Shown: positions 1-64,000 of the stretch, piece by piece
Layout of the letters: the number at the start of each line of letters is the position of its first letter
Position numbering within the stretch: position 1 is the stretch's first letter
Virus record (IMG/VR): IMGVR_UViG_3300020420_001038
Location: 1-64,000 of that record
DNA: 64,000 nucleotides
Strand: one strand, 5' to 3'
Source: a virus
Position numbers and translations under genes: made by a program
The notes under the pieces: generated by a model
The model's database searches: none
What the model was told of the DNA's origin: nothing
What the model saw: only the letters and a program-made list of their open reading frames with translations

Positions 1-499
1 TCTTCATTTCAATATTAATTACTGGTCGATATCGTGCAATAGTATCGAGTCCACCCAACAGCACACGATCTTCATATCCGTCCACATCAATCTTTATAAA
101 ATCTACACAGTCTAACTTATAGGAATCTAGTGTGTGCAACTGTATGTCACCCTCTGTATCATCACGTGACAGATTTTGCATGGATCGATTTTTAATATAG
201 TGTGTTGTATGTGTTGTGTGGCTCAGACCTACTTCATGCAATATTGCATTGGAATTGCTTTTAATGTTCATGTGCCAACAACGAGTGAACATGGGATTGG
301 GTTCAAAACACACCACTCGCTCAAAGTCCTTTTGTAGAAAACGTGTCCACATTCCCACATTGGCGCCAACATCAACACAGGTACGCCAGTCAGTAACAAA
401 TTTTAATGCACTATCACGTAGGCCTTTTTGTCCATCACCTTTACCCATGGTGACCAAATTATGATCTGCATCGGGTATGTAAAAGTCAGTGTCCCTCAT
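1..499 (-). CDS. FkbM-family SAM-dependent methyltransferase (runs off the window edge)
   Basis: Not in the ORF track; translated by hand. ATG at 499 overlaps the upstream stop (ATGA). Motifs CVDVGANVGMW, VVCFEPNP and VDFIKIDVDGYE. Confidence 0.85.
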   Translation of the reverse strand, partial: MRDTDFYIPDADHNLVTMGKGDGQKGLRDSALKFVTDWRTCVDVGANVGMWTRFLQKDFERVVCFEPNPMFTRCWHMNIKSNSNAILHEVGLSHTTHTTHYIKNRSMQNLSRDDTEGDIQLHTLDSYKLDCVDFIKIDVDGYEDRVLLGGLDTIARYRPVINIEMK

Positions 500-1227
500 G
501 ATGAAACCCAATTTCTAGTGCCGGTAAATCTGCTTATCATGTTTATGCTCCATCGAGGGTGTTCTGCATCTTGCCTGGGACTTACACTATGCTGTGTTTC
601 TTCACCGTTCCAAAACATCACAAAATTATTTGATACATAAGGACAAGTTTTTACTATTGGTCCTGGATTAGAATATTCTCTGACAGAATTCATGCCAAGA
701 CCTTTTGGTTTATGAATACAAAAATCTCCTCCTGTACTTTTGTCTTCCGGTGATTTAAGGTAAAGTAGTCCTGCATATATTTCTTTTGGGTTATCTGTGT
801 GTGGTATTTTATTACTAACATTATTTACAGGTGGATGTTTTACAAAACTAAAATCAGTAAAGTAACTGCACGGTGCAGGATTGTTTATGTCGGCCTTGAT
901 CAATTGGTCTCTTGGTATTGCAAGATTTTTAGATTTTTTTTCAAAGGCATCAAAAACTTTATCAACAAATTGTTTGCTAGTATGATATTCAATAAACTCC
1001 TTCCAGATGTTGCTGACTGGATACTGTTCTTCGTGTAATTCTTTCAATAGCCAAGTTAGTTTCCCATGCTTATCAACTTGTTGTTGTTTATCTAATCTAT
1101 CGTTTGGTAATGTTTGTAAAAGTTCGTTGTGTACTTTTTCAGGCAACGCATTTTCAATTATGATATAGGGCCATGGGTCGTATTCTACTTTTTTCAGATT
1201 TTGGAGTACACAAAGTTCGCTCATCAC
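496..1227 (-). CDS. 2OG-Fe(II) oxygenase superfamily protein
   Basis: HTD...H facial triad (PHTDN, TQHSV), GGDF strand and terminal RWS motif. Confidence 0.8.
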   Translation of the reverse strand: MMSELCVLQNLKKVEYDPWPYIIIENALPEKVHNELLQTLPNDRLDKQQQVDKHGKLTWLLKELHEEQYPVSNIWKEFIEYHTSKQFVDKVFDAFEKKSKNLAIPRDQLIKADINNPAPCSYFTDFSFVKHPPVNNVSNKIPHTDNPKEIYAGLLYLKSPEDKSTGGDFCIHKPKGLGMNSVREYSNPGPIVKTCPYVSNNFVMFWNGEETQHSVSPRQDAEHPRWSINMISRFTGTRNWVSS

Positions 1228-1233
1228 AAATAT

Positions 1234-1920
1234 TTATAATGCGACTTTATGTGCTTCCCTCAATTTACTTTTTGGTATTGTTATATCTCTTTTATCACAT
1301 GCCGCACTAATGACGCAAGGATCACATTCCGGTGATCTCGATTTACAAACTTTTTTGGCATGTGTAATGAGCCACATGTGAGCACCATACTTATATTTGT
1401 CAGGAGTTGTCTTGTTCACTGTGATCGATGCTTTGCCTTCATCTAAACTGTCTGCCCAACCCAATCTCCACAACATTCTAAACACGTGAGTATCAACTGC
1501 TATATTAGGACTTCCAAAAACAAATCTCATCACTATATCTGAACTTTTCCTACCTACACCGGGTAAAGACATTAATTCTTTTTGTGTCTGCGGTACTTTA
1601 CTATTAAATTTCTCTATCAACAATTTGCTTGTTGCAAGAATGTTTTTTGATTTTGCATTGTGCAAACCTGCAGGACGGATTGCTTCTATTACTTCTTCCT
1701 GTGACAATTTAATCATTTCTTCAGGAGTATTAGCAAGAGCGAATAATTGCTGACAGGCTACTGCCGTCCTTGCGTCTTGACTCTGTGCTGATAGCATTAC
1801 TCCAATTAGGCTGGTGTATGCTTTTGAGTAAATTTTTGCTTTAGGTTTCCTATTTGAATAATGAGGATACTTTGCACTTAATTTTTCATAGATGAAATTG
1901 ATATCATTATTGCTCTTCAT
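1234..1920 (-). CDS. nth: Endonuclease III (HhH-GPD DNA glycosylase, 4Fe-4S)
   Basis: LSAQSQD, LPGVGRKS HhH motif, VDTHVFR, and C-x6-C-x2-C-x5-C cluster motif. Confidence 0.93.
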   Translation of the reverse strand: MKSNNDINFIYEKLSAKYPHYSNRKPKAKIYSKAYTSLIGVMLSAQSQDARTAVACQQLFALANTPEEMIKLSQEEVIEAIRPAGLHNAKSKNILATSKLLIEKFNSKVPQTQKELMSLPGVGRKSSDIVMRFVFGSPNIAVDTHVFRMLWRLGWADSLDEGKASITVNKTTPDKYKYGAHMWLITHAKKVCKSRSPECDPCVISAACDKRDITIPKSKLREAHKVAL

Positions 1921-3340
1921 CTGAGTGCAGTTCGTTTAGTAGTTGTCTTAGTTTTCCGCCTTCAACAGTTGCTTTTACTTTGCCAATATCATCACCTTTG
2001 GTTGGATCTGGCACATTAGGTTGTGCATCTGTTTTGTCTGTGCTTATTTTAGATTTTTGTTTTAATGAATCATATATTGTACTACGTTGTTTGTCAAACT
2101 GTTTGTATTCTGGATCGTCTGCCAAGTCTCTGATTCTTAAACTATCCACATCAAATTCCAAATCAACCTTCTGTCCAACACCAGAACTGGATCTAGTTTT
2201 CATAAATTGTATTTGATACCTTCCTCTTTCCTTCATTGCTCTAGATGTAAAGATACCAATGACGTTATCTGCTGTCTGTATTTTTGAAAGTCCACCTGCT
2301 ATGTGCGAGTGATCAAATTCTATTTCTTCAACACTGGCTCTGTTAAGTTGTGATGCAGTTGCCAATAACATTTGGGACTCTACTGCAAAGTTTCTTAGTT
2401 CCTCAGAAACATACTTGTCTTTTATAAACAAATCTGCAGGACTAATACGTTTGCTTTTTGGCATCATGAGATCCAAATAGTCAATCAATATACAGTCAAT
2501 CTTCTTCTTCGTCTTAAGTTCTAATTCCTTAATGTATGTTCTAATATCCAATATTGTGCTTCCACTTGGCAAATATTTTATGTGCAATTCCCCAGACTTT
2601 TTCTTCATCATTTTTACTTTCATCTCGACATTGTCAATTTCTGGAAAAACTTTTTTAGTTGGAATGTTAGTCATCATTGCATCAAGTCTCATCGCTGTAA
2701 GTTCTTCACTTAATTCAAAAGAGATATACACTGTGTTCAAACCAGCAGTTGACCAATTCACTGCAAGATTCTGTAAGAACAAACTTTTACCTGCGCCTGA
2801 TCCACCTGCAAAAATGTTTAGTTCACCTCGGTTAAATCCACCGAACAGTTTCTTATCGAGATTTGGCCAACCTGTGCTGACTTGTCCATTGGAGTTTTTA
2901 AGTTTCTCCAATCTACCTTTTGGATCTTCAAAGTAGTCTGTACCTAGGTCCTTCGTCAAGCCAATACTTACTGCCTGCTTGACCATGTCCTCAACAGGAG
3001 CATAGTCTCCCTTTTCAAGTAAGTCCGCTGATTGTAATATTGCTTGTTCGAGTGCCTTGTGCCTAGAAAATGTTTCAAACTCATCTAACAGCCAGTTGAA
3101 GTGGCTTGGATCTAAATCTTTTGCTGATTTTAATTTTATATCATGTTTTGCGTTTACCTGTTCAACATCTGGCATGACTTTGTATTCTTCCATGTAGTCC
3201 TTGATAAATTTGGCAACTGGCTGTAATTTTCTCTCAAAACTATTTGGATTGAAAATGTTTTGTGCTCGTGCAAATGATTCTGCATCCGCCAGCATCATCT
3301 CGATGTATAATTTTTGTACGTCAAAACTATATTCAGCCAT
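1907..3340 (-). CDS. DnaB-like replicative helicase (T4 gp41-like)
   Basis: Walker A GGSGAGKS, ISFELSE, LIDYLDL, ASQLNR and KTR motifs. Confidence 0.92.
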   Translation of the reverse strand: MAEYSFDVQKLYIEMMLADAESFARAQNIFNPNSFERKLQPVAKFIKDYMEEYKVMPDVEQVNAKHDIKLKSAKDLDPSHFNWLLDEFETFSRHKALEQAILQSADLLEKGDYAPVEDMVKQAVSIGLTKDLGTDYFEDPKGRLEKLKNSNGQVSTGWPNLDKKLFGGFNRGELNIFAGGSGAGKSLFLQNLAVNWSTAGLNTVYISFELSEELTAMRLDAMMTNIPTKKVFPEIDNVEMKVKMMKKKSGELHIKYLPSGSTILDIRTYIKELELKTKKKIDCILIDYLDLMMPKSKRISPADLFIKDKYVSEELRNFAVESQMLLATASQLNRASVEEIEFDHSHIAGGLSKIQTADNVIGIFTSRAMKERGRYQIQFMKTRSSSGVGQKVDLEFDVDSLRIRDLADDPEYKQFDKQRSTIYDSLKQKSKISTDKTDAQPNVPDPTKGDDIGKVKATVEGGKLRQLLNELHSDEEQ

Positions 3341-3576
3341 TATATTCCTTTATACCTTTTCCAACTTGAGTGTAATATGTAAAACCAAATTCCATTTATA
3401 CTCGGTTCGATCAACGCGACCGCTCCCGCCTCCCATAAACTTGCACCTGTCATTATACTTACAACGGTCATTGCAATAACAATATGACCTAGTGTGTAAA
3501 TTATTGCAAGTCCTACACTCGAGCCACTTATTAATTTTCTAATTGCTCCTTGTATGCCTTGGGTAAATTCAGTCAT
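3340..3576 (-). CDS. Small membrane protein, DUF2061-like
   Basis: IYTLGHIVIA...ALIEPSINGIWFYILH pattern with two hydrophobic segments. Confidence 0.65.
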   Translation of the reverse strand: MTEFTQGIQGAIRKLISGSSVGLAIIYTLGHIVIAMTVVSIMTGASLWEAGAVALIEPSINGIWFYILHSSWKRYKGI

Positions 3577-3734
3577 TATTTAAAAAACCTTTTAAATTTA
3601 TCAATTGACTTTTGTAATGGGGCATACACTTGTTCAATAAAAATAATATGTTTAGACAGTTTTTTATCTAACTCAGTAATTATTTTTTTTAATTCTTTTA
3701 TTTCTTTTTGTAATTTTACTACTTCCTTATCCAT
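3576..3734 (-). CDS. Small coiled-coil hypothetical protein (52 aa)
   Basis: Translated by hand (MDKEVVKLQKEIKELKK...). Fills the primase to DUF2061 gap exactly, with overlapping stop/start (TAATG). Confidence 0.7.
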   Translation of the reverse strand: MDKEVVKLQKEIKELKKIITELDKKLSKHIIFIEQVYAPLQKSIDKFKRFFK

Positions 3735-4740
3735 ACATTTTCCTTTTCAAATCAATTTTAAATTTGTTAGATTCTGTGCTTTTCAAAATTGACTGTATTG
3801 TAAATAGCCTTCCATATTTTAACACAGCATCGGCCACATCGTCAACATCTTCTGCCCATTCTGGAAAAGCAACACTCCAACCAAATTCTATTGCTTGGTT
3901 AATAAGTTTTTCACCTGGTGCGTCTCTGTCCGGCACTACAATAATTTTTTTTCCTAATCCTTCGATCAATTCTTTTTGTGTTTCATTTATCTCCGACCCT
4001 AGTATGCTAACTCCAGAAACGGTAATAGCATCAAATGGTCCTTCTGTCACTATTACAAATTTTCTATCCCAGGTCTGTGCATCCATATTGAAAACATAAC
4101 CTGGCTGTACTTCTGTAACATATTTTATTTTCTCAGCCTTTTCAAATAGTCTGCCAGTATACCCTACCACCTCGCCTCTCCAATAAAAAGGAATGATCAC
4201 TCTTTGATCAAAATTAAAATAAAAATCAGGTGAGTACATGAAATCGTACCAACTAGGATCTATTCCTCTTGCTTTTAGATAATTCAATAGTGCATCAATT
4301 TTTTTATACTGAGGTGCAGTAAGATCCTTGGCAATGTATTTTTCTAACCAAATATCTAATTTGTGTGTGTTCTTTGGAGTTTGCTTTTTTACAAAATTTA
4401 CGAATTTTTTCTTTTCATACTTTACATCACTCTCTTCATGACGCATGGCCTCTATTGCTAGTTTTTTAATTGTGTCATCCGGTATGCCTATGTAACTCAT
4501 AAAAGTTCGCATACGTTGTGTAAGCCTCCTGCCAGTAACATAAGATGCTTTGTATCCACAGTTGAAACAGTGATAACTTACTGTTCCATCAGCACTTGTC
4601 ATTATACCACCTCGTTTCTTTCTATCTTGTGATTCTCCATTGTGTATGCAACAAGGTGCATTAAAGGATATCCAACCACTTGGAGTTTTCTTTTGCCCAG
4701 AAGGCAAGGATGTCAGAATAGTCGACTGGATCAGGTTCAT
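3727..4740 (-). CDS. DNA primase (T4 gp61-like)
   Basis: Zn domain (APCC...YHCFNC), IIPF...GYTGR, TOPRIM motifs EGPFD and DRD. Confidence 0.9.
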   Translation of the reverse strand: MNLIQSTILTSLPSGQKKTPSGWISFNAPCCIHNGESQDRKKRGGIMTSADGTVSYHCFNCGYKASYVTGRRLTQRMRTFMSYIGIPDDTIKKLAIEAMRHEESDVKYEKKKFVNFVKKQTPKNTHKLDIWLEKYIAKDLTAPQYKKIDALLNYLKARGIDPSWYDFMYSPDFYFNFDQRVIIPFYWRGEVVGYTGRLFEKAEKIKYVTEVQPGYVFNMDAQTWDRKFVIVTEGPFDAITVSGVSILGSEINETQKELIEGLGKKIIVVPDRDAPGEKLINQAIEFGWSVAFPEWAEDVDDVADAVLKYGRLFTIQSILKSTESNKFKIDLKRKMYG

Positions 4741-4747
4741 ACCCTAT

Positions 4748-4776
4748 ATTTTACTGTCTATAAAGGATTTTGTCAA
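4748..4776 (-). promoter_or_regulatory. Sigma70-type promoter for primase
   Basis: TTGACA-17 bp-TAAAAT, with ATG 7 nt downstream of the -10 box. Confidence 0.75.
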
Positions 4777-5533
4777 TCTTTCCAGTATTACCAGAATCGT
4801 TGTCCCAACTAAACCTAACATTATGGTAAACGCCGGTAAAATTCAAAGTTGATGCCGCGGATGCATCTGTATACGTAGCAGATGTCACTGTAAAATAATC
4901 GCTGTCGCTTGGTGTACTTGCCATGGTTCCTTGTACGATAAGTTTACCACTAAATGCGTTTGGATACACAGCGATCGTATGTAATGCTTTATTATTGTTT
5001 GTTCCTGGCCTTGCATCTATAGAACTTGAGGAAAACTGCAAAGGACCTCCGGCTTGAGTGAAGTTGCTGACTTCAACACTTGAAACAAATTCAGGATAGG
5101 CTCCGTCTACTAGTTCAATAGTGCCAGCCGCCGCATATCCAGTGTCTGCATATGTCACCTCCCTACTTCCGTCGGACTTTACTTCTCTAACAGAAAAATT
5201 GTAAAATTTTGCATCTAAGGATAGAAGATCACCCTCGGTAATTGTTGTACTTGCATCACCCTTGGTGCTGACTGTACTTCCATCATCGAGAATAGTCAAA
5301 GTCTTTGTAAGCACTGCTTTTTTGCTCTCTGTATCAATGATATTCAATTCATATGTCTTTGATGTTATATCTTGGGCCTTTTGATCCTCGTTCTTGAATG
5401 TGAACGAAATGGGATTCGATACTCCTCTATGAAGTGTTAGTCTTCTATCGTACACTTTTGAATTCCTTCCGTGATAACCACTTTGGTAACATATTACCAA
5501 CTGATCTAGTAAATACCGTTGTATTGTTTGCAT
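4751..5533 (-). CDS. Hypothetical beta-rich protein, possibly virion-associated
   Basis: Long Ser/Thr-rich ORF with TAAATA just upstream. Confidence 0.6.
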   Translation of the reverse strand: MQTIQRYLLDQLVICYQSGYHGRNSKVYDRRLTLHRGVSNPISFTFKNEDQKAQDITSKTYELNIIDTESKKAVLTKTLTILDDGSTVSTKGDASTTITEGDLLSLDAKFYNFSVREVKSDGSREVTYADTGYAAAGTIELVDGAYPEFVSSVEVSNFTQAGGPLQFSSSSIDARPGTNNNKALHTIAVYPNAFSGKLIVQGTMASTPSDSDYFTVTSATYTDASAASTLNFTGVYHNVRFSWDNDSGNTGKIDKILYRQ

Positions 5534-5565
5534 AGTACATATTTAACAATATTTATGGACATAGG

Positions 5566-5940
5566 ATGAACGAACTTTTTAAGACATTAAGAGATAAATT
5601 TCCATTTTTGAGCCTTATTCGTAAGGGCGATTTGGAATATGTGGGGATAGTGCAGAACCAAGACCCAAATGTAATCAGTTTCTACGATTACGGACGTATA
5701 ATGCAACCGCAAGACAAAATGAGATATTTGAAATGTGGTGAGATTTGGTGGTATGAGTCCAATAGAAAATTACCAATAAATATTTTTCTCAAAGGTGATT
5801 TCCGTTATTTCAGAACAACATTAGTAACTCTTAATTCAAAAGATGTGGAAATAGTCGAAGGTCCAACTGTTAAGTTATCTGAAATTTCGAAGAAACGGGT
5901 AAAAAGAAGAACTATACAGTTGGTAAGACGTCCGGTCTAA
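5566..5940 (+). CDS. Hypothetical phage protein
   Basis: 124-aa ORF with basic C-terminus, divergent from the previous gene. Confidence 0.65.
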   Translation: MNELFKTLRDKFPFLSLIRKGDLEYVGIVQNQDPNVISFYDYGRIMQPQDKMRYLKCGEIWWYESNRKLPINIFLKGDFRYFRTTLVTLNSKDVEIVEGPTVKLSEISKKRVKRRTIQLVRRPV

Positions 5941-6092
5941 TCTTTTTTCTTTTCAGGAAGTATAGCACCAGTTGTAAGATAGTGTTGTGTTAACGGACTA
6001 TCTGGCTGATAACCATATGGATCCTTTTTAGAAGTAGTAGATTTTTGTTTACGTTTTTTTCGGGAAGTCTTCTTTTTCTTTTGATTGTGCAT
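5937..6092 (-). CDS. Small, highly basic protein (51 aa)
   Basis: Translated by hand (MHNQKKKKTSRKKRKQKSTTSKKDPYGYQPDSPLTQHYLTTGAILPEKKKD). TAAATA lies 8 nt upstream and the ORF fills the intergenic gap. Confidence 0.55.
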   Translation of the reverse strand: MHNQKKKKTSRKKRKQKSTTSKKDPYGYQPDSPLTQHYLTTGAILPEKKKD

Positions 6093-6663
6093 CAAAACTA
6101 TATTTATGCTTTTGCATTAAATTCATCTGCACAACAATGGCATGGGCATATGCAACTGCGTGTGATTTTTTAAAGAAGTAACTGCCATCCGTTGGTTTAA
6201 TCCAAACTTCTTGCAATATATCTTTCCAATCCTTATACATCAAATGTCTTTTTGCAGGACGTATAATTGCCAACACAGCCGCAAGTTGTTCTATATTCTT
6301 TGGTTCTAGTTGTGAAACAATTTTAAAGTGTCCATTCAAATGGAATAATTGATCAACCGTTGTAGCATCTTTCAATATATCCCAATCCGGTTCCTGTATC
6401 ATAAGTTCAACAAGTTCCTGTTCAGATTTTATATCTTTATAGATGTTTACGTTTAAACAATCTATCTTGAAGTATCCTCTGTCCTCTGCTTTTTTATAAT
6501 CTAAGGTTGCGTGTCCGGTTATTGGGTGCTCCGGTACAGCATGAAAGTATACACCTGTTTTGTGTTTTTCGGTTTTCTCTTCTTTAATAATAGTGGCAGG
6601 AGTATGTTTGAATAATTTAAGTACTCCGTCTCTGTCAAAAAAGTCTATGTCAACATCAGGCAT
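6049..6663 (-). CDS. Miniature DnaE / DNA polymerase III alpha-like (family C) protein
   Basis: PDVDIDF, H-x-x-GV, YFKIDCL, LAIIRP and FKKSHAVAY match DnaE PDxDxDF, HAAGV, KFDFL, ALxRP and FNKSHSAAY. Confidence 0.8.
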   Translation of the reverse strand: MPDVDIDFFDRDGVLKLFKHTPATIIKEEKTEKHKTGVYFHAVPEHPITGHATLDYKKAEDRGYFKIDCLNVNIYKDIKSEQELVELMIQEPDWDILKDATTVDQLFHLNGHFKIVSQLEPKNIEQLAAVLAIIRPAKRHLMYKDWKDILQEVWIKPTDGSYFFKKSHAVAYAHAIVVQMNLMQKHKYSFDAQSKEKEDFPKKT

Positions 6664-6776
6664 TATATTGTTCCTTGTAAAAAATTTAAAAGTAGTGCAA
6701 CTAGATATATAAATCCAATTATACTTGCAATACCAAGTAAGTTTTTTTTAGTGAAAAGTTTTCTTAGATAAAACAT
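6663..6776 (-). CDS. Small single-pass membrane protein (37 aa)
   Basis: Translated by hand (MFYLRKLFTKKNLLGIASIIGFIYLVALLLNFLQGTI); coupled to both neighbours. Confidence 0.55.
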   Translation of the reverse strand: MFYLRKLFTKKNLLGIASIIGFIYLVALLLNFLQGTI

Positions 6777-7024
6777 CAAAGTTTAAACTCCTCGAAAGGT
6801 ATTTTGCCACCAGGGTATTTCCAGGTACCATCAGTATTATAATGATCCGGATGCTTACCTGTTTCTTTAAATTTGTTAATTGTTTTTGTTAGGCTATAAC
6901 CTTCCTCATTCTTCATAGACATAAACTTGTTTAATACAATGTTTAGAGGATCTTTCTTGTATAGTTCTATAGCAAGATAGTCGATAACTTTTTCATCCAT
7001 AGAAGTTTTTAAATGTTTTCCCAT
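6776..7024 (-). CDS. Hypothetical protein
   Basis: Start MGKHL at 7024 is coupled to the upstream stop, so it is preferred over 7105. Confidence 0.6.
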   Translation of the reverse strand: MGKHLKTSMDEKVIDYLAIELYKKDPLNIVLNKFMSMKNEEGYSLTKTINKFKETGKHPDHYNTDGTWKYPGGKIPFEEFKL

Positions 7025-7266
7025 TAGTGCATTGTTCCTTTCCTTTTTTTTTCGTGGTATTTTATAAATTGTTTTTTTGTTCCAGGTTTTAAAATTTCTA
7101 AACACTGCAACATTTTTTTGTAACCATCACTGTTTTGTACAGTACTATTCATGTCAGGCATACAAACTTTTCCAATATTACCATCATGTTTGATGTGTAT
7201 AATGATATCACCCTCTTCGAGATCAAAATCCAGTTCATCGTCAATATCTATTCTTACTCTACTCAA
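7024..7266 (-). CDS. Hypothetical protein
   Basis: 80-aa ORF within the coupled operon. Confidence 0.6.
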   Translation of the reverse strand: MSRVRIDIDDELDFDLEEGDIIIHIKHDGNIGKVCMPDMNSTVQNSDGYKKMLQCLEILKPGTKKQFIKYHEKKRKGTMH

Positions 7267-7945
7267 TTTTTGCCTCCTTGGCTGTCTCCGCTACAAACAA
7301 CTGATCCGCCGGATAACTTTTAAATTTTTGTGCCCAAAAATCCGGTTTGATAAATTTTGAGACCATTTGTAATTGTTCGTCGTTAAATGATTGTAACAGT
7401 TTTTTACCTGCACTGCAACCTAGTACTAGCCATGGCGATATCTTGCCCTGTTGTATGTGTTGCACTGCTCTATTTGTATTGACTAATCTAAAGTAGTCAG
7501 ACCATTGTGCATTTTGTTCACCTGCCCAATCCATCATTGTTGCGATGCTTCTTTGTAGTGCGGCTTCAACAGGTTCTATCTTTAAGGTATCTACTAGATA
7601 TCCTTCATACAAATCGTCACGTGCCCAATGATCTAATTTGGCTTTCGATAATATTACATAATCAATAAACTTTTCAGGATATAACGGATTTATATACATC
7701 ATGTGTCGTCCAAACTTTACAAAAGCATTGTAATACGAACTCTTACAAAAATCTTCGTATGTCTTTGGTTTCATACTATTTTGATGTATTTGATAAAATC
7801 TTTGAAATACTATGAATGCATTTTGCACCCATTTTTCATTTCTTTGTAAATGTCTTCTTTTAGGCTCGCACATATGCACTTGTAAAGTTCTCTCACGAGT
7901 AAACTCCTTGCCGCAATAGGGACATTTATATTTTGTCGAGTCCAT
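7259..7945 (-). CDS. Hypothetical protein with N-terminal C2HC zinc finger
   Basis: YKCPYCGKEFTRERTLQVHMC. Confidence 0.7.
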   Translation of the reverse strand: MDSTKYKCPYCGKEFTRERTLQVHMCEPKRRHLQRNEKWVQNAFIVFQRFYQIHQNSMKPKTYEDFCKSSYYNAFVKFGRHMMYINPLYPEKFIDYVILSKAKLDHWARDDLYEGYLVDTLKIEPVEAALQRSIATMMDWAGEQNAQWSDYFRLVNTNRAVQHIQQGKISPWLVLGCSAGKKLLQSFNDEQLQMVSKFIKPDFWAQKFKSYPADQLFVAETAKEAKIE

Positions 7946-8375
7946 GTAGTTCTATTAATTCCTCTAATTCTCTGTCTGTGATAATTTTATCTAATGCTTC
8001 AATGTCTTCTATGTTCCATGTAGGATATATTTGTTCCAACTGTTTTAGACTTTTGTTAGACACCCGTTTCATCGGTTTAATCCATGGATGGAATTGTTGT
8101 TTAAGGGCACCACACATTGATGTCAGTATCCAACAAAGTTTTTTATGTTTGCTGGACAACACAAATAAATTTTTATTTGCACATTCGTTCACCATTTCTA
8201 TATAGTGTTCTATGTAAAAAAGATCCTTCGATGATATACTTGATGCATATCTCATGATCATGAACGGAGAGTATAAAGATCTTTCGTGGTCATCAATCCT
8301 ATCGTAATAATCTTTATTACGATAATCGATTGCTTTTAATCCGTTTTTAAGTTCAAAAAATTTTCTTTTCGTCAT
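7926..8375 (-). CDS. Clamp loader small subunit (T4 gp62-like)
   Basis: YSPFMIMRYASS resembles the gp62 Y-x-PF-x-I-N-R-x-L-S motif; size and context fit. Confidence 0.55.
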   Translation of the reverse strand: MTKRKFFELKNGLKAIDYRNKDYYDRIDDHERSLYSPFMIMRYASSISSKDLFYIEHYIEMVNECANKNLFVLSSKHKKLCWILTSMCGALKQQFHPWIKPMKRVSNKSLKQLEQIYPTWNIEDIEALDKIITDRELEELIELHGLDKI

Positions 8376-8595
8376 ATTTAAATCCAAACAAAGTTAGGTC
8401 TTCTGGTGTTTTGAATTCTAACACTAAATGGCCATTGCCATGTTTTATTCCTCGCAAATTTATATTTTGTTCTTCTAGCCATCCAAAAAATTTTCTTGGC
8501 CATTCTTCTTCCATCCAAACTGCAATACCATCTTGTGCGATGATAAGTGGCGCATTAATTTCAATAGTTGTCTTACCATACTGAGCCATAATCAA
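8353..8595 (-). CDS. Hypothetical protein
   Basis: 80-aa ORF overlapping both neighbours. Confidence 0.55.
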   Translation of the reverse strand: MIMAQYGKTTIEINAPLIIAQDGIAVWMEEEWPRKFFGWLEEQNINLRGIKHGNGHLVLEFKTPEDLTLFGFKYDEKKIF

Positions 8596-9076
8596 CCTGT
8601 TCGCACTGTCGAGAAATATCTTTTACAAAGTAAGCACATACTGGTTTAGGACCCTTTGTCAAAGGCACTGCGAGTAGTTGTCCAGACTTAATTTTCGGGA
8701 AGTACCATTTCACTTCTGTGTAGATATCTACAACATCTATAGGATAGAAATCCGGTTTAGAACTGCTTAAAGGATTGAAAGTAAAAGCGTCAAATCCTCT
8801 ATCATTTAAACTTGTTATTGGAAGCACATGCATTTCTGGCTGTCCTTGTTCTCCAATTAACATTTTCCAATCTAATGGCATTTTAATTTTGTGTTTTCCT
8901 ATTTCAAGCACTGCCGCCGGGGCGTTGAAACTTTCTAAGAATATTAATGGTATGTAGAAAAAATCTGGCTCTTCTGGATTAGTGTTATCTAAAACTGCAA
9001 AACGCAATTTTTCATCTACGTATTCTGGAATTCTTTCCAAAGTATAGGTCTGGTCATCAAGAGTTAGTATTTTCAT
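8573..9076 (-). CDS. Hypothetical all-beta protein (possible degenerate Hint-like fold)
   Basis: 167-aa ORF coupled to uvsW; the fold guess rests on beta-strand pattern only. Confidence 0.6.
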   Translation of the reverse strand: MKILTLDDQTYTLERIPEYVDEKLRFAVLDNTNPEEPDFFYIPLIFLESFNAPAAVLEIGKHKIKMPLDWKMLIGEQGQPEMHVLPITSLNDRGFDAFTFNPLSSSKPDFYPIDVVDIYTEVKWYFPKIKSGQLLAVPLTKGPKPVCAYFVKDISRQCEQVDYGSVW

Positions 9077-10520
9077 AATCTACTTTCTCTATATTATACG
9101 GATAATTTGCCTCTTTGTAAAACTTTTTTCTTTGGGTAAGATGTCTTTTCGCAAATTTGCAACTGCTGGTAATATCCCAAATTTGTACATTGTCTTTATC
9201 TTCTGCCTTACGTATGCCTCTTCCTATGCTTTGAATTACTCTTACAAAAGACTTGCCAGGTTCAATAAGAACAAGGTTGAATATCCTAGGAATATTAATA
9301 CCAACAGAAGCCACTCCATATGTGGCAATAATGATTTTACTTTTTGATGTAGACACTTCATCGTAGTGTTCTTTCCTTTCTAATGTTTTTGTAGATCCTG
9401 ATATAAAGACAGAATCTTTTAATTTTTTTTCTAATATTTCGCCTGCAGATATTCTGTCGACTAAAATTAATGTGTTGCCAGATGTTGATATGTGTTCAAT
9501 AGTTTGAGCAATCCAAGACATTCTGTTGCTATCCGTAGTTAGCCATTTCAATTCTTCTTGATAGTTTTTAAACTCCACTGTGTCTAAGGTCTGCAAAACA
9601 TTGACATGACAGTTTGCTAATACTCCTTTATCCTGTAATTCTTTTGCTGGAATTTTATGAGTTACTTCGCCCAGTGAAACTTTAATCCCCATGTATTCAT
9701 ATTCTTCTTTGGGTATGGTACCTGTAAGTCCCCAACGTATTTGACAATGTGCGAGAGGACCGGTTAACAATCTTTTCAACACATCTGCTTTCGCCATGTG
9801 TACTTCGTCGACTATAATAGTGTTTATACCACTGCAGAATTCTTTAAATTCTGTTGAGTGTTCGTTTTTTGCTTTTTTCTCTAACACGTTTAAACTTTGC
9901 CAAGTAGCAATCGTGTTATATCTTCCTACTTCCTTTCGGTCACCGTAATAAACACCTGTATCTAATTCACAAGCAACGAAGTCTTCTTCAGTTTGTGTTA
10001 CTAGACTTTTGTTTGGCACTATTGTTAATGTTCTACCGTAAGGCTCGACTAATCTACACAACGATGCTGTGATAATAGTTTTTCCGGCACCGGTTGCAAT
10101 TTCCTGTATGCTTTGTGTTTCTTCTAGAAATTTATTAATAGTTTTTACTTGATAATCTCTCAATTCTATAGGTTGTCCAGCACAAGGATGATTTTCCGGC
10201 CATTTAATATCCGACAAATAATCTTTGTCTATCTTTTTAAATTCAACATCAAAGTTTGGTCTTTGGTCATCGAGATCAACATAAACACCGCCGTCTTCAA
10301 GAATTGGCAGTATCTTTTCAACGAGATGAAGATAAGTTGAGCCACCTAATCCAAAGAATGCAATCTTACCGTCCCATCTTCCTAGTTTAACTGATGGTAA
10401 ATGATATGCGTATGGAACTTGATATTTAAATTTTTGATGTAGACGTTGTCTCCATTTCAAGTCTAAATTTTCAAATTTGACATTTACCTGATCTTTTATT
10501 ACAAGTTTGCAACTGCTCAT
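9057..10520 (-). CDS. uvsW: SF2 DNA helicase UvsW
   Basis: LRDYQ, ATGAGKT, VDEVH, GLTGT and QSIGRGIR motifs. Confidence 0.88.
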   Translation of the reverse strand: MSSCKLVIKDQVNVKFENLDLKWRQRLHQKFKYQVPYAYHLPSVKLGRWDGKIAFFGLGGSTYLHLVEKILPILEDGGVYVDLDDQRPNFDVEFKKIDKDYLSDIKWPENHPCAGQPIELRDYQVKTINKFLEETQSIQEIATGAGKTIITASLCRLVEPYGRTLTIVPNKSLVTQTEEDFVACELDTGVYYGDRKEVGRYNTIATWQSLNVLEKKAKNEHSTEFKEFCSGINTIIVDEVHMAKADVLKRLLTGPLAHCQIRWGLTGTIPKEEYEYMGIKVSLGEVTHKIPAKELQDKGVLANCHVNVLQTLDTVEFKNYQEELKWLTTDSNRMSWIAQTIEHISTSGNTLILVDRISAGEILEKKLKDSVFISGSTKTLERKEHYDEVSTSKSKIIIATYGVASVGINIPRIFNLVLIEPGKSFVRVIQSIGRGIRKAEDKDNVQIWDITSSCKFAKRHLTQRKKFYKEANYPYNIEKVDYENTNS

Positions 10521-11857
10521 AGTTTCATTATAACGTTTTCACCCCAATCATAATTTGATGGTCTGTGATCATTATAATACAACATCTTAGGTAAAGAATC
10601 AAGAAATCTCTTCAAATTTTCGGTGCCCGAAGTATAGTAACCACCGCCTAATGTCACCAAAACACATTTTGGTTTTATTTCTGACTTAATTAAAGTTTTT
10701 GGTATTCTATTCCTTACAAAGATAACTTTTGTTTCCTTATCAATATATTTGAATTGCTTACTCAATTGGTACACTTCGTATAAGGTTTGAAATTTAGCAT
10801 CACTCATTTTTCCAACTATATTATCGTTATACTCAAAATCTTCGTCTCGTCTTTTTGGTTGTTTGATGTCAAAACCAAATGAAATATTTTTTGGAGTGAT
10901 TCCATGTCTTTCAAAAGTTGATAACCATAAGTCCCACTCATCTGCATCCTCGTCTGTATTAGGATCTCCACTAACAGGTATCACAAGTGGAAAACAATTT
11001 AGTTCTGCCAATCCTCCAATTACTTGATCTCTGCTATAATCGTTTTTGTTGATCCATGCTTTAGTTTTTGTACACAATGCTATTTTCTTTCCCAACTCGG
11101 TCCAACTTCTTACTTTTAAGTTTTGTGTAGATATACCAAACTCTTTTAATCGATCTGCCTGTATCAACGGTTTTTCATTTTTAACATTAGTATTCCAATA
11201 TTCATAGAAACTTTCTTCTGCATTGTCTACAATGATTTCATTTCCGATTAACCTAGCAACCGGCTTCTTGTAAGAACATTTTTCTTTTTTTACTTCTAGG
11301 TATTCATCATATAACTCGGGTGTAATAAATTTAAAGTCATAACGTATTGCAATTAGTGTCAAAAAATATACTGTCACGTCGCTGTGTAGGAATGTCCATT
11401 TTTTATTTTCACCGTCGTATTTTGCGTACATTCCAGGTAAGTCCTTGTGATCCTTAAGCATTCTCACCAAACTAATAATTTTTTTAGTGTAAGGAAATTT
11501 TAATTCAATTTTTGTAATTTCGTCGTCGTCTATAAATTTTTCAATGCTTTTTTCAAAATTTATAACTCTAAATGGTTGTTCGTACTGTGGATTGTCCAGT
11601 AATTGCTTGATATCCATACCGTGTGCTTGAAACTTTGTTAGGTATCTTTTTAGAATTACAACCGCTAATTTTGCCTGTTTTTCTGTCCAGGCATATTGAG
11701 CCTCTGCCAATGATTTCACTGTTTCAAAATCTTTGGGATGAGCATTGATCTGGGTATTTGGTGTTTTTGGATGACTATACCAAAAATAATCATTATATGC
11801 TAATATTTTAAGTGCTTCGTTTATTGTTTTTGGTAAATCTGTGTGCATATTACTCAT
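10517..11857 (-). CDS. Hypothetical protein upstream of uvsW
   Basis: 446-aa ORF with ATGA coupling to uvsW and its own sigma70 promoter. Confidence 0.7.
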   Translation of the reverse strand: MSNMHTDLPKTINEALKILAYNDYFWYSHPKTPNTQINAHPKDFETVKSLAEAQYAWTEKQAKLAVVILKRYLTKFQAHGMDIKQLLDNPQYEQPFRVINFEKSIEKFIDDDEITKIELKFPYTKKIISLVRMLKDHKDLPGMYAKYDGENKKWTFLHSDVTVYFLTLIAIRYDFKFITPELYDEYLEVKKEKCSYKKPVARLIGNEIIVDNAEESFYEYWNTNVKNEKPLIQADRLKEFGISTQNLKVRSWTELGKKIALCTKTKAWINKNDYSRDQVIGGLAELNCFPLVIPVSGDPNTDEDADEWDLWLSTFERHGITPKNISFGFDIKQPKRRDEDFEYNDNIVGKMSDAKFQTLYEVYQLSKQFKYIDKETKVIFVRNRIPKTLIKSEIKPKCVLVTLGGGYYTSGTENLKRFLDSLPKMLYYNDHRPSNYDWGENVIMKL

Positions 11858-11876
11858 GTGTTTTTAGATAATTATT

Positions 11877-11905
11877 AGTATAACACAACTGGTAATTTTA
11901 GTCAA
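11877..11905 (-). promoter_or_regulatory. Sigma70-type promoter
   Basis: TTGACT-17 bp-TATACT with extended TG. Confidence 0.75.
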
Positions 11906-11908
11906 CCT

Positions 11909-12376
11909 ATGGAAAAACACAGTAAAAGTCAAAGGAAAAGTCTTAAAAAACAATTCAAAAGAACTCTGACCGAAAGAGAAGGGGTTGTTGGATTTAAGCC
12001 AACGCCTGTAATGGCGGCACATTGGTTTAGAAAACTTAACCAAATGCTGTTCGACAACAAGTTACGTGGTTGCGTGATCCATATAAGAAAACTTCATCAT
12101 GACTGGGGTAGATGTGTGGCAGACTGGGACAACAGACATTGTAGAAAAGGAACGTTTGACCAGAGAGTGATACCGTACCACAAAACTGAAGTATTCTACA
12201 GAATTGAACTACATTGTAAATTTCCAAAATGGAAGGATTTTATCGAAACACTTGCACACGAAATGGTTCATCTTTATCAAATGCAAGTTATAAAAGATCC
12301 GTATTCTAATCATAACGAAAACTTCTATAGTTTTAGAAATAAATTTAATTCTGTTGGTTTAAGACTTTATCGTTAA
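11909..12376 (+). CDS. SprT-like zinc metalloprotease
   Basis: LNxxLF, TLAHEMVHLYQ and a downstream H-x-x-x-F. Confidence 0.8.
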   Translation: MEKHSKSQRKSLKKQFKRTLTEREGVVGFKPTPVMAAHWFRKLNQMLFDNKLRGCVIHIRKLHHDWGRCVADWDNRHCRKGTFDQRVIPYHKTEVFYRIELHCKFPKWKDFIETLAHEMVHLYQMQVIKDPYSNHNENFYSFRNKFNSVGLRLYR

Positions 12377-13097
12377 ATTCTTTATAGGTCATTAACTTGC
12401 TATTGCCATGGTCTGTGCCTGTCTGCAAGTAGTTCATATATTCTGGTGGATCGTCATGCACCACAGTGTAATTCACGTAAGGTCTCATCTTTAGCATGTC
12501 TCTGAATTGTTTAAGCCATCCTTCAAATATTTTGTCATCATCTCTTGGTCCGTAATTGATACTACCTTGATAGATGTTGTTCAGTTGTCCCTTTCCGTAT
12601 TCCCTAAAATCAAAACCTAGTAGATATATATTTTTATGTCCATGTACACCTGCTGTCCAAAATGCAGTGTTTCCGGATATCCAATGTGGATTATTAGGTA
12701 TGAGATGTAATAGTCCTTTGTTTTGTTTTCTATTAACCTCCAGTGATGGCGCATAGTGTATTGTCTTTTCACCCACTTTGTTCTCAACCATTTCTGTTGT
12801 CATTTTTGTATCAACACTAAAAATAAAATCCGGAGTGAAGTCTCTGTAAATTGCATTACAACCATATGTTTGTCCTGTGGCTTTAAGGCTATTGAGATCA
12901 AATCCTTTACGACTAGGACCATTGCCTATTACATAAGCATTTCCTCTAGGCACTGCTTTGACTTGATCCTCAAAGTAGGCAGTCTCTTGTATTTTTTTGC
13001 CTCCTCTTATAATGGTGGCTAATATTACAGTTTCACCTTTGTATTGTTCAAATTCGATACGCTCAATTTCTCCTGGCTGTAAATTTAAAGTTCTCAT
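12345..13097 (-). CDS. DUF115/MptE/Maf-like (GT29/GT42-related) protein
   Basis: VIGNGPSR, YGCNA, SVD, SG and IYLLGFD motifs; start 13097 is coupled to the upstream stop. Confidence 0.65.
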   Translation of the reverse strand: MRTLNLQPGEIERIEFEQYKGETVILATIIRGGKKIQETAYFEDQVKAVPRGNAYVIGNGPSRKGFDLNSLKATGQTYGCNAIYRDFTPDFIFSVDTKMTTEMVENKVGEKTIHYAPSLEVNRKQNKGLLHLIPNNPHWISGNTAFWTAGVHGHKNIYLLGFDFREYGKGQLNNIYQGSINYGPRDDDKIFEGWLKQFRDMLKMRPYVNYTVVHDDPPEYMNYLQTGTDHGNSKLMTYKEFNDKVLNQQN

Positions 13098-13966
13098 TTT
13101 AGATATTTTTCCTCTATTCTTTTTTTGATTCTTTTCCATGGTATACCCTGTCTAATCTCGTCCTCGAACCATTCTGTATATGCAAGTTGGTTTGCCCATT
13201 TTTGTCTTGCTGGCATGGCAGGTGTGTTTATATCGCTTAAACTTATATTTCCAACATCGTGGCATAAACTATCCTCCGATACAAACACAGGTATTCCGTG
13301 GATTACTGCCTCCATGGCAGGATTAGAACTATGATTTACAACTGCCCATGTTCTTTCCAATGTTGCTTTAAAATCAGTATCATCGTAAGTTGTAAAATCT
13401 CTTTTTGGTTGCCTCACCTTAACATTTGTGAATTTATTGTTTGGAAACCCTATGTTATTCCTAGGATGTGGTCTGACTAAAATAGGTCTAGTTGTATATT
13501 TCCTGATTTCCATTATTTGTTGTTCAATCCATTGCTCCATCTTTGGCAAACCTTTCCATTGTTCAGATGAGTCATGCTGACCACATATGACAATTATTTC
13601 TCCTGTGCTATTCCAATTTTTTAAGGTATGATTAAACAAAGGCCATCTTTTATCATCAAAATTTTGGTTGGCAAAATCGGCACGCCTGTTTATTCCGTTT
13701 ATTCCTATTTTGAAACTTTTGTTTCTACGCAGGCCGCCCACTTCTAAGACTACAACTGGTTTGTTTTGATTCCTGTACTCGTTATATATTGTTCTATATC
13801 TTTCCATTCTGCCACGCCATAGCACAGACCATATCACAGCCACATCTGCGTTTGCTCTCGTGTTAACAAAAACTTCCTCTCCATTGTCTCTTAAACTTTG
13901 TATAAACGCTTCAAATATTGGTTTGGAATTGATAGGTCCATGTTCGGGCCATACTTCTATTCTCAT
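13094..13966 (-). CDS. KpsS/KpsC-like capsule biosynthesis glycosyltransferase (paralog 1)
   Basis: GQHD, VRPHP, NHSSNPAMEAVIHGIPV and LAYTEW motifs. Confidence 0.65.
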   Translation of the reverse strand: MRIEVWPEHGPINSKPIFEAFIQSLRDNGEEVFVNTRANADVAVIWSVLWRGRMERYRTIYNEYRNQNKPVVVLEVGGLRRNKSFKIGINGINRRADFANQNFDDKRWPLFNHTLKNWNSTGEIIVICGQHDSSEQWKGLPKMEQWIEQQIMEIRKYTTRPILVRPHPRNNIGFPNNKFTNVKVRQPKRDFTTYDDTDFKATLERTWAVVNHSSNPAMEAVIHGIPVFVSEDSLCHDVGNISLSDINTPAMPARQKWANQLAYTEWFEDEIRQGIPWKRIKKRIEEKYLK

Positions 13967-14862
13967 TTTAAATTCTTCCAGTAATCTACTTGGAATATAT
14001 CAACAGGTGCGTTTGGATTTGCCCTTAGATCATTTGCTTTTGATCTTCCTTCTTTTTTTCGACTGCCTTTCATGTGATCCATGTATTGCCCAAGTTCGCT
14101 ATTAACAAATACATGATGACCCTTTACTCCTTTCCAATATCCTATGTCATTAAATTTAATAGGATACGGACTTTCTTTTTTATATTTTTTTGTTAGGTAC
14201 CAAAATACGTAGGAGTCATGCCACTCTAATAATTTAAAAACTTCGTCTGTGACGTATAATTTTTCCCAGTCATTTACAAAACTTTGTATTTCTGGATGTT
14301 TAAGATTATAACCAACAAAACCACATTCAGGATATTTGCCGCCGTCGTTAAGTTTAGGATTTTCTCTCCCGAGGTAGGTTACCATTGTGTCTGACGGTAA
14401 CAGAGATTCAAAAAAATCCATCGGCACTGGCCTGAAAGTAAATGTGTCGGCATCTATCCATACTACATAATCATAGTCTTGCGAATTTCTTACACCGTTT
14501 ACAACGCAAAAAACTTTATTAGCAAATCTCACAGCCGCCCATAGGTATGAACCTTTTGTTGCATCTTTGCCGCCTTTGGTTTTTAATTCGGCAGGACGTC
14601 TCACACCACCAGGTATTTCCTGTAATTCACCATTTGCAACCGGATCATCCTTGTGTTTATTTTTAAATTTAAAAAGTTCAGGCTCCGCTGAGTTTAGGTC
14701 TATCCATTGTATTCTGTCATAATCGCATTTAGGTTTTGGTTCTTCTGCATACACTACAATATCAATTTCTTTTGGAAATTGTTCGGCCATGCTTTCAACA
14801 CCTTTCTTTGAATATGCTTCCCAAGTGCCTGGCTTATAACTCGTAATTACTTTTATCCTCAT
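13963..14862 (-). CDS. GT-A fold glycosyltransferase
   Basis: RFANKVF, VWIDAD (DxD), ECGFVGYN, WHDSYVF and DHMKG motifs. Confidence 0.7.
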   Translation of the reverse strand: MRIKVITSYKPGTWEAYSKKGVESMAEQFPKEIDIVVYAEEPKPKCDYDRIQWIDLNSAEPELFKFKNKHKDDPVANGELQEIPGGVRRPAELKTKGGKDATKGSYLWAAVRFANKVFCVVNGVRNSQDYDYVVWIDADTFTFRPVPMDFFESLLPSDTMVTYLGRENPKLNDGGKYPECGFVGYNLKHPEIQSFVNDWEKLYVTDEVFKLLEWHDSYVFWYLTKKYKKESPYPIKFNDIGYWKGVKGHHVFVNSELGQYMDHMKGSRKKEGRSKANDLRANPNAPVDIFQVDYWKNLK

Positions 14863-14874
14863 AATCCTATTTAA

Positions 14875-16635
14875 TTAAAAATACATTTGGTATTTTTTTA
14901 TCCAATCGTTTACTATCCATGCAGGAATTAATGCCTTGCCTGCTTTTTGACTTGCTTTAATTACATCCAATTTACTTTGATCTTTCATGGATTCATTATA
15001 AAACTTTTTTAATTTTTCACTCATATTGGTTGTCAGCCAATGCCCAACTGGTACGGTCCATCCTGTTTTACCTTTGTTGATGATTTCGTTTGGCAATAGT
15101 CCTTGGTATGATTGTTTTGTTAATATCTTTGTGTTACTTTTATCTATACCCATTTTAATTTCGCTATGCATACCCATACAGTATTTCATAAATGTTTTGG
15201 ATGCCAACGGAAATCTACCTTCCATACCGTACGCCATTCCATACTTGTCATTCCTATTAAACATCTCTTCAGGTACCTGGGCCACACAATCTAGCGCCAT
15301 ATATGATCCAACGGGATCATTTGGGTTCCAAAGGTCTCCAGAATAACACTTTTTAAATTCTTCAAGTAAAATATTTTCATTCAGCGGATTATCTGTTAAT
15401 TGTAAAGGCCTTTTTATTCTTTTGAGCCACAATTTTAAAATATCATCCCATGTTGTTAATTTGTCTTTTCCTATTTGTTTTCTTAACCATTCAGGATTTT
15501 TCATTTTCCAGTATTTTGGATATCCTGCTAGAACCTCATCACCCATATCTCCGGCCATTGTGACTACAATATCTTTGGATGATAGAAACTTGTTAGTGTA
15601 GCAATACATGGCCATACTAGGATTGTAAACAGGTTGTTCCATATAATAAATCGAGTCTTGCCATGATTCTATAAAATTTTCGGGTGTAATAGGAACTTCT
15701 GTATGATTGAACTTATTCTGATTTGCAAGGATACTGGCACAGACGGCATCTTCGTTATAGTCCTCATCTGCTTTTACATTTGGATACATCTTATTTGTAA
15801 AGGAGTTTACCTCGCCTTTCACTTTATTAAGTTCATACGCAACTAAACTCGAATCCAATCCACCGCTTAAAAATACTCCAATTTTTCTTCTACCAATACT
15901 ACACATCTTAACTGCTTCGTGAGATATGGATCTAAATTCGTCTGCATTAAACGTGTTCTGACTTACAGGTTTTATATGTTGTCTGTATATTCTTTTTATT
16001 TTTTTATTTGCGACATCGTATACAACAGTTTCGCCTGCTAGTAATTTTTTTATGCCACTAAAAAATGTATTTCTTAAAGCATTGATTCCTGTCTTTCCCA
16101 TAAAACTTACAGCCAGTGGATCAATCTTCCTTGCGTTTGGAACTTTATCTATCATGCCTTTTATCTCAGATCCAAACACCAGTCCTTCTTTTATTTCCGC
16201 ATAGAATAATGGTTTGATACCAGCGTGATCACGTGATATCCAAAGTTCTTGTTCTTTTATTTTGTAATACGCAAAACCATGCATTGAATCAATTTCATCT
16301 AAAAATTTTAAACCAAAAGTGTCTAACCCCCAAGCAAGTAAGTCGGTATCGGTACCTGTAAGTCCAGCAAATCCTTTGCCCTTATACTTTTGTTTTAATT
16401 CGTAGTAGTTGAATATTTCACCATTGTATACCAAAATATTTCCGTCTGGGGTCTTCCATGGTTGTATTGATATTTTTGGATCACTCATGATCGAAAGCAA
16501 ATTATGACCTAGGGTGATTTTGCTATCAGGATCCCACCAAACCTTTTCTCCATCCGGTCCTCTATGTTTACATGTTTGTATGTATTGGTGTATGAATTCA
16601 GGATTTTTTTCAGTGATTCCGTATATTCCACACAT
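14875..16635 (-). CDS. asnB: Asparagine synthase (glutamine-hydrolysing) family amidotransferase
   Basis: N-terminal MCGI, HRGPD, YNGEIFN, RDHAGIKPLFY, LSGGLDSS and GDMGDE motifs. Confidence 0.9.
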   Translation of the reverse strand: MCGIYGITEKNPEFIHQYIQTCKHRGPDGEKVWWDPDSKITLGHNLLSIMSDPKISIQPWKTPDGNILVYNGEIFNYYELKQKYKGKGFAGLTGTDTDLLAWGLDTFGLKFLDEIDSMHGFAYYKIKEQELWISRDHAGIKPLFYAEIKEGLVFGSEIKGMIDKVPNARKIDPLAVSFMGKTGINALRNTFFSGIKKLLAGETVVYDVANKKIKRIYRQHIKPVSQNTFNADEFRSISHEAVKMCSIGRRKIGVFLSGGLDSSLVAYELNKVKGEVNSFTNKMYPNVKADEDYNEDAVCASILANQNKFNHTEVPITPENFIESWQDSIYYMEQPVYNPSMAMYCYTNKFLSSKDIVVTMAGDMGDEVLAGYPKYWKMKNPEWLRKQIGKDKLTTWDDILKLWLKRIKRPLQLTDNPLNENILLEEFKKCYSGDLWNPNDPVGSYMALDCVAQVPEEMFNRNDKYGMAYGMEGRFPLASKTFMKYCMGMHSEIKMGIDKSNTKILTKQSYQGLLPNEIINKGKTGWTVPVGHWLTTNMSEKLKKFYNESMKDQSKLDVIKASQKAGKALIPAWIVNDWIKKYQMYF

Positions 16636-17618
16636 TATAAGCCAAGCCTCTCTTTAAATCTTTTGAATACTGTACCATCACGTATTTCTTCTTCGGTCCA
16701 TTGTTTGTATCCTATATCATATACCCATTGGTCTCTATTGGGATATTTTGGATTTTCTATGTCGTCTAATTTTGTATTTGCTACTGGCCAACAAATTGCA
16801 AGATCTGAGGTAACAAAGGTAGGGATTCCACGAACGCAGGAATCGATACTGGCAGTAGAGTTGTGAGTAATAACAGCATGACAATTAGTTATGGCTTCTT
16901 GAAAGTTAAATCTATAGTACTTTTTTTCATCACCTGAAAAAAATTTTTGTCCTATTATAACCTTGCAATCTTCGGGAAATTCTTTAACACGTTCTTCTAT
17001 GTGTGCCATGTGGTTAGGATGAGGTCTGATTAAAAATTGCCTTTTAGTCAATGGTCTAATTTTATCATACACACTTCTAAACCACTCAATAGGATCAAGT
17101 TCATTCATACTCCAATTATCTTTTGGTTGCAAAACAAATAATATAGGATCATCTTGATTACTTTTTCTCCATGGTTCATACTTTATATTCCATGTTTTTT
17201 TCATCATCTCCCATCTATCGGGAGGACTGTTATCAGATAAAAAATTTCCGTTGTTCATTGGAGAATACAAACTTACACGCCAATGGTGTTTTGGATGAGT
17301 GATTGTGTTTCCAAAACTAGATAGGATGCCACCATCGAAAGTTATAATGTATATTCCTTTTTTCTTTGCTCTCTCAACAAGGTCTCTGCGTCTTCCTTTG
17401 GTGTGATGCATTTGATTTGTACCACCATATCCAAACATACAACCAATTTTTGCAGTTGGTTCCATTTCATTCGCAGTCCAGTCGCCGGTCTTATTTTCAT
17501 TCACCATTATTGGATTATCTCCACAAGCACGTATTCCTTCTGCCATGTGTTGTAGAAGTTCCCAACTAGCACCACGTCTACGGTCTTTAACTGTCCGTCT
17601 AAAGATTTCAACGTCCAT
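16635..17618 (-). CDS. KpsS/KpsC-like glycosyltransferase (paralog 2)
   Basis: LQPKD, IRPHP, THNSTASIDSCVRGIP and IGYKQWTEEE motifs. Confidence 0.65.
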   Translation of the reverse strand: MDVEIFRRTVKDRRRGASWELLQHMAEGIRACGDNPIMVNENKTGDWTANEMEPTAKIGCMFGYGGTNQMHHTKGRRRDLVERAKKKGIYIITFDGGILSSFGNTITHPKHHWRVSLYSPMNNGNFLSDNSPPDRWEMMKKTWNIKYEPWRKSNQDDPILFVLQPKDNWSMNELDPIEWFRSVYDKIRPLTKRQFLIRPHPNHMAHIEERVKEFPEDCKVIIGQKFFSGDEKKYYRFNFQEAITNCHAVITHNSTASIDSCVRGIPTFVTSDLAICWPVANTKLDDIENPKYPNRDQWVYDIGYKQWTEEEIRDGTVFKRFKERLGL

Positions 17619-18423
17619 CTAATATCTCCATTGCATAACCATTCCTAAATTCTTCTTGTGTAAACTGTCCGTATGCCAAACTATAAAAAATAGGTTCTCT
17701 GTCTTGGTACATAGGAGTCTCAATCTTTGTAAAGTCGGATTCACAAATTGGACCACAAGGATTTTCAAAATTACTGAAACACGGTACACCGTTGTGTAAT
17801 GCTTTTATTGTGATTGAACTATTAAATGTTACTACTGCATGAACCTGATCCCATTCGAATGGCTTATCTGGTTGTTTGTTTTCGCTAGGTCCTGGTTGCA
17901 TTCTGCCTACTTCGTCGATAAAACTTTTTGGATTATAAGGTTTTTCTCTAACAATAATTTGTCTATCACTGTTTGCTTTAAGTATTTTTAATGTTTCTGC
18001 GAGCCAATCTTGTGCATCAAAGTGTAATGCCATGCTATGACTTGGTGGCACAACTAAAATATATTTTCCGTCCTTATGATAAGGTTGAATTGCATCACCT
18101 CGATAATATTTTTTGTACCTGTCGTCAGGTCTGTCCTCGATAAATGTTTTGACGTGTTGGTTTTTGACACATCTCATCCAATAAGGTGTACCTCTACTGT
18201 CACCCCAGTAAGGTCTATCAATATAATAAAAGTCTTTTTTATTTTTTTTTGCCCAGTGATAAACCAAATTAGTGCCTCGTAGGACGCCCATGAATGTTAC
18301 TTTTTTACAATCATTTGAATTCAGAACATCTTGGTAAGATACTATTTTACCATTCATTCCCCTGCTCATTGCTTCTATATATTTTTCAGTGTTGGCTCTT
18401 TCTGTTTTTACTGCGTAAAACAT
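17608..18423 (-). CDS. KpsS/KpsC-like glycosyltransferase (paralog 3)
   Basis: YIDRPYW, LVVPPS, REKP, TFNSSITIKALHNGVP and LAYGQFTQEE motifs. Confidence 0.55.
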   Translation of the reverse strand: MFYAVKTERANTEKYIEAMSRGMNGKIVSYQDVLNSNDCKKVTFMGVLRGTNLVYHWAKKNKKDFYYIDRPYWGDSRGTPYWMRCVKNQHVKTFIEDRPDDRYKKYYRGDAIQPYHKDGKYILVVPPSHSMALHFDAQDWLAETLKILKANSDRQIIVREKPYNPKSFIDEVGRMQPGPSENKQPDKPFEWDQVHAVVTFNSSITIKALHNGVPCFSNFENPCGPICESDFTKIETPMYQDREPIFYSLAYGQFTQEEFRNGYAMEILDGR

Positions 18424-18442
18424 AATATTATTGTAAATGATT

Positions 18443-19528
18443 TTAGTCTAAAAGTCTAATTAATTGCGGCACATCGACTTTCAGATCAACCATGTCTTTT
18501 CCTTTTTTATTTCTTGGTTTCTTCTGATTTAACTTAATACTATCTGTAAGCACCACAGTATGTTCTAGATCTAGATGTTTTGATAATACTGGATAAACTT
18601 TTTTACCAATAAAATCCTTATGTTGTAATTCAAATATTTTAGTTTTGGGTTGGCACCAAATCGTGTTTACTAATCCTGCACCATGCGGCGCCAATACATG
18701 TGATGCTTCTTTGAAAATTTGAATCTGTTCTTTGAGGCTCATTCCTTCTAATGTTACTGTTTCCCAACCTTTCAAGGCCATTAGCAACTGGTCTTGGTTT
18801 GATATGTTCCTGTTGCCTGCATCTTGTCTAGTAAGGAAAATTTTCCTACTTTGTTTTGGTGTTTCCCGCACTAATACATTTCCGAGGCCTCTCAACCAAA
18901 GAGGCATATGAGGAGTAATTATTCCGTCCTCATAATTCGACATCGATGGGACAACCATATGATAAAATCTCCAAGTTTCATTCTTTGGCATAACGTAATA
19001 TCTAAGTTCTGGAAACAATTCTTTAGCGACCTTTTCAAAATAGTTGCTTGGGTTGGATAAGATATAAACATATTTTGTAAAATCTGTGGCCCACCTTTTT
19101 TCCAATAATCTAAATTTAGATATCACATCGATCCATATATGCCACGGATTTTCTGCACTATACTCATCAATTGGCAACCAAACATAAGTCCAAGTAGCAT
19201 CTTGAAACTGTTTGGTTATTGGTGGCATCTCAATATCAACTTTATCTTCCCATTTACTAAAAAATTTATGTACCTTCTGTGGTTTATTTCTATATTTTGA
19301 TATAAGGGGCCATAAATGATGTGTGAGCATCTTACGATCCTCAGTAATCAAAACAGGTAAAGTTGACACAGAACAATTATGGAAATCTGCTACAAAAGTA
19401 GGCATACTGGTAAATTTCATTTCCATCTTCATATTTGCCCACTTCAAATAATAATCATAGGACTCGTCAATTATGTCAAATTGATGTAGGAAATATTTTA
19501 TGTCAGAAATGTTTTCAACCGTTTGCAT
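18443..19528 (-). CDS. GT61 (DUF563) glycosyltransferase
   Basis: NPWH, IFLTR...RNISN, SLKEQIQIF and APHGAGLVN motifs. Confidence 0.8.
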   Translation of the reverse strand: MQTVENISDIKYFLHQFDIIDESYDYYLKWANMKMEMKFTSMPTFVADFHNCSVSTLPVLITEDRKMLTHHLWPLISKYRNKPQKVHKFFSKWEDKVDIEMPPITKQFQDATWTYVWLPIDEYSAENPWHIWIDVISKFRLLEKRWATDFTKYVYILSNPSNYFEKVAKELFPELRYYVMPKNETWRFYHMVVPSMSNYEDGIITPHMPLWLRGLGNVLVRETPKQSRKIFLTRQDAGNRNISNQDQLLMALKGWETVTLEGMSLKEQIQIFKEASHVLAPHGAGLVNTIWCQPKTKIFELQHKDFIGKKVYPVLSKHLDLEHTVVLTDSIKLNQKKPRNKKGKDMVDLKVDVPQLIRLLD

Positions 19529-19557
19529 ATTCTAGATAATTATACTATAATTATTGT

Positions 19558-20250
19558 ATGATACCCAACAGAATGTTCATAAACGGTTGCTCTTTCCTTA
19601 CCACTAGGCCACGGAGAGGTGTCCATACCCATACAGGGCAAGAACTTGCTAAATTAATGAATCTTGAGGTCGCCTGTCAAATGGCAAATGGCGGTAGGGG
19701 ACATAAAAGGTTATACTGGACAACAAGGGCATGGTGTGAAAAATTTGTGACCTTGGCACAAGAATCCTTTTTCTTAATTGGATCAAGCGGTGGTAATAGA
19801 TTTGACTTTCCAACCAGTGATGGATATAAACAACATAAATTTCCTGACATGACTACAACATGGAAAACCTGGGATCCAAATAGAGATGAAGAAACAATTA
19901 AATTTACAAGATACCTTTTTAAAAGTGGATGTGATATTAATCAACTTATACAAATAGAGGCAATAAGCCATTTATTAGCCTTGCAGGACTTTTTTAAAAT
20001 TAAAAAATATCCTTATGTGTTCTACAATACTTTATCTAAACCTGTAATTGATAATGAGGATATACAAATGATGTGGGACAAAATAGATAAAAATAATTTT
20101 TTTAAACCTGAGACTAGCCATTTAGACTATACTGTAAAAAATAATCAATATTGTGCAGAAGGTGATCCCCATCCAAACACAGAAGGACACATACAATGGG
20201 CGAATCAACTAAAGGATTTTATAGATGATCACAATTTATGCCCCCGTTAA
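19558..20250 (+). CDS. SGNH/GDSL-like hydrolase or acyltransferase
   Basis: INGCSF near the N-terminus, GxG, and DPHPNTEGH near the C-terminus. Confidence 0.65.
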   Translation: MIPNRMFINGCSFLTTRPRRGVHTHTGQELAKLMNLEVACQMANGGRGHKRLYWTTRAWCEKFVTLAQESFFLIGSSGGNRFDFPTSDGYKQHKFPDMTTTWKTWDPNRDEETIKFTRYLFKSGCDINQLIQIEAISHLLALQDFFKIKKYPYVFYNTLSKPVIDNEDIQMMWDKIDKNNFFKPETSHLDYTVKNNQYCAEGDPHPNTEGHIQWANQLKDFIDDHNLCPR

Positions 20251-21037
20251 TAATTTGAACAGCAAGGCATGGGAGGTGTTTAACGGTGTACAAAAATCGT
20301 GGCCTGAGCAAGTTCAAATCAAAAACAATTCGTTAGAAACAGATCCTTTACCAAACTCAATGTTCTGGGGATTCGTTGGAAACAACAGAGAAATGGTAAA
20401 AAAGTTAGAAGCACGTAAGCAGTCTTTTTGGTACACTGACACACCTTACTTTGGTAGATTTGATAATAGTAATCTTCAAAAGGATAACCATTACTGGAGA
20501 ATATGTAAAAATAGTATTCACGTGAGATACATTCCTGGCTGTAAAACTGATCGATTTGATAAATTTAACATTAAATTAAAAGCACCTGACCTTAAAGGAG
20601 ATTATATTTTAGTATGCCCTAGCAGTGCAGGTATAAACGAATATCTCGATAGACCAAACTGGACTAAGGAAACTGTAGAGCAAATAAAAAGATATACAGA
20701 TAGACCAATTAAAATAAGGAATAAACCCAGAGGCAAAGGAACATCGGGTCCATCAGTTGCAAAAGTGCCAATAGAGGAAGATTTGAAAGACGCATGGTGT
20801 TGTGTGACAAGTTGTAGTATCAGTGCTATAGAGTCTGTCTGTAACGGAAAGCCTGTGTTTTGTGACGAGAAAAGTTTTGCAACACACATTGGAAACACAA
20901 ACCTTGCCGACATCGAAAACCCTATGTTTGTTAGTCCCGAGGATTGGTTATATAGTTTGGCATATCAGCAATTTACACCAGAAGAAATTGAAAATGGACA
21001 CGCAGTGGAAATTTTATTTGACAAGGGAATTTTGTAA
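20225..21037 (+). CDS. KpsS/KpsC-like glycosyltransferase (paralog 4)
   Basis: YTDTPYF, LVCPSS, RNKP, TSCSISAIESVCNGKP and LAYQQFTPEE; closest to paralog 3. Confidence 0.55.
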   Translation: MITIYAPVNNLNSKAWEVFNGVQKSWPEQVQIKNNSLETDPLPNSMFWGFVGNNREMVKKLEARKQSFWYTDTPYFGRFDNSNLQKDNHYWRICKNSIHVRYIPGCKTDRFDKFNIKLKAPDLKGDYILVCPSSAGINEYLDRPNWTKETVEQIKRYTDRPIKIRNKPRGKGTSGPSVAKVPIEEDLKDAWCCVTSCSISAIESVCNGKPVFCDEKSFATHIGNTNLADIENPMFVSPEDWLYSLAYQQFTPEEIENGHAVEILFDKGIL

Positions 21038-21564
21038 TGCAAAAAATAAACGAAATTTGGTTGCCAGACGAGGATGTACAAATATCGACAGACGGATTAA
21101 AACAATGGATAAAATTTTGCAAATATCAATATAAAAAATTTCAACAAGTGTTAGATTGTAATTCTGAATACGGTATATGGAGCAGAAGTATGAGATTGTA
21201 TGCGAAAGAAATTTTTGCCTTTGAACATAGGAAAAGTTTTGCCAAGTTTAGTGAAAAAAATTTAGTGCCGTACAATAATGTAAAATACAATGACCAACAA
21301 ATTGCAGATATAACTTCTCCTCCAAAAACTTTCAATATCGATTATTTTAACTACACTAATTTAGATTTAATTAAAATAAATTCAAACAATGTAATTACTA
21401 CGTTTAGTGGTGCACCTAAAACTTTAGGTAAAAATGATGAGAATCAGTCTAACGTAAAATTTTTATATATAGAAAATATCACTAATGATGTTGATGCTTT
21501 TATTAATAGTTTAAAATATAAATGTATTTTAGATAATTTACCAGATAGGGTATACTATAAATGA
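21037..21564 (+). CDS. Degenerate FkbM-like methyltransferase
   Basis: VLDCNSEYGIW, IFAFE and LDLIKIN follow the FkbM layout, but the glycine-rich SAM motif is eroded. Confidence 0.5.
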   Translation: MQKINEIWLPDEDVQISTDGLKQWIKFCKYQYKKFQQVLDCNSEYGIWSRSMRLYAKEIFAFEHRKSFAKFSEKNLVPYNNVKYNDQQIADITSPPKTFNIDYFNYTNLDLIKINSNNVITTFSGAPKTLGKNDENQSNVKFLYIENITNDVDAFINSLKYKCILDNLPDRVYYK

Positions 21565-22256
21565 AACCATTAGTAGTACAATTTTTTGTTCCTGCAAACA
21601 AATATAAAGATCCAACGTATAATCAAATAGGAGTAAATGATGAACTTTTTGCGTATTCCGTGACCTCGGTTAAAAAATATTGTGAGAAGTATAAGATAGA
21701 TTACAAATTAATTACAGAACCTACAATCAATCATGTTCATCCTACCTTTGAACGTTTTGATTTATTTTTCAATAATGAATGGTGGAAAGATTATACTCAT
21801 ATTCTTTATTTAGACACAGATGTAATTGTATGGGAAAGATCACCAAATGTGTTTGAAAAATATCCAGGAGATGATTCTTTCAAACCTGTGCAGGATAGGA
21901 TTGCACTTAAGAATAGTTTGAAATATCATACAGATAGAAAAAAAGACACTTGTCTTGAAAAGTTTGATGCAGAAGTTCTTCAAAAATCTAGATTCAATGC
22001 AGGAGTTTTTATGTTGACAAAAAAAGCAGTTGAAAGAATGTCACCATATTTGGATTATAAAAATTTACAAGGTGATGATAACGAAATGCTTATATATGCT
22101 ATGTTGGCATCAAAAGTAAAAGTTGAACAGTTAGACTGGCGATATAATAAAAAAAATAGTGTTAGTTGCTATTTTGGTCATGCAAGTGGCTACGAAAAAT
22201 TTAAGCCTAATTATAATATGTTAGCAGTAGCCAAAGAAACATTTACATTATCTTAA
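21561..22256 (+). CDS. GT-A glycosyltransferase (GT8/GT34-like)
   Basis: ILYLDTD, FNAGVF, WRYN and FGHASG motifs. Confidence 0.72.
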   Translation: MKPLVVQFFVPANKYKDPTYNQIGVNDELFAYSVTSVKKYCEKYKIDYKLITEPTINHVHPTFERFDLFFNNEWWKDYTHILYLDTDVIVWERSPNVFEKYPGDDSFKPVQDRIALKNSLKYHTDRKKDTCLEKFDAEVLQKSRFNAGVFMLTKKAVERMSPYLDYKNLQGDDNEMLIYAMLASKVKVEQLDWRYNKKNSVSCYFGHASGYEKFKPNYNMLAVAKETFTLS

Positions 22257-22853
22257 AAAACATTTATCTCTATATTTCATTAAAAAAATATTAAATGTAA
22301 TTCTGTTTGTGTCTTGATTGCTTTCATAGGAATGCCATGTCTTTCCTTGCTTACCACAAAAAATAAAACTAGTATTGGCTTTCCATTCTGCTTCTTTAAT
22401 GAATGCATCTGCTTTTTGTGCCTTATACATTTTTGTACCAACGTTTATATCGGGAGACACGTATGTCACAGAACTCCAAATTTTTTCAAGTCCTTCTTGA
22501 TGTATGTAAAATTTGTAGGGTAACGGTGGACAGATGGATATGTGACAGTTGGCTCCTATTGTGCTATAATCTCTATGCTCCGGATACAAACCACAAATTT
22601 TTTTATAGTTGTCTATAAGATTTCGACATATATCCTTTGCTTCGTCAAAGAAGTCTATATCCCAATCTTTGAATTGCCCTGGAAATATTTGTATCAAGTC
22701 CTTTGTTTCCAGTGTGAGGTACTTCTTGCATTGTGCTTCTAGTTTAATAAAAGTTTCTTCGGATAATGTGTTGTCAATAATTTGGTGTGGCCATGGATTA
22801 AGGTTTACAGGTGTATCTAAACACTTATCTAAAAAATTTTGTCCTTCGGTCAT
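22248..22853 (-). CDS. 2OG-Fe(II) oxygenase-like protein
   Basis: PWPH N-terminus, IHQE...TWHSY...RIT; layout parallels ORF 496-1227. Confidence 0.65.
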   Translation of the reverse strand: MTEGQNFLDKCLDTPVNLNPWPHQIIDNTLSEETFIKLEAQCKKYLTLETKDLIQIFPGQFKDWDIDFFDEAKDICRNLIDNYKKICGLYPEHRDYSTIGANCHISICPPLPYKFYIHQEGLEKIWSSVTYVSPDINVGTKMYKAQKADAFIKEAEWKANTSFIFCGKQGKTWHSYESNQDTNRITFNIFLMKYRDKCFLR

Positions 22854-23229
22854 TTGATATATTTAATATTATTTTGTAATCATCCAAATTAATATCAAAC
22901 TGAACTACTGGTCTTTTGTAAATTTTTCTATCTCTAATATAAATCGTCTTGTCGTTATTATCAAAAAGGATTAAATTATTTGGAGCATATTCTACGGATT
23001 TGCCACTTATTAAAATATCCTTGTTTATTTTATTGTCAGAACGTTCCTTAAAAAACCATAGGCAAATGACAGGTTTTGAATAATCTGCCTGTTCGACATC
23101 TTTAAAAAATTTATATTTGAACCTAATTTTATTTTTAAAATTTTGCCATGTAGTATGGGATAGATTGTTTTGATTTTCATATAACTTATTGTATTCCTCG
23201 TCCTTATAAAAATTTTTAATATATATCAT
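22825..23229 (-). CDS. Hypothetical protein (paralog of 23229-23717)
   Basis: YNKLYENQNNL, ICLWFFKER and RPVVQFD shared with the neighbouring ORF. Confidence 0.6.
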   Translation of the reverse strand: MIYIKNFYKDEEYNKLYENQNNLSHTTWQNFKNKIRFKYKFFKDVEQADYSKPVICLWFFKERSDNKINKDILISGKSVEYAPNNLILFDNNDKTIYIRDRKIYKRPVVQFDINLDDYKIILNISNDRRTKFFR

Positions 23230-23717
23230 TATCCCAAATTCCTCAAAAGCATTTTTTTTATTTTCTTTTTGTAGACAATATCAATAGTTTGTAAATCTAT
23301 CTGTACACAAGGTCTACGTATAACAAATTTATTTTTATTTAATTTTATGTCTTTATTTGTAATTAGCATGGTATTTGTTTGATAACTTACATTGTGTTTA
23401 TTAACTGTAAGATCTACAAAATCTTTGTAGGGATCTATTTTTTTATCTCTACAATACTTGCGATATTCTGCTGTATCAGGACGCTCTCTGAAAAACCAAA
23501 CACACACAACCTGTGTTGTATCTATATCCTCTAAATTATGTAAAAATTTAAACGAACATTTATTGTATTTTTTGAATTCAGTCCAATACTTTCCGTCTAG
23601 ATAATTTTGAAATTCATATAATCTGTTGTAACTTTCGCGTTCGAACACTTCGGGTAAAACTATTACCCCAGTGTGTATGAGATGCTTATCTTCGAGTTTT
23701 TGAAATAGTTTATGCAC
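23229..23717 (-). CDS. Hypothetical protein (paralog of 22825-23229)
   Basis: YNRLYEFQNYL, VCVWFFRER and RPCVQID; GTG start at 23717 next to the upstream stop is preferred. Confidence 0.6.
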   Translation of the reverse strand: MHKLFQKLEDKHLIHTGVIVLPEVFERESYNRLYEFQNYLDGKYWTEFKKYNKCSFKFLHNLEDIDTTQVVCVWFFRERPDTAEYRKYCRDKKIDPYKDFVDLTVNKHNVSYQTNTMLITNKDIKLNKNKFVIRRPCVQIDLQTIDIVYKKKIKKMLLRNLG

Positions 23718-24384
23718 TGAATAAGTTGATAACTTCTTTTTTCCAGTCATCTGCATATTCACATTCTCTATACCCGTCGAACCATGGACCACCTTCGGTG
23801 TAGTGTAATATTTTTGGTTTGCCATCATCTGGTTCTTGGTACCAACCTACTAACCAATTATAATTGTGGGGCAAAGATCCTATCTCAGAGTCATCCAACC
23901 ATGTAAATCTATGCAAGAATTTAGGGGTTTGTTGGTTTAAAAAATCAGGCGTCAATATCTTATTTTTTGGATGTTCGCAGTTCCAAAGTACCATGCTACT
24001 CCAATTTTTTCTTGGATACACAGTTTGTACCTGTCCGTCCATTTTTGTTGTCTCTTTTGGTTTGTAATCGTGTTGCACACAAACAACTGCTTTACTAGGA
24101 TCACAATATTTTTCTAATTCATGACTAGGAATTTTCCATAAAAAATCACAGTCGCAAAAAACTGCCCAGCCTTTGAAGTCGTTAAGATAAGGAACAAAAA
24201 ATCTTGTAAATGTAAATTGTGTCGTTGCGAGTTTGTCAACTTCTCTAGTGTATATGCCCTGTTCACGCATTTCGTTTTGCTTTAAAGGATACACTTCCGC
24301 ATCCGGATCTCTACGCTTAATAGAATGTTCGCAAACTTGATATGCAATATCTTCTCGTGAATCCCAGCCTACATAAATCTTCAT
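23710..24384 (-). CDS. GT-A glycosyltransferase (GT8-like phage family)
   Basis: IYVGWDSRE, FTFTRF, FCDCD, YPRKNWSS and LHYTEGGPW motifs. Confidence 0.8.
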   Translation of the reverse strand: MKIYVGWDSREDIAYQVCEHSIKRRDPDAEVYPLKQNEMREQGIYTREVDKLATTQFTFTRFFVPYLNDFKGWAVFCDCDFLWKIPSHELEKYCDPSKAVVCVQHDYKPKETTKMDGQVQTVYPRKNWSSMVLWNCEHPKNKILTPDFLNQQTPKFLHRFTWLDDSEIGSLPHNYNWLVGWYQEPDDGKPKILHYTEGGPWFDGYRECEYADDWKKEVINLFSA

Positions 24385-24388
24385 AACT

Positions 24389-25081
24389 CTATTTAATTGC
24401 TCTTTTTAGTCTTTCTACATCATCTTGAAAGTACACTTCTTTGCATTTTTTATATGTCCATTCATCTCTTTTAAATACACCTTTACTTCTATTACGCATT
24501 CCTGTTTCATCTTTCATCTTTGTAATTCTTACTGTTATATCTCTTCTATACACAAATCTATCTATTGCTTTCGCTAATTCACCAGTCCATTGATCCACGT
24601 TCCAGTGCCAAAACATAGGTCCCCAAAAATATCCTAGTGCTTTGCGCCATTCTTTAGTAACGACAGGAGTAACGCATTGTTGTTTCTCATACCTATTATC
24701 TCTGCCGCAAAACATGGCCATACAGAAAATACCATCAGGATACTCCATTTTGGTCAAATCCAATTTCAAGTCCCAATCCTGTGTCTCAAATACTACTTCG
24801 TCTCCTGCCAACATATAGTAATCTGCTTCCGTGTTTTCACACATCTCGTTCCAACTAAGGATAGTGTTTTGATCGGGTCCTATTTCGTACTGCACAGATT
24901 TTCCATAAGTTGACTGCAGGTTTGTAAGTATATTTTTGTAAAACTTTAATTGGTTATCATCATCATTAAGATAATATTTTATAATAACATTTGATTTATT
25001 ATTAGCCATATCTAATGCACTTGTCACTAACTTTTCAAGATACTGCGGCCGGCCACGTGTTGGGATTGCTATACAAATCAT
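24389..25081 (-). CDS. GT2-family glycosyltransferase
   Basis: IAIPTRGRP, LAGDE and WNVD motifs. Confidence 0.7.
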   Translation of the reverse strand: MICIAIPTRGRPQYLEKLVTSALDMANNKSNVIIKYYLNDDDNQLKFYKNILTNLQSTYGKSVQYEIGPDQNTILSWNEMCENTEADYYMLAGDEVVFETQDWDLKLDLTKMEYPDGIFCMAMFCGRDNRYEKQQCVTPVVTKEWRKALGYFWGPMFWHWNVDQWTGELAKAIDRFVYRRDITVRITKMKDETGMRNRSKGVFKRDEWTYKKCKEVYFQDDVERLKRAIK

Positions 25082-25764
25082 AGTTGAAGCACTGCCTCTA
25101 TCATGTGTGAAAAGCCTGTTTGCCTTTCTTCGGGGGACATATTTTTGTTTGAATCCTCAAAATGATCTGCAACTGTGTTTACTGATAATGCTTTACGATT
25201 GAATTGTGCGGCCAATGTGTATAACATATAAGTTTCCATTTCGACTGCTAATATACCATATGCTTGGTGATCGTGCCACCATGTTTCACTAGGTTGATAG
25301 AAATAATCATTAGATGTAATGCCACCAACATGGGCCTCGGGGCAAATATCTGAAAACTTTTTAAGTAATTGATAATCTGCACTTGGACTATATTGGAAGC
25401 CAGGGATTAAATTTTTGCCCATCGCACTGTCAGTACTTGCTGTTGTTGCCGCGACAATGTCTCCTACCTTAATGTGTTTTGCTATGCCTCCACAACTGCC
25501 TACTCTTATTATTTTTTGTACATCATAAAATTTAAAGAGTTCTGTAATATAAATTGAGTTACTTGGCATTCCCATACCGCCTGCCTGCACAGATATACGT
25601 TTACCATTGTAAGTGCCTGTAAAGCCTAAACAATTCCTCACACTGTTTACTTGTACAGGATTTTCAAAATAGGTTTCAGCAATCCATTTTGCTCTTAACG
25701 GATCTCCTGGTAGCAATACTGTATCTGCATAATCACCTTTTTTTGCTTCATTGTGTGGCGTCAT
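25078..25764 (-). CDS. deoD: Purine nucleoside phosphorylase
   Basis: MTPH, LLPGDPLRAKWIAE, GMGMPS, IIRVGSCG and AVEME motifs. Confidence 0.93.
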   Translation of the reverse strand: MTPHNEAKKGDYADTVLLPGDPLRAKWIAETYFENPVQVNSVRNCLGFTGTYNGKRISVQAGGMGMPSNSIYITELFKFYDVQKIIRVGSCGGIAKHIKVGDIVAATTASTDSAMGKNLIPGFQYSPSADYQLLKKFSDICPEAHVGGITSNDYFYQPSETWWHDHQAYGILAVEMETYMLYTLAAQFNRKALSVNTVADHFEDSNKNMSPEERQTGFSHMIEAVLQL

Positions 25765-26317
25765 ATAATTCCTTCCAGTTTTTTACCCGCTTGCCATTCC
25801 AACCCTCACGATTGTATGGGTGATCCATCATAAACGTATTAAGGCCAACTTGTTCGCCTTGTATTGCATAATCAACTCGATCTTCGATCCAAATATAATT
25901 TTTACCTTTGTATCTTTCTTCGAGAATTTCTTTTTTTGGTTTTCTAAAATCTCCTGCACAATATATGTAATCAAACACATCGCCAAACAAGTGTTTTAGA
26001 TTGGCTTTACGCAATTGATGTGCATATTTGTCTTTGCCAATCATTGTGATAACCTCAAAACGCCAACCGTCTCTTGCAAATTTACTGACAAACTCCACAC
26101 TATCTTTGTATGCTGGAACAAATCCTAACACACCAGTTTCGTTAAATTTATGCACTAGTTCTAGTGCTTCGGTTTCATCTATGCCGTATCTTTTGGATTG
26201 TTCAAAATATTGATCGGTCTCAGGAAATCTAACGTATCCTTGCTCTTTCATCCAAATGTCAAAAGCAAAACACCAGTCTAGCAGTACGCCATCACAATCA
26301 GTTATTATTTTTTTCAT
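25748..26317 (-). CDS. HAD-family 5'-nucleotidase-like phosphatase (T4 30.2-like)
   Basis: DCDGVLLDW, WIED and HPYN motifs. Confidence 0.78.
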   Translation of the reverse strand: MKKIITDCDGVLLDWCFAFDIWMKEQGYVRFPETDQYFEQSKRYGIDETEALELVHKFNETGVLGFVPAYKDSVEFVSKFARDGWRFEVITMIGKDKYAHQLRKANLKHLFGDVFDYIYCAGDFRKPKKEILEERYKGKNYIWIEDRVDYAIQGEQVGLNTFMMDHPYNREGWNGKRVKNWKELYDATQ

Positions 26318-27035
26318 TGATTAATAATCTTTTTATTTCATCCCAAGTACCTAAGTCTACATAATCTTCAACATCAATTGCTTTAGAATTGTAGATTGGT
26401 GTTGAACAAATTTCTGTGTTTTCGACTGGTTGTTTAAGTGTAGACTTCTCCATAAAGTCCATACAAGATTTAAATGCTCTTCTCCTGAAGGCAAATGCAC
26501 ACCAAAAAGCATTAAATTGTTCTAAGTTTGTATCAGGTTTATCTTGATAATTTTTTATTATCTTATCATCATCTACGTATAATGCACCTTTTGTTTTTAA
26601 CACTTCATGATTAATTTCGTCTTTATATAAAAATGTAAATCCTGTCTCGGTTAATGAGGTTTTTACAAGTTCAAATAAATCTCCTCCATTCCTAAGTTTC
26701 ATTATAGTATCAGGCAGGAGAACTAAATTATATTCACCAAATAAATGACTTGCACTTTTAATTGCACCTGTGTATTCTTCCTCGTTTGGATTTTGATACA
26801 CAAAACTGATGTTGTATCTGTCTTTATATTTTGCTAGGTATGTTATTAATTCTGTTTTGTTTTCGTTTATTACAACTACGAAGTCGACATCTTTACGTCC
26901 ATAGTCTCTGAAAAAATTAAACGAGTAATCTATCAATGCTTCGTCATTATTAATTCTTAATATTTCTTTTGGATATGGTAAATTTAATCTTGTTCCTTTT
27001 CCTGCCGCTGGTAATATTACTGTAAGGTTACTCAT
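26298..27035 (-). CDS. Sugar-1-phosphate nucleotidyltransferase
   Basis: ILPAAGKGTRL..PYPKE, LLPD, DKP and YVDLGTW motifs. Confidence 0.85.
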   Translation of the reverse strand: MSNLTVILPAAGKGTRLNLPYPKEILRINNDEALIDYSFNFFRDYGRKDVDFVVVINENKTELITYLAKYKDRYNISFVYQNPNEEEYTGAIKSASHLFGEYNLVLLPDTIMKLRNGGDLFELVKTSLTETGFTFLYKDEINHEVLKTKGALYVDDDKIIKNYQDKPDTNLEQFNAFWCAFAFRRRAFKSCMDFMEKSTLKQPVENTEICSTPIYNSKAIDVEDYVDLGTWDEIKRLLINEKNNN

Positions 27036-27673
27036 TTTCTTAAAATTTCATGTATTTGTTTCCAATTACTTACTCTGATTACATCAGGATGATTGAAATC
27101 TTTATTGTATTCGTGGTCAATTAATATAGGCTTTAAACCGTATTTAAGGCCTGCTAGTGCGTTTTTTGGCTTGTCCTCGACCCAATATAGTCCGGTTCCA
27201 TGAAATTCTGCTAAAGCACTATCTTTGTCTGATCCTGTATCTAAAATATGATAATTGGTAAAAACATAACTGCCAAATAATTCGCCTAATCTTTTCTTTC
27301 TTAAAAGTTGTGCAGGTATGTCAGAAGTTTGAGATGTGATTGGAATAAAGGTCCAGCCTTCCGCGGCCAGTAACTTCACCCAAGTCTGTGAGTCGGGCAT
27401 AGGACATTGTGTTCCCATCCACGCACTTTTATTGAATTCTCTTATTTCTTTTCTTATTTCTGTTTTGGAAAGACCAAAACGTTCTGCCATTTCGTATGTG
27501 TCTTGTTTGTTGTCTATTAATGTATATGGATAAATTTTCTTTCCTGTGTATCCTTCTCCAACTTCGTTTTCAAAATATGAACGTTGAAGCATCCATTCTG
27601 TAAAATGGTTTTCCCATTCCAGTAATACACCATCTACGTCTGTAAGGATAATTCTATTATTTGATATTGGCAT
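27032..27673 (-). CDS. HAD-family 5'-nucleotidase-like phosphatase (T4 30.2-like)
   Basis: DVDGVLLEW, WVEDK and HEYN; paralog of 25748-26317. Confidence 0.78.
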   Translation of the reverse strand: MPISNNRIILTDVDGVLLEWENHFTEWMLQRSYFENEVGEGYTGKKIYPYTLIDNKQDTYEMAERFGLSKTEIRKEIREFNKSAWMGTQCPMPDSQTWVKLLAAEGWTFIPITSQTSDIPAQLLRKKRLGELFGSYVFTNYHILDTGSDKDSALAEFHGTGLYWVEDKPKNALAGLKYGLKPILIDHEYNKDFNHPDVIRVSNWKQIHEILRK

Positions 27674-28121
27674 CTTCCATTCCCGCTACTCTCAGTTTTA
27701 CAATGTTTGTAATTTGCCATTGCTTCTGATCTAGTCCTTTGGTGATGCCTAACCATTGATTTCTTAATAGAGCAAATTCATTTATTATCTTGTCCATGTC
27801 AACAACGTCCTGTTCGCCATCTACATATTTTTCAGCATCTCTGCTAGATAAGGCTCTGTTATAATTTTCCAAATATTTTTTGAATGCTTTTGATCTTGTC
27901 CTACGCAATTCTATATTTAGATATTCTAATATCGCTTCAATCTGCTGAAGTTGTGCAAATCTTTCTTCTACTATTCCTGGCAACGATGCAGATGCCTTTT
28001 CTAAATTTCCGTAAATTTTTACTTCTTGCTTGGCTTTTTGATATTCTTTTTCGAAATGTAATATGCAGTCTGGGATTTTGTCCAAACTTCTACTTACTTC
28101 ATTATACCAATTAATCTTCAT
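27657..28121 (-). CDS. uvsY: Recombination mediator UvsY-like
   Basis: Helical protein of about 150 aa downstream of uvsX, with the AEKYVDGE...KQWQITNIVKLR pattern. Confidence 0.65.
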   Translation of the reverse strand: MKINWYNEVSRSLDKIPDCILHFEKEYQKAKQEVKIYGNLEKASASLPGIVEERFAQLQQIEAILEYLNIELRRTRSKAFKKYLENYNRALSSRDAEKYVDGEQDVVDMDKIINEFALLRNQWLGITKGLDQKQWQITNIVKLRVAGMEDANIK

Positions 28122-28353
28122 AACGATCGTCGTACTGTTCTTCTTCATCCTCTTGATCTTCGTAGAAAGTGTTGATCGCTTCTTCTAATTTTAGATCAAA
28201 CTCACCACAGGCTTTAATTTCGTCTTCTTCAACACCTATATCTTCAAGTGTTTTTATAAAATCAATTGCCGCATCTGCCTTTTGCTTCTCTGGCATGTAG
28301 TTGGATAAAGAACTCCATAAACGTTCGATGTCTTCGTGTGTCATTTCTGTCAT
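28111..28353 (-). CDS. Acidic hypothetical protein
   Basis: 80-aa ORF coupled between uvsX and uvsY. Confidence 0.65.
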   Translation of the reverse strand: MTEMTHEDIERLWSSLSNYMPEKQKADAAIDFIKTLEDIGVEEDEIKACGEFDLKLEEAINTFYEDQEDEEEQYDDRYED

Positions 28354-29393
28354 TCATTTGCCTCAGATTCTTTTGATAATTTATCAAAATCATCCATAAG
28401 CATGTCTAATTTGGGTCCAACCCAGGCTTTTCTAAATTCAATATGTTCTTTTTTGTCTGGTCCTACGTATTTTAATCTATTTCCTTGCTGTACTAGTATT
28501 CCTTTTTTCTCGAACAGGTCAACTAGTCCACTATAAGGATCCATTCCAGTATCATAAGGAATTTTGACTTGTACACTTTCAAAAGGTTTAGCATATCTTG
28601 TTTTCATCACTTTACAAGCGGCTCTTATACCCCTCACGTCAGATACTTTATTACCCTTTTCATCTTCTTTTAATTTTAACTTTTTCATTGCAACAACGAT
28701 ACTTGATGCATATATAAATCCTTGACCGCCCGATATCTTGTCATCTGGGTCAAACATGTCTTGTGATGCATATGTATGGTTGGTTGCTATCATGCCAACG
28801 TTCCATGAACCAAACATGTTTACACAGTTCCTTACAAGTGCTGTCAGTGCCTTTGGTTTACGACCTAGGTCACCTTTCATCTCACCTGCCTCAAACTGAT
28901 TTACGTCCGTTGGAGTCAACATCATGCCCAACGAGTCAATGACAAAAAGCACCTTTGGTGCACCTTCTTTGTCGTCAGCATGTTGTTCCTTGTACCCTTT
29001 CATGAATTCTGATACTGTTTTTGCTACATCATCGACCATTGATAAACTTAATTTTAGCAGTTTGTCTTCTGATGTGTCCACTTTAAGTGCCTGTAGCCAA
29101 GTTTCATCCAGTGCATTCTCAGTGTCGATCAATATTACAAATATGCCTTGATCCTGTGCATTCTTAATAATGTTGCCTGATGCTATGTAAGATTTACCAG
29201 CACCAGACTCACCGGCAAGTACTGTGACTTTGCCTAAGGGAATACCTTTTTTGAAATCTCCAGTCATCAAATAGTTCAATGCGTAGTTGCCTGTCGATAT
29301 CCAATCTGTTGGATCACTAAATCCAATTCCAAGTCCTTGTATAGACTTTGTTATACTTTTTCTAAATTTTGTTGCGTCAAATACTTTTGTCAT
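28350..29393 (-). CDS. uvsX: RecA-like recombinase UvsX
   Basis: GESGAGKS, IDTENA, VIDSLG, NHTY, SGG and KTR motifs. Confidence 0.92.
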   Translation of the reverse strand: MTKVFDATKFRKSITKSIQGLGIGFSDPTDWISTGNYALNYLMTGDFKKGIPLGKVTVLAGESGAGKSYIASGNIIKNAQDQGIFVILIDTENALDETWLQALKVDTSEDKLLKLSLSMVDDVAKTVSEFMKGYKEQHADDKEGAPKVLFVIDSLGMMLTPTDVNQFEAGEMKGDLGRKPKALTALVRNCVNMFGSWNVGMIATNHTYASQDMFDPDDKISGGQGFIYASSIVVAMKKLKLKEDEKGNKVSDVRGIRAACKVMKTRYAKPFESVQVKIPYDTGMDPYSGLVDLFEKKGILVQQGNRLKYVGPDKKEHIEFRKAWVGPKLDMLMDDFDKLSKESEANE

Positions 29394-29404
29394 AATATCC
29401 TCTT

Positions 29405-29433
29405 ATTATATTACACAAGGCCTCAATAGTCAA
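29405..29433 (-). promoter_or_regulatory. Sigma70-type promoter for uvsX, overlapping an inverted repeat
   Basis: TTGACT-17 bp-TATAAT; CAAGGCCT/AGGCCTTG arms; GAGG SD downstream. Confidence 0.78.
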
Positions 29434-29460
29434 TATCAAGGCCTTGGTAAAGTGTCAATG

Positions 29461-30444
29461 TTATTTTTGTTGTCTTGATCTAATAAGTTTCAAGATATCC
29501 TCTGCCCTTTTGGCACTATCACCTGTTGGTGCCGCTGGTTGAGGTGCTGTTTCTGGTGCTGGTGCAGTTTCTTTTACTTCAGCATTTACCGGATCAGCAG
29601 TACTTTCAACTGGTGCAGGTGTGTCTGCCTTAGGTAACGATTGTTGTGTACCTTGATAGGCCATACCTGCTGGTCTAAAGTATTGTCCATACTTCTCAAG
29701 ATCATACGCCTCACCATCCACAGATTTTTCAAATAATTCTTTAATTATTTTTACTTCTGCTTCAGTTGGTTCTTTTGGTCTGAAGTCATTTAGATTATGT
29801 AATCCAAATTTATCAATTGCACTTCTTTCTGCTTCTTCTAGTGCTCTTTCTCTTCTTGACCATTTTGATGTTGAGTAGTCAGCATATCCACCTTTAGTTG
29901 TCTTATTAATTCTAAAGTCAACACCTCTCACACTGTCAGTTGGCAATTCTTCCATTTCTGGATCAAGTAATGCCGCTCTGATTATGTTAAAGATCTGAGG
30001 TCCAATTATAAATCTTCTGATTGGATTCTCTGGTGTTGTGTCTTCCGCCAACGGATTAGTTACAACAAAACCTTGGAAAATATAACTTTTCTTTTTCCAA
30101 TATTTTCTGCCCATGTCTTCCATGCTCTTGTCTTTGAACCATGGTCTAACTTCCGTTAGTACTGGGCAAGTTTTGCCGTACATCTCCATACAAGGAACTT
30201 GCACAGTAACTGGTCTTGAATCTGTCTGACCTTTGATGCCTGCGAAAGGCAGTTTGATCATGTTTCTCTCAGTCCAGAAAAATGTGTTTGCTGTGTCCTT
30301 GTCTGGTAAAAATCTAACGACTGCTTCGTCGCCTTCTTTTATATTCCAGTGTGGATAAATGGCGTTGTCTCCGCCTGTTGATGAAGTGGAGCGATTCACT
30401 TCTTGAGATTTTAACTTCGCTCTTATTTCAGCCAATGTAGCCAT
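29461..30444 (-). CDS. Single-stranded DNA-binding protein (T4 gp32-like)
   Basis: VRFLP, C...CPV, G.DF.I.K...GGYADYSTSKW; located upstream of uvsX. Confidence 0.88.
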   Translation of the reverse strand: MATLAEIRAKLKSQEVNRSTSSTGGDNAIYPHWNIKEGDEAVVRFLPDKDTANTFFWTERNMIKLPFAGIKGQTDSRPVTVQVPCMEMYGKTCPVLTEVRPWFKDKSMEDMGRKYWKKKSYIFQGFVVTNPLAEDTTPENPIRRFIIGPQIFNIIRAALLDPEMEELPTDSVRGVDFRINKTTKGGYADYSTSKWSRRERALEEAERSAIDKFGLHNLNDFRPKEPTEAEVKIIKELFEKSVDGEAYDLEKYGQYFRPAGMAYQGTQQSLPKADTPAPVESTADPVNAEVKETAPAPETAPQPAAPTGDSAKRAEDILKLIRSRQQK

Positions 30445-30539
30445 AATGTAAGCCTCCTAATTTGCCTATGTTTGTGCCTAAATGTATATTAAGCATTAGT
30501 GCATAATATACAACTATATTTATCTAATGTCTAGTATTA

Positions 30540-32468
30540 TTATTGGTAATGTGCTAGGTTTTTGATTCTGTCTAATTCTGGATTAGACTCTGCTTCTTGC
30601 TTATCGTTTGGACGTCTTAGTTTGTCAAAGTTTTTTGAAAGATAAGCCATTGCCTCTTTACCGTTATGTGTTTTGAAAACTGATTTACCGTCTTTATCTA
30701 ATACGTCATTTACAATTTTTCCATTGTCATCTTTATACATTGAAACATAAGGTTTGATGTCTTCGAAGGTTACGTTTTCACCTGAGAATGCAGGTTCTTT
30801 CCTTGCTAGTTCCATTCTTCTTTTGATAACAGCCTGTTTCATTTTTGGATCTTTCATTAGATCCGGGTCTCTTTGTATTTGATTTAATACTTTTAATTTT
30901 TCTCTTCTATCTTCTTCGTCTCTAGGATTTTTATCATATTCATTTGCAGTTTGTTCTGCCCAAGACTCAAATGTTTCTGTTTCTTTTGCCTTGCCTTTAA
31001 GATCTTTTTTAGGATTGTAATCTGCAGGATCCATTCTTACTTGGTCTGTGTATCCCGGTTCGGCCTGCATCTTCTTGTAATCATCGATATATCTCTTTGC
31101 CAACTGTATTGCAATTTTTTTATTTTTGGCATAATCCGCATCAGGTTTAAACATAGCAGATCCTTCTTGTTCTAATCCGTCTGCTACTCTAGATGCAAAA
31201 TTTGCCACTCTATCTTCTTCACCTGTTTTTGTTAACATTCTTGAAGCGATGTCTGACAGGATTGAACCTAGCATAGTATTTTTGTCTTTAAATTTTGTTA
31301 CCTTAAGCATTTTATCTGCACTGTCATCTTTCCTTAGCACTAATTTACTTTTTGGATCACTTAAAAATGACGTTACAACACCCCCGTGGTCCATTGGTGG
31401 TTCGATTGGTGCATCGATTGGCTCTGCATCCGGCTCAAGTTCATTTACCTGTCCTTGTTCAGTAGCATTTTCTAATTCTGCCATTACTTTATTGATAAGT
31501 GGGAAAGCGTCTTCTACTCTTTTATCTAAATTTGTCATAGTGAATTTTTCTCTTAACTTGGAAACTGTTTCGTCGTCTAAAATCTGGTCTTCTGCTTTTC
31601 TATAACTCTTACAACTAGCCTCGTAATGTTTTTGCTTCGAAAGATTTTTCATATACTCTCTCAAATTTTCAAGTTGTAATTTTGTCTTTTCAATGATGTC
31701 ACCTGCATTATCATTTAATTGGTCTTTGTTAGAAACATATCTTGAAAAAGATTGTAATTTTGCAATATCCTCAGAAGTTTGTATGATGTGTTCACCAAAC
31801 TCGTCATGCGGTCTGCCACCGTTTGCAACGTGTCTAACCATTGCTCTAGCACCAGACAAATGTGTAAGTGGGTATTTGAATCTTTCACCATCTTCGTTTT
31901 CTATGTATAATGATTGTATTTGTCTTGATCTAGCGCCAGGAACAGTTTCATCAACTTTGCCTGTATGTCTAATAATAAGTCTTGTCTTGTCCAGGTTCTC
32001 ATATGAACGTTTTGCGGTACCTGTTAGTCCCTCGGTCACACCTGCTAGTTTTGTGATTCTTTGTAATTCTTCTGACATGTCATCAGTATTTACCGTTTTG
32101 TTCGTATCTGCAAGATTTTGATAATCCTGCTTCGTTAGGTTCGATTTAGTAATATCTCTCACGTCAAATGTGAGACTATGCTCTATTGCAAAATCTTTTA
32201 ATTCCTTAAGGAAAGCATACCATTCGTCTTTGCTATCCTCGTCTATTTTATCAACAAGATCTCTATTGTAGAAAACTTTCATGTTTTCGCCATCTGCTAA
32301 ACTAACACTTACTGAACCATACGTATCTGAATCTTCTTGGAATTCAAATTCGAAAAATACAGCAGTGCTTGGATCAGCAGTTGCGGCACCGTTTTCGTCG
32401 CCGATTCTAATATTAGAAAATTGTGATCTTATTTTGTTAAACAAGTCTTGTGACGTTTTTGGATTCAT
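30540..32468 (-). CDS. Large acidic hypothetical protein, probably head-associated
   Basis: 642-aa ORF downstream of terminase with a TAAATA promoter. Confidence 0.65.
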   Translation of the reverse strand: MNPKTSQDLFNKIRSQFSNIRIGDENGAATADPSTAVFFEFEFQEDSDTYGSVSVSLADGENMKVFYNRDLVDKIDEDSKDEWYAFLKELKDFAIEHSLTFDVRDITKSNLTKQDYQNLADTNKTVNTDDMSEELQRITKLAGVTEGLTGTAKRSYENLDKTRLIIRHTGKVDETVPGARSRQIQSLYIENEDGERFKYPLTHLSGARAMVRHVANGGRPHDEFGEHIIQTSEDIAKLQSFSRYVSNKDQLNDNAGDIIEKTKLQLENLREYMKNLSKQKHYEASCKSYRKAEDQILDDETVSKLREKFTMTNLDKRVEDAFPLINKVMAELENATEQGQVNELEPDAEPIDAPIEPPMDHGGVVTSFLSDPKSKLVLRKDDSADKMLKVTKFKDKNTMLGSILSDIASRMLTKTGEEDRVANFASRVADGLEQEGSAMFKPDADYAKNKKIAIQLAKRYIDDYKKMQAEPGYTDQVRMDPADYNPKKDLKGKAKETETFESWAEQTANEYDKNPRDEEDRREKLKVLNQIQRDPDLMKDPKMKQAVIKRRMELARKEPAFSGENVTFEDIKPYVSMYKDDNGKIVNDVLDKDGKSVFKTHNGKEAMAYLSKNFDKLRRPNDKQEAESNPELDRIKNLAHYQ

Positions 32469-32480
32469 ATAGTGTATTTA

Positions 32481-34076
32481 TTATCCGTAGAAGTTTCCAA
32501 ATATGGGCATTGGTGTGGTTAGTTCTGATGTTCGATCAGTCCATTTTTCAAATATTTTGGGGTCAAAATCTGCTAATACTTTCATCATTCTTGTCATTAG
32601 TAAACAACTCATTACTAAATCATCGTGTTGCCCGGGTTTTGCTTTATAACTAAGGCCGGTTGCAACAAAGTCCTTTAGTTCAGATATAAGAAGTTGGGAA
32701 TTAATCTTCATTTTTCCTCCCTCCACAAGTTCCTTAAATTTTGTACATGCATCAATTTTGTGTTTTGCAGTGGTGTTGAATCCTCTTCTAAATTTACGTC
32801 TATGACCTTTTCTGATTGGTTCAGATAAAAACATACCCATAATATTTTCTTCACCAATATCCATTACCCTCATCAGTGCCGCTTCACCTATTGTGTTGTT
32901 TTCCATTGAATAAAATATTTGCGGTGTTGCTGTGCTATCTTTTTCCATTATTGTATCATGAATATGTTTGTTGATTCCTTGTAGGATCCTTACTTGTTGA
33001 TTCATTGGAGTCATGTTGTGATGCCATTCAGCAACTTGTTCAAATGTAGGTAATTCAAAAACTTGAATTCCTGCATAGTCACCTCCAGTACCCATGCTAG
33101 GATCTAAACTTACTAGATAAGTCATACCGGGTGTTGGACGTTTAAACCAACGAACTTGGCCTGTGGTCTCAACAGGTGGCACTCCTTCCATATCCGCCAA
33201 ATGTATACTGCTTATTAAAGTTTCGTCAAAGATTAAGAATTCACATTCATGCTCCCTTCTGAATCTTTCTTCACCTATTCTGGATCTTTCCGTTTCTGCC
33301 CATGCTTCGTCTCGGTCGGGGTGTTCACTCCAGTGCGCCTTCATTGCATAGAAGCCGTTAGTACCTACTGTTTGGTCATTTCCGTATTCATCAAATCTTT
33401 TGTTTGCTTCCTTCCATATCATCGCAAATTGGTCTTCGTCACTATTTGGTGTTGAAGTAATCAAACATTTACCTCCAGTTGATAGTGTTGGAGACAGTGA
33501 TGTCCAAAACTCTTTGGCTTTTTCAGGTGGTTGAACGAACGCAAACTCATCACAATAAATCATTGTTAAGGACATACCCCTACCTGTATTTTCTGTTGTG
33601 GTGGTTGCCATAATTTTTGAACCATTATCAAATTCAATACTGTTTCTGTTATACTGATTTACACCTGCTTTGATCCAACTAGGTAACATCTCATAGGCAT
33701 AACGTACCCTTGACATGATATCTGATGCTCCTGCGTATTTGTGTGCGGCAATTAGAATCTGTGAATCCGGTCTGAACATAGCATACCATATCAAGTATCC
33801 AGAGGCACAGGTTGTTTTTCCTGTCTGTCTTGGTAACATTGATATACTAAATCTATGATCGTTATATGCTTCAATCAATCTTTCTTGGTATGGATAAGGT
33901 TCGAAAGGCAGTTCACCCTTGGTTGGGTGTTGAATCTTCATGAAAGTTTTCATAAAAAACAACGGACCTGTTTTAGGATCCATACATTTTTCAAGTTGTT
34001 CAACTTGTTCTTTTGTGTATTTGTGCTTTTTGTTTGCACGTTTAATTTGGTCAGAATCTAAACTTACATAGGCCAT
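32481..34076 (-). CDS. terL: Terminase large subunit (T4 gp17-like)
   Basis: PRQTGKTT, YCDEFAFV, ITSTPN, FRREHECEF, LDPSMG and HDDLVMS motifs. Confidence 0.95.
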   Translation of the reverse strand: MAYVSLDSDQIKRANKKHKYTKEQVEQLEKCMDPKTGPLFFMKTFMKIQHPTKGELPFEPYPYQERLIEAYNDHRFSISMLPRQTGKTTCASGYLIWYAMFRPDSQILIAAHKYAGASDIMSRVRYAYEMLPSWIKAGVNQYNRNSIEFDNGSKIMATTTTENTGRGMSLTMIYCDEFAFVQPPEKAKEFWTSLSPTLSTGGKCLITSTPNSDEDQFAMIWKEANKRFDEYGNDQTVGTNGFYAMKAHWSEHPDRDEAWAETERSRIGEERFRREHECEFLIFDETLISSIHLADMEGVPPVETTGQVRWFKRPTPGMTYLVSLDPSMGTGGDYAGIQVFELPTFEQVAEWHHNMTPMNQQVRILQGINKHIHDTIMEKDSTATPQIFYSMENNTIGEAALMRVMDIGEENIMGMFLSEPIRKGHRRKFRRGFNTTAKHKIDACTKFKELVEGGKMKINSQLLISELKDFVATGLSYKAKPGQHDDLVMSCLLMTRMMKVLADFDPKIFEKWTDRTSELTTPMPIFGNFYG

Positions 34077-34117
34077 AATGTATTATTTAAGGTTAAAAAT
34101 TACTTAGGAAAAGTAAC

Positions 34118-35221
34118 TTATTTTTTTTCTTTGTCTTCTTTATCTTTAGCGGCTTTTTTCATAGGTTCTGTTTTATTACCATCTTTATCTATATCGATAT
34201 AGTCTGGTTTTGCCGCTTCTTGATATGCTTGTTTGAAACTTTCGTACTGCGTTCTCAAACTGTTTGCTAATTCTTCTTCTGTGATTTTATCTTCAACTGC
34301 AAGTGGATTATCTCCAGGATATTCTTTTTTCACTTGTTGTTTTTGTTTGTTTAAACCACCTGAGTGTACATTTACTAATGTATCTATATCTGAAACTTTT
34401 TCTTCTGGCTCATTTGCAAATGTTTCTTCTTGTTTTTCTTCATCCGGTTTAGTCATCATGTCTCTCATTTTAGCCATTTGCATACTGCCTACAGCGTCGT
34501 CACCTGGGACATCCATTTGCTTATTCATTTCGCCTGGGTCCATGTCTGAACCATGTTCTGGTTCCATGTCTGGCATTGATCCATCAACAGGTTTTACACC
34601 TGCTAATTTTAAAATCTGCATCATAATTCCTGCTTCTTCAGGAGAATCAGTTGTAATTTGAATTGCTTCTTTTACCTCTTTTTTGTCTTTATTTTCCATA
34701 GTGTTTGTATTTACCTGTTCAAAATCGCTATCTCTTAATGTATGCTCTTCGTCTCCAACTTTAAACTTGTCGCCTTTTTTCATTCCTGCCGCTTTTGCTT
34801 GTTGCACTGCTTGAGCAAAGGCATTGCCTTCGTCTGTAGGTTGTTCTGAATCCATTGCAGGCTCCATATCCGGTTTAGGTTCGCCGTCATTGTCGTAATC
34901 ATTTTTAACCATGTTCATAGCAGTTTCTATTTCATACGATTTAGGAAAAGGTGCCTTTTTTGCTTCCATATCCATTGCTCTCAAAACTTGATCTTTTGGC
35001 ATTTTTAAATTGCCGTCTTCATCCTGATAATCACCTAAAACTTCTTGAGCACCAATGTGTATGTCACTCATGCCACCTTCTTTCATTTTTTCTTTTTTAG
35101 AAATTGCTATTGCGGCTTGTTGTTTAGGGTTCATGGCTTCTGTTGAGGTGATTGCTTTTTCAACTTCTGGACTTTTGTTCTCAATCTCTTGTAGTTTGTT
35201 TAGTACGTCAATCATTTCCAT
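34118..35221 (-). CDS. Acidic low-complexity protein, probably prohead core or internal head protein
   Basis: Glu/Asp/Met-rich; C-terminal DIDKDG EF-hand-like motif. Confidence 0.55.
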   Translation of the reverse strand: MEMIDVLNKLQEIENKSPEVEKAITSTEAMNPKQQAAIAISKKEKMKEGGMSDIHIGAQEVLGDYQDEDGNLKMPKDQVLRAMDMEAKKAPFPKSYEIETAMNMVKNDYDNDGEPKPDMEPAMDSEQPTDEGNAFAQAVQQAKAAGMKKGDKFKVGDEEHTLRDSDFEQVNTNTMENKDKKEVKEAIQITTDSPEEAGIMMQILKLAGVKPVDGSMPDMEPEHGSDMDPGEMNKQMDVPGDDAVGSMQMAKMRDMMTKPDEEKQEETFANEPEEKVSDIDTLVNVHSGGLNKQKQQVKKEYPGDNPLAVEDKITEEELANSLRTQYESFKQAYQEAAKPDYIDIDKDGNKTEPMKKAAKDKEDKEKK

Positions 35222-35223
35222 AA

Positions 35224-35826
35224 TTATTTCCTCTTTGGGTCAGGGTGTGGGTTAGTGCTTTTTGTAAGTGGCGATGGTGCCGCTTCGTCTTCTTTAGTTG
35301 AAATATTTTCTTTTTCTTTTGGTTGATCTTTTTTATCTTCTCTGTCTTTAAGCAATTCTTTTAATAAACTCATGTTTGCTTTTGATGAGTGGAAATCTTC
35401 TGCGTTTACTTTTGGCGCATCTTTGTATTCGATGTCTTGTAATTTATTTTTATACTCTGAAGTTTTTGCAACTTCCATTTGTTCTTGATACTCTTCTGAC
35501 GGTTCGTTTGGTTTTCTTACAACAACACATGCAGGAGAAATATTCATGTAGTCCGCTATGTACTCTTTCATTTCTCTTACAGATGCTGGATAGTTAGTTG
35601 TAACATCAAAAATAGTAACAGATTCATTGCTCAACTGTGGAAAATCCAAAGGAAGTTTTTGTATAGGTGTTGTTTTTCCTGCAGACATTTTAGAAAGTTC
35701 AAATTTTTGTAGTGCTGTTTCAAGTCTAGTTTTGTCTATGTCTTTAGGTGCACCCGCAACCTTTATTTTGTAGTCATATGACTTTGTTGATTCTGTAAGA
35801 TAATGTTTAAACGTGCTCATATGCAA
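35224..35826 (-). CDS. Hypothetical head-module protein
   Basis: N-terminal FKHYLTES, typical of T4-like processed head proteins; TAAATA upstream. Confidence 0.6.
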   Translation of the reverse strand: MHMSTFKHYLTESTKSYDYKIKVAGAPKDIDKTRLETALQKFELSKMSAGKTTPIQKLPLDFPQLSNESVTIFDVTTNYPASVREMKEYIADYMNISPACVVVRKPNEPSEEYQEQMEVAKTSEYKNKLQDIEYKDAPKVNAEDFHSSKANMSLLKELLKDREDKKDQPKEKENISTKEDEAAPSPLTKSTNPHPDPKRK

Positions 35827-35829
35827 TAT

Positions 35830-36354
35830 TTAGTCTTTTTTCATCAGTTTTTTCATTAATTCGTTACGGTCTGATATTACAAAACCCTCTTGCTCTTGCA
35901 CACCGCTTGGCTCGTCCTTGTTACCCTGGTCTATTTTCTGCTTTTTAAGTTGTAATTCAACCATTTTCAACTTCTTATCTATTTTGCTTGATTTGGCATC
36001 AATGGCATTACGTAACATAGTACTTGCAACCTCAAAAATACGTCCCGAGTAACGAGAATCTACGTTCATTCCGAGGTCCATAAGGTTTTTGTAACTTTCT
36101 TCTGCTTCCACAGATAATTTGTCTAATTCGAGATCCGACAATTCACCCAATCCTTTTACTTGCGGTAATGCGGCCGCTATTTTGTCAAATTCAGCATAAG
36201 TTTTTTCCAATGCTTTTGCAGTCTGTGGATCGACATTTTTCATAACACTTGCAGTTTGTTCTTTATTGGCTTTGGCTTGTTCTTTTTTATCTACATCTTT
36301 GAATGCTTCTTTGACGTTTGGTAAATTAAGAATATCTTCTAACTTTTTTGTCAT
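35830..36354 (-). CDS. Terminase small subunit-like (gp16-like)
   Basis: SGRIFEVASTML resembles gp16 PRxxEV; helical; C-terminal VISDRNELMKKL. Confidence 0.55.
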   Translation of the reverse strand: MTKKLEDILNLPNVKEAFKDVDKKEQAKANKEQTASVMKNVDPQTAKALEKTYAEFDKIAAALPQVKGLGELSDLELDKLSVEAEESYKNLMDLGMNVDSRYSGRIFEVASTMLRNAIDAKSSKIDKKLKMVELQLKKQKIDQGNKDEPSGVQEQEGFVISDRNELMKKLMKKD

Positions 36355-36362
36355 GTTTTTAT

Positions 36363-36803
36363 TTACTTACGTTTACCGTTATGGAAAAGTTGTTCTTCTG
36401 AAATTACTCTAAAACGTATTTTGTTTTGTTTTGCATAGGCATTGGCGGCTTCCCATTTGGCCATGTTTATTACTGCTTGTTTCTTTTTTCCCATGCTTTT
36501 ACCAGCCGCTTCTAAAGATGTCTGTGCTTTAGGTTTTATCTCAATTAATTCTGCGTGTTTGCCGCCATTTTTATCCACGTACACAACAAAAAAATCCGGT
36601 ACGTACACTGTGTACTTTCCAGTAAACGGATGTCTATAAGGAATTTTTATAGATTCACTTGCCCATTTTGCCACGTTAGGATGTTCGTCACACAATCTCA
36701 TGAAAGTTTGTTCCCAACTGGATCTGTATGACGGAGTCTTTAATCCTATATACTTTTCAGTATTTTTTGGATAGAATTTTCCCTTTGCGAATCTTGGTAG
36801 CAT
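36363..36803 (-). CDS. Head completion nuclease (T4 gp4-like, TnsA-type fold)
   Basis: YRSSWE, WASE, YVPDF, EIKP and KWEAA motifs. Confidence 0.88.
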   Translation of the reverse strand: MLPRFAKGKFYPKNTEKYIGLKTPSYRSSWEQTFMRLCDEHPNVAKWASESIKIPYRHPFTGKYTVYVPDFFVVYVDKNGGKHAELIEIKPKAQTSLEAAGKSMGKKKQAVINMAKWEAANAYAKQNKIRFRVISEEQLFHNGKRK

Positions 36804-37177
36804 TAGTCTAGTATATTTCTAGACACAGTTTCGTTAGTTTTGAGAGATTGCCTTACTCCCAACCTACTTGATCTGTATCTGTTTGAGTTGAGTACAACTG
36901 TAATAAGTTCAGATAGTTGAGCCGGGTCGGCATAAGTTAGTTTGTCTAATATTTCTTGTGGTGACACACTATCAACTTTTGCCTGTTGTAAAATTACATA
37001 TGCGGTTGCTTCAGCGGCGTTTCTTCCAAATCCTCTTTTAACAAAAAAGGCAATTGCCGCATCATATTCGCCTGCATTAAATTGAAATTCTTCTACGTAT
37101 TGATCTTCAGATAATTTTTTTTTAGTTTCTTCTAAATTATCTTTTTCTTTTATGGGTAAATTTGTATAAAATGTCAT
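36803..37177 (-). CDS. Hypothetical protein (tail/baseplate module)
   Basis: 124-aa ORF coupled on both sides. Confidence 0.65.
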   Translation of the reverse strand: MTFYTNLPIKEKDNLEETKKKLSEDQYVEEFQFNAGEYDAAIAFFVKRGFGRNAAEATAYVILQQAKVDSVSPQEILDKLTYADPAQLSELITVVLNSNRYRSSRLGVRQSLKTNETVSRNILD

Positions 37178-38562
37178 TATATGTTGGCCTTTTCTGTTAC
37201 TATTGCCACGTCTTGATTTTCTCTTGCAATTCTTACGTAACCTTCGTTTACTAATTTTCTTATATCAGTAATTACCTTGTTTCTATAGACAGTTTTAGTT
37301 GTTGCAGTTGCGTTGCTGTATTCTAGATCAGATTCGGCCACTGTTAAGTTTTTCCTAGAGCCAATATCTTTGTAATAGATACCAGCCGCTATTTCATCCT
37401 TCAGTGTGTCATTTGTCAAGACTAAATTATAGGATTCGTCTGGTGTTAATGTTTTTGTAGCATCAAATTTTGCTGTGGTTATTGTAGTATTATTTTGTCC
37501 TGTTTTGTTATCACTTGTTCCTCTTGCACTAGCAATAGTACCAGCGGCCACTGCCGCACCTATTCCAAATTGTGCTATTGGATTAGATATGCTTCCGGCT
37601 GACTTTGCCACTTCCTGGATACCTTTTTTAGCAAGTCCTTTTAGTTCTTGTTTAACATCCTTCTTTTTAATTTTTTTAGCATTTCTATATGTGTTACTTG
37701 CTGATAATATTGCCCCCAAAATGTTTCCTGATCTTACATTCCTTATTACTGATCCTACTCCGTCAATAACTCCACCTGGCCCAAAAACGGAATTTGTGCC
37801 CCCACCTAAAATTGTTAATGGACTAGGTTCGTTGTCATATCTGACAGTTGCAAACCCTGGTACATCTTGTTTGTTTACTACACCAGATCCATATACAACT
37901 GTTTCATAAAAAATTTGCATTACGTTTTCCATGATTCCTGTCCCGTCTGCTTGATCAACAGAATCATGATTAAATGATCCTATTAATGGATTAATTAGGC
38001 TCATGGATGTGAATCTTTGTTTATGTAGTACAAAAATATCTATCTGTTTTAGAAAAGGCTCTTTTTTCTTAATAGGAACGTCCATTCCATATTTGTTAAT
38101 TTTTCTTGTACCAATTGGATCATAGTAATCGTCTTTCATTTGATTAATCATGCTTTCGCTAGTGATTCCTACAGAGTCTGCTATGTGATATTCGTAATAC
38201 TTTTTCCAAAAAGCATTAACAGTGTCAGCATGATCATCATGGAAAGTTATATTAATTGGATCATATTGTATCCTTGTTGCGGCATACATTTTTTTGTTAT
38301 ATTGAATTTTTTCTTCGATGTTCAAACCGTACCTAGGAAGGTCACATCTTTTCACCAACATGTTCAACTCGTACAATTCCTGATTTGAAAATTTATCTAT
38401 GTGCAGTCCGTTGTTTAGTTGAAAAACTACATGAAACAAGAACTTTTGTTTCGGCATCAACTTATATGTGTCATCAACATACAACCTAGATGCGTGTCTA
38501 AAGTCCTTCATTCCTGGAAGGTTATCTTGGAATCCTTGTAAGTAGTCGTTTATCTTTGGCAT
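37177..38562 (-). CDS. Tail-tube-like baseplate protein (gp48/gp54-like)
   Basis: DLPRY...YDPINITFHDD tube fold; start MPKIN follows a TAAATA. Confidence 0.6.
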   Translation of the reverse strand: MPKINDYLQGFQDNLPGMKDFRHASRLYVDDTYKLMPKQKFLFHVVFQLNNGLHIDKFSNQELYELNMLVKRCDLPRYGLNIEEKIQYNKKMYAATRIQYDPINITFHDDHADTVNAFWKKYYEYHIADSVGITSESMINQMKDDYYDPIGTRKINKYGMDVPIKKKEPFLKQIDIFVLHKQRFTSMSLINPLIGSFNHDSVDQADGTGIMENVMQIFYETVVYGSGVVNKQDVPGFATVRYDNEPSPLTILGGGTNSVFGPGGVIDGVGSVIRNVRSGNILGAILSASNTYRNAKKIKKKDVKQELKGLAKKGIQEVAKSAGSISNPIAQFGIGAAVAAGTIASARGTSDNKTGQNNTTITTAKFDATKTLTPDESYNLVLTNDTLKDEIAAGIYYKDIGSRKNLTVAESDLEYSNATATTKTVYRNKVITDIRKLVNEGYVRIARENQDVAIVTEKANI

Positions 38563-38580
38563 ACTGTTATTTATAGCCAC

Positions 38581-38607
38581 AAAAAAAGCGCCTATAAAGA
38601 CGCTTTT
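38581..38607 (-). terminator. Rho-independent terminator after the tail tube gene
   Basis: AAAAGCGTCT-TTAT-AGGCGCTTTTTTT. Confidence 0.8.
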
Positions 38608-38632
38608 AATGTTATAATTGCTAACTTAATTC

Positions 38633-39259
38633 TTATTGTCCACCACCAGTACTTAATGTACCGATAGTTCTTGCAACTGCTGTACCGATTCCTGTACCTT
38701 GCGGAGTCTGTATTGCGTTGTCGTATCTGATTCCTAATGTGATAGTCACTGGTTCTGAAGTGTTGTAAGCCAATGTGTTGTAGTTCACGTTGTCTATGTA
38801 TGCACCGTATAGTTCAAATGTTTCTAATACATTTGGTGCAGACTGTCCGTTACCACCATCAAGCATTTCAATTCTGCCTGTGAATTTGTAATCAATACCA
38901 GATGCCGCTGAACTTTGCTCAAAGAAATCAAATTGTTTCTGAATCTGTTCGCCAACCAGTTTAGTTACTGAGTTGTTTACGTCATCTCTTAAAGTAATTG
39001 TAATCGGTTCCCAAGTGTGTTTACCTGCTACATATACTCTTGAGTTGTATACATCTAGTGTTACTTGATCAAATGTCAAGTTAGGTCTTGTTATGTCCAT
39101 AACTTGTTTTGTTAATTCTGATCTCGGTGTTGATACTCCAAAATTTTCCAGGATCGCTCTAAAACGATATTGTAGTTTTGGCATCAATAAACCTTGTGAT
39201 GCTGAACTTTGATCGTTTGCTAGTGGTACTGTAAATTTTGATAAAGTTGATATTGCCAT
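38633..39259 (-). CDS. Tail tube protein (gp19-like)
   Basis: PKLQYRFR, AGKHTWEPITITLRDD and LGIRYDNA; follows the sheath gene. Confidence 0.85.
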   Translation of the reverse strand: MAISTLSKFTVPLANDQSSASQGLLMPKLQYRFRAILENFGVSTPRSELTKQVMDITRPNLTFDQVTLDVYNSRVYVAGKHTWEPITITLRDDVNNSVTKLVGEQIQKQFDFFEQSSAASGIDYKFTGRIEMLDGGNGQSAPNVLETFELYGAYIDNVNYNTLAYNTSEPVTITLGIRYDNAIQTPQGTGIGTAVARTIGTLSTGGGQ

Positions 39260-39283
39260 TTTGTTACTCCTATTTATCTAAAA

Positions 39284-42200
39284 TTAGTTCCCTAATTTTG
39301 CTATTTCTCCTGTGTTTTTGATTCTCAACGGTATGTAAATGAATTCAACTGATTTCACAGGCTCAATCGCTATATCTACATACAATTCGTTTCTGTCAAT
39401 CCTAGTAGGAGTGTTGTTAGTGTCGTCACAAACTACTAAGAAGTCAAACAACGCTCTTTGACCAACTAGTTCTAACAAGAATGATTCGATTGCGCCTTTA
39501 ATCTCGTTTCTTGTTAATTCATCATTTGGTTCAAATATGAAAGGTTTCGCTACTGCATCTAGTTGTGTTCTTAGATACACTGCTAGTCTTGCCACGTTGA
39601 TTCTATCTAATGCCGAACTTGCCGAAGTTTTCGTCAAGTTACCAAAGTTTACAATTCCTGCACCTGAGAAGAAAGTAATTGGATTTACTTTTACTTCATG
39701 CATTGAATCTCTCACTGACTCCGTTACAGATATTGTTTCGAATTCACCGGTTTTGCTGTCAATATATCCAACTGAAGTTGCATTGTCTACAATACCTCTT
39801 CTAGTTCCTGCTGGTGCAAACCATGGAAATGCAACATTGTCGTTGTTTGCCATTGTTCTTATCATCATGTGTGAAGGTGGAACTACAATTTGTTTACTTG
39901 CGTTGTCAGTTGTCAATCCTGATGGGTAAAATACTCCTAAATATTCACTAGCACTTACTAGACCGTCTTCACCGTTGTCAGTTGCACCTGCTGTGTTGTT
40001 AGACCAATTAGTAATTGATGTAGCAGTGCCTTCCAATCTCATTGGTGTATCACCAATTATGAAAGCAGTATTGTTTCTGTCAGTGTTTAGATTAATCATG
40101 TTTTGGATCAATTCTGGATATCCAGGTGATGCAATAACATTGTAGCCTCTTTGGTCTTCACGTATTGCTTGGTTAGTGTCCATCTCTGATTTTAATTGCT
40201 GTACAATAACTTTTCTCTGTGCTTTTCTTCCAAAAGTTCCTGAACCGTCAGTGTTGTTACTTGATTTTGTAACCCATCTGTCTGGATAATAACCGCCGAC
40301 TCCTTCGTTATTGTATCTTATGTTTCCTAAACCTGCTGATCCTGAACTTGGATATTTTGTTTCTGTAATATAACTGTTTTTATATTCTTTAACATTGTAT
40401 CCGCTTCTTCTTGTGTTCCAAAGCATTATACCTTGTGGATATAAAACTGGATCTGGAGCATCTGGATCTAAGAAAGAATCACTTAATAAGTCTTTGATTG
40501 AACTTGGTGAGCCAGCCTGTGTGCTATCGTTTGCATTTTTTTCCGCCGCAGTATGATATCTTGCATCTGCAAACACAATACCATCTTCCGTCGTTTGGTC
40601 TGCTTTGTCAACTAACACCCATGCCGCACCAGTTGTTGTTACCGCAACTTGGTTTGCTGTGTTTGTTGAACTTAATGTTGCTGATGTGTTGTACTTGTAA
40701 ATTTTTGGATAGTTTTCCAAATCACTTGTATCAATCCATAAGTCGTTGTCGACAAGTATAGTTCCATCTGATTGTTTGTTTGGTGCTGTTGCACTAAACT
40801 GAGGACCATTTGGATCTGTGTTAGCGTAAACTTCTTTGTAACCTTTGAAAGTTGTTCCGTTGTGCACCATAATGTCTGCTTCGTCTATGTTTGTGTTGTA
40901 CCATAATGTACCGTCTGTTGGTTCATTTGTTGGTGAACTTACAGAAGCAGTGTAACTTAATCTTTTCCAGTTACTTGCCATTACGTCGTTACCTACAGTT
41001 GAGTCTTCTGAATCACCAGTTGGTGCAACATATAAGTTGTCAACTAATGTTGTAGAATTAGCAGTGAAAGTACCATAAGCATGAGCCGATCCTGCTCCGA
41101 AACCTGCATCTGCAATTGGAGTACCGCTTGTATCGTTCATTCTAAATTCACCACCTAGTTCGTGTGTAATTTTAATTGCGCCTTTGAATTCACCTGCACT
41201 TATTACTTCTGCTTTTAAATTTGTAAATCCTGCAGTTGTAAATGCAGTAACAAAATCCTCTGCATCACCTAAAGTAGAACCATCACCTGAGATCATTGTA
41301 ACAGTTTTTGCCGCGTTCAATGCCTCTTGGTTTTTAATTGATTCTCTTACTGTAAAACTTTCACCTGCTGTAAAACTTGGTGATGTGTTTTTAGATTGTA
41401 TAACTGTTTTTCCACCTTCGTATCTGAAGAGTTGGAAATCACCTACATTTGGTGTAACGTCTTGTTGACCATCTGAACTTTGCTCAGTGATATTAAATTG
41501 TGTATACAATGCACCTGCACTCAAACCTGTTCCACCGTTTGCTGGATCTAGATTAAAGATTGCAGAATGATGTGTTGCGTGTAATGGAGATGCTACCGAA
41601 CTAAAAGTTCCTGTTGCACCACTGTACAATTTAGAAATTATATTAGCACCTGCATTTGCAGATGTTGTTTTAAACCAAACTGAACCGTTCGGTCTATTTT
41701 CGTCTGCTGTTTTCCAAGTAGGTCTGTTAGTGTGTTTTGCTTGTAAAAATTTAGTTGCTTGTTTTGTACCTGCACTTATTCCTAAACCAGCAAGTAATCC
41801 AGTTCCTTCTTCGAATCTAAATGTGCCATTACCGCTTGTGGAATCTCCAAATGATAAACCATTGTAGAATAATTCTAAATTTCCTGTTGTTGCATTTACG
41901 CTCGATGATAATCCAGGAACATTTGCATTGTTAATTGCAGTGTTTACATCTGAAAGTGCTGTACCACCAGTTTGGACTAGCACACCATTTATGTTCATGT
42001 TGTGTGAATTTGTTACCGTCGTTCCTGATGCCACTGTTAAAAATGGATGTGATTGATGCCATGCAACTGAACCTAATTGTACCCAAGCATTACTTGAATT
42101 TTTTAGATAGATTTTGTTGCTTACGTGTGTTGTATTAATTGCGTAATCACCTTGTGATCCTATTGATGTTTTTGGTATACCAGTTGATGCGTTTCCTACC

Positions 42201-42712
42201 AGGTCGGAAACTGAAGTAATCAATAGTGGTGTTTTTGCTGTAAATTTTTGATCTGTTCTTGACCATTCAAATATTCCATATTGGCTTGTTGCAAGGTCAA
42301 ACCAGTATGTACCGTCTGTTGGTCTCGCTGTCGGTGCCGATGCACTTCCAACTAGATCTGTTAAGTTTACATTTGCTCTTAAAATGTATGCTCTGTTAGC
42401 CAACCCTAAAAATGAGTAAGCCGCTTGTAAACCATATTCATTTAATTCGTAACCATGAATCGAGTTTCCAGATGCGTCTGAGTAGAATTTTGGATCTCCA
42501 AAAGTCTCTGTTAATTCTCTTTGTGATGAAATCAGTTGTACTTGATTAGCACTAGCAGTTGTTGTACCTGCCGCTATACTTGAACCTGATCCCGCTAATT
42601 TGTCTTGTGCAGATGCTACAATAAAAAGTGGAGTTGTACCTGCGTCTGATGGTACATAAAAACTCTCGTTTATTACTGAAACGTCTACTCCTGGTGATGT
42701 TAAGTTTGCCAT
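39284..42712 (-). CDS. Tail sheath protein (gp18-like) with large insertions
   Basis: SPGVDVSVI, WFAPAGTRRG, DRINVARL, FEPND and IEPVKSVEFIYI motifs. Confidence 0.93.
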   Translation of the reverse strand: MANLTSPGVDVSVINESFYVPSDAGTTPLFIVASAQDKLAGSGSSIAAGTTTASANQVQLISSQRELTETFGDPKFYSDASGNSIHGYELNEYGLQAAYSFLGLANRAYILRANVNLTDLVGSASAPTARPTDGTYWFDLATSQYGIFEWSRTDQKFTAKTPLLITSVSDLVGNASTGIPKTSIGSQGDYAINTTHVSNKIYLKNSSNAWVQLGSVAWHQSHPFLTVASGTTVTNSHNMNINGVLVQTGGTALSDVNTAINNANVPGLSSSVNATTGNLELFYNGLSFGDSTSGNGTFRFEEGTGLLAGLGISAGTKQATKFLQAKHTNRPTWKTADENRPNGSVWFKTTSANAGANIISKLYSGATGTFSSVASPLHATHHSAIFNLDPANGGTGLSAGALYTQFNITEQSSDGQQDVTPNVGDFQLFRYEGGKTVIQSKNTSPSFTAGESFTVRESIKNQEALNAAKTVTMISGDGSTLGDAEDFVTAFTTAGFTNLKAEVISAGEFKGAIKITHELGGEFRMNDTSGTPIADAGFGAGSAHAYGTFTANSTTLVDNLYVAPTGDSEDSTVGNDVMASNWKRLSYTASVSSPTNEPTDGTLWYNTNIDEADIMVHNGTTFKGYKEVYANTDPNGPQFSATAPNKQSDGTILVDNDLWIDTSDLENYPKIYKYNTSATLSSTNTANQVAVTTTGAAWVLVDKADQTTEDGIVFADARYHTAAEKNANDSTQAGSPSSIKDLLSDSFLDPDAPDPVLYPQGIMLWNTRRSGYNVKEYKNSYITETKYPSSGSAGLGNIRYNNEGVGGYYPDRWVTKSSNNTDGSGTFGRKAQRKVIVQQLKSEMDTNQAIREDQRGYNVIASPGYPELIQNMINLNTDRNNTAFIIGDTPMRLEGTATSITNWSNNTAGATDNGEDGLVSASEYLGVFYPSGLTTDNASKQIVVPPSHMMIRTMANNDNVAFPWFAPAGTRRGIVDNATSVGYIDSKTGEFETISVTESVRDSMHEVKVNPITFFSGAGIVNFGNLTKTSASSALDRINVARLAVYLRTQLDAVAKPFIFEPNDELTRNEIKGAIESFLLELVGQRALFDFLVVCDDTNNTPTRIDRNELYVDIAIEPVKSVEFIYIPLRIKNTGEIAKLGN

Positions 42713-42828
42713 TATTCGTATTCTCCTTGCAAGTTTGTACGTATACTTTGTTATTTATTAGATCATTACGTTTTTACGACAAAATTTACCATTATTTGGT
42801 GCCTATATAGGTGACGTAAATACAATAT

Positions 42829-43188
42829 ATGAATATAGGCATCAGACCGTTGTGCGTTCAGTGTAAGGTTAAGCCAAGAGCCTACGGGTATAAGAAGGGC
42901 ACCAAGATATATTGGCGTAGGTTATGTGATACATGCAACAGGAAGAAATCACATAAAAAAATAGGCGGTATTACGCCTTTGCAACGTTCTGGCTATAAAA
43001 AAAGGAATAAATGCGAGTTGTGTGGTTTCAAGGCACAAGACAGCATACAACTTGATGTGCTGTTTGTTGATGGGAATTTACGTAATACTAATGCTTCAAA
43101 TCTTAAAACGGTTTGTGCCAATTGTCAAAGACTCAGTAGTGTTAGAAGACTTGGATGGCGTGTTGGTGATCTCCAAGCCGATGATTAG
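42829..43188 (+). CDS. Zn-binding HNH-like protein lacking catalytic histidines
   Basis: Four CxxC pairs; LDVLFVDGNLRN...NLKTVCANCQR. Confidence 0.65.
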   Translation: MNIGIRPLCVQCKVKPRAYGYKKGTKIYWRRLCDTCNRKKSHKKIGGITPLQRSGYKKRNKCELCGFKAQDSIQLDVLFVDGNLRNTNASNLKTVCANCQRLSSVRRLGWRVGDLQADD

Positions 43189-43737
43189 ATCATCTACTTT
43201 TTTGTATAATTCTTCCTTTGTTCCATCGTTGTCTATGATATAGTCAAATTTTGAATCTAACCAGTCCCACTCTGACTTATGGGCATTTTTTTCCTGCATT
43301 TCTTTTTGAGTAGGAAGGTCGCCTCTTTTTACACACACTATCTTTCCACCATGTGCTTTGATAACTTTAATCTCATTAACAAATCTAGTATCAGATACAA
43401 CAGTTTTTTCTCCCTTGTATCTCGATATCAAACTATCTATCCATATTGCATCATGCATATTGCCACGCATTACTTCAGTACCAAAATACTGTAATACCCA
43501 CCTAGGGGTCACTGGTTTGCCAAATTTTTCACTCCAAAAAGCATCGGGTTGTTCACGCCATTCTCTACTGACATCTGTGTTGCCTTCTAGTAATTCTCTA
43601 TCCCAATTAAATATATTGGCAGTTGCGTCTTTTAGACTTTTGGCAAAAGAATCTCTTTTGAATCCATGTTGTGCAACCAGTCTTTGAGCCACTGTGTCTT
43701 TACCAGACCCAATTAGTCCTACTATTCCTATTAACAT
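43096..43737 (-). CDS. Deoxynucleoside monophosphate kinase (T4 gp1-like)
   Basis: GLIGSGKDT, SFAKSLKD, TPRWVLQYFGTE, SDTRFVNE and HKSE motifs. Confidence 0.9.
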   Translation of the reverse strand: MLIGIVGLIGSGKDTVAQRLVAQHGFKRDSFAKSLKDATANIFNWDRELLEGNTDVSREWREQPDAFWSEKFGKPVTPRWVLQYFGTEVMRGNMHDAIWIDSLISRYKGEKTVVSDTRFVNEIKVIKAHGGKIVCVKRGDLPTQKEMQEKNAHKSEWDWLDSKFDYIIDNDGTKEELYKKVDDLIIGLEITNTPSKSSNTTESLTIGTNRFKI

Positions 43738-43743
43738 TAATTG

Positions 43744-43772
43744 ATTATACTACTTTTTTAGTCGTTTTTCAA
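43744..43772 (-). promoter_or_regulatory. Sigma70-type promoter for dNMP kinase
   Basis: TTGAAA-17 bp-TATAAT, with ATG 6 nt downstream. Confidence 0.7.
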
Positions 43773-43932
43773 TGACTTTTTTTGCCTCTTTTACCGCACC
43801 AAGTATAGATCTTCTTATATCTAGTTTTTTATTTTTCAAGGCACTAATAGACATATTTTCTAAATCGTTTACGATTTCTTCCAACTCGTCAATATTACAT
43901 TCATGATATCTTTTATATCTTTTATCTTCCAT
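43750..43932 (-). CDS. Small helical hypothetical protein
   Basis: 60-aa ORF with TAAATA upstream. Confidence 0.55.
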   Translation of the reverse strand: MEDKRYKRYHECNIDELEEIVNDLENMSISALKNKKLDIRRSILGAVKEAKKVIEKRLKK

Positions 43933-43964
43933 GGTACTATTATTTAAAATGATTGTATTATGAA

Positions 43965-44726
43965 TTAACCAATAACAAAACTGTGTGGAGTGCCACCCTC
44001 GGCATAATTGCCAATTTCCATGTCTAATTTTTCCATCTCGGCAACACCTTGTGCTTGTAACTGTGCACCGTTCAATTGTGTTCCACCTTGTGGTCCAGCA
44101 ATGGTGCCAAACTTTCCTCTAGCCTCACCTAGCATAGTTTTTGATACTGCAAGTGTGTAATCTCTGATCCATGGTTTTGCATACACATCTTTGAATAATG
44201 TTATATCTGGTCTAAAATTGTCAGTGTGCATCAACACAGTTTCTTGATCCGATCTTGGTCTTTGTGTGATTGTTAATTTTTTTGTAGCAACATCGTAATG
44301 GAATTGAATAAATGAACCAAACAATTTTCCTACCAATTCTTGATAACTTGCAAAAGCAAAATACGTTGCAAGTCCACCAGTCGCACCTGCTCTTAACAAG
44401 TAAGTGTTTGTGTATGCTAAATTGAATGGTTCAAATAATGTACCACCTTCTCCACCTTCAGTCCTGGAACCTACTGTTCTTCTGAATAATTTTCTTACGT
44501 TTATCACCTCATCTGGTAAAATATATGTGTTTTGATTTTCCTTTAATTGTAGGAAAGCATATGATTCTTCTACTGCATTTGAACTACGTTGTCTGTAACG
44601 ATCTATTGCTCTGGTCAGCGCCGTTTGATAGTGTTTAGGGTCTAATTCCACATCTATCATGCCCTCGCCTAGATTGTTTTTTACGTAATCAAATATTTCT
44701 TGTTGACCTGTTTGAAGTTCTGACAT
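43965..44726 (-). CDS. Neck protein (gp13-like)
   Basis: LGEGMIDVELD, WIRDY and GEARGKF...GPQGGTQLNG; start MSELQ follows a TAAATA. Confidence 0.82.
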   Translation of the reverse strand: MSELQTGQQEIFDYVKNNLGEGMIDVELDPKHYQTALTRAIDRYRQRSSNAVEESYAFLQLKENQNTYILPDEVINVRKLFRRTVGSRTEGGEGGTLFEPFNLAYTNTYLLRAGATGGLATYFAFASYQELVGKLFGSFIQFHYDVATKKLTITQRPRSDQETVLMHTDNFRPDITLFKDVYAKPWIRDYTLAVSKTMLGEARGKFGTIAGPQGGTQLNGAQLQAQGVAEMEKLDMEIGNYAEGGTPHSFVIG

Positions 44727-44760
44727 ACTGATATTTATTACCTTTACCTGTGCAATAAAT

Positions 44761-45936
44761 ATGTATGATATGCCAAGATTATCCATTTTTAAGCCAGAAA
44801 AAGGCAATGACTACAAATTCTTCGATCGCAACATCAGAGAGATGTTCACTGTGGGTGGAACGGACCTACATTTTCACAAATATTTAGGACCTTACGATCA
44901 GGGCGATACAAACAAGGACGGTGAAGCATCACCAACAGAACCACAATATTCAGGCGACACATTAAACGAAAAAACAATACAAGATCTATTATTTTTAGAA
45001 AACAGAGATAGAAAATATGCTCCGGACATTTATACTGTGCGTGGAATTTATAATGTTCAAGATATAGATTTTAACTTATCTCAATTTGGTATGTTTTTAG
45101 CAAATGACACATTATTTTTGACTGTGCATTTGAATGATATTGTTGAAAGAATTGGAAGGAAACCAATGGCCGGAGACGTTTTAGAATTTCCGCACCTGAA
45201 AGAAGACTATTCCTTAGATGAATCTATACCAATCGCACTCAAAAGATATTATGTTGTGGAGGATGTAAACAGAGCCGCGGAAGGATTTTCACAAACCTGG
45301 TGGCCACACCTATTAAGATTGAAATTAAAATCAATGGTTGACTCTCAGGAGTTCAGAGATATCATAGGTGACGCAACAACAGAAGGTTCGTTAGCAAGTT
45401 ACATGTCAACTTTCAACAGAGAAAAAACAATAAGTGACCAAGTTTTAAAACAAGCAGAAGCAGATGCACCAAAATCAGGATTCAATTTCAAACAATATTA
45501 TGTTGCACCGATTGATGAGAGAGGAAATATACGAACTAATAATGTTAATACTACAGATAGAATAAGTTCAGACAAAACAATTAATGCAACCATCGATACT
45601 CCTGCAAGTTCTCATTATGGATTTTATGTAGGCGGAGATGGTGTGGCACCAAATGGACATCCTGCTGGTTTTGGAATATCATTTCCAACTGCAAATATAG
45701 ACAAGGGTGATTATTTCCTAAGGACTGATTATTTGCCGAACAGACTTTTTAGATATGATGGGAATAGATGGATTAAAATTGAAGATTCTGTGCGTGTCAC
45801 TATGTCAAATACAGACACAAGAGCAACATACAAAACCGGATTTGTTAACAATACTTCGTCAGATACGATAAATGGTTTAACAGTAGAACAGAGACAATCG
45901 CTTACAAAAGCATTGAAACCAAAGGCTGACAATTAA
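44761..45936 (+). CDS. Neck / head-closure protein (gp14-like)
   Basis: LLFLENRDRKY, LSQFG, GDVLEFPHL; divergent from gp13. Confidence 0.7.
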   Translation: MYDMPRLSIFKPEKGNDYKFFDRNIREMFTVGGTDLHFHKYLGPYDQGDTNKDGEASPTEPQYSGDTLNEKTIQDLLFLENRDRKYAPDIYTVRGIYNVQDIDFNLSQFGMFLANDTLFLTVHLNDIVERIGRKPMAGDVLEFPHLKEDYSLDESIPIALKRYYVVEDVNRAAEGFSQTWWPHLLRLKLKSMVDSQEFRDIIGDATTEGSLASYMSTFNREKTISDQVLKQAEADAPKSGFNFKQYYVAPIDERGNIRTNNVNTTDRISSDKTINATIDTPASSHYGFYVGGDGVAPNGHPAGFGISFPTANIDKGDYFLRTDYLPNRLFRYDGNRWIKIEDSVRVTMSNTDTRATYKTGFVNNTSSDTINGLTVEQRQSLTKALKPKADN

Positions 45937-47381
45937 TGTTACATTTTTACGACGGACAGGTTAGAAAATTTTTGACCCAATTCATGAGAATTTTGGGCAA
46001 TTTTTCTATAGAAACAGGAAAAGCAAAAGACGACACTGTGAATCTAAGAGCAGTTCCAGTTGTGTATGGTGATCCAACCAGACAGGTAGCGAATATCATT
46101 AGAAACAATTCGGAAAATGCAATGAATTACACACCGAGAATTGCTTGTTACGTTAGAGAACTGAACTATGATAGAGAAAGAATGCAAAATCCTTATCATA
46201 TTGAAAAGCAACATCTCAAAGAAAGAGACACAGATTCAGACGGAAACTACACAGACAAGTTAGGAGCAGGATACACAGTTGAAAAAGTTATGCCATCTCC
46301 TTTTAGATTAGAAGTTACGGCAGATATTTGGACATCTAACACCGATCAAAAATTACAATTATTGGAACAAATTTTGTATCTATTCAATCCAGATTTTGAA
46401 ATACAAAAATCTGACAATTTTTTAGACTGGACAAGTCTAAGTTACGTTGAACTTACTGGAATAACATTCAGTTCAAGAACAATTCCTGTGGGTGCCGATA
46501 CCGAAATTGATATTGCAACAATGACTTTCAGTATGCCAATATGGTTATCACCGCCTATAAAAGTTAAAAAATTAGGAGTTGTACAAAAAATTATAATGAG
46601 TGTGTATGACGATGACGGCGGAATAACAAAAGGATTGATAGATGGCACATTATTGACGAGAAGTTTTGTTACCCCAAATAATTTTGGATTATTAGTAACA
46701 GGCAATCAACTTAGATTACTTGGTACAACAGGAGTAAATGTAAGTTCGGGTGGAGACGGATTTTATACAGGGGCAAAAGAACCTTCAAATTTTGACCCAT
46801 TTGAAACTTTTGGTCCTCCTGTTAACTGGAAAACATTGATAAATCAATACGGCAAAGTCACAAACGGCACATCGCAGATTAGGTTGAAGCAACCAAACGG
46901 AAATGAAATTGTCGGAACCATATCCACATCACCTTTAGAAGATACGATTTTACTGTATAACATTGATTCAGATACTATACCGGCAAATACTCTTGTGAAT
47001 GTTAAAAAAATTATAAATCCATCAACATTTGCACCGACTAATCCGCAAAATGGAGATAGATATTTGATAATTGACGAAATAGGTGATTCCACAGCAACAG
47101 TATCCAACCCAACATGGGGCACTTTGGTGGCTAGTGTTGGCGATATAATACAATACAATTCGGCTTCAAGTATATGGCAAAAAGTATTTGATGCAAGTCA
47201 TCCAGACTCAACTCAACATTACGTAACGAATACTCATACAGGTATTCAATACAGGTTTAATGGCATTGAATGGGTTAAATCATACGAAGGTGTGTACACT
47301 GCTGGTAAATGGAGCATTGTTTTAGATGGCGGATATACAGCAAATGATGATGCTTCTGGACAAGACGCAACTACTCCTTGA
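45936..47381 (+). CDS. Tail sheath stabiliser / terminator (gp15-like) with C-terminal extension
   Basis: HFYDGQ, VPVVYG, QLLEQILYLFNP and WLSPP motifs. Confidence 0.8.
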   Translation: MLHFYDGQVRKFLTQFMRILGNFSIETGKAKDDTVNLRAVPVVYGDPTRQVANIIRNNSENAMNYTPRIACYVRELNYDRERMQNPYHIEKQHLKERDTDSDGNYTDKLGAGYTVEKVMPSPFRLEVTADIWTSNTDQKLQLLEQILYLFNPDFEIQKSDNFLDWTSLSYVELTGITFSSRTIPVGADTEIDIATMTFSMPIWLSPPIKVKKLGVVQKIIMSVYDDDGGITKGLIDGTLLTRSFVTPNNFGLLVTGNQLRLLGTTGVNVSSGGDGFYTGAKEPSNFDPFETFGPPVNWKTLINQYGKVTNGTSQIRLKQPNGNEIVGTISTSPLEDTILLYNIDSDTIPANTLVNVKKIINPSTFAPTNPQNGDRYLIIDEIGDSTATVSNPTWGTLVASVGDIIQYNSASSIWQKVFDASHPDSTQHYVTNTHTGIQYRFNGIEWVKSYEGVYTAGKWSIVLDGGYTANDDASGQDATTP

Positions 47382-47406
47382 TAATTTGCAATTAAATTGT
47401 TATAAT
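47378..47406 (+). promoter_or_regulatory. Sigma70-type promoter for NUDIX gene
   Basis: TTGATA-17 bp-TATAAT with extended TG; ATG 5 nt downstream. Confidence 0.72.
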
Positions 47407-47411
47407 AGTTT

Positions 47412-47840
47412 ATGAAAGATAATATAATTTGTTCGGGTGCGTTGTTTTATTCAACCTCTACCAAACGTTTCTTGTTCCTACAAAGGACAGATAAAAAAAC
47501 ACAAGGCACATGGGGATTGGTAGGCGGACTTGCACGTAGTACGGAATCTGCATTCGAAGGATTAAAAAGGGAAATAGAGGAGGAAGTAGGTGATACTCCA
47601 AAGTTCAAAAAAGTTATTCCGTTAGAGATGTTCACATCCAATGATCAAAAATTTTATTTTCACACATATTTGATAGCAATCGATTCAGAATTCATACCAA
47701 AACTTAACGAGGAACATTCGGGATATTGTTGGACAGCCTTCGAATGCTGGCCAAAAAATCTACATGGTGGATTAAGGAATACACTTAATAATAAAAGTAT
47801 AAAAGGTAAGTTGCAGACTATATTAGATTTGATAGTTTAA
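47412..47840 (+). CDS. NUDIX hydrolase
   Basis: Nudix box GG-x5-E-x7-REIEEEVG and LNEEH. Confidence 0.88.
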   Translation: MKDNIICSGALFYSTSTKRFLFLQRTDKKTQGTWGLVGGLARSTESAFEGLKREIEEEVGDTPKFKKVIPLEMFTSNDQKFYFHTYLIAIDSEFIPKLNEEHSGYCWTAFECWPKNLHGGLRNTLNNKSIKGKLQTILDLIV

Positions 47841-50800
47841 TCGTTTTTAATATATTTTTTACCCGTAAGTTTTTCAATATCTCTAATCATTTCTTCCATG
47901 TTGACCCTTACAGTTTTGCCTGTTTTTGTATTTCTTGAGAAGTATTCCCATTCGCCTTGTTCGTTGTGCGGAGATATCTTAGTAACGTTACCTGCTTCAT
48001 CACGCACAAAAACTTCTGCACTTGATGATTCATCCTTGGCGTAGATGTGTGCGATATTGGCGGTTGTAGATGGATCACTTGCTAATACACCCAGTTCAAC
48101 GTGTCCTGTAACTCTTAAACTGGTGTCATTCAATAACTGTAAACTGTCTGATCTAAATCTACCTGAAATGTTGTTTGATCCATTTTTTAAGAATGCAAAT
48201 TCTAATATACCGTCCTCAGATCCGTCACTTGCATCTAAAATCTTACCTGTAATTTTTGCATAGTTAATTTCTTGATCGTTGTCATTTTCGCCTTTGAATT
48301 TTATCTGTCCTAAGTAGTCAGCATCTGCTGGACTAGAACTATTTCTCTTCAATGATATTACCGGTCCTGCTGTGCTTGAATCTTCTGTTGTGGTAATTGT
48401 TAATGAATCATCTGTTGTTGTATTTGTTATTGTCTGGCTTCCCAATACCGCTACCGCACCTGTTCCTTGAGGGTCAAGAGTGATGTTTGCATTAGAAGCC
48501 GGTGATTGGATCGTATCAGTTAACACACCTGCTGTGAATGTTTTTTGTCCTGAGATTGTTTGATTGTTACTTGTTAAAACAGATAATGAAGTTGATGCAC
48601 CCGCCGGGTTACGTAGCAACTGGACTCTAAATCCATTTACAGTTGTTGATCCACCGCTGGTGCTCGATGCACTTAAAGATACAGTTGAGCCACTTAAAGA
48701 TGCTGTAAATTCTAGTTGGTCAGTTCCTTTAGTTGATACTTGTGGTGCAGTTGTTACATATGCGTCAGTTCCATCTGTGACAACAAATACCTCACTTATC
48801 GATGCGGCGGATTCTGAACTGTTGTTACCGACTACAACATAGTGGGCACCATTGAAAGAATCTGTACTGAACGTATCAACCTCTGTTGCCGAACTTGACA
48901 CAGTGACCTGGCCGATAGTTTTTGTGTTGTCACTGGTTGCATCTGATTCTGAATCACCTAATAGTACTCTATACATTTTGACTGCGGTGTTTGGTTCATT
49001 TCCTGATGCCCTCAGTCTCACAGAACCACTATCTATGTCTGCTGATAAAGATATCAAAGCATTACTTCCTGTGAAAATGTCATTGAACACTGTGATAAAT
49101 GCATCTGTACCGTTGTGTACAACCAAGCATTCTATATTGTTTAATTCTGTTTTTGTTGAATTGTTTGCACTGATGTAATATTTTGCACCTCTGTATGATG
49201 ATGCCGACCATGTATCAAGATTTTCAGTAGCACTGTCTACATCTGTGTTGATAATTGTTGCGGTGTTTCCTGAACTGGACGCTGATGTATTGTCACCAAG
49301 ACCTATTCTGAAAAACTTGACAGAGTTTACGTCTGCTGTACCTGTACCTCTTAATCTGACCGTTGAGCCAGATATGTCTGCATCGAAAGCCACTTGAGTA
49401 TTTGATCCTGACCTTACTATACCACCTGTACTAGTAAAAGCATCTGTGTCGTTGTGTACTAAACTGACTGTCTGTGTAGCAATTTCGTCATTGATTTCAT
49501 CTCTGGTTACCATCTGATAGAATGCACTATCAAAAGATGTTTTGTCAAACGTGTCTACGTTCACTGCTGTTGTAGAAATACTCGTTGCTTCGCCTGTTGT
49601 AGTACCACTTGCTTCAGTTGCCGTTGCCGTTTTGGCAATGTTTACCCAACCCGATGTGTCATATCTTTCATAACTGTCGGTCGAGGTGTTGTAACGTATC
49701 ATACCTGTTGCGTTTAATGACGGTCTCTGTGCTGTTGTGCCTTTTGGAATTGTTAATGCACCCGGTTCTAATTTCAAATTGTTGTGTGTGATATATAAAT
49801 CATCGGATGTTTGCCCGTTTGCCCTGTAAATGTTATTGGCTTCAAAAGACAATCTTGCAAAAAATATTTTTGTGTTTGGATTACAACTTGCTCTTAATCT
49901 TGCTTTGCCGCCGGACACATCTGCTGAAAATGTTGCCAATGTGTTGTTTGCCGAAAGTACAAAACTTTCAGAAATTGTTGCATCTGTGCCTGCACTATTC
50001 ACAGTCATTGTAATTTCTGAGTTTTGATATTCAGATCCCGATTCCATTGTTATGAAATATCTTGCTGTTTTAAATTTGAACACGTCAAAACTGTCTACTG
50101 TTTCAACAGCACTGTCTATGTCTTTTTTGATTCCGTAATGGAAGTTATCAAACTCTCCTAATTTGGTTTTAGTTCCTAAATCCTGTCTGTATAATACTGC
50201 TGTACCTGTTGTGTTTCCTCCAGACAGAGAACTTAATGTTACTGTCTGTCCTGATATTGTGCCTGTAAAACTATGTAACGGTGTACCTCTGCTTGACACC
50301 ATTGCGTAATCATCATGATACACTGTTGTTCCGTCATGTACTAAACTTTTTTCAGATATTTGATAATCTCCTGATGTATCATCTTTGATTAGGATGACAT
50401 ATTTTGCTCCTCGTATATCTGTTTTTGTAAATTGATCTAATGTTGTAGCAGTTGATCCAATGTTTGTAGATGTTGCAATTATTTTTGAGTTTGTGTTTGC
50501 AACAGTTTCGTGATGATCTCCCAATGCTATTCTATAAAATCGTAGGTTTGTATGAGTAGAAGTATTAGTCGCCGCGGATAATTGCACAACATCTCCGGAT
50601 ATTGCGACAGTGAAGTCTACTATTCTCGTTGAGTCTTCGTTGACATTGTATACTGAGATATATGGTGTAGTATCATCATGGATAATTGAAACTTTTAAGT
50701 GTCCAACAAAATTGTTTGTTTGGTCTTCCACTGCAACATCGTATATTGCACCTCTAAATTCTTTGATATCAAATTCATCAACAACTGCTGATGTTGTATC

Positions 50801-51667
50801 TAGTTTGTAATAATTGAATTGTTTTACCGCTGTGTTGTTACCGCCACCTCCGCCACCAGATTCTGCAAATGATAATGCACCCGAACCGTCTGTTTGTAAC
50901 ACTTGTCCGTTACTGCCATCTGCTGTTGGCAATGAGTACGCACCACTTATGGTTACAACTCCTGCTGACGATACTGCAAATTTTTCACTGGCGCCATTGG
51001 CATAGTGACTGGTAGCACTAGGTTTAGTCCCGCCACCTGCATCACCTCCAACACTTACAGTAAAGCCACCGGATGCTGTGCCAAATTTTATTGAACCGTT
51101 GGTGTCAGACATCACCATGCTGTTGTTTGCGTCAGTGCTGTGTATGTATAGAGGTATGTCCGAAGCGGTGTTTATTGTTAATGTGTTGAGAGCAGTGTAA
51201 CTGGCATCCGCGGTTCCTATACCAATGATACCACCCTCACTCATGTCAATTGTAACTGGTGATATTTCAGTACCACCATCGTTGCCTCTGAATATTAGAT
51301 CTTTATCTGATACGTTTGCTTTGACAACAAAATTATCATTGTCGTTTGTTAGGTAACCAAATTGTGTGCCGCCACCTTTTTTAAGTATAATATCACCTCC
51401 AGCCGCATCTAAGAAAATATCGGCTGAATCATTTATATAAAAGTTTGTTGAAGTAACTAGGTTTGTTTCTAGGCCAGTTGATGCCGCTAGTGTTACTGCT
51501 GTGGCCGTTCCTGCCACTTGTAATTCTGTTGAAGGTTCTGAAGTACCAATTCCTACTCGTGAGTTTGTGACATCGAGGTACAGTAGGTTTGTTTCAAATG
51601 CAAGGTCGACGCCATTCCTAGTCAGATTGGACTTTAATACCGACCCTGTTATACGACCTATGGCCAT
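47837..51667 (-). CDS. Large fibre/appendage protein with six internal repeats
   Basis: MAIGRITG N-terminal module, IPKGTTAQRP module, and six roughly 100-aa beta repeats. Confidence 0.75.
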   Translation of the reverse strand: MAIGRITGSVLKSNLTRNGVDLAFETNLLYLDVTNSRVGIGTSEPSTELQVAGTATAVTLAASTGLETNLVTSTNFYINDSADIFLDAAGGDIILKKGGGTQFGYLTNDNDNFVVKANVSDKDLIFRGNDGGTEISPVTIDMSEGGIIGIGTADASYTALNTLTINTASDIPLYIHSTDANNSMVMSDTNGSIKFGTASGGFTVSVGGDAGGGTKPSATSHYANGASEKFAVSSAGVVTISGAYSLPTADGSNGQVLQTDGSGALSFAESGGGGGGNNTAVKQFNYYKLDTTSAVVDEFDIKEFRGAIYDVAVEDQTNNFVGHLKVSIIHDDTTPYISVYNVNEDSTRIVDFTVAISGDVVQLSAATNTSTHTNLRFYRIALGDHHETVANTNSKIIATSTNIGSTATTLDQFTKTDIRGAKYVILIKDDTSGDYQISEKSLVHDGTTVYHDDYAMVSSRGTPLHSFTGTISGQTVTLSSLSGGNTTGTAVLYRQDLGTKTKLGEFDNFHYGIKKDIDSAVETVDSFDVFKFKTARYFITMESGSEYQNSEITMTVNSAGTDATISESFVLSANNTLATFSADVSGGKARLRASCNPNTKIFFARLSFEANNIYRANGQTSDDLYITHNNLKLEPGALTIPKGTTAQRPSLNATGMIRYNTSTDSYERYDTSGWVNIAKTATATEASGTTTGEATSISTTAVNVDTFDKTSFDSAFYQMVTRDEINDEIATQTVSLVHNDTDAFTSTGGIVRSGSNTQVAFDADISGSTVRLRGTGTADVNSVKFFRIGLGDNTSASSSGNTATIINTDVDSATENLDTWSASSYRGAKYYISANNSTKTELNNIECLVVHNGTDAFITVFNDIFTGSNALISLSADIDSGSVRLRASGNEPNTAVKMYRVLLGDSESDATSDNTKTIGQVTVSSSATEVDTFSTDSFNGAHYVVVGNNSSESAASISEVFVVTDGTDAYVTTAPQVSTKGTDQLEFTASLSGSTVSLSASSTSGGSTTVNGFRVQLLRNPAGASTSLSVLTSNNQTISGQKTFTAGVLTDTIQSPASNANITLDPQGTGAVAVLGSQTITNTTTDDSLTITTTEDSSTAGPVISLKRNSSSPADADYLGQIKFKGENDNDQEINYAKITGKILDASDGSEDGILEFAFLKNGSNNISGRFRSDSLQLLNDTSLRVTGHVELGVLASDPSTTANIAHIYAKDESSSAEVFVRDEAGNVTKISPHNEQGEWEYFSRNTKTGKTVRVNMEEMIRDIEKLTGKKYIKND

Positions 51668-51694
51668 ACTTGGGTACTCCTTATAATAATGTTA

Positions 51695-51742
51695 GTACAG
51701 CAATACACCGTACACAGCCTGATATCATTGCCGGCTGACCAC
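51695..51742 (-). ncRNA. Candidate structured 5' leader RNA (two hairpins, possible pseudoknot)
   Basis: CAGCC/GGCUG and GUACGG/CUGUAC stems between TAAATA (51751-51756) and the AAGGAG SD. Confidence 0.4.
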
Positions 51743-51769
51743 AGTAATAGTATTTATCGGCTGTTTGCT

Positions 51770-52006
51770 TTAGGCTCCTATTACAAGGAAATGGCACCAT
51801 CTGGGTGGCAACCATTGCAATAGCCATGCTCTATTCCTGTATAATGGGTATAGGTGTTCCAGACTTATTTGGTCCAAGTTTTTAAATTGTACTCTAAAAT
51901 ATGGATAATCACAAGAAGTGAATATTAGGTCATAATCATCTTGTGTGCCTTTGTACACTCTAATTTGTAGGTGACGATACCTTTTACTCTTGATTAATTT
52001 TTTCAC
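51770..52006 (-). CDS. Small basic hypothetical protein downstream of the riboswitch
   Basis: GTG start at 52006 with GAGGGAG SD; 78 aa. Confidence 0.65.
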   Translation of the reverse strand: MKKLIKSKRYRHLQIRVYKGTQDDYDLIFTSCDYPYFRVQFKNLDQISLEHLYPLYRNRAWLLQWLPPRWCHFLVIGA

Positions 52007-52024
52007 GCACTTCTCCCTCAAAGT

Positions 52025-52066
52025 GCGTTCCTTCGGTTTCCCTACTTCCGTCCTATTGGATGAACG
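52025..52066 (-). ncRNA. Glutamine riboswitch (glnA RNA motif, class I)
   Basis: CGUUCAUCC-AAUA-GGACGGAAGUAGG-GAAA-CCGAAGGAACGC: P1 CGUUC/GAACG, P2 UCC/GGA, AGUA/GAA E-loop and P3 with GAAA tetraloop; TATAAATA 6 nt upstream. Confidence 0.82.
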
Positions 52067-52088
52067 TAAAAATATTTATAAAAGTCAC

Positions 52089-52119
52089 AAAAAAAGGGCG
52101 ACATAAAGCCGCCCTTTTG
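52089..52119 (-). terminator. Rho-independent terminator insulating the riboswitch unit
   Basis: AAAAGGGCGGC-TTTAT-GTCGCCCTTTTTTT. Confidence 0.85.
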
Positions 52120-52143
52120 TCTACTAAAAAGTATGAATATTTA

Positions 52144-53157
52144 TTAGTTGTTTGTTCTTACAACGCAATTTACCAAACCAATACCTTCGTCGGATTTGTT
52201 TTCTAATGCTCTTCCGATTACGTTAAATGGACTGATACTTTCGCCAGTTGCCGCCGCTCTCGCACATCCTTTGATGCTTGATGTTACAAGTCTTTGACCT
52301 TTTGTTACTGATCCAGTTGTTCTTACTGGTGCTCTTCCTGTCATTGCAACAAATGGATGACTGTCGCCGTTTCCTGCCGCCGCGTTCATCATGTATGCTG
52401 GTTTAGTAGATACCACACCAAATACATTGTCAGATAAATCTGATGTTGTTTCAGTGATTTCTGCTGTACCGCCTACTGTTACTACTGCGCCTTCTCCCAT
52501 AGGAGCGTCTGCTTCAAATCTTTCACCTAAGTCAGCGTAAGAAGCCGAAGTTGCTCTTGCGTGGATTACGTTTGCTCTTATATCCACTAGTGCGTCAATA
52601 TCACCTGGGTTCATACCTCTACCTGCTGTCCAGGCACCGCCTGCATTTCCAAAAGTAGTTGTACCGTCATCAGAGTATGATTCATCCCATACCCAGAAAA
52701 GATCGTTTTCTGTGGCACTTGATGCGTCACCTCTGTTAACTTTCAAACCTGATAATGTTGGCATTCCAGAGTTTGAAGAAACGTTTCTGTTTACTTCGAT
52801 GATGTTGTCTTCAACTGAAAGTGTCGCTGTGTTAATAATTGTTTGTGTACCGTCTACTGTTAGGTTTCCGTGTACTCTTACACCGTCATCTGTTACAGTC
52901 AATTCAGCATTACCGTCTGCTGTAATTATAATTGTACCATTTGTTCCTGTGTCAGTTACTGCTACCGAACTGTTTAATTGTGCGATACTGTTTTGTGATA
53001 GACCCGCTAATGAGTCATCAACATATTTTTTGTTTGCTAACTGCCCGTCTGCTGTTGGAGCCGACGTTGTGTTACCATGAATAGTGTTTGCACTTGCTGA
53101 TATTACTATATCACCAACTGAAATACCATTATGTACTCTAAAGTTACGTGTTGTCAT
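52144..53157 (-). CDS. Fibre protein with C-terminal intramolecular-chaperone-like domain
   Basis: ANKKYVD, LSVEDNII and SYADLGERF...VAMTGRAPV...KGQRLV...IGRALE motifs. Confidence 0.7.
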   Translation of the reverse strand: MTTRNFRVHNGISVGDIVISASANTIHGNTTSAPTADGQLANKKYVDDSLAGLSQNSIAQLNSSVAVTDTGTNGTIIITADGNAELTVTDDGVRVHGNLTVDGTQTIINTATLSVEDNIIEVNRNVSSNSGMPTLSGLKVNRGDASSATENDLFWVWDESYSDDGTTTFGNAGGAWTAGRGMNPGDIDALVDIRANVIHARATSASYADLGERFEADAPMGEGAVVTVGGTAEITETTSDLSDNVFGVVSTKPAYMMNAAAGNGDSHPFVAMTGRAPVRTTGSVTKGQRLVTSSIKGCARAAATGESISPFNVIGRALENKSDEGIGLVNCVVRTNN

Positions 53158-53204
53158 AGTTCCATGTTTCCCTTATGATTTATATTAATATAAAGTTAAG
53201 TCGT

Positions 53205-53245
53205 AAAAAAACGCCCTAACAGTTGTATTTACCATTAGGGCGTTT
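53205..53245 (-). terminator. Terminator-like hairpin with TAAATA in its loop
   Basis: AAACGCCCTAA/TTAGGGCGTTT 11-bp stem ending in a T7 run. Confidence 0.6.
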
Positions 53246-53277
53246 AAAATTATCTGTAAGGTATATTCTCTACCGGA

Positions 53278-54888
53278 TTACGCCGCTAGTGAAGATTGTA
53301 CAGTAGCCGCCGTTGTGCCTCCTGTACTTGTTGCCTGTATGTTCACTGTTCCTGAATCATATACTGCTGTTACTGTCGCCAAGTCTGTTGAACCTGAGTT
53401 AGTAATACCGTAAACAGTTATGAATGCAGTTGTACCGTTGTGTACAACAGTTGCTTTCATGCTTGAGTATTCAGAGTTTGAAGAGTCTTGTAAGACTATA
53501 AACAATTCTGCCGCTCTGTATGTAGATGCATTGAAACTCATAATTGTTGTAGCAGTTGATGTGAAGTTCACTGAACTTGTTTCAGTTCTTGCAACACCAC
53601 CTGATGCTAAAGCAGTATTATCAAAACCAGTTATCGCAAATATTCTTGCACCACTGTGTGGAGCAGAAGTAAATGTAATGTTTGTTCCTGATACTGTGTA
53701 GTTTTCAGTTGGTTCTTGGTATACGTTGTCAATGAAGACAAGTACGTTAGCCACCGCCGCCGGCGCTGAACTGAAGAAACCTGTGAATGTTGTAGTTGAT
53801 CCGTCACCTGTTCCCGATACTTTAGAAATAGTTGGTGTGTCACCTGCTATCGCCAAGTTAACATAAGTTGAACCATCTTGACAGCCTTCGTATTGTCCTG
53901 TCTGTGAGTTGAATCTTATGATACCAGTTGCCGCAGTCGGTCTTGCCGCTGTGTTACCAACCGGAAGTCTAAACGCATCAGTCGAACCTGACATGTCAAG
54001 TTCGTAAACCGGTGAACTAGTGTTGATACCAATTGCATCTGCTGAACCATCTAAAAAGAATTGGTGCGTGTTTGCCGCCGATTCCATTCTGAAGTCAAGA
54101 TCGTTTGCTGATGCTTCATTGAAGACAACTGCTCTTGAGAACGTAGCACCACCTGTGATGTTTGCGTTCAAGTCTGCGTAAGAGTCAATTGTAACGTTAC
54201 CTGCTGTTGTACCATCCTCTGAAGCCGAAACTGCCGCAACAAATTCGTCTGCTGATTCGTCCCAAATGAATACTACGTTTGCATCAGATCCTCTGTTAAA
54301 GAATATACCTTGGTCAAACGTGTTAGCCGCTCCACCTGAGTTATTCTTTGCTAATTGAATTAGCGGATCTTCAATTGTTAATGTTGTTGAGTCAATGGTA
54401 GTTGTTGTACCATTTACAGTCAAGTTTCCTGTGACTGTCAAGTTTGATGTTATACCACCTGAAGTAAATGAAAGTCCACCTGCTCCGATTGTAGCAATCT
54501 CAGATCCTGCCACGTCGAATCTAATTACGTCTTCGTCTGAACTTTCTTCTACTTGGATTTTTGTATCTTCGTCAGCGTCTTGAATTGCTGAACCTGATGC
54601 CAAGTTTTTGTAGGCACCGCCGGCATAACCTTCGATTGTTCCAATCGTTGTGTTATATCTTATATCACCGTTTGCTGGCGATCCCGGTCTCTGTCCTGTT
54701 GTACCTGATGGTAACCTTAGTGAGTCAGTTGCTGAGATGTGTAAGGTAGTAGCCGGTGAAGCCGTTCCAATACCTACTCTGCTGTTACTGACATCCAAGG
54801 CTAATAAATTTGTTTCAAATGTTAAATCAGTACCTGACCTTGCCAAGTTACTGGATAACATCTGTCCTGTTATTCGTCCTATTGCCAT
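53278..54888 (-). CDS. Modular fibre/appendage protein
   Basis: MAIGRITG module, two LP.G.T..RP modules, GDGSTTTF module and one C-terminal repeat domain. Confidence 0.75.
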   Translation of the reverse strand: MAIGRITGQMLSSNLARSGTDLTFETNLLALDVSNSRVGIGTASPATTLHISATDSLRLPSGTTGQRPGSPANGDIRYNTTIGTIEGYAGGAYKNLASGSAIQDADEDTKIQVEESSDEDVIRFDVAGSEIATIGAGGLSFTSGGITSNLTVTGNLTVNGTTTTIDSTTLTIEDPLIQLAKNNSGGAANTFDQGIFFNRGSDANVVFIWDESADEFVAAVSASEDGTTAGNVTIDSYADLNANITGGATFSRAVVFNEASANDLDFRMESAANTHQFFLDGSADAIGINTSSPVYELDMSGSTDAFRLPVGNTAARPTAATGIIRFNSQTGQYEGCQDGSTYVNLAIAGDTPTISKVSGTGDGSTTTFTGFFSSAPAAVANVLVFIDNVYQEPTENYTVSGTNITFTSAPHSGARIFAITGFDNTALASGGVARTETSSVNFTSTATTIMSFNASTYRAAELFIVLQDSSNSEYSSMKATVVHNGTTAFITVYGITNSGSTDLATVTAVYDSGTVNIQATSTGGTTAATVQSSLAA

Positions 54889-54985
54889 TTTAATTTCCCC
54901 TTATCGCGATAATTTTAGTTTGTTTTAAAACTATGAATATTTATCGGATTGTGCTATAATTTGAGTGTTAAATACCGCTAACGAC

Positions 54986-55525
54986 ATGAAAAACACGTAT
55001 ATTACAGTAGTTGGAAATATGCCAGTCAAGTTTGACTTGGACCAAGCGAAGCATCTGGGGCCTTTGATAGGGTCTAGCAACAGCAATAAAACAGTGGTAT
55101 TTGACTATGCAACCGTAAACAGCGAATTAAACCTACAAGACATGTTAAATTCAACCCATTTCAAGGATTGTGAAATCCTCACAACGGAAGAATTATATAA
55201 AAAATACCTTTTTTTCGATGGTGTTTGCAATATGCCAATGTTTCCCGGCATCAAAAGTTTTGATATAGACCAAGAAAATTGCAGTCCACAGACTCTCAGT
55301 TTGCTTTTAGCGGTATATCTTAAAAAGCCTGTGATATTTTTATTAGGATACGACATCTCTAATCCAACAGAACTAACCAGATTAAAAAGTATTGCACTGT
55401 CCAACCCAGATACCAAGTTTATGTACATATGTAATCCACCAAGAACCTATCAATTAGATGATTTGTCAAACGGATTTTGTGATACCTACATCAAGTTTCA
55501 GGAGTTGATTGATCGTGAAAAATAA
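54986..55525 (+). CDS. Degenerate DUF115/Maf-like protein
   Basis: ITVVGN...IFLLGYD layout like ORF 12345-13097; TAAATA upstream. Confidence 0.45.
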   Translation: MKNTYITVVGNMPVKFDLDQAKHLGPLIGSSNSNKTVVFDYATVNSELNLQDMLNSTHFKDCEILTTEELYKKYLFFDGVCNMPMFPGIKSFDIDQENCSPQTLSLLLAVYLKKPVIFLLGYDISNPTELTRLKSIALSNPDTKFMYICNPPRTYQLDDLSNGFCDTYIKFQELIDREK

Positions 55526-55877
55526 AATATTTTACAAATACAGTCTCAAGGTAAGATGGCCAGCAACCTGTAGAAATAGAAGTGTTGAAGTGTTGAAAGA
55601 ACGCCCCGATCTTATAGAACAAATGAATAACTTTAGGCAAAAAATTGATACAGTGTTGAAAATAGTTTGCAGAAAAAATTATCAAGTGGATGGTTCACAT
55701 TCTATGACAGGAGTAAGACTTTGGTTTGAGTCGGGTCAAGATTCTTATGAATTTATTATTAGACAACCTGAATTCGAGTGGGAGATTGTTCCGGAGATAT
55801 CAGTAATAAATGTGATTACAAGCCAACTACAAACGTTTCAGATAGTTTACACACCTACAGGTGTCGTAATAGATTAA
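55509..55877 (+). CDS. Hypothetical protein
   Basis: 122-aa ORF overlapping the upstream gene. Confidence 0.55.
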   Translation: MIVKNKIFYKYSLKVRWPATCRNRSVEVLKERPDLIEQMNNFRQKIDTVLKIVCRKNYQVDGSHSMTGVRLWFESGQDSYEFIIRQPEFEWEIVPEISVINVITSQLQTFQIVYTPTGVVID

Positions 55878-56893
55878 TCAGCAAACCCGTGCATGACAAC
55901 AATTCTTGCACCTGTGTGTGCGGCCTCACCAGCAGTTGTGACAGTGGTTCCGCTCATTGTATAATTGGTTGTTGGTTCCTGCATCACTCCATCAATATAT
56001 ACGATAACATTTTTAGCATCGGTAGGAGTTGTACTCATTGTGAATGACGTTGTTGATCCATCGCCAGTAAAAATATCTTTTGTAATAGTTCCTGCAACTG
56101 CTTCAGTTCTCAAAGCAGTGTAAGTTGATCCATCTTCTGATACTTCATATTTTCCTGTTGTGGTGTTGAATCTTATCACACCTTCCTGAGCACTTGGCCT
56201 TTCAGCAGTGGTACCTGTTGGTAGAACTACACCTGAATTTGCACTGAACACATATTGTCCTGTACCGGTAGTACCAAAACTCATATCGGCATTTGTTGAA
56301 ATATTGTTTATTGCGTTGTCGCTGAATTCAGTGTTGCCTGTACTTGCACTTATATTCTGTACACCAATTGGCCCAACATATCTTGCACCACAGATGTAAA
56401 CGGATTTGCCTGAAAAATTAACGCCATTTGGCAAATTAGCACCTATGAAATGTAGTACTCCTGATTGATAATCAAAAAACCATTCGTCGTCGTTACCTGA
56501 TCCAGTGGCAAAGAGTTGTGATCCACCTGATGCGGCATTGCCGGCATCTCCTGATGTGTGTACATAAACTTTTACTTGATAAGTTGATCCAAACTCCGGT
56601 GGTATCCAATCAGTTAATCCTGTTTTCCATGTTCTGTTTGCGGCCGCTGTACCGTCATTAGTGGTTTCATCAGGAGCACTGGCAGGATAAACAGTAACTA
56701 TACCCGCACTTGAGGCTGGTTGAGTCGCTGGTATGTTGTTTGCTTCTGTCCAAACTTTGTCACCTCTTAATAATAAAGGAGATGCAATGGCTTCGTTGGG
56801 TGCTTTCTTGGCCGCATTGGTGTCTGTCTTTGTTGCCGCATAACCAATTTTCTTCCAAAGATAATCTACTTTTTTTGCGTCAGTTATTGCCAT
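55874..56893 (-). CDS. Virion structural protein (fibre module)
   Basis: WFFDYQSGVL, LPTGTTAERP and GDGSTTSF modules. Confidence 0.7.
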   Translation of the reverse strand: MAITDAKKVDYLWKKIGYAATKTDTNAAKKAPNEAIASPLLLRGDKVWTEANNIPATQPASSAGIVTVYPASAPDETTNDGTAAANRTWKTGLTDWIPPEFGSTYQVKVYVHTSGDAGNAASGGSQLFATGSGNDDEWFFDYQSGVLHFIGANLPNGVNFSGKSVYICGARYVGPIGVQNISASTGNTEFSDNAINNISTNADMSFGTTGTGQYVFSANSGVVLPTGTTAERPSAQEGVIRFNTTTGKYEVSEDGSTYTALRTEAVAGTITKDIFTGDGSTTSFTMSTTPTDAKNVIVYIDGVMQEPTTNYTMSGTTVTTAGEAAHTGARIVVMHGFAD

Positions 56894-59800
56894 TAATCTA
56901 TTGCCAGTGCTGTGACACTGTCTCCTGAGTTTAATTTAATTCTTACTAGTATATTGTTACCTGTGGCGTTTGTTCCATTTTCAGTACCTAAAGTAAATGT
57001 AAATTCTTGTCCGGAATATGTTGTTCCATCCACCACCCTGTCACCAGAGTTGAATGCACAACCATTGGATCCATTTCCGCCTGCACCTGTGTTCGATCCT
57101 GGTACCCCCGATCCACCATAAGTGGTAGAACAATCTAGCCAACCGTTCAAACCAGAGGCATTATCGATTGCTGTACCCGGCGCCGCAATGAACATTCCTG
57201 AAACTTTACCTGACATTGTAACATTAAAGTTGGCCACATTACTTCTTCTAAATGCAAAAGTAAAGTACTGTGCCTCTCCTCCATTCCGACCTGTATTTAA
57301 ATCTGGTCCTACCGGAAGATATCCACTGCTTAAATCCGTTGTGAAGTGAGATATTGTTCCAAATCGCGAAATAGCCTCGTTGGTTCCCGCCACAGTAACC
57401 GCTCCAGACCATGCTGAATCAGTGTAGTAATTGGCATTAGATGAATCAAATAGTGATGGAGTGTCACTGTTTAGGGAACCAAACCCTGCTATCCTTACCG
57501 CATCGTCATCAAACGTTGCGCCTAAAGAATCTGATACTGTGATACCGCCTGCTTCGTTGTCTAGACTTAACAATGATGCTCGGTACACCTGAATTTTTGT
57601 TGCAGAACTGTTATAACTTCCAGTTCCGTTTGCGTTTTTACTTCTTGCTCTAATTGTTTTTACTGCCCTCACACTGTCACTGGTGATAGGCACACTTAAA
57701 TTTCCTATTGTGTATGCACTTGATACACCAATGTCAACTTTTGGTGTGCTACCACTTAACATTGTGGTAGATCCATCTACCTGTGTGTATGTGTATGCCG
57801 AATCTGTTATTACATCGCCGGATGTGGATTCTTGGTTGGTATCGTTGTGTACTTGGTGAGGTGAGTTTGTATCTTGAAATGCTTGTCCGGTGAAGTTAGC
57901 AATCGTAGTTCCTGATACTTGTAGTGTTGGAGAACCAGTGTTGTAATAAGGCACACCAGAAATATATCTTAATGATCCTGCACTTGATTGAGATACAGTA
58001 CCAATAGTTGTGGTTGGAGTTGCAGTTACATCATCTCTTACAACATGCACTATGTTTGTGTTCCCACCTGCTGTGCTTTCTATTCGTTGTGCATTTGATC
58101 CAATAGAATATGTTGACAATGCCTGTGTAATTTTTGCAGTTGCCACTAAAAACATTCTTTGTGGGAAAGATGCGACTTCGTCTGCATCTCTGTGGTTGGT
58201 TACAACTAAACTTGTGAATGTTGCATTATTTGAGCCACCCTCTGAAGTTGTAAATGTCCTGTTACCTCTGTCGGCATTATTAATTTTTGCTGTCACTGTT
58301 TGGTTAACAGTTGATCCTGTACCATTTGAATTATTAGTTAAGAAGTTCGTACATGTGTTTGTGTCAATTGTACCACTTGTATAACGTCTTGCAGTTGTTG
58401 TGTTTAATGAATCACCTGCTGACTGAGATGTAAACGAACTGGAATTATCAGTGAATCCATGGCAAAGTTTTGGTGATGTACCTTGTGCAGAATCACTTAA
58501 TGTCAAACTTTTTGTAGATAAGTTTGCTGGTGCACTTGGCGTAGCATTCATTGTAAAAGTTATTGTTTCGTTGTCATTTTGGTGTATTGTGTCGGGTGTA
58601 CCTGTTGCTCTAAAATCTGTTGTGAAACTTCCTGTGGATGTGCCTGTGAAGTTTTTAGATAAGTTTACGCCAACCACTCCTGCTGTTGACCCATCCTCAC
58701 CAATTGATAAAACATCACTGGAGTCGTTGAGGAAATCATACTCATAATTGTCGCCATTCTGTGAACTATTAGTAAAGTTTACCAATGCTCTGTTGGCACC
58801 ATCTAGGTCTGTTACGTCATATAAATCTAATCCGTTGTCTCCAGATTTTGTTGATACAATAGGCGTTGTTGCTGTAAGCACTGCTCTCACGTCTGGTTCA
58901 ACCACAATGTTTGTTATCGCACTTGTGAATGTTCCTGTCGAATGTCCGTTGTTCAAAACTAATTTTACAGGATAAGTGGTTGTAGATCCCACAGTTCCTG
59001 ATCCTGACTGTGTGAAGCCAAATGTTTTAGAAATTGTTTGATCGGTGTCTCCGGATGAACCTGTGCCAATATTCACAGTTGTTTGCGTTGAGTCATCTGT
59101 AAAGTCCCATTGGTATTGCTGTGTTGCACTGAAACTTGAATTTGCACCAGGATTCGTATCGGTTCCGTTGATAAAAGTTCTAGGAAATCCTGAAGTGCCT
59201 TCTTCGTTGACTCCTCTTAATGTTGAGTCTGCTATATCAATTTTTGGAGTATGTGTTGAATACACTTCAAAATTTGAATTGGTGCTTTGCGGAATTTGTT
59301 CTGGCGCCGCACTTGGATGACTTAACAATGTTAACCTAATATTATATTTTGTATCACCTGCTCCTGTACCAGCAACAGTTGATCCATCATCTGTGGCACT
59401 GTTTGTATAGGTGTGAGATAAGTTGTTGCCTGCCCCACCTCCAGCGGCATTATTATTTGCAATCGACTCTGTTGTGCCGTCTCCCCAATCAACTGAATAT
59501 GTACAAGCACTAACACTGTTTGTGGTATTATTTTGTAAGAAAACTGTACTTCCTGAATCTGTTTTTGTTATTGCACTGCCACCATTTCGTGTTGCTGAAG
59601 TTCTGATTGCAAAAGCAACTGCCGGTGCTGGAGTGGCCACTGCAATATAATCTGTTCTTGTAAAGGTTGCAAAACTTCCTGCCGAGTCTGTTGTTGCTGT
59701 ATTGTTAAATGCTTTGACTGTCACATCCATTGGTGTATTTGTTGCGTCATCATAGACGTGAGTAGGACTTGTGGTCGTTACCGTTTCACTATCTCCATCT

Positions 59801-60588
59801 CCCCACGTGATAGTGTATCGGTTTGCACCTCCACCCACTGTTGTGATTGTTAGTGTAACGGTGTCGCCCTCTGATATTGATGTTGTATTTGCTGTGAACG
59901 TAACACTTTTCACGTAAGTTGAGTTACGTATGTTCTCCATTGTTTCGTTAAGTCCGTCCACTGCTTCTGTAATTTTAGTTGAGTTTCCTATTGTAGTGAG
60001 TGCTCCATCACCATATGTTGAGTCCACAGGAGCACCTAAATCTGTATTTGCTCCTGTAATTGTTCCACTACTAGATAATGTGGAAATTGTGTTGTCTATG
60101 TAATTTTTTGTTGCGGCATCCGAATTCGATGTTGGCTCTCCAATTTGTATTTTTTGTAAAGTAACACTTGTCAAATCTGTTCTTGTGGATCCGTCCGAAG
60201 TTGTTGTACCAAACTTAAATTTATCCTCTGTTTCATCCCAGAAAAATACAGCAGGATCTTGCGATGACCCTCTGTTGATCATTATGCCTGAGTCTGTATC
60301 GGCAGATGCATTTTGATTTATTGTTAAAATATTATCTTCAACTGACAAGTTTTGTGAGTCAATTGAGGTAGTGGTACCTTGGACAATAAGGTCACCTGTT
60401 ACTGTTTGGTTTCCTGATATTCTAGTGTTACCCGATACATCTAGTGCAAAATTACCAGGCGTATTGGTATTGACACCTATACGTCCATTTTGTACATCTA
60501 AGTAGAGCAATTGGCCGTTGAAAGCCAAATCCGTGCTACGGATAAGATTTGATTCTAATAATTCACCTGCTATCTTTGTTATTGCCAT
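56893..60588 (-). CDS. Large PKD/Ig-like domain fibre or appendage protein
   Basis: MAITKI N-terminal module, AATKNYID, repeated WGDG PKD motifs, very Ser/Thr-rich. Confidence 0.75.
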   Translation of the reverse strand: MAITKIAGELLESNLIRSTDLAFNGQLLYLDVQNGRIGVNTNTPGNFALDVSGNTRISGNQTVTGDLIVQGTTTSIDSQNLSVEDNILTINQNASADTDSGIMINRGSSQDPAVFFWDETEDKFKFGTTTSDGSTRTDLTSVTLQKIQIGEPTSNSDAATKNYIDNTISTLSSSGTITGANTDLGAPVDSTYGDGALTTIGNSTKITEAVDGLNETMENIRNSTYVKSVTFTANTTSISEGDTVTLTITTVGGGANRYTITWGDGDSETVTTTSPTHVYDDATNTPMDVTVKAFNNTATTDSAGSFATFTRTDYIAVATPAPAVAFAIRTSATRNGGSAITKTDSGSTVFLQNNTTNSVSACTYSVDWGDGTTESIANNNAAGGGAGNNLSHTYTNSATDDGSTVAGTGAGDTKYNIRLTLLSHPSAAPEQIPQSTNSNFEVYSTHTPKIDIADSTLRGVNEEGTSGFPRTFINGTDTNPGANSSFSATQQYQWDFTDDSTQTTVNIGTGSSGDTDQTISKTFGFTQSGSGTVGSTTTYPVKLVLNNGHSTGTFTSAITNIVVEPDVRAVLTATTPIVSTKSGDNGLDLYDVTDLDGANRALVNFTNSSQNGDNYEYDFLNDSSDVLSIGEDGSTAGVVGVNLSKNFTGTSTGSFTTDFRATGTPDTIHQNDNETITFTMNATPSAPANLSTKSLTLSDSAQGTSPKLCHGFTDNSSSFTSQSAGDSLNTTTARRYTSGTIDTNTCTNFLTNNSNGTGSTVNQTVTAKINNADRGNRTFTTSEGGSNNATFTSLVVTNHRDADEVASFPQRMFLVATAKITQALSTYSIGSNAQRIESTAGGNTNIVHVVRDDVTATPTTTIGTVSQSSAGSLRYISGVPYYNTGSPTLQVSGTTIANFTGQAFQDTNSPHQVHNDTNQESTSGDVITDSAYTYTQVDGSTTMLSGSTPKVDIGVSSAYTIGNLSVPITSDSVRAVKTIRARSKNANGTGSYNSSATKIQVYRASLLSLDNEAGGITVSDSLGATFDDDAVRIAGFGSLNSDTPSLFDSSNANYYTDSAWSGAVTVAGTNEAISRFGTISHFTTDLSSGYLPVGPDLNTGRNGGEAQYFTFAFRRSNVANFNVTMSGKVSGMFIAAPGTAIDNASGLNGWLDCSTTYGGSGVPGSNTGAGGNGSNGCAFNSGDRVVDGTTYSGQEFTFTLGTENGTNATGNNILVRIKLNSGDSVTALAID

Positions 60589-60651
60589 AATACTACTTTG
60601 ATATTTACCAATTATTCATATGACTACAAACTAGCACTAAATAATCATTAT

Positions 60652-61521
60652 ATGGCACTATTACCTATTAATAAAATTGAAAAAGTATCAAAGTCACGTA
60701 TATCTGTGCAACAGGTAGATGTATTTGAAAATTCAATAAGTGGCGATGCAATCACAGGCGGAAGAATAACAGACTTCGCAAGTTCGGGTATACACGACAA
60801 AGCGGACTCGGTGCAATTGGTTATTGAAAATGACCATATAGAGGTTGCAAAAGACCTGCACATCAAAGGCACAGTGAAAGTAGAGAACTTACAATACGTT
60901 CAAGCACAGGTTCCGAAACTGAATGTGACTGATGCAATAATGATTGATCATAACGAAGTGATATGGAAGGATAGATTAGGCAAGTCTGTCAAAAAGAGTT
61001 ACATAGAAGAGTTAGGAATTTTACGGAATCTACAAGTTTCAAGGAACAATTTTTATGTCGCGGATGGTAGAGTAGGTGTTAATACAACGGCACCATCTGC
61101 AGATTTTTCAGTTAACTCCGGAGGATATGAAATTATTACAACAATGCAAGAGTCAAATGCATTTGTTGGTACGCATTCGCACGTTGCCTTCGCAATTGGA
61201 ACAGATAACACACCAAGATTGACTTGTAGAGCAAACGGAGATGTTGTTGTTGGATCCGAAAGTGGGAAGCCTGTAAATCTAAATGTATATGGACAAATGG
61301 GTATTGGTGTGAAATATCCCCAAGAAAGTTTACATGTTGATGGCAACATTAAATTTGCCGAAAGAACATTCGCATCAGGCGAACAAGCACCAAATGATGG
61401 ACGTTGGGACACAGGGTCTATTGTATGGAATGAAAAGCCTGAATTGAACAAACCAGTTGGTTGGGTATGCTTCAAAGGTGGCAAGCCTGGTGCCTGGAGA
61501 CCTTTTGGATTAATTTACTAA
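60652..61521 (+). CDS. Virion structural protein (beta-repeat)
   Basis: RVGVNT and GIGV...LHVDGNI repeats, GWVC...G.WRPFG; start MALLP follows a TAAATA. Confidence 0.6.
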   Translation: MALLPINKIEKVSKSRISVQQVDVFENSISGDAITGGRITDFASSGIHDKADSVQLVIENDHIEVAKDLHIKGTVKVENLQYVQAQVPKLNVTDAIMIDHNEVIWKDRLGKSVKKSYIEELGILRNLQVSRNNFYVADGRVGVNTTAPSADFSVNSGGYEIITTMQESNAFVGTHSHVAFAIGTDNTPRLTCRANGDVVVGSESGKPVNLNVYGQMGIGVKYPQESLHVDGNIKFAERTFASGEQAPNDGRWDTGSIVWNEKPELNKPVGWVCFKGGKPGAWRPFGLIY

Positions 61522-61534
61522 AAAAATATTAGAT

Positions 61535-62020
61535 TTATTCGCCGAGTTTGTTGAGACCATGGACTATTGTGATTATATGTCCGCTTGTTGCACCATCATT
61601 GGCAGGTGGCGCTGAACCAAAAGTCATTGTGGCTGTTGTGCCTGATCCTGATATAGTATAGTTTGTTGTTGGAACCTGATATACTCCGCCAATAAACACT
61701 AAAATATCAGTGGGATCACTAACTCCTACTGAGAATGTTGCACCTGGACCATCGAAAGACGCCAAGTCAAGTCCGCCGCCGTTTCCAAAAGTTGTTGTTG
61801 TGCCGTCACCTTGAAACTTATCAATAGTAATTGTTTTCTCTCTTGACGATTCTGATATGTTGTACCATTCAGAACCATTGTAGACTTGATATGTTGAAGT
61901 TGTTGTGTTAAAAACTAACTGACCATTTACACCTGCTGGCCTTTGAGCAGTCGTTACATTTGGAATAGTGATACCAAATGCATTGTCTCCTACCAATGGG
62001 TTTTTTACAAATCTACCCAT
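61535..62020 (-). CDS. Small virion structural protein
   Basis: IPNVTTAQRP and GDGTTTTF...VFIGGVYQ modules shared with neighbouring genes. Confidence 0.65.
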   Translation of the reverse strand: MGRFVKNPLVGDNAFGITIPNVTTAQRPAGVNGQLVFNTTTSTYQVYNGSEWYNISESSREKTITIDKFQGDGTTTTFGNGGGLDLASFDGPGATFSVGVSDPTDILVFIGGVYQVPTTNYTISGSGTTATMTFGSAPPANDGATSGHIITIVHGLNKLGE

Positions 62021-62025
62021 GGTTA

Positions 62026-62340
62026 TTATAATCCTATAGTTGAGATTGTTGCGTTGAACTGTGCCGCCGAATCTGGTGCCGCAATATAAATTTTTGCACC
62101 TGTTTCCAATATCATTTTTTCTGTGTCAATGATATACGTGTCTCTGGCCTTAACTGTCAGTTGTGAATAGATTAGATGATTAGCACTCACTGATGCACCA
62201 TTAGGACACACATAAACGTCAATTGTGCCATCACCGTCTGTTTTGTTTGTGATGTAGATTACTGTCACTGCCGTGTCCGCAGTTGCCGTAAATGCCGCTG
62301 ATCCTAACCCTGTTCCAACTTGATAATTTGTTATTGCCAT
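62026..62340 (-). CDS. Small beta-sandwich virion protein
   Basis: 104-aa ORF with EKMILETG pattern, within the structural operon. Confidence 0.6.
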   Translation of the reverse strand: MAITNYQVGTGLGSAAFTATADTAVTVIYITNKTDGDGTIDVYVCPNGASVSANHLIYSQLTVKARDTYIIDTEKMILETGAKIYIAAPDSAAQFNATISTIGL

Positions 62341-62343
62341 ATT

Positions 62344-63195
62344 TTATCCCAATGCAATGGCCAATGCCGTTGCTTTGCTTTTACTTATCAGTTCTCCTAC
62401 AGCGCCAGAGCCAATGTTAGAGTTCCTAAAATACAATCCTGTACCACCGCCTCCTGCTGTTTTGTTATAAACTTTTGTTTGTGTTGTTGCCGCTGGATCC
62501 GAGGCCATTGCGGAAAATGTCAATATATCATTGATCACAATGTGCCCTGTACCGTTTGCTTTTAATTCTAAATTACCATTTGAGGCATCTGATGTGATTG
62601 ATGTAATGCCTGTCAAATCATTATTCAAATTGAATGTTATTGAATCTGCCCCAACCACAGTGGTGTTAGATATATTTGAACCACCAAGTAGTTGTAAAGT
62701 GTCTGATGAACCACCTATTGAAACAACAGAAGAATCATCTCCTGCTATTTGAACTGTTGATGCCGCTGTGTTGTCCACATAAGTTTTTGTTGCCGCATCC
62801 GAACCATTAGTAGGTTCTGCAATTCTTATGTTTGCTAATGCTGTGTCTGTGATTGCATTACCAGAACCATCTGATGTTGTTGCGACTGCTTTGAAAACAT
62901 TATCACCCTCGTTCCAATAAAAAGCAACATTGTTGCCTGCTTGATATCCTGATTGTCCTGATCTATTGATCATTATACCTGCATCAACGTCTGCACCTGA
63001 ATTATTTCTTGCTAAAATTATTTGTGCGTCTTCTACCGATAGAGTTGCAGTGTTTAAAGTTGTGTTTGTACCATCAACTACAAAATCTCCCATTACTCTG
63101 AGAGTTTTAGAGTCTACAAATACGGTGTTTGAACCACTCGCACCTGTGCCCGTTTTAATTGTATAATCTCCTGAAGTACGTAAATGCTTTGCCAT
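62344..63195 (-). CDS. Virion structural protein
   Basis: LSVEDAQIIL, AATKTYVD and a C-terminal ATALAIALG. Confidence 0.65.
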   Translation of the reverse strand: MAKHLRTSGDYTIKTGTGASGSNTVFVDSKTLRVMGDFVVDGTNTTLNTATLSVEDAQIILARNNSGADVDAGIMINRSGQSGYQAGNNVAFYWNEGDNVFKAVATTSDGSGNAITDTALANIRIAEPTNGSDAATKTYVDNTAASTVQIAGDDSSVVSIGGSSDTLQLLGGSNISNTTVVGADSITFNLNNDLTGITSITSDASNGNLELKANGTGHIVINDILTFSAMASDPAATTQTKVYNKTAGGGGTGLYFRNSNIGSGAVGELISKSKATALAIALG

Positions 63196-63215
63196 TTGCT
63201 ATTATTTATGTAAAG

Positions 63216-63242
63216 AATAGGGGAGCATTGAACTCCCCTATT
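63216..63242 (-). terminator. Probable terminator hairpin
   Basis: Perfect 10-bp stem AATAGGGGAG/CTCCCCTATT after the stop of 63263-63679; weak U-tail. Confidence 0.6.
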
Positions 63243-63262
63243 ATAAGCACGTGTCGAGTTGA

Positions 63263-63679
63263 TTACTCAGATACGATATCTATGTTACCTTTACCTGACG
63301 CAATTGAACCTTGGATGTCAGTTCCTAATGAATAAGGTACTGATCCTGTGGCACCGCCTGCAGTCACGTAGTGTACTGTGTTGTTGAAAAATTTCTCAAC
63401 ATAAGCAACAGTTGAATCGTCTAATGTAATTTGTACACAGAACTGGTTTGATGTGTTCGCAAGTGATCCTGGTGCTACTGCTTTTAATTCGTAAACTGCT
63501 TCTGTAGAATCATCCAAGTGTATTTTGAATAACTTAGATCCTCTTTGTGAAACAATGTACGCAGTAGTTGAATCAACTTTTGCACCACCAGTTGGTCTGT
63601 AAGCCGTCACCGCAATTTTACCTGCTGTTGAGGCACCAAAGTCTGATACAAATCTATCTTTTCTTATTGGTCTTCCCAT
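63263..63679 (-). CDS. Hypothetical virion protein
   Basis: MGRP start, YIVSQRGSKLF, CAGGAG SD, own late promoter and structured leader. Confidence 0.65.
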   Translation of the reverse strand: MGRPIRKDRFVSDFGASTAGKIAVTAYRPTGGAKVDSTTAYIVSQRGSKLFKIHLDDSTEAVYELKAVAPGSLANTSNQFCVQITLDDSTVAYVEKFFNNTVHYVTAGGATGSVPYSLGTDIQGSIASGKGNIDIVSE

Positions 63680-63695
63680 TTTTTTTCTCCTGTTT

Positions 63696-63767
63696 CAGAG
63701 CCTAATGTGAGTTCTACTCACTACGCGGTTTATTCCGCATAAGTCCGCACTTGGTTGTGCGGCTCTG
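63696..63767 (-). ncRNA. Candidate four-way-junction leader RNA
   Basis: Closing stem CAGAGCC/GGCUCUG encloses three hairpins: GCAC/GUGC, UAUGCGG/CCGCGUA and GUGAG/CUCAC. Confidence 0.55.
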
Positions 63768-63862
63768 TTTGACTGTACGTATTTATGATTTTGTGAGATG
63801 TTTAATGTGTTGCTACAAAGGCCGATTCAAAAAAACTACAATGTCGGCCTTGTATGAAATTA

Positions 63863-63973
63863 TTAACCTTGAACTTCAGGTGCAGGTTGTCCAGACCATA
63901 CTGCCCATCCAATCGCAATGACTACAATGGCAATACCTATCCAAACTTTTTTGCTTTTAAAAAAATTTTTCAT
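63863..63973 (-). CDS. Small single-pass membrane protein (36 aa)
   Basis: Translated by hand (MKNFFKSKKVWIGIAIVVIAIGWAVWSGQPAPEVQG); AGGAG SD and TAAATA upstream. Confidence 0.65.
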   Translation of the reverse strand: MKNFFKSKKVWIGIAIVVIAIGWAVWSGQPAPEVQG

Positions 63974-64000
63974 AATTTGTCTCCTATACTATATTTATTT

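Follow-up and report, generated by a model that had tools for sequence, protein, structure and literature searches.

A probable C-terminal unit of a two-piece minimal DNA polymerase III alpha encoded by an uncultured ocean jumbo phage

The window analyzed here, a stretch of 64,000 nucleotides (positions 1 to 64,000 of the IMG/VR record IMGVR_UViG_3300020420_001038), comes from an uncultured giant phage of the ocean that belongs to an abundant marine clade; the source record spans 86,865 b and is about 24 % complete. The gene under study, hereafter the C-unit gene, adjoins a primase, two helicases and nth, the latter followed in the window by a 2OG-oxygenase gene and an FkbM-like gene (Table 1). 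The phages Phosso and 121Q share the arrangement C-unit, virion protein, primase, helicase.

Table 1. Features of the locus, with their positions in the window and the evidence for each assignment
Feature	Position	Strand	Evidence
DnaB/gp41-like replicative helicase	1907..3340	-	Synteny and Walker A motif in the translation
DnaG-type primase	3727..4740	-	phrog_47 at E 5.7e-41
Convergent 124-aa gene, PHROG 11637, with basic C-terminal tail; candidate accessory part	5566..5940	+	Linkage
Predicted C-terminal unit of split minimal Pol III alpha (PHROG 11778)	6049..6663	-	Profile, fold, conservation
Intergenic leader of the C-unit gene, 112 nt	6664..6775	-	Read from sequence
UvsW-like SF2 helicase	9057..10520	-	phrog_16 at E 8e-80; replication/recombination module

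In the ORF list, the C-unit gene is one ORF of 204 aa with an ATG start, and the plus-strand frame over the same interval is riddled with stops. An in-frame stop lies upstream of the start M-PDVDIDF, the chain beginning at the PDxDxD strand, and an AAGGA sequence is located ~10 nt 5' of the ATG, within the leader. The initial annotation had described the ORF as coupled; the 112-nt gap means, however, that the gene is neither overlapping nor coupled with the upstream ORF. All of the motifs quoted in that annotation are present in the translation, namely PDVDIDF (residues 2-8), KIDCL (66-70), IIRP (133-136) and FKKSHAVAY (164-172). They comprise the aspartates D3, D5 and D7 of the PDVDIDF strand, the third carboxylate D68 in KIDCL, 63 residues from D5, and two reduced finger motifs, R135-P136 (IIRP) and K166-S167-H168 (KKSH). 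The stop that family members usually have at codon 197 is replaced here, which extends the protein by 8 residues at its C-terminus.

The C-unit matches the PHROG 11778 profile at E 2e-63, with residues 3-188 aligned to profile positions 8-196 of 197, a resemblance well beyond chance. At E <= 0.001, it is matched by 444 cluster representatives, and its family contains at least 6558 proteins (6589 scored candidates from a set of 5.8 billion proteins); both this family and that of the partner unit described below are very common in ocean metagenomes. The 96 isolate-phage records with a C-unit include RaK2/121Q, Atu_ph07, PA5oct and XacN1 and, among the matches listed, all are jumbo or jumbo-related phages. 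No isolate-phage protein is more than 53 % identical to the C-unit, and in a megablast search no isolate phage matched the region. Family members are already labeled 'DNA polymerase' or 'DnaE-like' in GenBank and PHROGs; the family is thus not new, and the copy described here is a further member. A Pfam scan of the C-unit yielded nothing above the cut-off, the finger domain PF17657 appearing only at a sub-threshold E of 0.03 and PF07733 giving no match, and plain phmmer against PDB sequences found no match either.

A profile built from 81 C-unit homologs matched 9 PDB sequences, all of them Pol III alpha (best E 5.2e-6). In the resulting alignment with the Escherichia coli enzyme, K66 and D68 correspond to K553 and D555, IIRP to the segment ..FRPG ending at residue 641, and K166-S167-H168 to K758-S759-H760. 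The AlphaFold model of the C-unit (pLDDT 95.9) leads to the same group of proteins: the top 7 of the 48,161 chains compared using VIA are all C-family polymerases (Z 5.9-9.3), including PolC 3f2b (Z 9.3, rmsd 4.2, 193 aligned residues), Taq 2hpi (Z 8.8) and Mycobacterium tuberculosis 5lew (Z 8.8), whereas the best unrelated chain scored Z 4.7. Foldseek agreed, with C-family polymerases in 17 of the 18 best rows (best E 6e-4). The derivation from DnaE proposed in the initial annotation is therefore borne out by both profile and fold.

The superposition on bacterial replicases (E. coli Pol III alpha, 2HNH/5M1S; Taq, 2HPI; and Geobacillus kaustophilus PolC, 3F2B), which aligns the catalytic strand, the third carboxylate and the finger motifs, extends over 193-200 residues at Z 7.3-9.3. 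It starts at residue 401 in the E. coli, 461 in the Taq and 971 in the PolC chain, which we take to be the location of the published catalytic Asp pairs. The aligned span in E. coli is 401-817, with about 220 residues unmatched: the regions ~440-538 (thumb) and ~642-738 (part of the fingers) have no counterpart in the C-unit, which ends at the equivalent of residue ~817 and so is without a clamp-binding, HhH, OB or tau-binding part. At 204 aa, compared with 900-1200 aa in DnaE/PolC, the chain differs from these enzymes also in having neither a PHP domain nor the N-terminal half of the palm. The absence of the thumb, PHP, clamp-binding and OB parts had been correctly anticipated. The further claim, that the palm and part of the fingers are retained, holds in part: the model has a Pol-beta-like palm with the three carboxylates in a polymerase-type fold, and the two finger motifs are there, but the N-terminal palm half with the triphosphate-binding GS motif (the GRGSS loop) is absent from the chain, so that the protein is not a complete mini polymerase.

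The missing half exists in relatives of this phage as a separate gene. Iyer, Anantharaman, Krishnan, Burroughs and Aravind predicted from genomes a split minimal Pol III alpha in group 2.2 jumbo phages and argued that it resembles an ancestral form of the enzyme (Iyer et al. 2021, Viruses 13:63, PMC7824862). As in their description, the relatives examined here encode the C-terminal unit, which binds Mg and template, far from an N-terminal NTP-binding unit and also carry a family-B polymerase, and the phages belong to the same group (RaK2/121Q, Atu_ph07, PA5oct, XacN1). The present case differs from the known members in coming from a marine uncultured clade in which the N-terminal unit (N-unit) has not been seen and in the 8 extra C-terminal residues. 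The literature searched contained no bench test of the split mini Pol III, and the family is unmentioned in the accessible portions of the PaBG paper and of a 2026 survey of bacterial polymerases.

In the relatives, the N-unit is a protein of 155-185 aa (PHROG 11127) that carries the GRGSS nucleotide-binding loop, the motif GxGRGSS being invariant across 38 N-units. The last residues of the N-units of 121Q and Phosso, ...EFLK(W)/EFLN, fall at the very point at which the C-unit begins, just before PDxDxD, and in all 46 ORFs examined (taken from 46 of the 60 IMG/VR N-unit loci) the end lies 1-9 residues past EF[LI]. The two families are of similar size, with at least 7074 N-unit versus at least 6558 C-unit proteins, and among isolate phages the genus counts for the two are equal. 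Both halves were found in all three C-unit-bearing records rated 100 % complete, each of which also encodes a family-B polymerase, and the N-unit was found in 8 of the 10 C-unit-bearing records that are at least 55 % complete.

The C-unit itself is under strong purifying selection in the marine clade. D3, D5, K66, D68 and P136 are invariant in the 81 homologs, which share 31-52 % identity, and D7, R135, K138, K165 and H168 are conserved in at least 90 % of them. The ORF is intact in each of 80 close IMG/VR relatives, all of which keep D3, D5, D7, K66, D68, R135, P136, K165 and H168, and in the 32 of the 80 comparisons with dS defined, dN/dS had a median of 0.048 and never exceeded 0.080. The catalytic aspartates D3, D5 and D68 thus persist without the decay that the initial annotation had named as a refutation of its reading. 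These data also bear on the idea that the protein is a non-catalytic remnant re-used as a decoy or adaptor for the host or phage replisome, its aspartates serving for metal binding or structure only. The extreme reduction of the protein would fit such a role, which we nevertheless regard as very improbable: the carboxylates, K66 and the RP and KSH motifs are invariant or nearly so at this level of divergence, dN/dS is about 0.05, and a decoy needs no intact two-part active site, yet both halves occur in all three complete genomes examined.

Two further results bear on the pairing of the two units. One protein, P0184, is a single chain of 375 aa in which an N-unit and a C-unit are fused; it is a singleton on a contig of 2,415 b, no further fused forms emerged from a search for longer proteins and no relatives of P0184 from IMG/VR, and it lends weak support to a split enzyme. 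Complex models were made with a stand-in N-unit from another phage (the relative record G009, whose C-unit is 54 % identical). Three runs gave ipSAE values of 0.90, 0.91 and 0.90, compared with 0.00 for the best of 3 controls. The mark used is one that 58 of 80 solved complexes and 2 of 110 mismatched pairs attain; the score indicates likeness rather than binding, because the halves of a split gene can pass through their resemblance to solved DnaE structures. The partner pLDDT was at least 86, and at least 93 % of the contacts agreed between runs. In the modeled interface, N-unit residues 119-132, which include the GRGSS loop, contact C-unit residues 2-9 and 165-178.

We have not seen the N-unit of the phage itself, because its record is a fragment. 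Searches with PF07733, the Phosso N-unit protein, a 38-row N-unit profile, a local HMM with filters off and a GRGS motif scan covered the phage's own record, G001, G002, 21 further clade records and the 280-kb relative record G029 (rated 79 % complete). No N-unit was found in the phage's own 86,865-b record, in which the motif scan detected no GRGS-like ORF, in the 24 clade records (25-122 kb) or in G029; G038 (56 % complete) likewise has none. BLASTN and BLASTP comparison of the 60 IMG/VR N-unit loci with the phage's own record, G001 and G002 revealed no overlap, and the identity between genes never exceeded 64 %. Since the N-unit is absent from all records of this exact lineage that were searched, the partner is one that we infer. 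These negative results, together with the strong purifying selection on the C-unit in exactly this clade, could indicate that the marine clade has lost the N-unit and that the 204-aa protein acts as a stand-alone or homo-oligomeric nucleotidyltransferase. Such a loss appears very unlikely. All of these records are fragments, and the two genes are 84-184 kb apart among the relatives and 163-184 kb apart in the nearest large ones; by analogy with G034, where the N-unit gene lies about 24 kb past PolB, its site in G029 would be some 5 kb outside the contig. The more complete a record, the more often it has the N-unit: 5 of 6 do at 55 % completeness or more, and 0 of 4 at 39 % or less. Moreover, a Pol-beta-like fold requires the GS-loop half that is missing from the C-unit ORF, and conservation peaks at the surfaces (residues 2-9 and 165-178) covered by the N-unit in the model. 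On the grounds of the distances in the nearest large relatives and the position of the G029 contig end, an orphan C-unit was rejected as the main reading.

We therefore favor, with a probability of roughly 0.8, the interpretation of the gene as the C-terminal unit of a minimal DNA polymerase III alpha that T4-related jumbo phages of group 2.2 make in two pieces, the palm being completed by a separately encoded N-unit. This reading is based on homology, fold, conservation, purifying selection, co-occurrence, the fixed split point and the in silico interface, and it agrees with one of the options raised in the initial annotation, a subunit of a split enzyme. In the mechanism that we propose, the C-unit would supply the beta-strand with the metal-binding D3 and D5, the third carboxylate D68 and the cut-down fingers (R135-P136 and K166-S167-H168), and the N-unit would contribute the GxGRGSS loop and the remaining half of the Pol-beta-like palm. 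This loop is predicted to pack on the aspartate strand and the KSH helix, forming one nucleotidyltransferase active site. The pair would probably be active as a DNA polymerase, with low processivity because the thumb, clamp motif, OB and PHP parts are all missing. It would act beside the family-B replicase, and, in view of the fixed position of the gene next to the primase and helicase, its most plausible task would be to extend primers or carry out repair synthesis there. PolB was detected in 7 of the 10 records of relatives searched, including all of those rated complete, the 3 without it being incomplete; the combined search for the complementary fragment and PolB thus succeeded in relatives, but neither was found in the phage's own fragmentary record.

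The Pol-beta-like superfamily also includes template-independent nucleotidyltransferases and signaling-nucleotide synthases, and a two-piece enzyme of this non-polymerase kind has to be considered alongside the split polymerase. Such an activity would be compatible with the absence of the thumb, clamp-binding and OB parts and with a phage lineage that already has PolB. We consider it improbable, as the retained finger motifs (RP, KSH) are of the DnaE/PolC type, the whole C-unit model superposes on the polymerase palm and fingers, the gene keeps a fixed place with the UvsW-like helicase on one side and the primase and helicase on the other, and the PHROGs scan named no effector or sensor partner among the neighbors. 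For the synthesis of a signal nucleotide, suggested in the initial annotation, we found nothing in its favor.

A second DnaE-like polymerase occurs in sister records of the same clade. It is a contiguous, PHP-less protein of 565-603 aa, encoded ~6 kb downstream of the C-unit gene, directly after nth, in 10 of the 29 clade records examined (8 of 24 and 2 of 5), and is absent from the window. Like the C-unit, it has a C-family core without PHP and displays the motifs GSAGSS, PDVDIDF, KVD, IRP and RAHA; unlike the C-unit, it is a single chain that matches PF07733 (E 7.6e-43), PF17657 and the phage DnaE PHROG 405 (E 1e-68), and the similarity between the two proteins is marginal (BLASTP E 0.02). 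Given this value and the membership in PHROG 405, the 574-aa representative from the sister record G002 was rejected as a close paralogue or an 'unsplit' mini enzyme. An assembly chimera was rejected as well, because the gene recurs in the 10 records and G002 is collinear with G001 on both sides. Bacillus subtilis uses a two-polymerase replisome of DnaE and PolC, in which, as proposed here, a C-family polymerase stands beside the main replicase; primer extension followed by hand-off might work in a comparable way here. The phage case differs in that the main replicase is of family B, and the predicted C-family enzyme is split and minimal.

The convergent 124-aa gene is tightly linked to the C-unit gene. 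In 80 of 83 loci, the C-unit gene is immediately followed by a PHROG 11637 gene in the opposite orientation; the other 3 have less than 250 nt of room, so that the gene is present in 80 of the 80 loci where room exists. It was found in 88 phage records versus 96 for the C-unit, in the same genera and at adjacent coordinates. A Pfam scan of the protein produced no match, and fold searches gave nothing significant (best VIA Z 4.3, best Foldseek E 0.27), Sm/SH3-like small barrels scoring Z about 3 over 45-50 residues in VIA; in the ESM Atlas, the protein matched only unnamed viral clusters, at 0.77-0.78. The linked gene is probably an addition to the known picture of the split Pol III, being unmentioned in the accessible part of the paper of Iyer et al. 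(2021; PMC7824862). Tentatively, the three proteins might form a single machine, in which PHROG 11637 would be a nucleic-acid-binding or processivity subunit replacing the thumb and OB parts of an N-unit plus C-unit core of about 360 aa that extends primase-made primers before the family-B hand-off; the core would then be the smallest known of the C-family polymerases. We consider this extension of the split-polymerase reading unlikely.

For the window alone, the gain is modest, consisting of a correct annotation and the caution that this ORF represents half an active site. A bench result in a cultured relative would, however, annotate thousands of genes (at least 6,500 C-unit and at least 7,000 N-unit proteins). 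If the pair is active, no other C-family DNA polymerase core would come near it in smallness, and it would serve as a natural minimal model of the function and evolution of bacterial replicases; in the replisome of these phages, a family-C helper would then assist a family-B replicase.

The ORF under study (C-unit) reads on the minus strand only, the plus-strand frame over 6049-6663 being riddled with stop codons, and all four motifs singled out in the initial annotation are present in its translation (see the table). It is preceded by a 112-nt intergenic stretch, with AAGGA approximately 10 nt ahead of the ATG, and therefore does not overlap the upstream ORF. Among 80 close IMG/VR relatives, the ORF was intact in every case, and all nine checked residues were kept. 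Synonymous sites are saturated (median pS 0.76); dN/dS, which was defined in 32 of the 80 comparisons, had a median of 0.048 and a maximum of 0.080. Decay of the homologs, which had been named beforehand as evidence against a functional enzyme, is thus not what is seen. The relatives are 196 aa long, with a stop at codon 197 (79 of 80), or 197 aa (one). In the window this codon is a sense codon, so that the protein gains 8 C-terminal residues (6049-6075, the 3' end of the gene); 204-aa versions are also found among database proteins (P0001-P0038).

Features of the window and of a sister record
Feature	Position	Strand	Remarks
FkbM-like gene	2-511		after nth
2OG-Fe(II) oxygenase	496-1227		after nth
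nth, endonuclease III-like HhH-GPD glycosylase	1234-1920	minus	PF00730, E 1.6e-18
DnaB-like helicase	1907-3340		replication module
DnaG-type primase	3727-4740		replication module
Virion protein	4751-5533		replication module, between C-unit and primase
124-aa gene, phrog_11637	5566-5940	plus	unknown function, directly downstream of C-unit, opposite strand
C-unit ORF	6049-6663	minus	ATG start, 204 aa
PDVDIDF	C-unit residues 2-8
KIDCL	C-unit residues 66-70
IIRP	C-unit residues 133-136
FKKSHAVAY	C-unit residues 164-172
UvsW-like helicase	9057-10520		replication module, several unknowns between it and C-unit
PHP-less DnaE-like gene	L044:16091-17815 = L085:1408-3132		sister record G002

Pfam search with the C-unit gave only a sub-threshold match to the finger domain PF17657 (E 0.03) and phmmer search against PDB sequences gave none; among the PHROGs, it matched phrog_11778 ('DNA polymerase', E 2e-63) across almost the full profile length. 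When 81 homologs with 31-52% identity to the query were combined into a profile, this matched nine distinct PDB sequences, which were without exception alpha subunits of Pol III (best E 5.2e-6). The profile aligned K66/D68 with K553/D555 of the Escherichia coli protein, IIRP with a ..FRPG stretch whose last residue is 641, and K166-S167-H168 with K758-S759-H760. In a comparison of the AlphaFold2 model (mean pLDDT 95.9, pTM 0.87) with 48,161 representative PDB chains, C-family polymerases took the first seven places, namely PolC 3f2b (Z 9.3, rmsd 4.2, 193 aligned residues), Taq 2hpi (Z 8.8), Mycobacterium tuberculosis DnaE1 5lew (Z 8.8), E. coli 5m1s (Z 7.3) and 5fku (Z 7.0), 9qpc (Z 6.5) and 7pu7 (Z 5.9), against Z 4.7 for the best unrelated chain; Foldseek agreed (C-family polymerases in 17 of the 18 best rows, best E 6e-4). 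The aligned ranges begin at residues 971 (PolC), 461 (Taq) and 401 (E. coli), the stretches in which the published catalytic Asp pairs are located. The approximately 196 model residues are distributed across E. coli residues 401-817; compared with E. coli Pol III alpha, the C-unit lacks the PHP domain and everything else before residue 401, the thumb (~440-538), part of the fingers (~642-738) and all that follows ~817.

The family is large: 6558 relatives at E <= 0.001 (6589 scored) and 444 cluster representatives were found in wider protein sets, and at least 599 IMG/VR contigs encode a C-unit. A tblastn search of 50,697 isolate phage records identified matches in 96, all below 60% identity, among them Atu_ph07 and Phosso (51-53%), the PA5oct group (46%), and XacN1, SCTP-2 and the RaK2/121Q/GAP32/CBB group (34-37%).

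The C-unit ORF begins right at the aspartate strand and provides just one half of an active site. The observation of the initial annotation is confirmed and its interpretation supported in part: the relation to DnaE and the suggestion of a split enzyme stand, a retained whole palm does not. Searches with PF07733 revealed one further small ORF (N-unit, phrog_11127) each in 121Q (180 aa) and Phosso (177 aa), both carrying GRGSSVAS and ending in EFLKW and EFLN, respectively, at the point where DnaE continues into PDxDxD. All 46 N-unit ORFs, taken from 46 of the 60 IMG/VR N-unit loci, end 1-9 residues past EF[LI], and GxGRGSS is invariant across a 38-row alignment of this family, which has at least 7074 members (8000 scored candidates). 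At the 60 loci, no C-unit lies within 8 kb of the N-unit; hence, the pair is never found side by side. Immediately downstream of their N-units, 121Q, Phosso and the IMG/VR relative G009 share a small gene (L004:1810-2154, L003:1761-2222 and L139:8300-8785) with a common N/D-A-R/E-G-D/N...G-G pattern close to the N-terminus and a charged tail of low complexity.

The two units co-occur. Isolate tallies of C- and N-unit matches by genus are 34/34 for Escherichia, 8/8 for Erwinia, 8/8 for Salmonella, 4/4 for Yersinia, 2/2 for Agrobacterium and 11/10 for Klebsiella, the N-unit list including full-length phage DnaEs as well. Among IMG/VR records with a C-unit, an N-unit was found in 3 of the 3 rated 100% complete (G006, G008, G034) and in 8 of the 10 at least 55% complete (additionally G035, 83%; G036, 71%; G009, 66%; G037, 60%; G039, 55%), and was not found in G029 (79%), G038 (56%) or four records at most 39% complete. 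Furthermore, the 375-aa protein P0184 joins phrog_11127 (8-180) and phrog_11778 (190-374) head to tail in one chain; as a singleton on a 2,415-b contig for which a search found no relatives, it lends the pairing weak support. Complex prediction paired an alignment headed by the window's C-unit with one headed by a substitute N-unit, that of G009, a phage in which the C-unit shares 54% identity with that of the window. It gave ipSAE values of 0.90, 0.91 and 0.90 (best of three controls, 0.00); partner pLDDT was 86 or higher, and the runs had 93% or more of their contacts in common. Of solved complexes, 58 of 80 attain the tool's pass mark, as do 2 of 110 mismatched pairs; these counts are approximate here because custom alignments were used. 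Passing indicates likeness, not binding, since the two parts of a split gene are similar to DnaE chains of solved structure. The predicted interface joins N-unit residues 119-132 (GRGSS loop) to C-unit residues 2-9 (aspartate strand) and 165-178 (KSH helix), as would be expected of a rebuilt DnaE active site.

The full record containing the window (86,865 b, rated 24% complete) yielded no PF07733 match, N-unit or PolB, and none of 24 clade records, nor G029, yielded an N-unit, as if the C-unit of this lineage were a true orphan. We consider this very improbable because in the nearest large relatives, with C-units 51-58% identical to that of the window, the two units lie 163-184 kb apart, farther than any clade fragment extends, so that a missing N-unit is expected. 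G034 has its C-unit at 11.7 kb, followed by PolB at 167 kb and the N-unit at 192 kb; by extrapolation, the N-unit of G029 (C-unit at 98.5 kb, PolB at 260-261 kb) would lie at about 285 kb, whereas the contig stops at 280,019. The window's record (GC content 37%), G001 (121.8 kb; 33%) and G002 (91.4 kb; 43%) are collinear, their nucleotide identity being 67-84%. G001 and G012, both fragments of T4-like jumbo phages, are labelled 'provirus' in IMG/VR; as G001 is collinear with the window over approximately 80 kb, the label seems to reflect misclassification or a chimeric end.

The C-unit sits in the replication module of the window, whose gene order recurs in Phosso and 121Q, with nth directly after the replicative helicase. 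The phrog_11637 gene is strictly tied to the C-unit in convergent orientation: a homolog occupies this position at 80 of 83 C-unit loci (46-88% identity span), the other three having less than 250 nt of sequence left each, and in the 88 isolate phage records with this gene, the tallies by genus agree with those of the C-unit and the coordinates adjoin it. Its product has an invariant WW..NR.P and a basic KR.KR C-terminal tail; none of the structural matches to its model (pLDDT 87.4) was significant (best Z 4.3, Foldseek best E 0.27; Z about 3 to small Sm/SH3-like barrels).

In sister records, a contiguous PHP-less DnaE-like gene (565-603 aa; PF07733, E 7.6e-43; PF17657; PHROG 405, E 1e-68) lies right after nth, approximately 6 kb downstream of the C-unit, where the window has the oxygenase and FkbM-like genes; its proximity to nth hints at a repair pairing. 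Of the 29 clade records examined, 10 carry it (G002, G013, G016, G017, G024, G028, G031 and G033 among them), with two copies cut by contig ends; it is absent from the complete relatives G006 and G008. In G002 it is followed, at ~64.2-68.8 kb (within L165), by five genes that, judging from the first 50 residues of each translation, resemble the components of an ABC transporter that depends on a binding protein (one protein of 418 aa that starts like a signal peptide, two permease-like hydrophobic proteins and two ATPase-like ones); lying inside a phage contig collinear with G001 on both sides, they may be an auxiliary metabolic island.

The C-unit is a further member of a family already described computationally (Iyer et al. 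2021, PMC7824862). A passage of the CBB genome paper notes a truncated 172-aa Pol III alpha-like protein (PMC5259590), and in the literature on later work we found no bench study of the split minimal Pol III; one may still exist. As Iyer et al. state, the mini Pol III exists alongside the T4-type replicase instead of substituting for it: family-B polymerase (PolB) frames of 887-1013 aa were present in 7 of 10 records (G006, G008, G009, 121Q, Phosso, G029 and G034) and not found in G035, G001 and G002, all incomplete. The steps from homology to interface are documented by the searches and models, and for the N- and C-unit pair we infer polymerase activity and a helper role: the mechanism we favour is a two-piece Pol-beta-type active site, which would serve as a low-processivity helper polymerase at the primase-helicase.

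Follow-up and report, generated by a model that had tools for sequence, protein, structure and literature searches.

In the window, by which we mean the whole 64,000-nucleotide stretch of DNA analyzed, a purine nucleoside phosphorylase gene lies in a run of six genes together with phosphatase, nucleotidyltransferase, and glycosyltransferase genes. This raises the question of which of the six belong together and what they could produce. The source of the DNA is an uncultured ocean jumbo phage.

A conserved three-gene core within a six-gene run

An ORF check of the window confirmed the earlier description of six codirectional genes, the first five overlapping, all on the minus strand: HAD1 (positions 27032 to 27673), NT (26298 to 27035), HAD2 (25748 to 26317), DeoD (25078 to 25764), GT2 (24389 to 25081), and GTb (23710 to 24384). 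The overlaps are, in succession, 4 nt (HAD1/NT), 20 nt (NT/HAD2), 17 nt (HAD2/DeoD), and 4 nt (DeoD/GT2), and a 4-nt gap separates GT2 from GTb. Upstream on the same strand is a conserved backbone (27657 to 29393) comprising uvsX (28350 to 29393; 70% identity of its product to the Sinorhizobium phage Phosso RecA-like recombinase), an 80-amino-acid ORF, and a uvsY-like gene of 163 amino acids (27657 to 28148; phrog_231, UvsY-like, E value of 7.5e-16). The setting is an island of approximately 15 kb rich in glycosyltransferase-like genes. Pfam or PHROG matches identified glycosyltransferase-like and other genes in its remaining part (12345 to 22256): an MptE-like/sialyltransferase-like gene (12345 to 13139; PF01973 at 19 bits, below the cutoff, and phrog_4603 at an E value of 8e-4), an asparagine-synthase-like gene (14875 to 16635; PF00733, 1.1e-45), a GT61 gene (18443 to 19528; PF04577, 6.9e-21), a DUF6071-like gene (19558 to 20250; 20.6 bits, below the cutoff), and a GT8-like gene (21561 to 22256; PF01501 at 20.1 bits, below the cutoff). 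Several further ORFs of the island have no family match.

Using NT as the anchor, a scan of IMG/VR yielded 34 loci, 7 of which end before the downstream genes; HAD2 and DeoD were directly downstream of NT in all 27 that reach far enough. Of 96 loci found in a DeoD-anchored scan, 80 were kept, and HAD2 was directly upstream of DeoD in 79. NT was present upstream with HAD2 in 77 of the 80 or, as two loci end before NT, in 77 of the 78 with enough upstream sequence. Two loci (L087 and L089) have one extra ORF between NT and HAD2, and one DeoD locus (L134) lacks both partners. The two scans have contigs in common and are not independent, and part of the linkage reflects shared ancestry, as the linked loci are all rather closely related (at least 55% identity in NT and at least 54% in DeoD). 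Clustered by sequence, the genes preceding NT form 13 groups and those following DeoD form 7; these variable neighbors include genes for GT8-like, GT11, sulfotransferase, radical-SAM, DnaB, and Pol III alpha proteins. The earlier note had singled out independent occurrence of deoD in related phages as one point on which the association with the transferase could fail; since DeoD was almost never found without HAD2 and NT in related viral contigs, this comparison does not refute it.

The outer genes of the run behave differently. In the window, NT–HAD2–DeoD–GT2 lies between HAD1 and GTb, whereas in the relative G003 GT2 moves with the triad as a four-gene block located about 31 kb from an adjacent HAD1–GTb pair. 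The HAD1 ortholog of G003 (82% identical) is positioned between uvsY and GTb, which is directly downstream of it. An ortholog of HAD1 adjoins NT in only 1 of 47 loci (L002), and the position of GTb varies across the other loci. Because GT2 rarely follows DeoD (7 of 80 loci) and HAD1 and GTb are adjacent at this distance from the block in G003, the run in the window is a cassette inserted into a uvsX–uvsY–HAD1–GTb backbone. The core kept by evolution is NT–HAD2–DeoD, and the six genes are not one unit. From the six-gene chain proposed earlier, DeoD, one HAD, and the nucleotidyltransferase survive as a unit, but HAD1 and GTb are backbone genes. GT2, which had been cast as the adjacent partner in the chain, loses that place, as it accompanies the triad only in the sub-clade of the window.

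Predicted activities of the encoded proteins

The DeoD protein scored 289.1 bits against NCBIfam NF004489 (cutoff, 230), 249.1 bits against TIGR00107 (cutoff, 232.25), and 106.7 bits against Pfam PNP_UDP_1, and matched the Bacillus PNP 2ac7 with an E value of 2.9e-67. Positions aligned to the active sites of solved PNPs (H4, G20, R24, R43, R87, S90, E177, D200, and R214 in window numbering) are invariant in 14 phage copies. Judged by sequence, DeoD is an intact DeoD-type (hexameric-class) purine nucleoside phosphorylase; the family call is firm and agrees with the earlier assignment. The sole sugar phosphate released by NP-I phosphorylases is a pentose-1-phosphate.

NT, which heads the triad, encodes a 245-amino-acid protein that matched Pfam NTP_transferase (PF00483) with 28.6 bits (cutoff, 21.2), and its motifs AAGKGTRL, LLPD, and DKP show little or no variation across 13 phage homologs. 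The AF2 model (pLDDT, 96.9) spans the entire GalU/RmlA fold, its sugar-binding half included. Its top fold matches are GalU UDP-glucose pyrophosphorylases (Z score of 21.7; rmsd of 2.9; 229 of 245 residues aligned), followed by RmlA, GlmU, and AGPase (Z scores of 19 to 20), all within about 2 Z units, a range that does not separate pentose users from hexose users. The sequence profile matched IspD-type (8e-9) and GalU-type (1.5e-8) proteins equally. The predicted sugar-1-phosphate nucleotidyltransferase of the earlier note is upheld by the Pfam score and the modeled fold. Distant bacterial homologs (27 to 30% identity) sit among GT2 genes.

Both HAD proteins matched phrog_420 (HAD1, E value of 1.6e-28; HAD2, 2.3e-27) and are 34% identical to each other. 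HAD1 is a gp30.2-type paralog with no Pfam match at an E value of ≤0.01. HAD2 (189 amino acids) is a C1-capped HAD phosphatase, a T4 gp30.2-type paralog specific to the cassette, and its tblastn matches in RB32 and Acj9 coincide with genes labeled "30.2". Its Pfam matches were limited to sub-threshold HAD families, with NT5C absent at an E value of ≤0.01; residues D7, D9, K128, and D146 are invariant. The AF2 model of HAD2 (pLDDT, 93.9) gave 5'(3')-deoxyribonucleotidases as best fold matches. The best VIA match was the deoxyribonucleotidase-like 3bwv (Z score of 18.5; rmsd of 2.2; 160 residues aligned), followed by human mdN/cdN (16.0 to 16.3), GmhB (15.9), and generic HADs (about 15), such that GmhB and the generic HADs trail the best match by just 1 to 3 Z units. 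As HAD1 lacks a Pfam match and HAD2 lacks an NT5C match, the earlier description of two 5'-nucleotidase-like HADs holds for HAD2, by its modeled fold, but not for HAD1, which matched phrog_420 only. The folds of the triad are consistent with nucleotidase, phosphorylase, and sugar-1-phosphate nucleotidyltransferase activities.

GT2 is a putative GT2-like glycosyltransferase matching phrog_14945 ("glycosyltransferase"; E value of 1.2e-22), and GTb is a putative GT8-like glycosyltransferase matching phrog_28018 (8e-57), a PHROG with no assigned function. Neither had a Pfam match at an E value of ≤0.01. Their ESM-Atlas look-alikes, taken as leads only, were GT2-like clusters with PF00535 in 13 to 24% of members for GT2 and GT8-like clusters with PF01501 in 10 to 40% of members for GTb.

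A possible route to a pentose donor and its alternatives

The reading that we tentatively prefer is that the triad supplies an activated pentose. HAD2 would dephosphorylate purine (deoxy)nucleoside monophosphates, DeoD would phosphorolyze the nucleoside to free base and alpha-(deoxy)ribose-1-phosphate, and NT would combine this pentose-1-phosphate with an NTP to yield NDP-(deoxy)ribofuranose, from which the variable glycosyltransferases beside the cassette (GT2 here) would pass the pentose to an acceptor. The substrates, step order, nucleotide used, and acceptor are those that we infer; because the cassette lies in an island of glycosyltransferase-like genes, the acceptor would most likely be a glycan on protein or lipid. 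The 20- and 17-nt overlaps coupling the three genes favor such a route. No report of a 1-linked NDP-ribose was found in the literature searched.

A less probable, though appreciable, alternative is that two unrelated functions stand side by side, joined by ancestry and translational coupling: DeoD and HAD2 would convert host nucleotides to bases and ribose phosphate in purine salvage for phage replication, and NT would be a hexose-1-phosphate enzyme (making, e.g., UDP-glucose or GDP-mannose) for the glycan island. A plain salvage role exists for close relatives of DeoD, as that of L134 (58% identity) lies beside DHFR, ThyA, and a radical-SAM gene, with NT and HAD genes absent within 5 kb. HADs of the T4 gp30.2 type occur in 1188 phage records, most of them T4-like, at a distance from any NT, and the cassette often adjoins replication or recombination genes (uvsX/uvsY, DnaB, or Pol III alpha). 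NT, for its part, has hexose enzymes as its top fold matches and occurs alone in L050 (63% identity), with no HAD or DeoD gene within 8 kb, on a bacterial contig of 62 to 78% GC labeled as an Acidobacteria MAG. As the only PF00483 match in four contigs of 100 to 144 kb, the cassette NT could also be the general nucleotidyltransferase of the island. Bacterial deo-type salvage, combining a 5'-nucleotidase with DeoD, is similar in that a bona fide DeoD and an adjoining phosphatase fit the conversion of nucleotide to base. However, the cassette has no phosphopentomutase or deoxyriboaldolase partner, and salvage alone does not explain why the constant neighbor should be a sugar-1-phosphate nucleotidyltransferase rather than some other glycan gene. 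Chance neighbors would be expected to split up in a hypervariable island, yet the three genes stay adjacent despite the turnover of both flanks and were relocated intact.

It is unlikely that the same chemistry serves phage DNA, with the NDP-(deoxy)pentose transferred to a modified base; the models would be RB69/DLP3, with arabosylated 5-hydroxycytosine, and Shewanella phage Thanatos, whose cytosine bears a deoxypentose. Pentoses on cytosine derivatives are known in phages (PMC12838424, PMC13326640), the donor route in Thanatos being unknown according to the available part of the source (PMC12838424). The proximity of uvsX/uvsY, or of DnaB or Pol III alpha in relatives, and the deoxyribonucleotidase-like fold of HAD2 would suit a DNA acceptor, but the nearby GT61, GT8-like, GT11, sulfotransferase, and asparagine-synthase-like genes resemble glycan assembly rather than DNA modification, and NT had no tblastn match at an E value of 1e-5 in 50,697 phage records, a set in which RB69 and Thanatos should be present. 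The thymidylate synthase family is required for 5-hydroxymethyl or 5-hydroxy pyrimidines, and no gene of this family was found in the phage's own record or those of five relatives, all of which are fragments (13 to 31% complete).

There is little likelihood that DeoD instead cleaves 5'-deoxyadenosine left over from radical-SAM chemistry, or a nucleoside that island enzymes have modified at the 5' position, with NT activating the modified pentose-1-phosphate. In favor of this reading, the gene immediately after DeoD in L026 encodes a radical-SAM/SPASM protein, P0192 joins a radical-SAM/SPASM domain to an NT-family domain, and L134 has a radical-SAM gene in the vicinity of its lone DeoD. Against it, radical-SAM neighbors were seen in just 1 of the roughly 40 loci whose neighbors were inspected, no CxxxCxxC radical-SAM motif was found in window ORFs of >150 amino acids, and H4, the equivalent of which in E. 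coli PNP touches the ribose 5'-OH, is invariant in 14 of 14 phage copies, which fits ordinary nucleosides. If true, this reading would bring the cassette even nearer to the Lip pathway, in which a 5-modified ribose is activated (PMC4902027).

Comparison with known systems

The earlier note knew of no described pathway of the form proposed for the triad, which was incorrect: by analogy with the Lip route of nucleoside antibiotics, the logic of the preferred reading is not unprecedented. In the biosynthesis of A-90289, caprazamycin, and muraymycin in Streptomyces, NDP-5-amino-5-deoxyribose is made from a nucleoside and transferred by LipP (phosphorylase), LipM (NDP-aminoribose synthesis), and LipN (glycosyltransferase), as described in the available part of the source (PMC4902027). 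The likeness, in which a nucleoside phosphorylase releases the base and leaves a pentose-1-phosphate that becomes an NDP-pentose for a dedicated glycosyltransferase, is one of pathway logic. The Lip route starts from UMP, which LipL and LipO modify at C5', and the substrate of its phosphorylase is a uridine derivative (PMC4902027), whereas the phage phosphorylase is of the purine DeoD type, and the scanned ORFs of the window yielded neither an oxygenase nor an aminotransferase. The Lip genes also belong to an antibiotic cluster and the cassette to a phage glycan island.

A phage-encoded NDP-pentofuranose route in which a HAD phosphatase and a sugar-1-phosphate nucleotidyltransferase lie beside glycosyltransferases is described for arabinosyl-5-hydroxycytosine in RB69, DLP3, and HY126, where the Afh enzymes include an arabinose-5-phosphate isomerase, AfhE (kinase and nucleotidyltransferase), and AfhF (HAD phosphatase) (PMC13326640). 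In the part of that source available, the pentose-1-phosphate comes from ribulose-5-phosphate through a 1,5-bisphosphate, the HAD is GmhB-like and strips the 5-phosphate, and the nucleotidyltransferase is fused to a kinase (PMC13326640); in contrast, the cassette phosphorylase would yield pentose-1-phosphate directly, HAD2 is modeled as a capped NT5C-like HAD, and NT is a single domain. The Afh pathway differs further in the ThyA-family gene, which the fragmentary records of this phage and its relatives did not yield. Known bacterial ribofuranose incorporation uses PRPP (PMC12096443). The PRPP route of bacterial polysaccharides (e.g., Campylobacter jejuni Cj1432) likewise places ribofuranose into a glycan with a phosphatase involved, but ribose-5-phosphate is transferred from PRPP and the phosphate then removed, with no phosphorylase or NDP-sugar in the available part of the account (PMC12096443).

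In the reading that we hold provisionally, NT–HAD2–DeoD may serve marine T4-type and jumbo phages as a cassette for sugar-donor supply, one that would carry NMP through nucleoside and (deoxy)ribose-1-phosphate to an NDP-pentose for the nearby glycosyltransferase island.

Predicted functions of the genes in the run

The observation in the earlier note of six co-directional genes of the named families was confirmed, as six ORFs are present on the minus strand from 27673 to 23710. The run begins with HAD1 (27032-27673; 213 aa; phrog_420), followed by NT, a sugar-1-phosphate nucleotidyltransferase (26298-27035; 245 aa; Pfam NTP_transferase), HAD2, a second gp30.2-type HAD (25748-26317; 189 aa; phrog_420), the purine nucleoside phosphorylase DeoD (25078-25764; 228 aa; NF004489 and TIGR00107), GT2 (24389-25081; 230 aa; phrog_14945, "glycosyltransferase"), and GTb (23710-24384; 224 aa; phrog_28018). 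Successive genes overlap by 4, 20, 17, and 4 nt, with a 4-nt gap before GTb. Look-alikes in the ESM Atlas belong to GT2-like clusters for GT2 and GT8-like clusters for GTb; the "5'-nucleotidase-like" label and both glycosyltransferase labels are less well supported than those of DeoD and NT.

DeoD scored above the NCBIfam cut-offs over residues 1 to 227 for both NF004489 (289.1 bits; cut-off, 230) and TIGR00107 (249.1 bits; cut-off, 232.25) and matched Bacillus purine nucleoside phosphorylase structures over its full length (E value of 2.9e-67). Its residues aligned with the active site are the same as those in 2ac7, and H4, G20, R24, R43, R87, S90, E177, D200, and R214 are invariant across 14 phage copies. 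We take the phosphate, ribose, and base site residues of these enzymes to be Arg24, Arg43, Arg87, Ser90, Glu181, Asp204, and Arg217 (E. coli numbering), and the roles of the aligned residues are presumed from the literature on the E. coli enzyme. Judged by its sequence, DeoD is unambiguously assigned as a DeoD-type purine nucleoside phosphorylase (NP-I) with conserved site residues. The sole kind of sugar phosphate released by DeoD-type phosphorylases is alpha-pentose-1-phosphate.

NT scored 28.6 bits against PF00483 (gathering score, 21.2) and carries the G-x-G-T-R-L signature and the (E/D)-K-P motif, with G12, G14, R16, L17, D165, K166, and P167 invariant in 13 homologues. An AF2 model built on an 81-sequence alignment (pLDDT, 96.9) was compared with known structures using Foldseek and VIA-align; the top matches were GalU UDP-glucose pyrophosphorylases (5i1f; Z score of 21.7, rmsd of 2.9, 229 of 245 residues aligned), followed by RmlA, GlmU, and ADP-glucose pyrophosphorylase (Z scores of 19 to 20). 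As the GalU fold extends over these 229 residues, including the sugar-binding subdomain, NT is predicted to be a complete sugar-1-phosphate nucleotidyltransferase, of a fold and profile that do not discriminate the sugar or NTP. A substrate call from PDB sequence profiles was rejected, as the shallow profile recovered the N-terminal motif of IspD only and the deeper one IspD and GalU equally.

A search of a representative library identified 466 members of the NT family at an E value of ≤1e-3; for members below approximately 55% identity, genomic contexts were read only in four metagenome-assembled genome (MAG) contigs, and viral-contig scans with two distant relatives, P0127 and P0124, gave no confirmed loci. 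One representative, P0192 (566 aa), has a radical-SAM and SPASM domain N-terminal to a fused NT-family domain. The protein P0118 (401 aa) was considered as a fusion with a HAD and discarded, as its additional N-terminal portion is similar to the ORF commonly found upstream; it is probably a read-through gene call. A PF00483 search of the window's own record overlooked even NT and was too insensitive to exclude another nucleotidyltransferase.

HAD2 carries HAD motifs I, III, and IV, with the DxD aspartates (D7 and D9), K128, and D146 invariant. Its model (pLDDT, 93.9) has a Rossmannoid core with a cap and matches many HADs with Z scores of 15 to 18.5. The best match was 3bwv, which is deoxyribonucleotidase-like (Z score of 18.5, rmsd of 2.2, 160 residues aligned), followed by ten entries for mitochondrial or cytosolic 5'(3')-deoxyribonucleotidases (Z scores of 16.0 to 16.3), compared with 15.9 for GmhB and approximately 15 for generic HADs. 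Neither HAD1 nor HAD2 matched Pfam NT5C (PF06941) at an E value of ≤0.01, and a HAD profile found nothing significant among PDB sequences; thus, the two proteins are not placed in the 5'(3')-deoxyribonucleotidase family. The modeled fold supports a resemblance of HAD2 to these enzymes in the sense of "works like" only. In tblastn searches, the phrog_420-type HAD family coincided with genes carrying the annotation "30.2" in T4-like phages, and 1,188 phage records had a match.

Linkage of NT, HAD2, and DeoD in related phages

The NT-anchored scan of IMG/VR identified 34 loci, 7 of which end too early to include downstream genes; HAD2 and DeoD directly follow NT in all 27 loci that reach far enough. 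From a DeoD-anchored profile scan, 80 of 96 loci were kept. HAD2 lies immediately upstream of DeoD in 79 of these and NT upstream of HAD2 in 77, and two loci end before NT. The linkage of NT to DeoD thus holds in 77 of the 78 loci with enough upstream sequence. An additional 210-aa ORF separates NT from HAD2 in two loci (L087 and L089), and a single DeoD-anchored locus, L134, lacks both HAD2 and NT. The loci behind these counts are less independent than the numbers suggest: some contigs occur in both scans, several are near-duplicates of one another, and all come from fairly close relatives (55 to 92% identity for NT and 54 to 80% for DeoD).

The flanks of this block are variable, with 13 sequence clusters among the genes before NT and 7 among those after DeoD. 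Flanking genes with family matches include those for GT8-like, sulfotransferase, DnaB, Pol III alpha, radical SAM/SPASM, and GT11 proteins. GT2 is the gene after DeoD in only 7 of the 80 loci; a glycosyltransferase-like gene is found at the flank in many loci, its family varying, and an ortholog of HAD1 precedes NT only in the closest relative (L002). In another relative, G003, one contiguous stretch holds uvsX, an 80-aa ORF, uvsY, HAD1, GTb, and the three ORFs that come after it, and NT, HAD2, DeoD, and GT2 lie approximately 31 kb away; in the window, the 163-aa ORF of the stretch from uvsX to HAD1 is uvsY-like. This arrangement indicates that, in the run of the window, a cassette of four genes has been inserted between the backbone genes HAD1 and GTb, with the NT-HAD2-DeoD triad as the invariant core. 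The earlier note had read all six genes as one chain leading from nucleotides to an NDP-(deoxy)ribose donor and had suggested that the co-occurrence of deoD, the transferase, and GT2 be checked. The pairing of deoD with NT held (77 of 78), and that with GT2 did not (7 of 80); the interpretation is therefore supported for a DeoD-HAD2-NT unit and not for the six genes as a chain, given also the distance of HAD1 and GTb from the cassette in G003.

Other gene arrangements were observed in individual loci. The commonest gene after DeoD (280 to 340 aa; L018:9955-10920) and the commonest before NT (210 to 235 aa; L018:7294-7998), which form clusters of 17 and 24 loci, have no Pfam or PHROG match and are distinct from GT2 and HAD1 of the window. 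At L134:5001-8822, a DeoD of 58% identity has a weakly 2OG-oxygenase-like ORF before it and genes for DHFR, thymidylate synthase, and a radical-SAM protein after it. At L050:8001-8729, on a contig of 62 to 78% GC labeled as an Acidobacteria MAG, a homologue 63% identical to the low-GC NT gene of the window comes directly after a 2,657-aa ORF; an AbiEii toxin gene is nearby, and neither HAD nor DeoD is present. In L026, the gene immediately after DeoD (L026:3267-4148) encodes a stand-alone radical-SAM/SPASM protein.

In the window, the cassette is located at the edge of an approximately 15-kb glycan island. The roughly 10 kb of the island termed upstream of the run (12345-22256) contains an MptE/sialyltransferase-like gene (12345-13139), an asparagine-synthase-like gene (14875-16635), a GT61 gene (18443-19528), and a GT8-like gene (21561-22256), as well as at least six ORFs without a family. 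One ORF of 270 aa on the plus strand (20225-21037), which has no Pfam or PHROG match, has two or three diverged paralogues (23 to 38% identity) in many related loci (L004, L007, L013 to L015, L018, L021, and others), usually near GTb, and may represent an expanding family in these islands. Downstream of GTb (22825-23828, minus strand), ORFs of 134 and 199 aa match the same stretch of locus L056 and so appear to be paralogous; together with a 201-aa ORF they also adjoin GTb in G003, and no family was found for them.

Source genome and occurrence of the cassette

The record is 86,865 bases in length, the window being its first 64 kb; at its CheckV completeness of 24%, the full genome would measure roughly 360 kb. 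UvsX, encoded at 28350-29393 on the minus strand, is 62 to 70% identical to the recombinases of jumbo myoviruses such as Sinorhizobium phage Phosso, Agrobacterium phage Atu_ph07, and Cronobacter phage GAP32, and the G+C content is 31 to 42%. Four further cassette-bearing records (G006 to G009, corresponding to L096, L098, L110, and L097) are 100 to 144 kb and 45 to 62% complete, implying genomes of approximately 190 to 230 kb; thus, the cassette spans phages of different size classes.

Searches of 50,697 phage records using megablast with positions 22000-30500 and tblastn with NT gave no match, and tblastn with DeoD matched 29 records with the appearance of host DNA or unannotated fragments. 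In several studies, marine and seawater metagenome runs contained DNA near-identical to 23710-27673. The cassette is widespread in marine phages and computationally coherent. Short metatranscriptome contigs from four runs (99 to 100% identical) fall within NT, HAD1, and GTb, with one spanning the GT2/GTb junction; as their cover is patchy and DNA carry-over is possible, these were set aside as evidence of expression. The T4 late-promoter motif had three matches in the window, below the number expected by chance and none near the run, and sigma-70-like and terminator-like sites in the window did not exceed the level in shuffled sequence; from these results no inference on timing was drawn.

A putative route from nucleotides to an NDP-pentose

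The simplest pathway using all three constant genes, for which we infer every substrate, has close to an even chance of being correct. A nucleotidase, a role given here to HAD2, would supply the nucleoside from NMP, DeoD would convert it to alpha-(deoxy)ribose-1-phosphate, and NT, as sugar-1-phosphates are the substrate class of such enzymes, would form the NDP-pentose, to be used by whichever glycosyltransferases adjoin the cassette. Because the cassette borders a glycan island, the more likely acceptor is a glycan attached to protein or lipid.

The earlier note knew of no described pathway of this form; the Lip route has the same logic. In the review PMC4902027, LipP is described as displacing uracil from 5'-amino-5'-deoxyuridine to yield the ribose-1-phosphate, from which LipM forms the NDP-aminoribose that LipN transfers. 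As in the Lip route, a phosphorylase, a nucleotidyltransferase, and a glycosyltransferase are encoded together here, whereas the type of phosphorylase (here a purine DeoD type), the starting nucleotide, and the biological setting differ; the likeness drawn here is one of logic. A Pfam scan of 20 ORFs in the window gave no hit to an oxygenase or aminotransferase family of the kind represented in the Lip route by the 5'-modifying LipL and LipO. There are other routes to activated pentoses: a phage pathway to NDP-arabinofuranose likewise employs a HAD and a nucleotidyltransferase but runs via a kinase and a 1,5-bisphosphate (PMC13326640), and ribofuranose incorporation into bacterial capsules proceeds from PRPP (PMC12096443). 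In the Afh arabinosyl-5-hydroxycytosine system, AfhE is a bifunctional kinase-nucleotidyltransferase, whereas NT is a single 245-aa domain with the GalU fold throughout. A limited literature collection contained no account of this phage cassette and nothing relevant on 1-linked UDP- or NDP-ribose or on phage and cyanophage purine nucleoside phosphorylase cassettes, and the search for 1-linked NDP-ribose returned only "GDP-ribose" in papers on ADP-ribosyl cyclase. The proposed route would be a variant, in a phage setting, of the already known pathway logic of Lip.

The chief rival, which we consider unlikely, is that an ordinary salvage enzyme and an ordinary hexose nucleotidyltransferase are together by ancestry. 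The DeoD of L134, adjacent to DHFR, ThyA, and radical-SAM genes without NT or HAD, indicates that some members of the family serve in salvage alone, and the NT homologue of L050 stands alone, but this explanation is weakened by flanks that turn over and by a block that relocates as a whole. The same chemistry with DNA as the acceptor, as published pentose-bearing cytosines suggest, is less probable still. A ThyA-family gene (PF00303) was found in none of six records, all of them fragments 13 to 31% complete. A variant acting on a modified nucleoside is the most improbable; it is suggested by the radical-SAM/SPASM gene that adjoins DeoD in L026 and by the fusion in P0192.

We tentatively propose, at somewhat less than even odds, that ocean phages make 1-linked NDP-ribofuranose or NDP-2-deoxyribofuranose directly from host purine nucleotides as a glycosyl donor; both the sugar nucleotide and the route would be new to primary metabolism. 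If true, this would explain why DeoD, a salvage enzyme seldom found in cultured phages, is linked to a sugar-activating enzyme, and would provide an assayable three-enzyme system for pentofuranosyl donors. Given the near-identical DNA in marine and seawater metagenomes of several studies, the chemistry could be common in the sea. The new activated sugar would be a donor shared by many T4-type and jumbo phages that are abundant in the sea; it could decorate virions, the host envelope, or even phage DNA, and would let these viruses take building blocks for glycans directly from nucleotides freed during host takeover.

Follow-up and report, generated by a model that had tools for sequence, protein, structure and literature searches.

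The window analysed here is a 64,000-nucleotide stretch of the IMG/VR virus record IMGVR_UViG_3300020420_001038, and this work focuses on a short minus-strand interval lying between a fibre-like gene and a large fibre gene. The features are given below in the direction of the minus strand, each with the evidence behind it.

52144 to 53157, minus strand: upstream gene for a 337-aa fibre-like structural protein (PHROG virion structural protein matches; a homologue precedes the cassette in related loci)
52089 to 52119, minus strand: intrinsic terminator of that fibre-like gene, stem AAAAGGGCGGC/GUCGCCCUUUU with a U run after it
52073 to 52080, minus strand: T4-type late promoter box TATAAATA, a few bases before the aptamer (sequence)
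52022 to 52068, minus strand: glutamine-I riboswitch aptamer, RF01739 (Infernal match over the full model)
52005 to 52028, minus strand: sequestor hairpin (folding, base-withholding energies, covariation in other phage leaders)
52013 to 52019, minus strand: Shine-Dalgarno sequence GAGGGAG, in the hairpin loop except for its last G (sequence)
51770 to 52006, minus strand: gene for a 78-aa basic protein, GUG start and TAA stop (conserved marine phage family)
51751 to 51757, minus strand: separate ATAAATA late box of the downstream fibre gene (site at 51757; the ATG at 51667 comes 90 nt later)
47837 to 51667, minus strand: downstream gene for a 1276-aa fibre protein (ORF, domain, PHROG and neighbour comparisons)

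Sequence, folds and Infernal place the terminator, the TATAAATA box, the aptamer, the hairpin, the Shine-Dalgarno sequence and the GUG start on the minus strand exactly where a first-pass annotation of this DNA had put them. The order of the cassette would then be the terminator of the fibre-like gene, a T4-type late promoter, a glutamine-I riboswitch, a sequestor hairpin and the gene for the 78-aa basic protein. We believe this is probably a self-contained late-gene unit of an uncultured marine jumbo-type myovirus, one in which a glutamine-rich cell would lead to the 78-aa protein being made late in infection. The aptamer is found immediately 5' of the gene in 24 of the 27 related viral loci that have upstream DNA, and the gene stands without it in the other three (L153, L155 and L158), so the pairing of aptamer and ORF that the first-pass annotation had thought worth looking for among homologues does exist. 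Since the aptamer score is far over the curated cut-off and the same order recurs in those 24 loci, the arrangement goes beyond chance.

The identity of the aptamer is the firmest part of the argument. The first-pass annotation had recognised a glnA-motif architecture by eye, and Infernal agrees, matching RF01739 at 52022-52068(-) with 55.0 bits (E 2.4e-09) over model positions 1-53 of 53, against an Rfam gathering score of 35 bits for this family. A search of the virus's own record agrees, and the element matches RF01739, not RF01704. P1 pairs CGUUC (52062-52066) with GAACG (52026-52030), P2 is UCC/GGA, P3 is GG/CC, and the base next to P1, C52025, is the linchpin C. We take the linchpin position from the construct sequence printed in PMC5393176; together with a passage of PMC6212724, in which G23-C60 forms and a short helix joined to P1 melts upon glutamine binding, this makes the C after P1 the ligand-dependent linchpin. 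Among 19 distinct leaders of the 78-aa family the three-helix P1/P2/P3 junction is kept, the pair cells are standard in 190 of 190, and compensatory changes appear at two pairs: pair 5 of P1 is C-G in 13 leaders and G-C in 6, and a pair in P3 is mostly G-C (17 leaders), with C-G in the other 2. The covariation score of these leaders was reached by none of 500 shuffles. The core GGACGGAAGUAG ... GAAG.AACGC, which includes the linchpin G and the post-P1 C, forms invariant columns in our alignment A3 and agrees with the Rfam consensus. All of this points to a genuine glutamine-I (glnA-motif) riboswitch.

The placement of the late promoter, also proposed in the first-pass annotation, is borne out by several lines of data. 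Twelve of the 18 ATAAATA sites in the window lie no more than 120 nt upstream of a same-strand gene start, where 1.1 would be expected by area; of 103 distinct phage leaders, 74 have TAAATA 3-9 nt ahead of P1; and a late sigma factor of the gp55 type is encoded in the record (G000:C1:80459-81439(-)), with E 3.1e-84 to phrog_12791 ('sigma factor for late transcription') and 3e-23 to phrog_234. The full octamer TATAAATA shows no enrichment, occurring 3 times in the window where 6.1 would be expected. In T4, transcription begins about 6 nt past TATAAATA; the predicted start here is the base just ahead of P1, A52067. A contig from the RNA libraries (X16 record 3) spans 51837-52090 and reaches beyond this predicted start, which may reflect read-through or library DNA; the four RNA-library runs compared are assembled contigs and carry no starts, strand or level. 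Many other RNA-library contigs match the aptamer only and then diverge into other leaders. On the upstream side, the terminator has an 11-bp G+C-rich stem (-17.7 kcal/mol, z -4.45) that none of 200 shuffles equalled, and a terminator-like hairpin with a T run stands at the matching place in most window-like loci. A simple terminator scan did not list the 52089-52119 hairpin. A search of the window for tRNA genes gave none.

The 78-aa ORF is conserved and represents a real gene. The first-pass annotation had called its product an orphan, which must now be abandoned, as the family comprises 14 protein clusters and 28 viral loci. Substitutions at codon positions 1, 2 and 3 number 486, 272 and 1050, a coding-type pattern that indicates purifying selection. 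The protein is basic as first described (pI 9.7, charge +6.7), with K2 and R16 invariant in the family and R38 nearly so. Two other readings of the frame were rejected. A TTG at 52021 would give an 83-aa ORF, but it lies inside the aptamer tail without a Shine-Dalgarno sequence and relatives begin at the GUG/AUG position, and a 48-aa ORF (51681-51827) overlaps the end of the conserved gene and the next promoter.

No Pfam, NCBIfam or PHROG match was found for the window protein or for any of the 28 members, a PDB sequence profile search with the family gave a single chance row (E 1.5), and the ESM Atlas held nothing usable for the protein. In 50,697 phage records, tblastn and blastn matched neither the protein nor the 701-nt region, and an 85-nt query at E up to 10 recovered just the aptamer in the phages Melnitz and S-CREM1, besides chance rows. 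A profile search of 1.84 billion representatives found 10 sequences, all small and without a name. Cellular genome contigs gave only three matches, all of them contigs of a single MAG titled Rickettsiales bacterium MED657; one equals an IMG/VR viral contig in length (60,409 b), so they look like binned phage contigs and not a cellular homologue. The protein family is undescribed, and the type of glutamine riboswitch in front of it is already known in phages. In the passages of the literature covered, neither the family nor a late-promoter coupling is described.

How the aptamer could control this gene depends on the hairpin that follows it. The arms are ACGCACUU(U) at 52020-52028 and (G)AAGUGCGU at 52005-52013, a stem at the site first claimed which has 9 bp when the closing U.G is counted and not the 8 originally given. 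The 5' arm, ACGCACUUU (52020-52028), runs from the final three bases of P1 through the linchpin C into the tail. In the 3' arm, GAAGUGCGU (52005-52013), the spacer is joined by the G and U of the start codon, and the loop is GAGGGA. The fold has -12.7 kcal/mol (z -4.83), equalled by none of 200 shuffles, and it is also present in the whole-leader MFE fold. When ACGC is withheld for the aptamer, the hairpin keeps only -2.3 of its -12.3 kcal/mol. The window has an expression-platform helix with bases in common with the ligand-bound aptamer, and this helix covers the initiation region. The first-pass annotation was right that the hairpin uses the 3' strand of P1, but this was incomplete since the linchpin C just 3' is also decisive. 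It was right as well that the Shine-Dalgarno sequence sits in the loop and that part of the GUG is paired. The Shine-Dalgarno sequence itself is not paired, however; what the stem occludes is the spacer and, of the GUG start codon at 52004-52006, the bases G52006 and U52005. AGGGAG or AGGAG stands at the matching position in related leaders, and where relatives have loops of 14-20 nt the Shine-Dalgarno sequence, unpaired in the hairpin, could still be reached.

Other phage leaders allow the helix to be judged by its conservation. A GCAC-N/N-GUG helix lies between the Shine-Dalgarno sequence and the start in 83 of 89 distinct phage platforms. In the 69 single-register platforms, with the register for the wider leader set chosen by anchoring on GUG, the first inner pair is U-A in 49, C-G in 17, U.G in 3 and C-A in none (Fisher p 1.9e-13), and U-A and C-G are both found inside three different ORF families. 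Within the 78-aa family, 83% of sequestor-helix cells are paired and covariation is no better than in shuffles, of which 267 of 500 score as high; rows aligned out of register account for part of this null result. Since the family by itself shows no excess over shuffles, the covariation argument rests on the wider leader set. In some subgroups the helix shares just one base with P1, or it stops short of the start codon. The helix covariation in phage leaders and the ACGC withholding energies together uphold the original proposal that the hairpin shares bases with P1 in a way that would give an ON logic.

Our best reading is that the leader would act as a translational ON switch. This is the natural logic because the alternative hairpin and P1 share bases, and the two folds would be mutually exclusive in the ON sense because ACG and the linchpin C are common to both. 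In the absence of glutamine, the stretch between the Shine-Dalgarno sequence and the start, including the G and U of the GUG, would be paired with ACG from the 3' strand of P1, the adjoining linchpin C and the ACUUU tail, and this pairing would block initiation. Once glutamine binds, formation of P1 and of the long-range linchpin G-C pair would pull ACGC out of the hairpin; the remaining five A/U-rich pairs would be too weak to hold, the start region would open and translation could follow. The 78-aa protein would then be made late and only at high host glutamine, which would serve as a signal of nitrogen sufficiency. According to passages in PMC6212724, the gifB representative of the same class is likewise expressed more when nitrogen is supplied.

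Control by an intrinsic terminator is ruled out. There is no U run 3' of the hairpin in the window, where the following bases are GAAAAAAUU, so the sequestor hairpin is not a terminator. A genuine riboswitch could still work by another mechanism or in the opposite sense, with the ligand altering mRNA decay, for example through RNase E access at the 5' end, or repressing translation. The aptamer does open the predicted transcript, a position from which structure can influence decay, the Shine-Dalgarno sequence is free of pairing in the hairpin, and the glutamine riboswitch is mentioned in papers on RNase E of cyanobacteria. We nonetheless find this improbable. The shared ACG and linchpin C make the folds exclusive in the ON sense, the leader folds reveal no alternative pairing that hides the start only with P1 formed, and in the account given in PMC6212724 supplying nitrogen activates the class member that has been characterised. 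It is less probable still that the cassette mainly controls the large fibre gene downstream by read-through, with the 78-aa ORF as a leader peptide or passenger. No evident terminator lies between the ORF stop (51770) and the fibre start (51667), which speaks for such a scheme. However, the fibre gene has its own ATAAATA box and Shine-Dalgarno sequence, and its own late box makes it independent of the riboswitch transcript. The gap of about 100 nt between the two genes makes translational coupling unlikely, and in five related loci (L004-L007 and L012) the ORF ends its unit and faces convergent NUDIX and gp15-like genes. Purifying selection on the 78-aa protein and its confident AlphaFold2 model also argue against a leader peptide.

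Structure prediction, a check suggested at the outset, gave a confident AlphaFold2 model from 28 rows (pLDDT 93.5) with four strands followed by two helices. An earlier model from 15 rows (pLDDT 70.9) had no PDB or BFVD match at E <=0.001, its top row being AcrF1 at E 0.12. The structural neighbours of the better model are all weak: an AP2 domain and PARP WGR domains at Z 5.5-5.1 and an integrase arm-binding domain at Z 4.8, the best VIA Z being 5.5 with an rmsd of 2.7-3.3 A over 64-66 residues, where the tool's stated noise range is about 8. Foldseek places Pur-alpha, MRP1/2 and PC4-like proteins at E 0.12-1, none of them <=0.001. A homodimer prediction (score 0.02, mark 0.42) speaks neither for nor against. 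Our best guess, held with low confidence, is a small nucleic-acid-binding or protein-inhibiting factor.

It is possible, and we say so tentatively, that the protein is a small nucleic-acid binder such as a late regulator or a DNA/RNA-associated factor. Its net charge (+6.7) and pI (9.7), the conserved Arg/Lys residues on its strands (K2, R16 and nearly R38), the four-stranded sheet followed by helices in the confident model and the fact that its best, if weak, structural neighbours all bind nucleic acids are consistent with this. However, every one of these scores is within the range the tool gives to common arrangements (Z below 8, no Foldseek E <=0.001), small inhibitors score alike (PliI, PEIP, PmrD and PsiB in the structure comparison, AcrF1 in Foldseek), and there is no sequence-level link.

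An analogue of the glutamine synthetase-inactivating factors IF7/IF17, or some other brake on host nitrogen assimilation, seems unlikely to us. These factors are small and basic, as is the 78-aa protein. Another phage family behind the same aptamer has a weak DUF4278 match (E 9.8e-4, 19.9 bits against a cut-off of 25.3), and the riboswitch class and the proposed ON logic are shared with gifB as passages of PMC6212724 describe it. Against this, none of the 28 family members, the window protein included, matches DUF4278 (Pfam PF14105) at E up to 1, and the predicted fold is a beta sheet with helices. The host may not be cyanobacterial either: the terminase is nearest to those of jumbo phages of proteobacteria, and parts of PMC12379486 and PMC9004378 report RF01739 also in SAR86 and in phages of SAR11 and OM43. 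Quite unlikely, in our opinion, is an accessory or assembly factor for the adjacent fibre-like protein. Assembly factors often come after fibre genes, and a homologue of the 337-aa protein lies directly upstream in four loci (L001, L004, L006 and L010), even with different downstream genes. But the fibre-like gene ends in a terminator and the 78-aa gene has a promoter of its own, the neighbours in L008 and L009 of the same subfamily and in the more distant L150-L158 are, where compared, different ones, among them tRNA genes and small ORFs, and the fibre-like protein carries its own weak Peptidase_G2 intramolecular chaperone match (E 0.0034, below cut-off).

It is important to set the locus beside the glutamine riboswitches already known. 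One close parallel is the gifB (IF17) leader of Synechocystis, which passages of Klaehn et al. 2018 (PMC6212724) place in the same aptamer family, RF01739. Those passages propose a translational ON logic in which the post-P1 C and the next bases pair with the ribosome-binding region until glutamine engages the C in the long-range G-C pair. Like gifB, the window switch would control a small basic protein. The two differ in that the window's element is phage-borne and at the 5' end of a predicted late (gp55-type) transcript, its helix masks the spacer and start codon and not the Shine-Dalgarno sequence, its product lacks DUF4278 (0 of 28 members) and has a different predicted fold, and the window is known from sequence only.

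Marine-phage glutamine riboswitches are already in print (in parts of PMC9004378 and PMC9964418), and the cassette is common among viral contigs, with at least 119 loci. In the portions of Buchholz et al. 2022 (PMC9004378) that concern it, RF01739 is reported in the Methylophilales phage Melnitz, a marine T4-like myovirus, and in related pelagimyophages. In our covariance scan Melnitz scores 52.8 bits, and its platform tail and helix match those of the window (GCACU ... AGUGU before AUG). The same paper assigns the Melnitz riboswitch to control of the tmRNA gene. In the Melnitz record the aptamer (L160 1200-1248) lies past the end of the tmRNA (775-1192), ahead of a 32-aa ORF (1271-1369) that carries no annotation and belongs to a 28-38-aa 'WC' family. 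It differs from the window in having no TAAATA box at its aptamer and a regulated protein family other than the 78-aa one. The Synechococcus phage S-CREM1 (OP535465), as described in part of PMC9964418, has a glnA-type leader before a small hypothetical protein of 48 aa. There, however, the aptamer has a large insertion and falls under the Rfam cut-off in our covariance scan, and the leader has another anti-Shine-Dalgarno arrangement. We take the sequence of this 48-aa ORF to be of the YRG type typical of DUF4278. Finally, the glutamine-II or Downstream-peptide motif (RF01704), in passages of Weinberg et al. 2010 (PMC2864571), shows a related glutamine-binding architecture before ORFs of 17-100 aa; it is a separate Rfam family, limited to marine picocyanobacteria according to a passage of PMC6212724.

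The value of the locus is limited, as this class of phage riboswitch is published and the cassette is common in marine viral contigs. Phage riboswitches are rare, however, and how lytic phages sense the nutrient state of the host is little understood. What the locus offers is a compact circuit that is legible from sequence and could be rebuilt as a reporter of some 90 nt: a late transcript that would start with its sensor, a helix that would compete for the linchpin, and a conserved small protein. The 78-aa protein could be one of at least five unrelated small basic families that in marine phages follow one shared module, made up of a late promoter, a glutamine riboswitch and the GCAC/GUG platform, jointly a phage 'nitrogen-status regulon' that reads host glutamine late in infection and switches on its effectors. 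We regard this as unlikely. If it is true, the effectors would have as their targets the nitrogen metabolism of the host, nucleic acids, or the timing of assembly and lysis. The effector of this jumbo-type phage, with its consistent place behind a fibre-like gene, would make particle completion or host shut-down depend on nitrogen supply. The target of the 78-aa family would reveal what the phage does only when nitrogen is plentiful.

The glutamine riboswitch cassette of the window lies on the minus strand among the fibre genes. The first-pass annotation had read it as an aptamer behind a late promoter, and its coordinates for the elements were all correct. In order of transcription they are:

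52089-52119, minus strand: terminator hairpin and U run (-17.7 kcal/mol, z -4.45)
52073-52080, minus strand: promoter box TATAAATA, recognised by sequence
between the box and the aptamer, minus strand: five U and an A, from sequence
52022-52068, minus strand: glutamine riboswitch aptamer (glnA leader), 47 nt, Infernal match to Rfam RF01739
52062-52066 with 52026-52030, minus strand: P1, CGUUC with GAACG
52020-52028 with 52005-52013, minus strand: sequestor hairpin, ACGCACUUU with GAAGUGCGU (-12.7 kcal/mol, z -4.83)
minus strand: Shine-Dalgarno (SD) sequence GAGGGAG, made of the 6-nt loop GAGGGA and G52013, the first base of the hairpin's 3' arm
52004-52006, minus strand: GUG start codon, whose G and U end the hairpin's 3' arm
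52006..51770, minus strand: ORF of 78 residues (pI 9.7, charge +6.7)

The identity of the aptamer is confirmed by the Infernal scan, which scores RF01739 at 55.0 bits against a gathering score of 35 and covers 53 of 53 model positions. Across 19 distinct leaders of the 78-aa family all 190 of 190 aptamer pair cells are standard, two pairs carry compensatory changes, and the covariation score was reached by none of 500 shuffles. C52025, directly 3' of P1, is the counterpart of C60 in the crystallised aptamer; in PMC5393176 the construct has ...GAAGCAACGCG at its end, so that C60 comes immediately 3' of the P1 strand. According to PMC6212724, bound glutamine favours long-range pairing of G23 with C60 and melts a short helix joined to P1.

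Without ACGC, which comprises the last P1 bases and the linchpin C, the window's hairpin falls from -12.3 to -2.3 kcal/mol, so the ligand-bound aptamer and the sequestor should be mutually exclusive, in the ON sense. The sequestor would form without ligand, and the glutamine-bound aptamer would exclude it and free the start region. Control would be translational, since no U run follows the sequestor helix in the window. The arrangement is like that of gifB in Synechocystis, where, in the model proposed in PMC6212724, the ribosome-binding site is paired with that same C and the nucleotides that follow; the paper also reports that gifB expression rises on nitrogen upshift.

The 78-aa family alone says little about this helix by covariation. 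The sequestor is 83% paired there, but with too little variation and some rows out of register its covariation is not above that of shuffles; the changes are one U-A to C-G and six G-C to G-U. An exact-pattern scan of IMG/VR for the aptamer core found at least 119 loci, and 83 of the 89 distinct platforms among the matches listed have a helix of GCAC-N, after P1, with an N-GUG-Y lying between SD and start codon. At the first inner pair, 49 have U-A, 17 C-G, 3 U.G and none C-A (Fisher p 1.9e-13, 69 single-register platforms among the matches listed). Both U-A and C-G are found inside three downstream-ORF families, so the change happened repeatedly. The helix is absent from six platforms among the matches listed, all of a 45-aa family whose DUF4278 match is weak; in its place CUUUAC pairs with GUAAAG, overlapping the first SD bases.

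As for the promoter, the exact octamer TATAAATA shows no enrichment in the window, with 3 occurrences where 6.1 would be expected. The heptamer ATAAATA occurs at 18 sites there, 12 of them no more than 120 nt upstream of an ATG start on the same strand (1.1 expected by area); sheath, tube and fibre genes are among those preceded by such a site. The site of the riboswitch adds one more case, which the count leaves out because its gene starts with GUG. The record also encodes, outside the window, a gp55-type late sigma factor of 326 aa on the minus strand (G000:C1:80459-81439 of the whole record, or 8460-9440 of L159, a locus of the same record; phrog_12791, E 3.1e-84). It is longer than the matched PHROG profiles (286 and 181 positions), and its gene adjoins SbcC/SbcD-like (gp46/47-type) genes. 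In 74 of 103 distinct phage leaders, 3-9 nt separate the end of TAAATA from the first base of P1, most commonly 6 nt. Together these observations support the proposed late promoter. T4 spacing, which we assume applies here, places the predicted transcript start at A52067, one base before P1, and the RNA would therefore lack a 5' extension able to compete with the aptamer. One contig from RNA libraries, whose material consists of assembled contigs, spans 51837-52090 with one mismatch and so runs past this start; it could reflect read-through or DNA in the library. As far as sequence can tell, the earlier reading of identity, late promoter and ON logic appears right in its core.

Elsewhere in the window a full-length match to the freshwater-2 RNA (RF02980; 63677-63762, minus strand; 75.1 bits, cut-off 49.9) runs up to an AGGAG SD and an AUG, with an ATAAATA box at 63786, 107 nt before the start of the gene behind it. 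This is a second putative late-promoter-driven cis-regulatory RNA in the phage.

The 78-aa gene is real and is not an orphan as first described. Its relatives comprise 14 protein clusters (76-84 residues, 54-81% identity) from a word-indexed search, 10 proteins of 42-119 residues from a profile search against 1.84 billion representatives, and 28 viral loci. Marine metagenomes, Tara among them, are the source of the cluster members, each of which is unnamed or a "hypothetical protein". Among eight ungapped orthologues, codon positions 1/2/3 differ 486/272/1050 times, and synonymous codon differences (750) exceed non-synonymous ones (576). None of the 28 members matches a Pfam, NCBIfam or PHROG family. 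DUF4278 is among the families without a match; it is the domain of IF17, a GS-inactivating factor of cyanobacteria, and PMC6212724 gives it as the usual follower of RF01739-type riboswitches in those bacteria. The AlphaFold2 model from a 28-row alignment is confident (pLDDT 93.5, pTM 0.78) and predicts four antiparallel strands followed by two helices, one long and one short. Its structural neighbours are weak: AP2 and PARP WGR domains (Z 5.5-5.1), an integrase arm-binding domain (Z 4.8), and Pur-alpha, MRP and PC4-like proteins at E 0.12-1, with several small inhibitor proteins at an equal level. Because these scores are within the range that the tool's guidance assigns to common arrangements, the idea that the protein is a small basic nucleic-acid binder is no more than a lead.

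The gene and the aptamer are usually found side by side. The window protein alone retrieved 12 viral loci and a diverse alignment 28, on partly shared contigs. RF01739 is above cut-off (49.4-58.7 bits) immediately upstream in 24 of the 27 loci with DNA 5' of the start, and the pairing is kept even where protein identity falls to 41-52%. In one exception (L153, 2440-2743) TATAAATA stands directly before the SD and start, so that gene would be late but unregulated and could act as a natural control; the other two (L155 and L158) have neither this box nor an aptamer before the gene. One locus (L009, 3272-3536) has two cassettes in tandem, the 78-aa gene being followed at once by a CTAAATA box, another aptamer matching RF01739 (53.9 bits) and an ORF of 64 aa from the G-T-S-G-Y family. 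The cassette gene also occurs in three contigs (L162-L164) of a MAG titled Rickettsiales bacterium MED657. One of them and the viral contig L011 are both 60,409 b; all three probably come from phages and were binned with a low-GC MAG.

The source is a marine myovirus of jumbo type whose late transcription is T4-like. Its record, an 86,865-b IMG/VR contig, has a CheckV completeness of 24%, its terminase is closest (55%) to that of the 287-kb Pseudomonas phage PA5oct and also to other jumbo myoviruses, and the window encodes a 1142-aa sheath and UvsX-like and gp32-like proteins. Fibre-like structural genes flank the cassette on both sides. Two of the fibre-like proteins, of 1276 aa (47837-51667) and 536 aa (53278-54888), both on the minus strand, have a near-identical N-terminus (MAIGRITG..SNL.R.G.DL.FETNLL.LDV.NSRVGIGT), and internal repeats of the larger match one 305-aa L006 protein four times. 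In four loci (L001, L004, L006 and L010) the cassette follows a homologue of the upstream 337-aa gene; the downstream genes are convergent NUDIX and gp15-like in the L004-L007 group, and L008 and L009 have other neighbours. The downstream fibre gene in the window has its own ATAAATA box, so the riboswitch most likely governs only the 78-aa gene.

Glutamine riboswitches in phages are already in print. In published work, glnA RNAs bind glutamine and function as ON switches at gifB (PMC2864571, PMC6212724), are mentioned for T4-like cyanophages (PMC9964418, PMC9602691), and are present in phages of SAR11 and OM43 (PMC9004378). In viral contigs of IMG/VR, the same aptamer and platform precede at least five unrelated small-protein families, counted here among the matches listed:

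28-38 aa, F/Y-x-x-W-C motif: 42 loci
64-65 aa, G-T-S-G-Y: 28 loci
about 50 aa, N-terminus MNYRDFE: 24 loci
76-81 aa, including the window's 78-aa protein: 10 loci
45 aa, YRG repeats, DUF4278 match at E 9.8e-4, below cut-off: 8 loci

Methylophilales phage Melnitz (MZ577097) has the aptamer at 1200-1248 (52.8 bits), after its tmRNA (Rfam, 775-1192). The aptamer is followed directly by an ORF of 32 aa (1271-1369), a member of the 28-38-aa family, which has the same GCACU/AGUGU platform and carries no annotation; what the record annotates is a 33-aa CDS on the other strand. For the 78-aa family a literature search of main texts found no published description. A checkpoint on assembly or lysis, as first proposed, is speculative. 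We believe that what this locus adds is a new regulated gene family with a confident predicted fold, a jumbo-phage setting, and an especially easily read platform, with three P1 bases as well as the linchpin C inside the putative sequestor.
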